Below are positions 1 through 19,760 of a DNA stretch of 19,760 bases, in pieces. Origin of the DNA: a virus (Duplodnaviria > Heunggongvirae > Uroviricota > Caudoviricetes); IMG/VR virus record IMGVR_UViG_3300035701_000012, one strand, 5' to 3'. The notes beneath the pieces are model-generated. The model was not told the origin of the DNA, made no database searches, and saw nothing but the letters and a program-made list of their open reading frames with translations. How positions within the stretch are numbered: the stretch's first letter is position 1; the number at the start of each line of letters is the position of its first letter. A program made the translations under genes and the position numbers.

Positions 1-45
1 ATGGTCGCTTTGACGTATAAAGGATTTTTGGTATATAAACAGTTT

Positions 46-372
46 TCAAGAACGAGTTTTGATATTATTTCCGGGTTTTACATTGATGAATAACCCTTTC
101 AGTCGATGTTCTTCGAGAAATTTCTTGAATAGGTCATATTCTCGCCAAGAATCGGTTTTGATTTGGAGAAGATATACCTCTCCGTCTTTAATTGCAATTC
201 CATCCGCTATATTAAAAATATCAATTCCACGTTCTTTACGGTCTTTGAAATAACTTATCGTTCCAAACCTTGAATGTGGTGACAGCCATACTGCTCCAAA
301 CCCGTTTTGGAGCAGATATTTGATTGCTTTCTGATTGCTTCTCCGCATTTTTTGGCGTGGATGGATTGGCAT
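46..372 (-). CDS. PD-(D/E)XK nuclease, Holliday junction resolvase (Hjc)-like
   Basis: 108 aa with DIFNIADGIAIKDGEVYLLQIK = D...D-x(11-13)-QxK catalytic pattern of small viral resolvase-like nucleases; lies at end of replication arm. Confidence 0.7.
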   Translation of the reverse strand: MPIHPRQKMRRSNQKAIKYLLQNGFGAVWLSPHSRFGTISYFKDRKERGIDIFNIADGIAIKDGEVYLLQIKTDSWREYDLFKKFLEEHRLKGLFINVKPGNNIKTRS

Positions 373-414
373 TAGAAGATATTGGTGAGATTTGACTTAA
401 AGATGATAGGCGGA

Positions 415-462
415 ATGGTCGCTATGGACATTATGGACACTATGGTCGCTATGGACATTATG
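415..462. repeat. 9-bp-period repeat array containing a 21-bp perfect direct repeat
   Basis: ATGGTCGCTATGGACATTATG at 415-435 and 442-462; units of TATGG(AC/TC)NN; ATGGTCGCT also at positions 1-9. Confidence 0.8.
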
Positions 463-593
463 ACTAAAATCCATCTTAGATTAATACAAATAATACAGTT
501 TTCAAGGTTAGTTCCGAAGGTAGATTTCTACTAAGGAACTCAAAATTATGCGTGGAAGAGTCTATTATCATGAGAATTTTAGAGTCGTTATTT

Positions 594-1916
594 TCAGATT
601 TTTTTATCATTATTGGTAGCGTTGTAGTCAATCTTAGATTGCTTCAGTATATCTGTAAGTGGTTTATGTTCACGCTTGGCTTCCCAATCTTTTTTCTCAA
701 ATCCTGCGATTCGTTCATTTGACATCTTTACGAAATCAGGATTAAGTTCAACGCCAATGAAATTCAGACCCAAATCTTTGGCAACTTTGCAAGTTGTGCC
801 GCTTCCACAAAAAATATCCATGACTATGCCCGGAATAAATTCTTCTCCACAACCACAATCAGTATATCCAATTTCTTTTTTCTTAGTTTCTCTACGATAT
901 GGCGGTGGTCTCATACTACCAATTCTTTGTTCTTCAGTTGAATGAGTTCTTCCTTCAAAGTCGCCTTCGTTTATGACTTCGGTTTCTATTATTTTTTCTC
1001 TTGGTTTTCCACATTTTTTGCAGATGAATCGTGGTGTCCCGGATTTTATCATCGGCAATACGAGTGCTTCAGGGAATACAGCAAAATGCGATTCTGAAAA
1101 AGATTCGGTTGTAACATCCCAAACACATCTTTTGTTTCTGTCTTGATAAGCATCTTCAAATTCTTCTTTTGTCATTTCCTTTCTTCCAATCATAGCATTT
1201 GGTCGGTTGCCTTTGGGCATCTTTCCCCATCTGCCTCCCCATGTATCTTTTCTTTCTTCTCGTTGTTGCTCAAAAAAATACTTGCGGTTTTTTACCATAA
1301 AGAAAATTTTCTCATAATCCACCGTGTAGCGGTCTTTTACGGATGATGGCATCGAATTCCGTTTCCACCAAATAAGTTCATTCCTGAGTATCCATCCACG
1401 ATTCGACATTTCGATTGCGAAACGAGATGGAATTTGGCAAAGAGATTTTGAAGGCAATAAACCTTTGTCATGCCTGTGCGGATTTCTCTCGCTTTTTTCA
1501 AACCATTCAATGTTTCTTTCTTTTCTTTCCCATGATTGCGGACCACCGCAACCACCAAAATATGTGTCGCCAAGATTGACGTAAATCACTCCTGTCTTTT
1601 TGAGAACACGCTTTACTTCATCAAAAATTGAACAAAGATGATAAATATAATCCGCAAAATCTTTTTCGAGACCGAGTTCGCCTTTCCATGCACCACATTT
1701 TGAACAGAAATTATCTTTATTTTCAGTTCCTATATTTTTTTCCCATTCATGTTCGCATTTTGGGTCGCCATCCCAAACCTGCGGATTAGTTTCATAAACC
1801 CGGAGAGACCAGTATGGCGGACTGGTTATCACACAATCAACAAAATTCGATGGCATTTTTTTCAGAACATCTAATGTGTTTCCCTCATGTATCTTGTTTA
1901 TCCATTCTTCGTGCAT
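594..1916 (-). CDS. Orphan beta-class DNA methyltransferase (N6/N4 family, probably m4C)
   Basis: N-terminal catalytic motif IV TSPPYW, C-terminal motif I DIFCGSGTT, NLGDTY and HFAVFP motifs; start moved to ATG 1916 (GAGGTGA RBS, TGATG coupling). Confidence 0.9.
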   Translation of the reverse strand: MHEEWINKIHEGNTLDVLKKMPSNFVDCVITSPPYWSLRVYETNPQVWDGDPKCEHEWEKNIGTENKDNFCSKCGAWKGELGLEKDFADYIYHLCSIFDEVKRVLKKTGVIYVNLGDTYFGGCGGPQSWERKERNIEWFEKSERNPHRHDKGLLPSKSLCQIPSRFAIEMSNRGWILRNELIWWKRNSMPSSVKDRYTVDYEKIFFMVKNRKYFFEQQREERKDTWGGRWGKMPKGNRPNAMIGRKEMTKEEFEDAYQDRNKRCVWDVTTESFSESHFAVFPEALVLPMIKSGTPRFICKKCGKPREKIIETEVINEGDFEGRTHSTEEQRIGSMRPPPYRRETKKKEIGYTDCGCGEEFIPGIVMDIFCGSGTTCKVAKDLGLNFIGVELNPDFVKMSNERIAGFEKKDWEAKREHKPLTDILKQSKIDYNATNNDKKI

Positions 1917-2251
1917 CAAGATGAATCACCTCTGATGAAATCCTTTAGATTTTTACCATTATCAGAACTATTATTTTCTATAAGCGAAAAAATCTTCAAA
2001 AATTCTTCAGTAGGAATATAAACATCAATATCCAAAGTGTCTTTCTGACCATTCCAAAAATCTTTTCCATCAAATCTTAGATGAATCTGAATCTCTGGCG
2101 GACAGTTTTTCTCTATGATTGGCTTCATAGTAAAAATCATGTCCTGATTTTCGGTTGTTTTGAACGCAGATTTATTGTTCATGAATCTTGCTATAGCGTA
2201 TCTTGGTTTCATCCAAATTTCTATGCCTGTTCTTGTGCTTAGTTTTTTCAT
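1916..2251 (-). CDS. Hypothetical protein
   Basis: 111-aa ORF coupled to neighbours by overlapping stop/start; no recognisable motif. Confidence 0.65.
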   Translation of the reverse strand: MKKLSTRTGIEIWMKPRYAIARFMNNKSAFKTTENQDMIFTMKPIIEKNCPPEIQIHLRFDGKDFWNGQKDTLDIDVYIPTEEFLKIFSLIENNSSDNGKNLKDFIRGDSS

Positions 2252-2691
2252 TCTTCATCATCTCCTATAACTTCTTTTTTCATTACTTCATAGTTATAAT
2301 CTTCATTTTCTATCTGATTTTTTCGTCTCCTTCGCTTCTCTGCTTGTTCCATTTTTTCCAATACATCATTCAAAACTTTCTCCATATTTGCCCGGATTCT
2401 CGGTATTGATATATTCATCATCTTTTTTTCAAGCGATTTTGTTTTGGAATCTATGACCTCATCTATATGCTTATGAAAACTGTTTTCGAGCCTTCTAAAT
2501 TCTTTTCTCAGTTCTTCTTTTGCAATATCTAATTCACTCAAAACTACTTTGGGTTTTATTTTGGGTTCATTGCTTGGTTCTGGTTCAACAGAATATTTAC
2601 ATGATAAACAAATATTCTCTCCATATAAATTTGCCAAAAGTATTTTTTTTCCACATTTAATACATTTTTTTTCAACATTCTCAGACATCAT
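2248..2691 (-). CDS. Zn-finger plus coiled-coil protein
   Basis: CIKC...CLSC at N-terminus, charged helical C-terminal part; overlaps neighbours by 4 bp. Confidence 0.65.
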   Translation of the reverse strand: MMSENVEKKCIKCGKKILLANLYGENICLSCKYSVEPEPSNEPKIKPKVVLSELDIAKEELRKEFRRLENSFHKHIDEVIDSKTKSLEKKMMNISIPRIRANMEKVLNDVLEKMEQAEKRRRRKNQIENEDYNYEVMKKEVIGDDEE

Positions 2692-3107
2692 ATCCTCTTC
2701 CGAATCTTCAGATATGTCATGTAAAAATAAAAAAATATATCAGTTACCAACACCTCGAATATCAAGAAAAACTGCATGACAAGTATTCCGAGTTTCTTCT
2801 TTAGTGGCATTCGGTGGGTTCTTTTAAATTCTGGTGTTGTAAGATATTTTGCAAGTTCAAGTCTCGTCTCCTTCGAGAACTTGAACTTTGCATAATCAAT
2901 GACTTCTCGCTTCGCTATCTTCCACACATCAGGATAGTCTCTTGCGTGGGACAATTCGTGTTCCAATATGGCTTTTTTGAGTTTTGGAAACTTTTCGAGC
3001 CTCGCATCCCACTTGATGGTGTGCGTTTCTGGGTTATATTCTGCCGGATTCGGTGTCAGCACTGCTTTGATTACTCTCGGCTTCTTTCTCAGAGGCATCA
3101 CCTTCAA
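2688..3107 (-). CDS. Putative zincin-like metallopeptidase with C-terminal TM anchor
   Basis: AILEHELSHA (HExxH) preceded by beta-strand segment AEYNPETHTIKWD; hydrophobic C-terminal stretch LGILVMQFFLIFEVLV...; start TTG 3107 or ATG 3098. Confidence 0.55.
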   Translation of the reverse strand: MKVMPLRKKPRVIKAVLTPNPAEYNPETHTIKWDARLEKFPKLKKAILEHELSHARDYPDVWKIAKREVIDYAKFKFSKETRLELAKYLTTPEFKRTHRMPLKKKLGILVMQFFLIFEVLVTDIFFYFYMTYLKIRKRI

Positions 3108-3282
3108 GTTCTTTCCGAATGTCTTTTTTAACTTCCCGAAGCTCTTTGATTTTGTCTTTTAGTTGTTTAATTTCGGGTTTAACTCGCTGAAGTTGTTTGA
3201 TTTGGTTCTTCAGTCCTGTGACCTGACTATTTACTTCTCTCCGCCTCAACTTCAGGGCTTTTATTTCTTCTGGTGTTTTCAT
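3034..3282 (-). CDS. Small coiled-coil protein
   Basis: Heptad-like K/E/Q-rich helix; GGAGG upstream. Confidence 0.6.
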   Translation of the reverse strand: MKTPEEIKALKLRRREVNSQVTGLKNQIKQLQRVKPEIKQLKDKIKELREVKKDIRKELEGDASEKEAESNQSSADTESGRI

Positions 3283-3305
3283 TTGAAATCAATCCTCCAT
3301 TTTAT

Positions 3306-3758
3306 TCATTTTGTCGGTTTTTCTTCATAAATTTCTAATCGAATTTGTCGCATTCTGCATTTTTGTGCAAAGGTGAAGTTGTTTACATTGTTTACAGAGT
3401 TTACAATCCTCTTCTTGTAAACTTTGTTTACATCCCTCTTGTAAACTTTGTTTACATTGTTTACAATGTTTACATCCCTCTTGTAAACTTTGTTTACAGA
3501 GTTTACAATATCGTTGTTTACAGAGTTTACAGAGTTTACAACATCCAAATTTTCTGTAAACTCCGCATCTATATTTTGGGTAGGTTGCAAACTTTTTTCA
3601 AATTCTTGGTTTACAATAGTGTTCACTGTCTGTTCACCTTCCGCAGATGAAGCTACCTTTAACAGCATTTTGATGGCATTATTCTGTGTTAAACGATGTT
3701 CCTCAGAGAATTTATCAAATCGGTTTTTCACGTTTACATCGACTCTTATCATTGCCAT
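3306..3758 (-). CDS. Ribbon-helix-helix DNA-binding protein with VN(S/N/K) repeat tract
   Basis: N-terminus MAMIRVDVNVKNRFDKF...TQNNAIKMLL fits RHH beta-alpha-alpha pattern and resembles upstream ORF; start ATG 3758. Confidence 0.6.
   Translation of the reverse strand: MAMIRVDVNVKNRFDKFSEEHRLTQNNAIKMLLKVASSAEGEQTVNTIVNQEFEKSLQPTQNIDAEFTENLDVVNSVNSVNNDIVNSVNKVYKRDVNIVNNVNKVYKRDVNKVYKKRIVNSVNNVNNFTFAQKCRMRQIRLEIYEEKPTK
3381..3561. repeat. GTTTACA/TGTAAAC heptamer array with three 17-bp palindromes
   Basis: 12 GTTTACA copies 3381-3540, mostly 9-bp spaced; TGTAAACTTTGTTTACA at 3416-3432, 3440-3456, 3482-3498; another TGTAAAC at 3555. Confidence 0.9.
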
Positions 3759-3761
3759 CAA

Positions 3762-4046
3762 TCACACCTTCGGTTGCTTCAATATTTCTTTTTCAACAAT
3801 TTCAATAAACGCTGAAAAAGTAGCATGGTCTTTTTGGATTATACCTTTTATTTCAGAAATTTCATTTTCAATTTTTTTAAAACGCATTTCAATAGGAATA
3901 TCTTGGTCATCATCTGAGATTATTCCAATATTTCCTTCCAGAAAGTTCAGAGCTTTTTCTACTGCTTGACTGTGCGATAAATCTTCCAATTCACACATTT
4001 TATCCAATCTCTCTTTCACATCGTCTTCAAGTCTGATACTTGCCAT
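3762..4046 (-). CDS. Ribbon-helix-helix (CopG-like) DNA-binding protein
   Basis: MASIRLEDDVKERLDKMC...SHSQAVEKAL; GAGGTGA RBS places start at ATG 4046 rather than GTG 4055. Confidence 0.7.
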   Translation of the reverse strand: MASIRLEDDVKERLDKMCELEDLSHSQAVEKALNFLEGNIGIISDDDQDIPIEMRFKKIENEISEIKGIIQKDHATFSAFIEIVEKEILKQPKV

Positions 4047-4083
4047 GCGTATCACCTCATATTATTTTATTACATTTCCAACA

Positions 4084-4100
4084 ATATAAAGATACTTTTT
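4084..4100 (-). promoter_or_regulatory. Archaeal BRE+TATA promoter for the RHH operon
   Basis: Minus strand AAAAAGTATCTTTATAT, ~40 bp upstream of ATG 4046. Confidence 0.55.
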
Positions 4101-4226
4101 GTCATTTTTGTTTTTACCCATACGTCATGAATACCAAATGTTTTCATTTTGAATTTATAATGCTGTTATAATCCTACTACATTCTGATTTTTTTGTTCAT
4201 TTTCTTCAAAGTTTTGCTCTATTTTG

Positions 4227-4363
4227 CTTGTCCGACTTGTCCGATTCGTGTTTTACGACAATTTGGACATTTGGGTCAACTTGTCCATCTTGTCCGTTAT
4301 ATATCACCTTAGGGATATAACGGACAAGTGGACAAGACCTCACGACATCCAAAATGTCCAAAT
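4227..4363. repeat. Putative replication origin: imperfect inverted repeat with CTTGTCC iteron-like heptamers
   Basis: CTTGTCC at 4227, 4236, 4280, 4289; GGACAAG at 4322, 4330; arms 4261-4305 and 4314-4363 pair around CCTTAGG; intergenic, directly downstream of primase-helicase. Confidence 0.6.
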
Positions 4364-4385
4364 GCCTTTGGAAAACGTGAAAATA

Positions 4386-6257
4386 TTATTTTTCTCCTTC
4401 CTCTTCCATTCCATCATAGACATCATCGTCATCTTTTGTAAAACCTGTCAAATCTATATTCCCATATTGAAATTTATATTGTCCTCGCATCTGTTTCAAA
4501 AGCAATCCTTTTGTGCTTAATCGGTTTATTGCTTTTGCAACAACTCGTCTGTCTTTATGACCATCGTTTCTCATGGCATCAACAATTTCTTTCGTTTTGA
4601 TGATTGTATTCGGTTGAATGTTATGAATTAGCCAAGTCTCCATTGCTTTCTCGACCACATCAATGATTGTGACGAGAGTTTCTGTTTTTCCCAAGAATTC
4701 CATGAAGAGTTTTTCATCAATCTCTTCAATCTTTACAGTAAAGCGTTCAGGCAGTTTTGCTGGTCTCATTTTTAATGGCTTGATTGTCATCGTAAGGTCT
4801 TCGTTTTTCTGAACCATCAAGACGACAGATGCTATCCCGGTAATATCGCCAGTCCCTCTGATTTCAGATATTTCATCGCTTGTGTTTGCAAACTTGGATG
4901 TTGCAGATTTTCTTGTATGTGCAACAACAATCACGCAGCGTTTTTTGGACACAGGCGCAAGAACGGTCTTGTAAATAAAGTTGATGACTTTGGAATCGTT
5001 TTCATCACCGTAATATGTTCTTCGCAAGGTATCAAAGATTACGAGACATGGGTTGATGGTCTCAACCCATTTCATCAGTTCATTTATCATGAACTCATCT
5101 TGAATATCAAAGTTCTCGTTGATGTTGAACATCAATACTCTTTTTTCAGGCAGACCGCCAAGCTTCATCATTCTCTCATATAAAGTTGAGTGGTCATTTT
5201 CTCCGTCAATCAGAATAATCGGTCTGTCATCGGGATTATTCAGTGGCAGTGCATTGAATAGTTTTCTGTTATTTGACAAAGCACTCATCAGCTCTTCGGT
5301 GATGAAAGATTTTCCTGAGCCTGTTGCTCCAGAAATAATGCAGATTCCTTTGGTTGGTAGATAGTGGTCAAGAAGCCATGTCACAGGTTCAGGCACACCA
5401 TATTGCTCGAAATACTTGAACATCTCTTCTGATGGCACCATCGGTTTTTCCTGAGTCATTCTTGATTCGATGAGTTGCTTGGCAAATTCCATTGCTTTGG
5501 AAATCGTCAGCATTTTGTATTGCGGATGTGTCTCGTTCCATTTCCCCACTTTGGCGTTAATCATTATCTCGTTGATTTCTTTCGGCTGAAATCCTTCTAT
5601 AGCGAGAATGTTGCACAATGATTGCTCGGCTTCGCTGCGAGTCTTTCCCGGAAACCAGTTCTGCCAGTTGCCATTGTAGATGTCGGTGAACTTTGGGTCT
5701 TTTCTTTTCAATTCGCCAAGCTTCACGGTCATCGCAAGAAACATCTCGGTATCGTTTTCTTTTACCATGCCCATGCGACTTTTATGCAGAAGTTTCACGT
5801 TGCCAGTTTTAAAATGCGGTTCGTATTCGAGAGCAATGAGGTTATGCTCTGCCTTCTTCGAGATGTCGCCGCCAAAGTATTGGATGATGCTTTTCTTTAT
5901 TTCGGTGACTTGGTTGGGTTCGGTCTCTCGTAATTTTGGGAAGATGATGTCAATATGGAATCCTCTGCTTCCTGTCGAGAACGATAGATAATTGACAGGA
6001 ATGCTGTCGAGTTCTTCAGTAATTGAATCAATCTTAGATGGGTCTTCAATATCCAGTATAATCTCTTCCTTGAAGACAGAACGCAGGTTTGATTCTTCCA
6101 AATCAATATCAGAACATTCCGAGAATTTTTTCCATCCAGACCATCCCGGAATCATCTTCTTGTTTTCTGGTTCGTATCCCTTTGCGTAAAAAAGGTCGTA
6201 ATCACCGAATTGATTGTAAAGACTTTTTAGGTATTCTGTTTTATCGGTCATAGGCAT
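4386..6257 (-). CDS. Primase-helicase replication protein (AEP prim-pol + helical PriCT-like + RepA/SF4-type AAA_25 helicase + C-terminal wHTH)
   Basis: AEP motifs ILDIED, STGSRGFH, PHFKTG; TRSEAEQSL helical domain; Walker A GATGSGKS, IDGEN, Walker B VIFDTL, AHTRK, IRGTG. Confidence 0.85.
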   Translation of the reverse strand: MPMTDKTEYLKSLYNQFGDYDLFYAKGYEPENKKMIPGWSGWKKFSECSDIDLEESNLRSVFKEEIILDIEDPSKIDSITEELDSIPVNYLSFSTGSRGFHIDIIFPKLRETEPNQVTEIKKSIIQYFGGDISKKAEHNLIALEYEPHFKTGNVKLLHKSRMGMVKENDTEMFLAMTVKLGELKRKDPKFTDIYNGNWQNWFPGKTRSEAEQSLCNILAIEGFQPKEINEIMINAKVGKWNETHPQYKMLTISKAMEFAKQLIESRMTQEKPMVPSEEMFKYFEQYGVPEPVTWLLDHYLPTKGICIISGATGSGKSFITEELMSALSNNRKLFNALPLNNPDDRPIILIDGENDHSTLYERMMKLGGLPEKRVLMFNINENFDIQDEFMINELMKWVETINPCLVIFDTLRRTYYGDENDSKVINFIYKTVLAPVSKKRCVIVVAHTRKSATSKFANTSDEISEIRGTGDITGIASVVLMVQKNEDLTMTIKPLKMRPAKLPERFTVKIEEIDEKLFMEFLGKTETLVTIIDVVEKAMETWLIHNIQPNTIIKTKEIVDAMRNDGHKDRRVVAKAINRLSTKGLLLKQMRGQYKFQYGNIDLTGFTKDDDDVYDGMEEEGEK

Positions 6258-6267
6258 CTCTCCCCAT

Positions 6268-6295
6268 ATAAAACAAAAAAGAAAAAAAACAAAAT
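6268..6295 (-). terminator. Possible oligo-T archaeal terminator
   Basis: Minus strand reads as near-continuous T tracts just after the stop of the SSB-like gene. Confidence 0.35.
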
Positions 6296-6312
6296 GGTCA
6301 TGTTTTGGTTTT

Positions 6313-6636
6313 TTATTCGAGCTTTCTTGCTACTCTAAGACAGGCGACCTCGCTTCCCTGATACATCGTGAAGCTTCTGATGATGTCAAAGGATTTTCCT
6401 ACCCAAGTTTCGTAGTTTGCTCCGAACTGCTCTGAAAGCCGCTGTGCATTGGTCTTGTTCAAAGCGAAAGACTTTCCGTTGTCGAGTTCAAGGACAAGTT
6501 TTATCTTATCGCTTTGACCTATCTTGTCGGGTTTCACAGATTTTATGGTTACTCGGAGTGTTTTACCTTCTTGGACATCTTTGGTTGTCAGGAGAGAACG
6601 ACTGTCTCCGTAAATCTCGTCTACATTCGGGGTCAT
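6313..6636 (-). CDS. Putative viral single-stranded DNA-binding protein (OB-like)
   Basis: VTIKSV...KLVL...FALNKTN...FG...WVGK pattern of a widespread phage family next to replication genes; GGAGG RBS favours ATG 6636 over 6651. Confidence 0.55.
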   Translation of the reverse strand: MTPNVDEIYGDSRSLLTTKDVQEGKTLRVTIKSVKPDKIGQSDKIKLVLELDNGKSFALNKTNAQRLSEQFGANYETWVGKSFDIIRSFTMYQGSEVACLRVARKLE

Positions 6637-6638
6637 AT

Positions 6639-6743
6639 CTAATTCCTCCATCTTTTTTTTCCACAGGTTACGCAGAAATAGTATGTCTCATTGTAGCACT
6701 GCTTCCATTTATGTTTGTTGCTACTATTCGGGCATCTGTCCAT
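6639..6743 (-). CDS. 34-aa Zn-finger microprotein (not in ORF track)
   Basis: MDRCPNSSNKHKWKQCYNETYYFCVTCGKKRWRN; GGTGA RBS 5 nt upstream; fills gap exactly. Confidence 0.6.
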   Translation of the reverse strand: MDRCPNSSNKHKWKQCYNETYYFCVTCGKKRWRN

Positions 6744-6960
6744 TCTGGTCACCTGTTTCAGCATGAATTTTTGTTTTTGATTGAATCCAGCAATTGTCTT
6801 CATCAAATACCAGTAATCTTTTTTTTTCCATCAATACAACCAATCGGAAGGTCTTCTCCAATGGTAGTTTAATCCATTCAGCGATGGAACTCAGTGGTAT
6901 AGGTGAATCAATCTTCTCATTGTTCACATAATCCAAAACTTTTTTCTCAAATCGTTCCAT
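6724..6960 (-). CDS. Winged-helix DNA-binding protein
   Basis: PIPLSSIAEWIKLPLEKTFRLVVLMEKKRLL fits wHTH pattern; GGTG RBS. Confidence 0.6.
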   Translation of the reverse strand: MERFEKKVLDYVNNEKIDSPIPLSSIAEWIKLPLEKTFRLVVLMEKKRLLVFDEDNCWIQSKTKIHAETGDQNGQMPE

Positions 6961-6971
6961 AGGAACACCAT

Positions 6972-7145
6972 TTACTCTTTTTCAATAATAATTTTTTTCT
7001 TACCGTCTTCTTCCAAAGCGGTTGCCAAAAATTCATCTCCTACCTTCCAACCAAGTTCAGAAAAAAGCGTTGTCAGAATCACAGCTTGTGATGAACCCAA
7101 ATCTATAATTTTTTTCCTCTCTTTGAGATATATTGTGTTATTCAT
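6972..7145 (-). CDS. AbrB/MazE/SpoVT-type transcription regulator
   Basis: RKKIIDLGSSQAVIL...ELGWKVGDEF swapped-hairpin signature; start probably ATG 7145 (TTTATA ~29 bp upstream, leaderless). Confidence 0.75.
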   Translation of the reverse strand: MNNTIYLKERKKIIDLGSSQAVILTTLFSELGWKVGDEFLATALEEDGKKKIIIEKE

Positions 7146-7275
7146 GGGTGTAATTTGACTTAATTCAGTATAAATAGAATTATATACTCGATAGGTCACT
7201 TCAAAAAAGCGTTATGACTCATAGGTAAAACGCACAATTTTTACGTTTAAATATCGGAAAATTCATATATGTAGA
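7146..7275. promoter_or_regulatory. Divergent promoter region between replication and membrane arms
   Basis: TTTAAATA at 7246-7253 (30 bp before ATG 7276); palindromes TATGACTCATA 7213-7223 and GTAAAA-N8-TTTTAC 7225-7244. Confidence 0.5.
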
Positions 7276-7452
7276 ATGCAGTGCAAACAGTGTCCTGACG
7301 TGGATGCAGTAGCGATTGTCCTTCTAATTGACGAGTTTCCTGACAGTGTTTATAATCGGTCTGGAAGATGTCAACTACCTCTATGCCAAGAATGTTTTGA
7401 TGAAACCAAACGCAGGAAAATATATCTTGGTCATAAATCTATAACTACCTAA
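7276..7452 (+). CDS. 58-aa Zn-finger protein (not in ORF track)
   Basis: MQCKQC...LPLCQECF; TATA at leaderless spacing. Confidence 0.6.
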   Translation: MQCKQCPDVDAVAIVLLIDEFPDSVYNRSGRCQLPLCQECFDETKRRKIYLGHKSITT

Positions 7453-7465
7453 AGGTAAGACTATC

Positions 7466-7481
7466 AAAAAAACCTTTATAT
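7466..7481 (+). promoter_or_regulatory. Archaeal BRE+TATA promoter for membrane-protein operon
   Basis: AAAAAAACCTTTATAT, ~50 bp upstream of ATG 7529. Confidence 0.55.
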
Positions 7482-7528
7482 TTCACCACGACCATAGATT
7501 TTATGTAACATAGTGATTTGGTGGTTTC

Positions 7529-7681
7529 ATGCCAATTGAGGTTTACGAAGTCAAAACAAGAGTAGGAAAAACAAAACGTGCTTGGTGTAGTCATTGTAAA
7601 CATGATTGGCAGATAAAACCATATCTGATTAAGTTAGGTCGCAAACCCAAACAGTGTCCTTCGTGCCACATGAATGATTGA
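7529..7681 (+). CDS. 50-aa Zn-ribbon protein (not in ORF track)
   Basis: CSHCKHDW...PKQCPSC; GGTGG RBS. Confidence 0.7.
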   Translation: MPIEVYEVKTRVGKTKRAWCSHCKHDWQIKPYLIKLGRKPKQCPSCHMND

Positions 7682-7691
7682 TGGTGAAAAA

Positions 7692-8051
7692 ATGTCAAGC
7701 AAATGGTCTCAAAAAATAATCGGTGCAATCTCAATATTTATTGGAACAATGATTGTCGGACTTTGGTCAATTGCTAATCTTGGTGTGGCTTATATTTCAG
7801 GTATAGGATATTTTCTGATATCCGCAATAATTTTTGCCGCAGTTACTTTTTTCATACTTCCAGAGAAAAAAGATTTCAAAAAAAACGCAATGTTTCTTTT
7901 CATCTACGGTTTGATTGGTGGAATAATTTACAATATGGTTATTTACGGCTCGTTGAGTAATCTGTTCGGTTTGTATTTAATCGAAGGTGGAGTAGAAGTC
8001 GGAGTATTTTCAGTCATAGTTTATGCCCTCATCAATTATTTCAAAGGTTAG
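7692..8051 (+). CDS. Four-TM membrane protein
   Basis: Four hydrophobic Gly/Ile-rich segments; GGTGA RBS gives start 7692. Confidence 0.75.
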   Translation: MSSKWSQKIIGAISIFIGTMIVGLWSIANLGVAYISGIGYFLISAIIFAAVTFFILPEKKDFKKNAMFLFIYGLIGGIIYNMVIYGSLSNLFGLYLIEGGVEVGVFSVIVYALINYFKG

Positions 8052-8064
8052 GTGGTGAAACATC

Positions 8065-8103
8065 ATGCCAAAGAAAAAGAAAAGAGCAGCAACAACTTAT
8101 TAA
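8065..8103 (+). CDS. 12-aa basic micropeptide MPKKKKRAATTY
   Basis: Strong GGTGGTGA RBS 6 nt upstream; too short to be sure. Confidence 0.3.
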   Translation: MPKKKKRAATTY

Positions 8104-8120
8104 TGTAGCATAATAAATCA

Positions 8121-8184
8121 GGCATTGCTTCCGAGTGGTCTGTTTTGGTCAGCATAGGCGGAGTGTAAGATTCTCCGCTATGCT
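8121..8184 (+). ncRNA. Degenerate tRNA-like or stable hairpin element
   Basis: CCGAGTGGTC D-loop-like motif; hairpin AGCATA(G)GCGGAG/CTCCGCTATGCT 8151-8184; not a canonical cloverleaf. Confidence 0.25.
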
Positions 8185-8199
8185 TTAGAGGTAATCGGT

Positions 8200-8397
8200 A
8201 TCAAGAACAAAGGAAAAATTTTGATTGTAATCATCATACTTTTAATCATCAGTTTTTTTGTTTATGAGAATTATTTTGATTGTCCGAAGGTTTGCTCTTT
8301 CACCGGTGTGTCAACGAGCAACAATACATATATGACGGTTGGAGCATGTCGTTGTAATTTGGCGGAATCTCCACCAATGCCATATTTAGGAGGATAA
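8200..8397 (+). CDS. 65-aa signal-anchored Cys-containing protein with ATC in the start position (start-loss or non-canonical start)
   Basis: GAGGT RBS 7 nt before ATC-AAG-AAC-AAA-GGA; (I)KNKGKILIVIIILLII...CPKVC...CRC; no in-frame ATG/GTG/TTG upstream. Confidence 0.45.
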   Translation: MKNKGKILIVIIILLIISFFVYENYFDCPKVCSFTGVSTSNNTYMTVGACRCNLAESPPMPYLGG

Positions 8398-8399
8398 AA

Positions 8400-8555
8400 A
8401 TGACATACACAATAACATTCCCAAATACTACAGATGTAACAAACGCAGGTAATACTCAAATGACAACAGCAGGTCAAACATTTCCATTTTGGCTTTTTGG
8501 AATAGGAATATTGGTATTGCTTTTGATTGCGGTAATAGTGATAAAGAGGAAATAA
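8400..8555 (+). CDS. 51-aa single-TM membrane microprotein (not in ORF track)
   Basis: Thr/Asn-rich N-terminus with NTT sequon, TM FWLFGIGILVLLLIAVIVI, KRK tail; GGAGG RBS. Confidence 0.7.
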   Translation: MTYTITFPNTTDVTNAGNTQMTTAGQTFPFWLFGIGILVLLLIAVIVIKRK

Positions 8556-8557
8556 AC

Positions 8558-8797
8558 ATGGTCAAAAAAAACATGATGATTATTTATGTGATTATTGTTT
8601 TGTTAGCAATTTTGTTAGCATTTGTTTATGTGATGGGTGGAACAAAAAGTGTCTCTCAACAAGTTATGCCTTCGGGAGAGCAATGCACAACATACGCACA
8701 ATGCAGTCAGATTTTGCAACAGCAAGGATATACACAAGACCAAATCAATTCGATTCTAACTGTTTGTGATAATAATGGGTGTAAGTTGTTGACATGA
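8558..8797 (+). CDS. Signal-anchored protein with four Cys
   Basis: MVKKN + TM + CTTYAQC...CDNNGC; GAGGA RBS gives start 8558. Confidence 0.7.
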   Translation: MVKKNMMIIYVIIVLLAILLAFVYVMGGTKSVSQQVMPSGEQCTTYAQCSQILQQQGYTQDQINSILTVCDNNGCKLLT

Positions 8798-8807
8798 GGT
8801 GTCGGAT

Positions 8808-10481
8808 TTGAAAAAAAACATAATATTATTTTCCGTTGTAATTTTGCTGATGGTCAGCTTGGCTTTTGCTGATGGATTTTTTGTTCTCTCGGCAGGTCAA
8901 GTAGATTACAGGTCTAACGACCCACAACTCGGTGGCAAGTGGTGGTCAATAACAGTGAGCCAAAATGGTGCAGGAAATTATATTGTTGGAACTTTTACAT
9001 CTGACCAACTGACTGATTCGACAGATGCAGTGAAAGCTCAGTATCCTTTAACTTTAACAGCAAGTATCTCGAATGAAAAGGTAACTTGGGATATTCAAAA
9101 ACAATCAGGTCAGTATGTTGCTGATTTGGAAGTTGAAAGGCAGGATTGTGGTTTTCCATATCTTTGTGATTGGGATAACCGTGGAAAAAATTGTGCAAAT
9201 AAACACGCAAGTGATTCAAACTATCTAAAATATCTTTGGGTTAAAAGAACAGGATTAACTGCTTATTGTGTTTGGTGGACTAATGCAAGACCGCATGGCG
9301 AGATTTCTCCTTATAGTCAAAACAGTTTCACAAGCACTTTATCTGGGACTGTCAGTGGGCAAACTGTAACTGGAACAGTAAGTAATACAGGCACAACAAG
9401 TGTTTGGCTTGGTGACAAGATTCAGGCAACGTGGACAGGAAGTTTGGTTTCAGGATTCAATGTTTATTTCCCTTCCGATAAGGTTTTCACTTGGATTCCC
9501 GGAAGTGGTTGGTTAGTTACAGGAAGAACTGAATGGAGTAATTATTACACACAATATCAGTCATCATTTGAAAATTGCATGGCTGCCGAAGGTGCTAAAA
9601 CTTATGAGCAATGTATTTCTGATTATGAAACTGCAAAGAATGGTGCATTGACTACAAAAACGATAACTATTCAGGATGCTTCATCGCCAACAATAAGTGG
9701 AACGGTTGATTTAGGAAAATTTGCTGTCAGTCTTTCAAAACCTGTGACGTTTCCTGTTCTTAATTTGAAAATCAACGCACTTTGGATTGGTGTTGTTCAG
9801 CTCGTAGGCAAACCTCAAATAAATGGATTTGGCAGTCAATCAGAATTCAGAACAGGTGATACATTGAATGAACAGGTCATTGTTCAAAACATTGGTGCTT
9901 ACACAGGAACATTCGATGTCTATGCGACCTGCACTTCACCGTTGAGTTCTGCTGATAGAGAAAGAGTAACTTTGACAGCAGGTCAGCAAGGTTCTGTTTA
10001 TATCGCAATAACAGGTAGCACAACGAGAGATACTACTGCTTCATGCATATTCACTGCGGTTGATGTGAATCAGCCGAGTAATATTGCAACAAAATCTAAG
10101 ACCTACACTATAAAAACAATAATCGTTTGCACGGCAGGTGCAACGAATTGCAACGGCAATCAAGTTCAACAGTGTGAAGCGGATGGTTCAAGATTCACGA
10201 CAATAAGGAATTGTGATTATGGTTGTGAAGTTGTTGGCACAACTGCTCAGTGCATTGTTCCATCAACCTGCATCAAAGCTTCTGATTGTGATGACAAGAA
10301 TTCATGCACCACTGATACCTGTGAAACGAATTTAATAGGTCAGAAGTCCTGCAAGAACGAAAAGATTCCCGGATGCGGTGGATTTCCCGATTGGATTTTC
10401 TATGTTATCGGTGCTGTAGTTATTATTGCTATATCTATGGTGTTAGTTTTCACGAAACCGAAAACAAAGAGGCGGAGATAA
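8808..10481 (+). CDS. fsx1: Fusexin Fsx1-like (HAP2/class II) membrane fusion protein
   Basis: Signal peptide (TTG start, GAGGTG RBS), beta-rich ectodomain, LGDKIQATWTGSL, GWLV, FPVLNLKINA..IGV...GKPQI linker, Ig-like domain III (VQNIG..GTF....C..AG..C.F), Cys-bonded domain IV-like unit, C-terminal TM with basic tail; matches recalled Fsx1/HAP2 patterns, no search run. Confidence 0.75.
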   Translation: MKKNIILFSVVILLMVSLAFADGFFVLSAGQVDYRSNDPQLGGKWWSITVSQNGAGNYIVGTFTSDQLTDSTDAVKAQYPLTLTASISNEKVTWDIQKQSGQYVADLEVERQDCGFPYLCDWDNRGKNCANKHASDSNYLKYLWVKRTGLTAYCVWWTNARPHGEISPYSQNSFTSTLSGTVSGQTVTGTVSNTGTTSVWLGDKIQATWTGSLVSGFNVYFPSDKVFTWIPGSGWLVTGRTEWSNYYTQYQSSFENCMAAEGAKTYEQCISDYETAKNGALTTKTITIQDASSPTISGTVDLGKFAVSLSKPVTFPVLNLKINALWIGVVQLVGKPQINGFGSQSEFRTGDTLNEQVIVQNIGAYTGTFDVYATCTSPLSSADRERVTLTAGQQGSVYIAITGSTTRDTTASCIFTAVDVNQPSNIATKSKTYTIKTIIVCTAGATNCNGNQVQQCEADGSRFTTIRNCDYGCEVVGTTAQCIVPSTCIKASDCDDKNSCTTDTCETNLIGQKSCKNEKIPGCGGFPDWIFYVIGAVVIIAISMVLVFTKPKTKRRR

Positions 10482-10482
10482 T

Positions 10483-10764
10483 ATGCCAAAAAAAATTGAA
10501 TGGGGAGGAGTATTTGAAACGAGGTCTGGAGAAACAGTCGAGATTCCGTCATACATGGCTGTGATAAACAAGAATACAATCAAAGTGCGAACATCAGATT
10601 TTCGTGGAAGTCATGTTACCACAATAAAGAGAACTGATGTATATCGGGGAAGTATGGGTTCTGGATGGGCAGAAATTGGTGGCATTGGTGGTGACTGGAG
10701 AATGATTCAGAACCTTTCCGAAGAACTCGCTTATATTTTTTCAAAATTGAAGGAGATAAAATAG
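10483..10764 (+). CDS. Hypothetical soluble beta-rich protein
   Basis: 93-aa ORF 1 bp after fusexin stop. Confidence 0.65.
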   Translation: MPKKIEWGGVFETRSGETVEIPSYMAVINKNTIKVRTSDFRGSHVTTIKRTDVYRGSMGSGWAEIGGIGGDWRMIQNLSEELAYIFSKLKEIK

Positions 10765-11055
10765 ATGTCCAGAAAAAAATTATCTAAAAAGATTATAGCT
10801 GAAAAAAATCTACTCATCGCTTTCGTTGTTATAGTATTCATTATAGCTTTATCCACATATAGAGCACCGCAACCAGAACAACCAAAAAATAATTGCGCCA
10901 TTGGTGCTATATATTCGGATATAAATTCATGTTATTGCCCGACAGATGTTATGGAATTCGGTCATCCAGCTGCTGAATGGAGAGAAATTATTGCCTGTAA
11001 TCCTGCTGGTAATGAAACTTGTGTTCCGTTATGGAGATGTTTGTATTTAACGTAG
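10765..11055 (+). CDS. Signal-anchored Cys-rich protein
   Basis: Basic N-terminus, one TM, six Cys in C-terminal ectodomain. Confidence 0.7.
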   Translation: MSRKKLSKKIIAEKNLLIAFVVIVFIIALSTYRAPQPEQPKNNCAIGAIYSDINSCYCPTDVMEFGHPAAEWREIIACNPAGNETCVPLWRCLYLT

Positions 11056-11066
11056 GTGAAAAAATA

Positions 11067-11495
11067 ATGCCAGAAAAAAAACCAAAATCATCGTTTCCAT
11101 CGTTCCATGTAACGCTTACTCCACTTACTATAATTTTGTTAATTTTGGGTATCATATTTTCTATTGGTGGAATAATAGTAGCTATCTCGAATATTTTTCT
11201 GTTCGCTTCTGTGGTTTTGTTGACCGCTTTTGTTTATAGGGTAGGAGAAATTTCGATTAAAACAATAATTGTTGTTGGAATAATGGCAGGATTGATAGCT
11301 TGGATAATAAATTTAATTGTTTTGTTATCTGGAGCTTCTTGGTGGATTGGTCTGCCTTTGGTTGGTGCATTTTTCGCTGGAACTTTAGCAGTAGCTTCTA
11401 TAATCTTGTTTTTAATCGCAGATATATCCGCAGGAGTAATACTCAGTGGTGTTATAGGCGGTTTGATTTATCTTTATAACAGAATGAGGAAATAA
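11067..11495 (+). CDS. Multi-pass (4-5 TM) membrane protein
   Basis: Almost entirely hydrophobic; AGGTGA RBS gives ATG 11067. Confidence 0.75.
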   Translation: MPEKKPKSSFPSFHVTLTPLTIILLILGIIFSIGGIIVAISNIFLFASVVLLTAFVYRVGEISIKTIIVVGIMAGLIAWIINLIVLLSGASWWIGLPLVGAFFAGTLAVASIILFLIADISAGVILSGVIGGLIYLYNRMRK

Positions 11496-11496
11496 T

Positions 11497-12594
11497 ATGT
11501 CTAAAAAAATGACAAAACAAAATAAGAATCTTTTAGTGGGAATCGGTCTCGCAGCTATAGTCATAATAGCATTGCTTGTTATTTCAGGTAATTACAAATA
11601 TTCGATTTATCCTGAGGCAACAACGTTAGGAGTAGGTCAGCAAATTCGTTTGAGATATATTTGTGATTTGGCTTGTCAAAATTCAGGCGGTAAATTGGGA
11701 GATGCTGTTACATGGACTTATAAATATTCAACTGATTCGGCTGAAAGTCCGTTATCTTCAGGGACTTTGACTTGTTGTTTGACAGGTGGTCTTGTAGATA
11801 CTCAGTATATATCTCCACTTCGTCAGGGAACTCTCTATGTTTATGCAAAAGTAAAAACGTCTACTGGTAATCTTGTTTCAGAATCAACAACTTTGACTGT
11901 CAGTGCTTCATGCACGAATGATTGTTCATCTGGTCAGACAAAATGTATAAGCACTCATAGAAATAATTGTCAGTTACAAGGCACTTGTTACAAATGGGTT
12001 GATGTAGGAATAGATTCAACTTGTTATAGTTGCCCTGTTTGTCCTTCTCCGGGAAGTTGGTCTTCATGTTCAAACGGAGTGCAAACAAGAACAGATTATA
12101 TGTGTGGTGTAGCAACAAATTATCAATGCAGTTCATTTACTGTAACTCAAGCGTGTGTAAGTCCTTGCCTAAGTGAATGCTGTGATGCCGGAAGCGGTTT
12201 TCAGCCAACATTTTGTCCGAGTGGATATGGATGTAGTGGTGGAATCTGCAAAGCAAATTGTGTTCCAAATAATGTTTGTCAGTCTTGGGGAATTTGTCAG
12301 TCGGGAATTCAATCAAGAATTTGTGATGATGGATGTGGAAGAACAATAACAGAGCAACAAGGATGCACAACTCCTGAAGTTCCTGTATGCACACAACCGC
12401 AAACAACTTGTGAAAATTGGGGTCAATGCCAAAATGGTTTGCAATATAGAAGCTGTGCAGACCCATGTGGTTTAGTTGCTGCTCATGTTGAATCCCAGAG
12501 TTGTAATAGCGATATTTTCTTGATTGTCGTTTTAGCCGGTTTGGCTGTAATAGTAATTTTTGGTGTAGCGATTTTCATGAGGATGAGAAAATGA
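11497..12594 (+). CDS. Cys-rich surface protein/adhesin with thrombospondin-like WxxCxxGxQxR repeats
   Basis: N-terminal hydrophobic segment, Ig-like beta region, >30 Cys, repeats WSSCSNGVQTR, WGICQSGIQSRIC, WGQCQNGLQYRSC, C-terminal TM. Confidence 0.7.
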   Translation: MSKKMTKQNKNLLVGIGLAAIVIIALLVISGNYKYSIYPEATTLGVGQQIRLRYICDLACQNSGGKLGDAVTWTYKYSTDSAESPLSSGTLTCCLTGGLVDTQYISPLRQGTLYVYAKVKTSTGNLVSESTTLTVSASCTNDCSSGQTKCISTHRNNCQLQGTCYKWVDVGIDSTCYSCPVCPSPGSWSSCSNGVQTRTDYMCGVATNYQCSSFTVTQACVSPCLSECCDAGSGFQPTFCPSGYGCSGGICKANCVPNNVCQSWGICQSGIQSRICDDGCGRTITEQQGCTTPEVPVCTQPQTTCENWGQCQNGLQYRSCADPCGLVAAHVESQSCNSDIFLIVVLAGLAVIVIFGVAIFMRMRK

Positions 12595-12863
12595 AAAAAA
12601 CAAACAAAAGATTTATTTTGGCAATTGCAGTCGGAATTTTAGTGATGCTTTTAGTCATAGGATTCATGGGAAAACTCTTTGAAATATCCGGTGGAGAATT
12701 TACCGTGACAAATAATACTTATGTTCCGACAACGACACAGACTCAAACTTCATTTGTTCCAGCAGAAAGTATATTTGTAGTTTATGCTTTTGTGATTGGA
12801 ATATTCCTAATATTTGGGTATGTGATGTATCGAGAAGCAAGAGGATTGTTTAGAAAGAAGTGA
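12591..12863 (+). CDS. Two-TM membrane protein with Thr-rich loop
   Basis: Two hydrophobic helices flanking TVTNNTYVPTTTQTQTS (NNT sequon). Confidence 0.7.
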   Translation: MKKTNKRFILAIAVGILVMLLVIGFMGKLFEISGGEFTVTNNTYVPTTTQTQTSFVPAESIFVVYAFVIGIFLIFGYVMYREARGLFRKK

Positions 12864-12868
12864 AAAAT

Positions 12869-13204
12869 ATGGTAACAAGAGAACTCAGACCGTATGCAAT
12901 ATTGACAACGAATTCCAATCGTATAGAAGTTCAGGCAAGAAATCTCGAAGATGCCTATAGAAAAGCGAGGCGAGAACTTATTCGTATAAAGAAAGAGGAT
13001 GCAAAATATGGTTACAAAGGTATGACATCAAAAGATGAAAATCTCACAGAAGCATACGAAACTTTTGGCAGAGAAGGAATATCTTTGAGAGGATTCATAG
13101 TTACACCGCAATCAATAAAATTTGCAAGAAAATATAGATTCACAGTAGGTGCGAGAATACCTGCTTTGAATGTTTTGTATGGAAATGTTCAGTTTGGTGG
13201 GTAA
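12869..13204 (+). CDS. Hypothetical basic protein
   Basis: ORF in tight operon; ATG 12869. Confidence 0.6.
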   Translation: MVTRELRPYAILTTNSNRIEVQARNLEDAYRKARRELIRIKKEDAKYGYKGMTSKDENLTEAYETFGREGISLRGFIVTPQSIKFARKYRFTVGARIPALNVLYGNVQFGG

Positions 13205-13209
13205 ATAAT

Positions 13210-13416
13210 ATGGTAACAACATTGCCAATTGTAAAATATAGAGGCAGAGATTATGTAGTTGATTTCAGGCTTGGTGAACTCAGAAATGTGAAAACTGCAA
13301 AACCGATTCGTTTCGTGAATTTGAAAGAAGGAGTGCAAAGTTCAATTAAACGCAAATTGAGAGGATTGCGGTCAAGAACATGGTCTAATGAATATGTTGC
13401 TGGGATTGATGATTGA
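13210..13416 (+). CDS. Hypothetical basic protein
   Basis: 68 aa, GGTGG upstream. Confidence 0.6.
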   Translation: MVTTLPIVKYRGRDYVVDFRLGELRNVKTAKPIRFVNLKEGVQSSIKRKLRGLRSRTWSNEYVAGIDD

Positions 13417-13417
13417 T

Positions 13418-13582
13418 ATGAAAAAAGACAACCAAAATATTGTGATGGGATTGATTATAGCAGGAGTATTTTTCGTAGTTGGAATGGCTTCCATAATCCA
13501 AAAGTCTGAACCATTTGGGATTACAATGATTTTTGCAAGTGGTATTGTTTTAGGAGCAGTTACGAAAGAATATTTCATGTAG
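13418..13582 (+). CDS. Two-TM microprotein
   Basis: MKKDNQNIVMGLIIAG...; start just after previous stop. Confidence 0.6.
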   Translation: MKKDNQNIVMGLIIAGVFFVVGMASIIQKSEPFGITMIFASGIVLGAVTKEYFM

Positions 13583-13653
13583 TAAATCATGCTGACTGAC
13601 AAAGAATTCGCAAGAATTGAATTCTTTTGTCTTGTAAACAAAGGTGATGTCCA

Positions 13654-14031
13654 ATGGCTAAAGACGACATGAAAAAATGGCTTGTCATCGCAGTGTTTGG
13701 CATTGCTGCCGTTGCAGCAATAGGTGGAGCAGTGACCACAGCATTGACAGGTTCCGTTGGCTGGGCAATCGGTGCATTGTTGATTGTTCTCGGACTCGGA
13801 ATTGTAGCTTGGAACATACAGGGTAGAGAAGAAGAACCTTTGATGATGGCGATGATAGTGGTTTTCATTATCGGAGCAACATCTTGGGTCTCTCTGACAG
13901 CAGTTTTTTCAAGTGGAACTGACGTTATCATAACAATGTTAAGGTCGTTCACTGGAAATCTTGCTCTGGCTTTCTTCCTTCCAACTCTGTATTTGGCAAG
14001 TAAGAAAATCTACAATGTCAGTGAAAAGTAA
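13654..14031 (+). CDS. Four-TM membrane protein
   Basis: Ala/Gly-rich hydrophobic helices; AGGTGA RBS. Confidence 0.75.
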   Translation: MAKDDMKKWLVIAVFGIAAVAAIGGAVTTALTGSVGWAIGALLIVLGLGIVAWNIQGREEEPLMMAMIVVFIIGATSWVSLTAVFSSGTDVIITMLRSFTGNLALAFFLPTLYLASKKIYNVSEK

Positions 14032-14048
14032 ACACTAAGACGACAAGG

Positions 14049-14062
14049 AAAAGTTTTTTAAG
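14049..14062 (+). promoter_or_regulatory. Possible BRE+TATA promoter for downstream small-gene cassette
   Basis: AAAAGTTTTTTAAG in a ~150-bp intergenic gap. Confidence 0.35.
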
Positions 14063-14189
14063 AATCCATTATACCCTGAATCATTTTGTTGTTGTGGATT
14101 TGGAGTGGTAACACAACAGAAAAACACAGCGAAATGGTGATGAAATGGTGATGATGGGTAGTGGATTTTATTTAGGAAGGTGAAAAAAA

Positions 14190-14342
14190 ATGAATAATAA
14201 AAACGAAACGAGAATTTGTGAATTGGCGAGACATTATCATCGCCCAATCACTGACATCAAAGGTTTTAACAGACTCTTGATTGAAGAAGGAATCAGACCT
14301 GTAACAAAGAAAAAGTTGTCTAAAATTTTGGGATATATGTAA
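14190..14342 (+). CDS. 50-aa hypothetical protein (not in ORF track)
   Basis: AGGTGA RBS; MNNKNETRICELARHYHRP... Confidence 0.55.
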   Translation: MNNKNETRICELARHYHRPITDIKGFNRLLIEEGIRPVTKKKLSKILGYM

Positions 14343-14358
14343 TGGTGAGTGAGAATTC

Positions 14359-14544
14359 ATGGCAAGAAAAAAGAAAAATAATGTTACATTAATAGCATTG
14401 CTTATCATTGCCGGTATGCTCGGTTTGATATATGGAATGAGTCAAACTACTCTGAGCATGAATGTGGTAAACTTTGTGACAATAATAGCAATAGTTGTTA
14501 TTATCGTAACTGTTTTGACTTGGAACGAAATAAGAAAAGGGTGA
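14359..14544 (+). CDS. Two-TM microprotein
   Basis: MARKKK + two hydrophobic helices; GGTGA RBS. Confidence 0.7.
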   Translation: MARKKKNNVTLIALLIIAGMLGLIYGMSQTTLSMNVVNFVTIIAIVVIIVTVLTWNEIRKG

Positions 14545-14550
14545 TTGAAT

Positions 14551-14859
14551 ATGGATGATACTGACCCAATGTGGCAGTTTCCGAAAAAGAAAGCTCAGGG
14601 AATACGGAGAGGAGACTTCGTAAGTATAGACAATACGTTCATTGGAATTGTCAAAGACAATTTTGTGAACAGAACTACAAGAATGGTTGATGTATGGGGA
14701 ATAGCTCATGAAATGGGTTCAGTCTATGCTTCACAACTTAAAAAAATATCCAAATCTGAGTTTGATGCCAGAAAAAAAGAATTGTATAGAATGGTAATTA
14801 CCCAATATAAACAAGAACCGCAATGGGAAGAATCGGAATTAGAAAAGATGAGAAGGTGA
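14551..14859 (+). CDS. Hypothetical protein, possible SH3/KOW-like fold
   Basis: IRRGDFVSI...IGIVKD...VDVW beta pattern; GGGTGA RBS. Confidence 0.55.
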   Translation: MDDTDPMWQFPKKKAQGIRRGDFVSIDNTFIGIVKDNFVNRTTRMVDVWGIAHEMGSVYASQLKKISKSEFDARKKELYRMVITQYKQEPQWEESELEKMRR

Positions 14860-14865
14860 AATGAA

Positions 14866-15237
14866 ATGTCAACAAGAAGCAGGATAGGTATATCGAGAGC
14901 AGATGGAACAATAATCAGCATATACAGTCATTGGGATGGTTATCCGAAAGGAGTCGGAGCTACATTGAAAAAATATTATAAAAATTCGGCAAAAATATTG
15001 CAGTTAATGGAACTCGGTGATATATCAGTCCTTGGGAAAAACATAGGAACAAAACATTCTTTTGAGATTGCTTCAGAGACGGATGAAACAACTGCTTATG
15101 GTAGAGATAGAGGAGAGAAAGGAGTTGAAGCACAAATATCCAAAAGTTTGGAAGATTTTGTCAAACTCGCAGATAATTCTGGAGCTGAATATGCGTATCT
15201 TTGGGAAAAGGGCAAATGGAAAACAATGAAAATTTAA
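14866..15237 (+). CDS. Conserved phage protein, MSTRS...Y(S/C)HWDGYP family
   Basis: MSTRSRIG...IYSHWDGYP...TAYGRDRGE...GAEYAYL motifs typical of a widespread viral hypothetical family. Confidence 0.7.
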   Translation: MSTRSRIGISRADGTIISIYSHWDGYPKGVGATLKKYYKNSAKILQLMELGDISVLGKNIGTKHSFEIASETDETTAYGRDRGEKGVEAQISKSLEDFVKLADNSGAEYAYLWEKGKWKTMKI

Positions 15238-15252
15238 TGCATGGTGAATAAA

Positions 15253-15621
15253 ATGTCAACAAGAGGAACCGCAGTTATTGATGGAAAAAAGTTTTACATT
15301 CGTAGCGATGCCTATCCGAGCTTCGCAAAACCGGTAATAAAGAAAGCATTGCAATCGCTTGAAGATTATTATGCAGGATACGATAGAACTTTGAGGTTTA
15401 TTTTCAAAGCGAATTGTGCCGCAGATTTTGAATGGATTTCTACAGAAGAGCTAAAAGGCAAGTTCGATTTGATTTTTGATGAATATCATTGGATAGTTAA
15501 TACGACCAGAGGAACATTCAGACAGGATATGGTTCACCAAAGAAAATTTGATAAGGAAGTGAGAAAAGTCACCAAAGAAATGAAAGAAAAAGGATGGACA
15601 GGGTTTGTTGGTAAAAAATGA
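15253..15621 (+). CDS. Divergent paralog of preceding DGYP-family protein
   Basis: MSTRGTA...FYIRSDAYP; GGTGA RBS gives ATG 15253. Confidence 0.55.
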   Translation: MSTRGTAVIDGKKFYIRSDAYPSFAKPVIKKALQSLEDYYAGYDRTLRFIFKANCAADFEWISTEELKGKFDLIFDEYHWIVNTTRGTFRQDMVHQRKFDKEVRKVTKEMKEKGWTGFVGKK

Positions 15622-15824
15622 AATATCTTTATTGGATTGAAGATAGAGACGACCCAAGTTTTGAGACAACTTGGTCAGTTACAACGAGCAGAAGAAAAGT
15701 CATGAAAACTTTGAAAAAAGACAAGGAAATATTCCCAAATAGAAAATTAGTCATACGCAGAAGCAGTAAAGAATCATACGGGCAATGGGCGAGAAGAGCA
15801 GCGAAACCGCAATTTAATCCATAA
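15618..15824 (+). CDS. Hypothetical basic protein
   Basis: ATGA-coupled 68-aa ORF. Confidence 0.6.
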   Translation: MKYLYWIEDRDDPSFETTWSVTTSRRKVMKTLKKDKEIFPNRKLVIRRSSKESYGQWARRAAKPQFNP

Positions 15825-15833
15825 GGTGAAATC

Positions 15834-16226
15834 ATGAACGAAAACATAACTATCAAGAAAAAACATCTCGATGCACATCTCGAAGTTCAGATGGGTGTGA
15901 TTGTGCCATCGACATCGTTTGTAGATGTTGAAATATCTGATGCCGATTTTGATGCAAGAGTAGAAAAAGTCAGAAGATATATGGCAAGTTTTGGCGGATA
16001 TACATCTGTGAGTGCCATTGGCGGTTATCTCAGCAAGGCAAAAGGGCTTGTCACGGAAAGAAGTTTGATAGTTTGGGCTTATGCTGACAAGAGAAGTTAT
16101 CAAAGAAAAAAAGGTGCATTGCTTCGTAAAGTCAAAGCGTGGGGAAAGGATTGGAAACAAGAATCAATGGGTTTGATACTCGAAGATGATATGTTTTTGG
16201 TGAAACCGGCAGGTGTTAAGAAATGA
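15834..16226 (+). CDS. DUF3574-like / PII-like ferredoxin-fold protein
   Basis: FGGYT...GGY....LVTE...W.QES pattern; AGGTGA RBS. Confidence 0.5.
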   Translation: MNENITIKKKHLDAHLEVQMGVIVPSTSFVDVEISDADFDARVEKVRRYMASFGGYTSVSAIGGYLSKAKGLVTERSLIVWAYADKRSYQRKKGALLRKVKAWGKDWKQESMGLILEDDMFLVKPAGVKK

Positions 16227-16540
16227 TAGAAGTTTATTACCAAAAAGAAATGGATACAAAATGGTTTTTGGCAACAGATAAACGTATCGGAATATCGAGA
16301 GCAAATTTTCATGAGAAATGGAAAAAGATGCCTGTAGAATTCAAGGCAGGGACTCATAGAGAGAAAATATTTGAAATATTGAATTTGGATAATAATCCGA
16401 TTGGAACACCTGAAGGTCAGGCATGGCTTAGGCGAAATGGTGTGCGGCATACGAGTATGTCTGTTGGTGACATCGTAAAGAAAGGTGGAAAATATTTTAT
16501 GGTTTTGGGCGAAGGATGGGCAACTGTGGATTTGATTTAA
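16223..16540 (+). CDS. YodL-like domain protein
   Basis: EKIFEILN...HTSMSVGDIV...YFMVLGEGW signature. Confidence 0.7.
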   Translation: MIEVYYQKEMDTKWFLATDKRIGISRANFHEKWKKMPVEFKAGTHREKIFEILNLDNNPIGTPEGQAWLRRNGVRHTSMSVGDIVKKGGKYFMVLGEGWATVDLI

Positions 16541-16541
16541 A

Positions 16542-16679
16542 ATGACCATACCAAAATATTGGAAGAAAATGAAGAAACGAAGAATAAAGAAACGCAGTAG
16601 CAAGAAAACTGTATTGTTTCTTGCGAAAACAAAGGGCAGAAAAAAGAAGAAGTTAGTAATGTTTGAAGCTAAAAAATGA
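16542..16679 (+). CDS. 45-aa highly basic microprotein (not in ORF track)
   Basis: MTIPKYWKKMKKRRIKKRSSKK...; 21/45 residues K or R; fills gap exactly. Confidence 0.55.
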   Translation: MTIPKYWKKMKKRRIKKRSSKKTVLFLAKTKGRKKKKLVMFEAKK

Positions 16680-16689
16680 GGCGATGAAA

Positions 16690-16965
16690 ATGAAAGACGT
16701 GAAAATCAGTGTGGTGAAAAGCAAGATAACGGTTACAAGTGATAGAGTCGGAAAAATAATCATTCCGTGGGGAGACATAGAACACACGGCTCTTTTGATA
16801 CATGATACTGGTGATAGAGTGAATAATATTTCATTGTTTCATGAGCTAAGTTATCGTTACGATTTGAAAAAAGATTCAAGAATATGGCATGAAATGTTGA
16901 GAACACGACCATTTACAAAAATATTGAAACTACATCAATGGGATGTTAAATCAAAAATGATGTGA
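16690..16965 (+). CDS. Hypothetical protein
   Basis: GAGG RBS favours ATG 16690. Confidence 0.6.
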   Translation: MKDVKISVVKSKITVTSDRVGKIIIPWGDIEHTALLIHDTGDRVNNISLFHELSYRYDLKKDSRIWHEMLRTRPFTKILKLHQWDVKSKMM

Positions 16966-16970
16966 CAAAC

Positions 16971-17210
16971 ATGACAAGTATAGATATTATCAAAGATATT
17001 CAAAATGCAAAGAAAAAACTGATTAGAAGAGCATTACGTTCAGGTATATACGAAAATTTTGGTGAAAAAGAAGAACGTGAACTCAGAGATAAATGGAGTC
17101 GGTATTTTGATAAAACCAAAGATACAGATGACAAAATAAGAAATGAAATGAATAAATTCTTTGAATGGAGAATTAATTTTGATGATGTAGAACTTAGAAA
17201 GGCGAGGTGA
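16971..17210 (+). CDS. Conserved viral hypothetical protein (GIYENFG motif)
   Basis: AKKKLI...GIYENFGEKE.REL.DK motif recalled from phage proteins. Confidence 0.6.
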   Translation: MTSIDIIKDIQNAKKKLIRRALRSGIYENFGEKEERELRDKWSRYFDKTKDTDDKIRNEMNKFFEWRINFDDVELRKAR

Positions 17211-17215
17211 GAAAC

Positions 17216-17299
17216 ATGGCAAGAAAAAGACGAGGAAGAAGTGCAGCAGAGATGAAAGCGATGAGAAAAAAACATAAGCTCGGTGAATATCGTAGGTGA
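17216..17299 (+). CDS. 27-aa basic micropeptide (not in ORF track)
   Basis: MARKRRGRSAAEMKAMRKKHKLGEYRR; GAGGTGA RBS. Confidence 0.55.
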   Translation: MARKRRGRSAAEMKAMRKKHKLGEYRR

Positions 17300-17303
17300 A
17301 AAA

Positions 17304-17582
17304 ATGGTCACAATCGAAGATATGAGACGAATAAATATGGAAAAAGGACAATATTTTTTTAGTCAATCAACTATGAGATTTTTCAAATCGAGAATTGTGA
17401 CCAAAGGTCAACTCATCAAAGACAAGTATTTTATTACAAGCGAAAAGTTCGATGAAGACACGCCCAGATTATTTACCGTGAGAAAATTCAATTCAGCCAC
17501 TGGAAACATAAATACGGTTGGAGAATTTCAGGGATTTAGAACATCAAGTGAAGCAAAAAGATTTGCTATGAATTTGGAGTGA
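17304..17582 (+). CDS. Conserved viral hypothetical protein (FF...TMRFFxSR motif)
   Basis: YFFSQSTMRFFKSRI...YFITSE...R.FTVR...G.I.T..EF motif; AGGTGA RBS. Confidence 0.65.
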   Translation: MVTIEDMRRINMEKGQYFFSQSTMRFFKSRIVTKGQLIKDKYFITSEKFDEDTPRLFTVRKFNSATGNINTVGEFQGFRTSSEAKRFAMNLE

Positions 17583-17587
17583 TTAAA

Positions 17588-17902
17588 ATGTCAAAATGGA
17601 TTTCAACAGATGCTTGGCGAGGATACAATCAGCCGAACAGTGCAATAGTTGGTGCAAGTGATACAGGAATGTCGTCAGATAGTCCGTGTCCATCAAGTGA
17701 AGTTGCAATAGAATTGAACAGAATACGAGCATATCTGAAGAAACATGGAATATCTGCGAGAAAATCCGTTACAAGAAGCAGCAATGTTTTCATGGTGAAA
17801 AGATGGTTGGTGGCTAATCCGGGTGATGTTTCAAGAGGAAGAAAACTTGTGAAAAAATATCTTGAAACGACACAAACAAATCATTTACATGAAGCAGAAT
17901 AG
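17588..17902 (+). CDS. Hypothetical viral protein (TDAWRGY...SNVF)
   Basis: GGAGTGA RBS; ORF tiles operon. Confidence 0.6.
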   Translation: MSKWISTDAWRGYNQPNSAIVGASDTGMSSDSPCPSSEVAIELNRIRAYLKKHGISARKSVTRSSNVFMVKRWLVANPGDVSRGRKLVKKYLETTQTNHLHEAE

Positions 17903-17910
17903 GTGATAAT

Positions 17911-18078
17911 TTGTATAAAGTTATGGTCAAGCATAAATCAAAATGGAAGCAGAGGTTTGAAGAAGACGGAATAAAGTGCGGTTTCATCGTAGCATATCCG
18001 AGATATGACATCGCAAAAGTTCAGGCAGATAATTTTTCAAAGCGAACAGGTCTGCCAACAAAAATCATAAGGTGTTGA
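17911..18078 (+). CDS. 55-aa hypothetical protein (not in ORF track)
   Basis: AGGTGA RBS then TTG; MYKVMVKHKSKW... Confidence 0.5.
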   Translation: MYKVMVKHKSKWKQRFEEDGIKCGFIVAYPRYDIAKVQADNFSKRTGLPTKIIRC

Positions 18079-18079
18079 T

Positions 18080-18466
18080 ATGGTAAATAAAAAGAAAATA
18101 TGTGGAAAGACTGCTATTATCATGATAATAGTGGTTTTGATAGTTGGCATTTTTATGGGCAGCCAACTTTTTCCAAAAACAAATTATGTTCAAATGACAA
18201 CGAGTGGACAAACTTGTCCTGTGTGCGGACTTCCATCAGATTATGCCAATCTTCAAACGAGAGAGCAATGTTATCAGAACATTGCTTATTGGACAAACAG
18301 TGATTTGAATAGTATTTATGGAAATTATTGTTATCATGTAGACACAACGCTTGATGTGTATTGTAAAAATTATATTTACAAATTGAAAGGAAAGGTTTCG
18401 GCTAATTTAATCAATTGTCAAAATAATATACCAGCAAATCAATTGACATTTAGTGTTTATCCATAA
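18080..18466 (+). CDS. Signal-anchored Cys-containing protein
   Basis: MVNKKK + TM + CPVC and four further Cys. Confidence 0.7.
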   Translation: MVNKKKICGKTAIIMIIVVLIVGIFMGSQLFPKTNYVQMTTSGQTCPVCGLPSDYANLQTREQCYQNIAYWTNSDLNSIYGNYCYHVDTTLDVYCKNYIYKLKGKVSANLINCQNNIPANQLTFSVYP

Positions 18467-18485
18467 AGTATTGGTGATTTAATGT

Positions 18486-18623
18486 ATGAAGATAAGGTTC
18501 AAAAGATACTCTTTCAAAATTTGGTTTTGCTTGAACCCGAAATGCCAACAAGTGTTTTTAAGAGAGAGCTACGATTGGTGTCCGTTGTGTCGTGGCTATG
18601 TTGCAATTGAGAGATGGTGGTAA
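18486..18623 (+). CDS. 45-aa Zn-ribbon microprotein (not in ORF track)
   Basis: CLNPKC...CPLC; GGTGA RBS 7 nt upstream; TAATG coupling to next gene. Confidence 0.6.
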   Translation: MKIRFKRYSFKIWFCLNPKCQQVFLRESYDWCPLCRGYVAIERWW

Positions 18624-18826
18624 TGAAAAAGAAAAGTAAAGGATACCTTATTACAGCAATAGGAATTGCAATGATAATTATCGGAGTGATATTGCTTTAT
18701 GGTTATACCTTTTTGCCTGTGTATAATCAATATGCATATATTGGAGGAGTTCAAGTTATAAATTTTGCAGGATTAATAATTTTTGTTTCAGGGTTAATAA
18801 TTTCATTTAGGCGTTGGATTTTATGA
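18623..18826 (+). CDS. Two-TM microprotein
   Basis: MKKKSKG + two hydrophobic helices. Confidence 0.65.
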   Translation: MKKKSKGYLITAIGIAMIIIGVILLYGYTFLPVYNQYAYIGGVQVINFAGLIIFVSGLIISFRRWIL

Positions 18827-18987
18827 AAAAAACTTTCGTTGTTGTGGTTCATATTAAGGATGAAGTATATGCAGCACCGCAACGAGTTGAGTTCAAGGCA
18901 AAGACAAGACGAGAGGCACAGAAAGTTTTAAACCAACGAAAAAAATGGTATGGTTTTATTGATGGGTATATCAAGGATGCGAGATGA
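18823..18987 (+). CDS. 54-aa hypothetical protein (not in ORF track)
   Basis: ATGA-coupled; MKKTFVVVVHIKDEV... Confidence 0.55.
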   Translation: MKKTFVVVVHIKDEVYAAPQRVEFKAKTRREAQKVLNQRKKWYGFIDGYIKDAR

Positions 18988-18993
18988 ATAGTA

Positions 18994-19206
18994 ATGAAAA
19001 AGAAAAATTGGGTAATAATAATCATCATGGTATCTGTAGTATTGATACTTATCTCAGGATTTTTCATAGGCGGTGGAAGTCCACCAAGATATAGTATTGG
19101 AGGTTCGGGAAATTGTGTCATTGCAGGATTTCCGACTCAATCATATCGTAATTTAACGAAAATGCAGTGTGATGAAATAAATGGAACGTATTATCCGTTA
19201 TATTAG
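18994..19206 (+). CDS. Signal-anchored miniprotein with two Cys
   Basis: MKKKN + TM + GNC...QC. Confidence 0.65.
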   Translation: MKKKNWVIIIIMVSVVLILISGFFIGGGSPPRYSIGGSGNCVIAGFPTQSYRNLTKMQCDEINGTYYPLY

Positions 19207-19216
19207 GTAGATTGCT

Positions 19217-19492
19217 ATGGTAAAAAAGAAAAAGAATATATTATTTGTGATTTTAGCATCACCAATGATTATCATAGGTATCTTATTAGTAATATTTTTA
19301 GTATTGGCTACAGTTCCCGAATGGCAATATCCCGACTATTGCAAAAGTTTGGGATATAAATATGTGGGATTTTTAGGTTCAAACACAAAGGCGTGTGTAA
19401 ATATAGACTATACTTACAGTTGTGATATAATCAAAAGTGATTTTTGGTGTCAAGGACAATTTTGCAATTTAGGTTGTGTTCCACGTTCATAA
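19217..19492 (+). CDS. Signal-anchored Cys-rich miniprotein
   Basis: MVKKKK + TM + 7 Cys. Confidence 0.65.
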   Translation: MVKKKKNILFVILASPMIIIGILLVIFLVLATVPEWQYPDYCKSLGYKYVGFLGSNTKACVNIDYTYSCDIIKSDFWCQGQFCNLGCVPRS

Positions 19493-19507
19493 TTTATATT
19501 AGGTGAT

Positions 19508-19708
19508 TTGAAAATGACATTAACAAGAGGGTTTATCGTAAAATTGATTCCAAAATTTAAAAATAGTGGTTATCCTGAGACAACAGTGCATCCTCATAAA
19601 GGCGAAGTTTCGTGGAGTAAAACAAGAGCAATAAAAGAAGCTAAATTTGCGTTAAAGGGAAGATGTGGACAGGCATTACAGTGGGAGAAGCTTATAATTA
19701 TCGAATAG
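19508..19708 (+). CDS. Hypothetical basic protein
   Basis: AGGTGA RBS; 66 aa. Confidence 0.55.
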   Translation: MKMTLTRGFIVKLIPKFKNSGYPETTVHPHKGEVSWSKTRAIKEAKFALKGRCGQALQWEKLIIIE

Positions 19709-19724
19709 TGAGAAGGAGATGAAA

Positions 19725-19760
19725 ATGGCTTGGAAAAAGATTGCACCCGGTGATGGTGAT
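19725..19760 (+). CDS. Partial ORF running off window end
   Basis: AGGAG RBS, MAWKKIAPGDGD... Confidence 0.45.
   Translation, partial: MAWKKIAPGDGD

Follow-up and report, generated by a model that had tools for sequence, protein, structure and literature searches.

Pleolipoviruses and the vesicle-transmitted Halorubrum plasmid pR1SE are capsid-less, membrane-wrapped DNAs with genes for a fusogenic spike, a P-loop NTPase and membrane proteins of their own, in genomes much smaller than the 95-kb element described here. The pleolipovirus fusogen, VP5, has a fold different from that of the fusexins (PMC9259645). In Haloarchaea, the fusexin gene fsx1 is found in integrated mobile elements of more than 50 kb, whose signature genes are an integrase and a HerA/VirB4-type ATPase and for which a conjugation-like, cell-fusion-dependent transfer has been proposed (PMC9259645, Fig. 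8).

The window analyzed here (the whole stretch of 19,760 nt; positions within it are prefixed w where contigs are compared) is about one fifth of an element of ~95 kb. This element has in common with the haloarchaeal ones its size class, fsx1, a Xer-type tyrosine recombinase and a HerA/VirB4-type ATPase, and we propose the same kind of transfer for it. Unlike them, it is a closed circular episome with an AEP primase-helicase, iterons and an RHH/heptamer array, its host is not a haloarchaeon, and a TraG/VirD4-type protein is absent from the part examined. Gene sharing with two other fsx1 elements was not detectable beyond fsx1 itself. Its likeness to pleolipoviruses and pR1SE is one of concept, with no sequence relationship found. 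We hypothesize, with confidence and reserve about evenly balanced, that the window is the replication-and-fusion core of a plasmid-like, circular extrachromosomal mobile element of ~95.1 kb that spreads by Fsx1-driven membrane fusion.

A closed circle of about 95 kb

One circle of 95.06-95.11 kb was closed by three assemblies that differ in their break points. JGI contig A (53,789 bp) is identical to the window at w1-12251 and JGI contig B (41,397 bp) matches it with 99.97% identity at w13116-19760; with their 127-bp overlap counted once, the two make 95,059 bp. In the Logan assembly, a pair of contigs (46,641 and 48,079 bp) with other break points gives 95,112 bp when the 392-bp gap between them is added. 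From the first part of the virus record, ten AATCT-N-AGAT boxes and a 33-bp palindrome match L008 at a constant offset of 1148. This offset places the start of the record at w19536 and implies a record of 95,314 bp whose ends overlap by 225 bp and whose unit is 95,089 bp long. Its ends are bridged by one independent contig. No ribosomal or other housekeeping or host flanks were present in any contig's gene list or at any contig end.

Agreement of the three assemblies and the lack of host flanks show a discrete circular molecule, not a chromosomal island. Although published fsx1 loci are integrated (PMC9259645) and the recombinase of this element is intact, it is very improbable that we are looking at an ordinary integrated element or island of the haloarchaeal kind with a circle that is an assembly artefact: the same circle, its ends crossed independently, would have had to arise from different break points, and it carries its own primase-helicase and iterons. 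The region from 4386 to 14544, taken in an earlier note on this DNA for a self-contained system of ~10 kb, is in fact part of this larger circle. In short, we read the element as a free, replicating form of fsx1 mobile elements so far known only as integrated islands.

The fusexin and its membrane-protein cluster

Gene calls are all on the minus strand left of 7200-7275 and all on the plus strand to the right. The divergence point and the plus-strand features are as follows.

7200..7275, no strand: divergence point of the two gene arms (cumulative GC-skew minimum at 6501-7500)
7674..8051, plus strand: 125-aa protein with four predicted TM helices (hydropathy scan)
8221..8797, plus strand: three single-TM miniproteins of 58, 51 and 79 aa, directly 5' of fsx1 (hydropathy scan)
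8799..10481, plus strand: 560-aa Fsx1-family fusexin, a predicted class II fusogen (profile, AF2, Foldseek)
10483..11055, plus strand: 93-aa soluble protein and 96-aa signal-anchored protein with 6 Cys (hydropathy scan)
11031..11495, plus strand: 154-aa multi-TM protein, ~4 TM (TM map; BLASTP to L015:3703-4137)
11497..12594, plus strand: 365-aa, 34-Cys protein, membrane-anchored at both ends, candidate adhesin (TM map, Cys modules)
12591..14544, plus strand: miniproteins of 90 aa (2-TM), 57 aa (1-TM), 125 aa (4-TM) and 61 aa (2-TM) (hydropathy scan)

Judged by profile and predicted structure, the 560-aa protein is a true Fsx1 fusexin and a relative of the gamete fusogen HAP2, as the earlier note had supposed. 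A profile built from 97 of its relatives matches crystallized Fsx1 (7P4L) at E 5.4e-62 over profile positions 43-491. The AF2 model (pLDDT 89.9) finds 7P4L first in Foldseek (E 2e-25, TMt 0.68-0.70), then HAP2 (5OW3, E 4e-18), and after these viral Gc and EFF-1. As a single query the window protein gives a sub-threshold HAP2-GCS1 match of 19 bits; there are 579 representative relatives, and relatives P0005 and P0204 carry PF28161 (Fsx1).

Its architecture is that of a type I membrane protein, with a signal peptide, a 20-Cys ectodomain and, at the C terminus, one TM helix and a basic tail (hydrophobic residues 1-19 and 525-556; model helices at 2-19 and 531-551). The signal peptide needs the GTG start at 8799 or a start at 8808, and most of it is lost from the 543-aa call that begins at 8850. 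Homology with 7P4L (PMC9259645) extends across nearly the whole ectodomain, and both have a signal peptide and a membrane anchor, an ectodomain that is rich in Cys toward its C terminus, and the three-domain, beta-rich class II fold (predicted for the window protein). However, identity in the structural alignment is only ~15%, and the source of Fsx1 is hypersaline, whereas the window protein belongs to a low-GC element of freshwater or sediment. The one C-terminal TM helix and short basic tail also set it apart from close relatives such as P0002, P0003 and P0005, which have several C-terminal hydrophobic segments.

Besides the fusexin, the tightly packed plus-strand cluster encodes a multi-TM partner that is conserved, an anchored protein rich in Cys and many membrane miniproteins. 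The window holds three ~4-TM proteins (starting at 7674, 11031 and 13654) and seven 1-2-TM miniproteins, so that the membrane proteins and Cys-rich adhesin candidate listed in the earlier note are all present. The 58-, 51- and 79-aa miniproteins were called as genes in three assemblies, and two small basic soluble proteins are interspersed among the membrane miniproteins of 12591-14544.

Part of this cluster recurs at other fsx1 loci. In the closest related locus, L015, a relative at 35-38% identity, the multi-TM protein (BLASTP E 2.6e-13) lies directly 3' of fsx1. The CPBP protease (E 8e-16) is kept there as well, as is an integrase gene that matches the one of this element weakly (E 0.006). 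The 365-aa protein, which has no Pfam or NCBIfam family, contains three W-x2-C-x2-G-x-Q-x-R modules, and short matches to these Cys modules occur in fsx1 neighbors in L015 and L016 (E 7e-5 and 3e-4). Giant surface proteins flank fsx1 in L003, L015 and L016.

Replication genes and DNA sites

The minus-strand arm and its associated sites are listed below.

594..1919, minus strand: N4/N6 DNA methyltransferase, 441 aa (Pfam N6_N4_Mtase E 2e-37; phrog_67 E 5e-53)
3306..3761, minus strand: 151-aa gene with a heptamer array, candidate partition or iteron site (GTTTACA/TGTAAAC count)
3762..4055, minus strand: ribbon-helix-helix (CopG-like) DNA-binding protein (Pfam RHH_1 E 4.9e-6, above the family cut-off)
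4227..4363, no strand: iteron cluster and long hairpin, candidate origin or operator (CTTGTCC copies, DNA fold)
4386..6257, minus strand: 623-aa fusion of an AEP primase and a RepA/SF4-like hexameric-helicase ATPase (profiles, fold prediction)
6313..6651, minus strand: 112-aa protein (phrog_21613 and phrog_11517, unknown function)

The AEP primase-SF4 helicase that had been read from the letters alone is upheld. Its layout is an AEP primase at residues ~1-250, an AAA_25 domain at 288-451 (E 2e-16; PHROG primase/helicase families also match) and a C-terminal winged-helix-like tail. The N-terminal 270 aa are predicted to adopt the AEP primase fold (AF2 pLDDT 87.9), with best Foldseek matches to RepB' (3H20, E 7.5e-5), CAPP Prim-Pol, the cyanophage S-2L PrimPol (TMt 0.62) and the pRN1 primase. 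Residues D69, G99 and H101 are invariant in nine homologues and E71 is also invariant in the seven closest. The predicted catalytic fold with its acidic and histidine motifs places the protein in the AEP superfamily; the primase domain also has Atlas features of 0.96 to the RepB_primase and AEP-TOTE clusters. This domain has no Pfam Prim-Pol match, and BLAST shows it to have no similarity with the Prim-Pol domain of P0203.

The IncQ plasmid RSF1010 supplies the top PDB fold match of the primase domain (RepB') and the best PDB sequence match of the helicase profile (RepA, 1G8Y), a likeness that goes no further than fold or superfamily (E 7.5e-5 and 0.022). An iteron-type site adjoins the gene in the element too, whereas primase and helicase are here joined in a single protein, and no RepC-like initiator was identified on the element.

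The origin-like palindrome of the earlier note withstands analysis. Six CTTGTCC heptamers lie inside 110 bp (4227-4336), against 1.9 expected across the whole window, and the site at 4227-4363 folds as DNA into a hairpin of -34 kcal/mol (z = -8.2) adjoining an AT-rich tract (4060-4220). GTTTACA/TGTAAAC occurs 20 times in the window versus 3.0 expected, with 18 of these copies inside the 151-aa gene (3381-3738); the Logan k=31 assembly is broken across this array, its contigs ending at w3454 and w3847. Together, primase-helicase, iteron hairpin and RHH/heptamer array provide for autonomous replication of the element and probably also for its autonomous maintenance.

The 112-aa protein had been described as SSB-like, an identity that finds no support: it has no detectable OB-fold or SSB family similarity, no Pfam family and no PDB sequence match. 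Its PHROG matches are uncharacterized viral small-protein families and its Atlas matches are unnamed viral clusters only.

Mobility genes and modes of spread

The recombinase and ATPase typical of fsx1 elements lie on the same circle, outside the window. The XerA-like tyrosine recombinase is encoded ~20 kb beyond the right end (Phage_integrase E 6e-23, XerA E 1.4e-26), and a 442-aa ATPase ~7 kb left of the start (DUF87/HerA E 1e-8). The earlier note had seen neither an integrase nor a T4SS ATPase, which is correct inside the window and incorrect for the circle. The best NCBIfam match of the ATPase (E 3e-9) is CedB, the HerA/VirB4-like ATPase through which the Ced system of Sulfolobales passes DNA from one archaeal cell to another; VirB4/TraC matches are weak. 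Because its scores are far under the curated CedB/VirB4 cut-offs (36 bits against 700 for CedB, a model of 590 positions), they establish superfamily membership alone. No CedA-like protein was identified on the element. The circle outside the window also encodes a CPBP intramembrane protease, a 2734-aa surface protein and a MoxR/VWA pair that matches PHROG families at E 1e-87 to 1e-89.

As the earlier note had reported, capsid, portal and terminase genes are not to be seen, nor is any head-tail (HK97/terminase) gene, in the ~75% of the element that was covered. The 57 proteins scanned with Pfam, PHROGs or NCBIfam gave no match to a virion hallmark family; the 'terminase' PHROG matches are only P-loop matches of two ATPases. 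A TraG/TraD/VirD4-type coupling ATPase was likewise absent from the scanned proteins and from the Pfam lists for w -19.5k to +51.9k. A divergent capsid or TraG-like coupling protein could be encoded in the remaining ~23 kb (w -19.5k to -43k), which lies outside the sequence examined, or among the small ORFs, most of which have no family.

The earlier note had left open a virus or a plasmid. Its fusexin beside an autonomous replicon stands; we favor a cell-fusion-transmitted plasmid over an enveloped virus because the integrase and the VirB4/HerA/CedB-like ATPase of fsx1 elements are present. From this gene content we propose that the element spreads by membrane fusion. Giant fibers and the Cys-rich protein would make contact with a recipient cell, and trimerizing Fsx1 in the donor membrane would then merge the two membranes. 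DNA would cross the bridge, possibly with the HerA/VirB4-like ATPase as its motor, and in the recipient it would replicate as a plasmid or integrate via the recombinase.

There is a modest chance that the element is instead an enveloped, capsid-less (pleomorphic or vesicle-like) archaeal virus, in which Fsx1 is the spike that fuses envelope and host membrane, the small TM proteins belong to the envelope and the P-loop ATPase acts in genome loading. The dense run of membrane miniproteins around the fusogen suits such a virus, as do the very strong phage-family matches of the MoxR and VWA proteins, the resemblance of the 112-aa protein and the primase domain to mostly viral clusters, and the failure to find conjugation-specific proteins other than the ATPase; a circular assembly with terminal overlap is a result that headful-packaged viruses also give. 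However, no relative of a known archaeal virion protein was found in the part of the element examined, and the ATPase is not closest to a packaging family. A pattern search of IMG/VR yielded relatives of neither the fusexin nor the primase-helicase, and none of 50,697 deposited records of phages and archaeal viruses matches the fusexin. The giant cell-surface fibers seem oversized for a vesicle coat and, to our knowledge, a 95-kb genome is several-fold larger than that of any described pleomorphic archaeal virus. That the circle is a capsid-less enveloped archaeal DNA virus or infectious plasmid vesicle with a HAP2-homologous class II fusogen as its entry protein is rather unlikely.

The carrier, we suggest, is an uncultured low-GC, non-halophilic sediment archaeon, possibly of the DPANN, an assignment whose sole basis is a helicase relative in an Aenigmatarchaeota MAG. 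If so, the fusion cluster might be cargo that serves its carrier, a DPANN-like episymbiont that attaches to a host archaeon and opens a cytoplasmic bridge via fibers, adhesin and Fsx1. We regard this as improbable. The helicase relative, the low GC content (about 36%) and the very large outlay on surface proteins are in its favor, but the host assignment is weak, mobility genes accompany fsx1 in every context examined here and in PMC9259645, and the patchy distribution of fsx1 fits selfish transfer better than a core function in symbiosis.

Should the virus or vesicle reading be true, a fusexin would be known for the first time from a DNA virus and from a virus of prokaryotes, and there would be a living archaeal example for a 'virus-first' origin of gamete fusogens. 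The circle is a rare complete genome for asking how HAP2-type fusogens move DNA between cells.

Apparent closure of the element to a circle

The window covers about one fifth of a larger circle. Identical DNA was located by exact-protein look-ups in several sediment assemblies, and in sample 3300035659 the window matches JGI contig A at 100% identity and contig B at 99.97%. The contigs span the following positions, counted from the start of the window (negative, to its left):

-40,546 to 13,242: JGI 3300035659 contig A (53,789 bp), overlapping contig B by 127 bp
13,116 to 54,512: JGI 3300035659 contig B (41,397 bp)
-43,186 to 3,454: Logan SRR11719878 contig D (46,641 bp), ending at a heptamer array
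3,847 to 51,925: Logan SRR11719878 contig C (48,079 bp)

The JGI and Logan assemblies break at different points and sum to 95,059 bp and 95,112 bp (a 392-bp gap included), respectively. Ten AATCT-N-AGAT boxes from the first part of the IMG/VR record, and with them a 33-bp palindrome, are also present, all at one offset of 1148, in L008, the element DNA that comes after our window in contig B. This places the start of the record at window position 19536 and gives it a length of 95,314 bp; from these coordinates we infer a 225-bp terminal overlap and a unit of 95,089 bp. The record junction falls inside contig B, which is continuous through it. The three assemblies, each closing to ~95.1 kb, together point to a circular (or circularly permuted) molecule, which the element apparently is.

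Moi et al. suspected that metagenomic fsx1 contigs are integrated elements like those of haloarchaea (PMC9259645). That the present element is such an island, its circle an artefact, is highly improbable: the ordinary chromosomal surroundings that the earlier note had set against its reading did not appear, as no host housekeeping genes stand in any gene list of the element contigs and the assemblies close on themselves.

The replication arm

The window has a GC content of ~36% and contains no tRNA genes over its 19,760 bp. Its two gene arms diverge at 7200-7275, where the cumulative GC skew also reaches its minimum.

Minus-strand arm: small proteins of 75 and 78 aa, a 112-aa protein, a 623-aa ATPase (4386-6257), an RHH protein and a 151-aa protein
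Minus-strand arm, continued: several small proteins and an N4/N6 DNA methyltransferase
Plus-strand arm: two Zn-ribbon miniproteins first, then near-gapless membrane proteins, the 560-aa fusexin (8799-10481) and a 365-aa Cys-rich protein
Plus-strand arm beyond 14.5 kb: small basic soluble proteins

The miniproteins that start the plus-strand arm (58 and 50 aa, window 7276-7681) each carry paired CxxC motifs and may regulate the fusion cluster. A 99-aa protein (17283-17582) matches Pfam DUF7447 (E 6e-24); no other small soluble protein of the right arm has a confident family assignment.

An AAA_25 (RepA/DnaB/RecA-type) ATPase domain occupies residues 288-451 of the 623-aa protein, and the family profile finds the RSF1010 RepA helicase as its best, marginal PDB sequence match (E 0.022). 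The N-terminal domain has no Pfam match. Two more distant homologues of the 623-aa protein have a Prim-Pol domain at the equivalent position, but BLAST gave no similarity to it (homologue P0203), and the assignment to the AEP primases therefore rests on the predicted fold. A model of this domain, built with six homologues of ~50% identity, reached a pLDDT of 87.9, and its top PDB matches are all AEP primases (RepB' 3H20, CAPP Prim-Pol, cyanophage S-2L PrimPol with a TMt of 0.62, and pRN1). D69, G99 and H101 do not vary within the family, and a separate line of evidence, the Atlas language-model search, leads to RepB_primase and AEP-TOTE clusters. Because the AEP-like model is confident and is joined by the invariant residues and the Atlas clusters, the AEP primase plus SF4-like helicase proposed in the earlier note is supported as a prediction. 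The "SSB-like" gene of the same arm fared less well, as the 112-aa protein gave no SSB or OB evidence and its PDB sequence search was uninformative.

Two repeat regions accompany these genes. Just beyond the stop codon of the primase-helicase, by an AT-rich tract, six CTTGTCC heptamers stand with a long hairpin (z = -8.2), plausibly an origin or operator. Positions 3381-3738, inside the 151-aa gene that follows the RHH gene, hold 18 copies of GTTTACA/TGTAAAC where 3 are expected window-wide, and the Logan k=31 assembly is broken across this stretch. The array is a plausible partition/centromere or iteron array, retained at the DNA level.

The fusexin, its membrane cluster and related loci

By itself the 560-aa protein matches Pfam HAP2-GCS1 below threshold. 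An exhaustive HMMER search recovered 579 representative relatives, of which 80 have an E-value under 1e-30, and Pfam PF28161 (Fsx1) is found in relatives. A profile built from 97 relatives matches the crystallised archaeal Fusexin1 (7P4L) over nearly its entire ectodomain (E 5.4e-62), and Arabidopsis HAP2 at E 5e-6. The confident AlphaFold2 model (pLDDT 89.9) has Fsx1 as its best structural match (E 2e-25, TMt 0.68-0.70), followed by HAP2 and then by bunyaviral Gc, an endogenous retroviral envelope protein and EFF-1. The profile and structural matches to Fsx1 bear out the identification of the large protein as a fusexin. Hydropathy indicates a signal peptide and one C-terminal anchor with a basic tail. 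Only a start at GTG 8799 or at 8808, the latter used by the 557-aa gene call of JGI contig A, preserves the signal peptide; a 543-aa call from 8850 is without most of it.

The hydropathy scan likewise recovered the membrane proteins described earlier, with three proteins of ~4 TM helices (at 7674, 11031 and 13654) and seven miniproteins of one or two. The 365-aa protein has predicted anchors at both ends, 34 Cys and three W-x2-C-x2-G-x-Q-x-R modules. No protein of the membrane cluster, whether multi-TM, miniprotein or Cys-rich, matched a curated family. The many membrane miniproteins favor the most consequential reading of the element, an enveloped, capsid-less virus or infectious vesicle. Against it, pattern scans of IMG/VR found no relatives of the fusexin or of the primase-helicase, and the fusexin had no matches in deposited phage and archaeal-virus records. 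PLSDB plasmids gave no match to the fusexin either.

Parts of the cluster recur at other fsx1 loci. In L015, the closest relative's locus on a long contig (fusexin identity 38% by phmmer, 35% by BLASTP), fsx1 immediately adjoins an integrase gene. L015 shares with the element the multi-TM protein directly downstream of fsx1 (E 2.6e-13) and a CPBP protease (E 8e-16), after which come two large proteins, of 965 and >1450 aa. At a second locus (L016), fsx1 is preceded by proteins of 993, 548 (Big_13) and 1300 aa (CBM96) and followed by a 372-aa protein with 36 Cys. A 1392-aa Laminin_G_3 protein lies near fsx1 in L003, and a CPBP protease recurs weakly in L002. Beyond these, only fsx1 itself was detectably shared between the element and the other loci compared. 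The recurring set comprises the fusexin, a multi-TM partner, a Cys-rich anchored protein, a CPBP protease, giant fibres and a tyrosine recombinase.

The rest of the circle and the proposed mode of spread

Left of window: Vsr-type endonuclease
Left of window: 442-aa FtsK/HerA-superfamily ATPase
Left of window: 334-aa secreted, beta-rich protein
Left of window: CPBP/Rce1-like intramembrane protease
Left of window: 2734-aa surface protein, with relatives bearing Laminin_G_3, MG2 and dockerin domains
Right of window: 690-aa Cys-rich protein
Right of window (L008:10001-12426): MoxR-like AAA ATPase and DUF2201 VWA/metallopeptidase pair
Right of window: HNH nucleases and a phosphoesterase
Right of window (L010:3657-4196, ~window 39.3k-39.9k): 179-aa UbiA-family prenyltransferase-like protein, just upstream of the integrase
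Right of window: XerA-like tyrosine recombinase

The absence of an integrase and of a T4SS ATPase holds within the window, but on the circle a XerA-like recombinase and a CedB/VirB4/HerA-like ATPase flank it. Pfam places the 442-aa ATPase with DUF87 (E 1e-8) and Pox_A32 (26 bits); in NCBIfam, CedB is best (E 3e-9) and VirB4/TraC weak, all well under curated cut-offs. Its PDB sequence search was uninformative, and it had no match in phage records. To the left (L013:10001-14260, window -6.7k to -11k), this ATPase, a 196-aa protein, the 334-aa protein and the CPBP protease are located immediately upstream of the 2734-aa surface protein; a JGI metagenome scan with part of that giant protein found nothing. 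The 334-aa protein was considered as a capsid and dropped, its Atlas model being poor (pLDDT 0.47) and its nearest folds pilin-/Ig-like surface domains. The 179-aa UbiA-like protein could represent cargo that modifies lipids or, alternatively, a fragment of a gene.

To the right, a perfect 16+1+16-bp palindrome (L008:7424-7474) begins on the final base of a stop codon, and 11 AATCT-N-AGAT sites (L008:8716-12973) are grouped around the MoxR/VWA genes, with 15 matches over both strands against 0.75 expected. Palindrome and boxes lie ~5.7-11.6 kb beyond the right end of the window.

Among the 57 proteins scanned, from the ~75% of the circle examined, none matched capsid, portal, terminase or TraG families, so the earlier statement that no capsid, portal or terminase is visible holds at that scope. 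The phage-like MoxR/VWA pair, by far the element's strongest virus-database match (phrog_1297 and phrog_1314, E 7e-89 and 5e-87), favors a virus or vesicle. However, this reading is opposed by the affinities of the ATPase, which are of conjugation type, by the size of the genome and by the giant cell-surface fibres, and we consider it unlikely.

Fsx1 and its association with mobile elements are already published. To our knowledge, archaeal Fsx1 has so far come only from integrated haloarchaeal islands and fragmentary metagenomic contigs, and the literature searched held no account of a fusexin on a prokaryotic virus or free plasmid. The novelty lies in a complete circular episome outside haloarchaea that joins an AEP-primase replicon to a conserved fusion-cluster gene set. 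In haloarchaea, fsx1 lies within >50-kb chromosomal insertions that also encode XerC/D, HerA, VirB4 and TraG homologues, for which a cell-fusion-dependent, conjugation-like transfer was proposed (PMC9259645). The present element resembles these insertions in its recombinase and HerA/VirB4/CedB-like ATPase. It differs from them in being closed to a circle and in having a primase-helicase of its own, along with iterons and an RHH/heptamer array; its source is a low-GC sediment organism. We therefore hypothesize, at about an even chance, that it is an fsx1 mobile element in its free, replicating state, spread by membrane fusion. Contact would lead to fusion of the membranes, and fusion to passage of the DNA. 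One helicase relative occurs in an Aenigmatarchaeota MAG, and the host is possibly DPANN. That the cluster instead serves the attachment of the carrier cell to its own host, as a symbiont-host bridge, seems quite improbable.

Fusexins connect viral entry, somatic cell fusion and gamete fusion, and the question at stake is which of these came first. A complete, apparently free, self-replicating 95-kb circle gives Fsx1 a defined genetic unit, in which it is combined with a conserved multi-TM partner, a CPBP protease, adhesin-like giant fibres, a DNA-translocase-like ATPase and a recombinase. This unit extends fsx1 elements to low-GC, non-saline sediment archaea, and it allows tests of whether Fsx1 acts in the transfer of plasmids through cell fusion, in the entry of vesicles or viruses, or in bridging a symbiont and its host.
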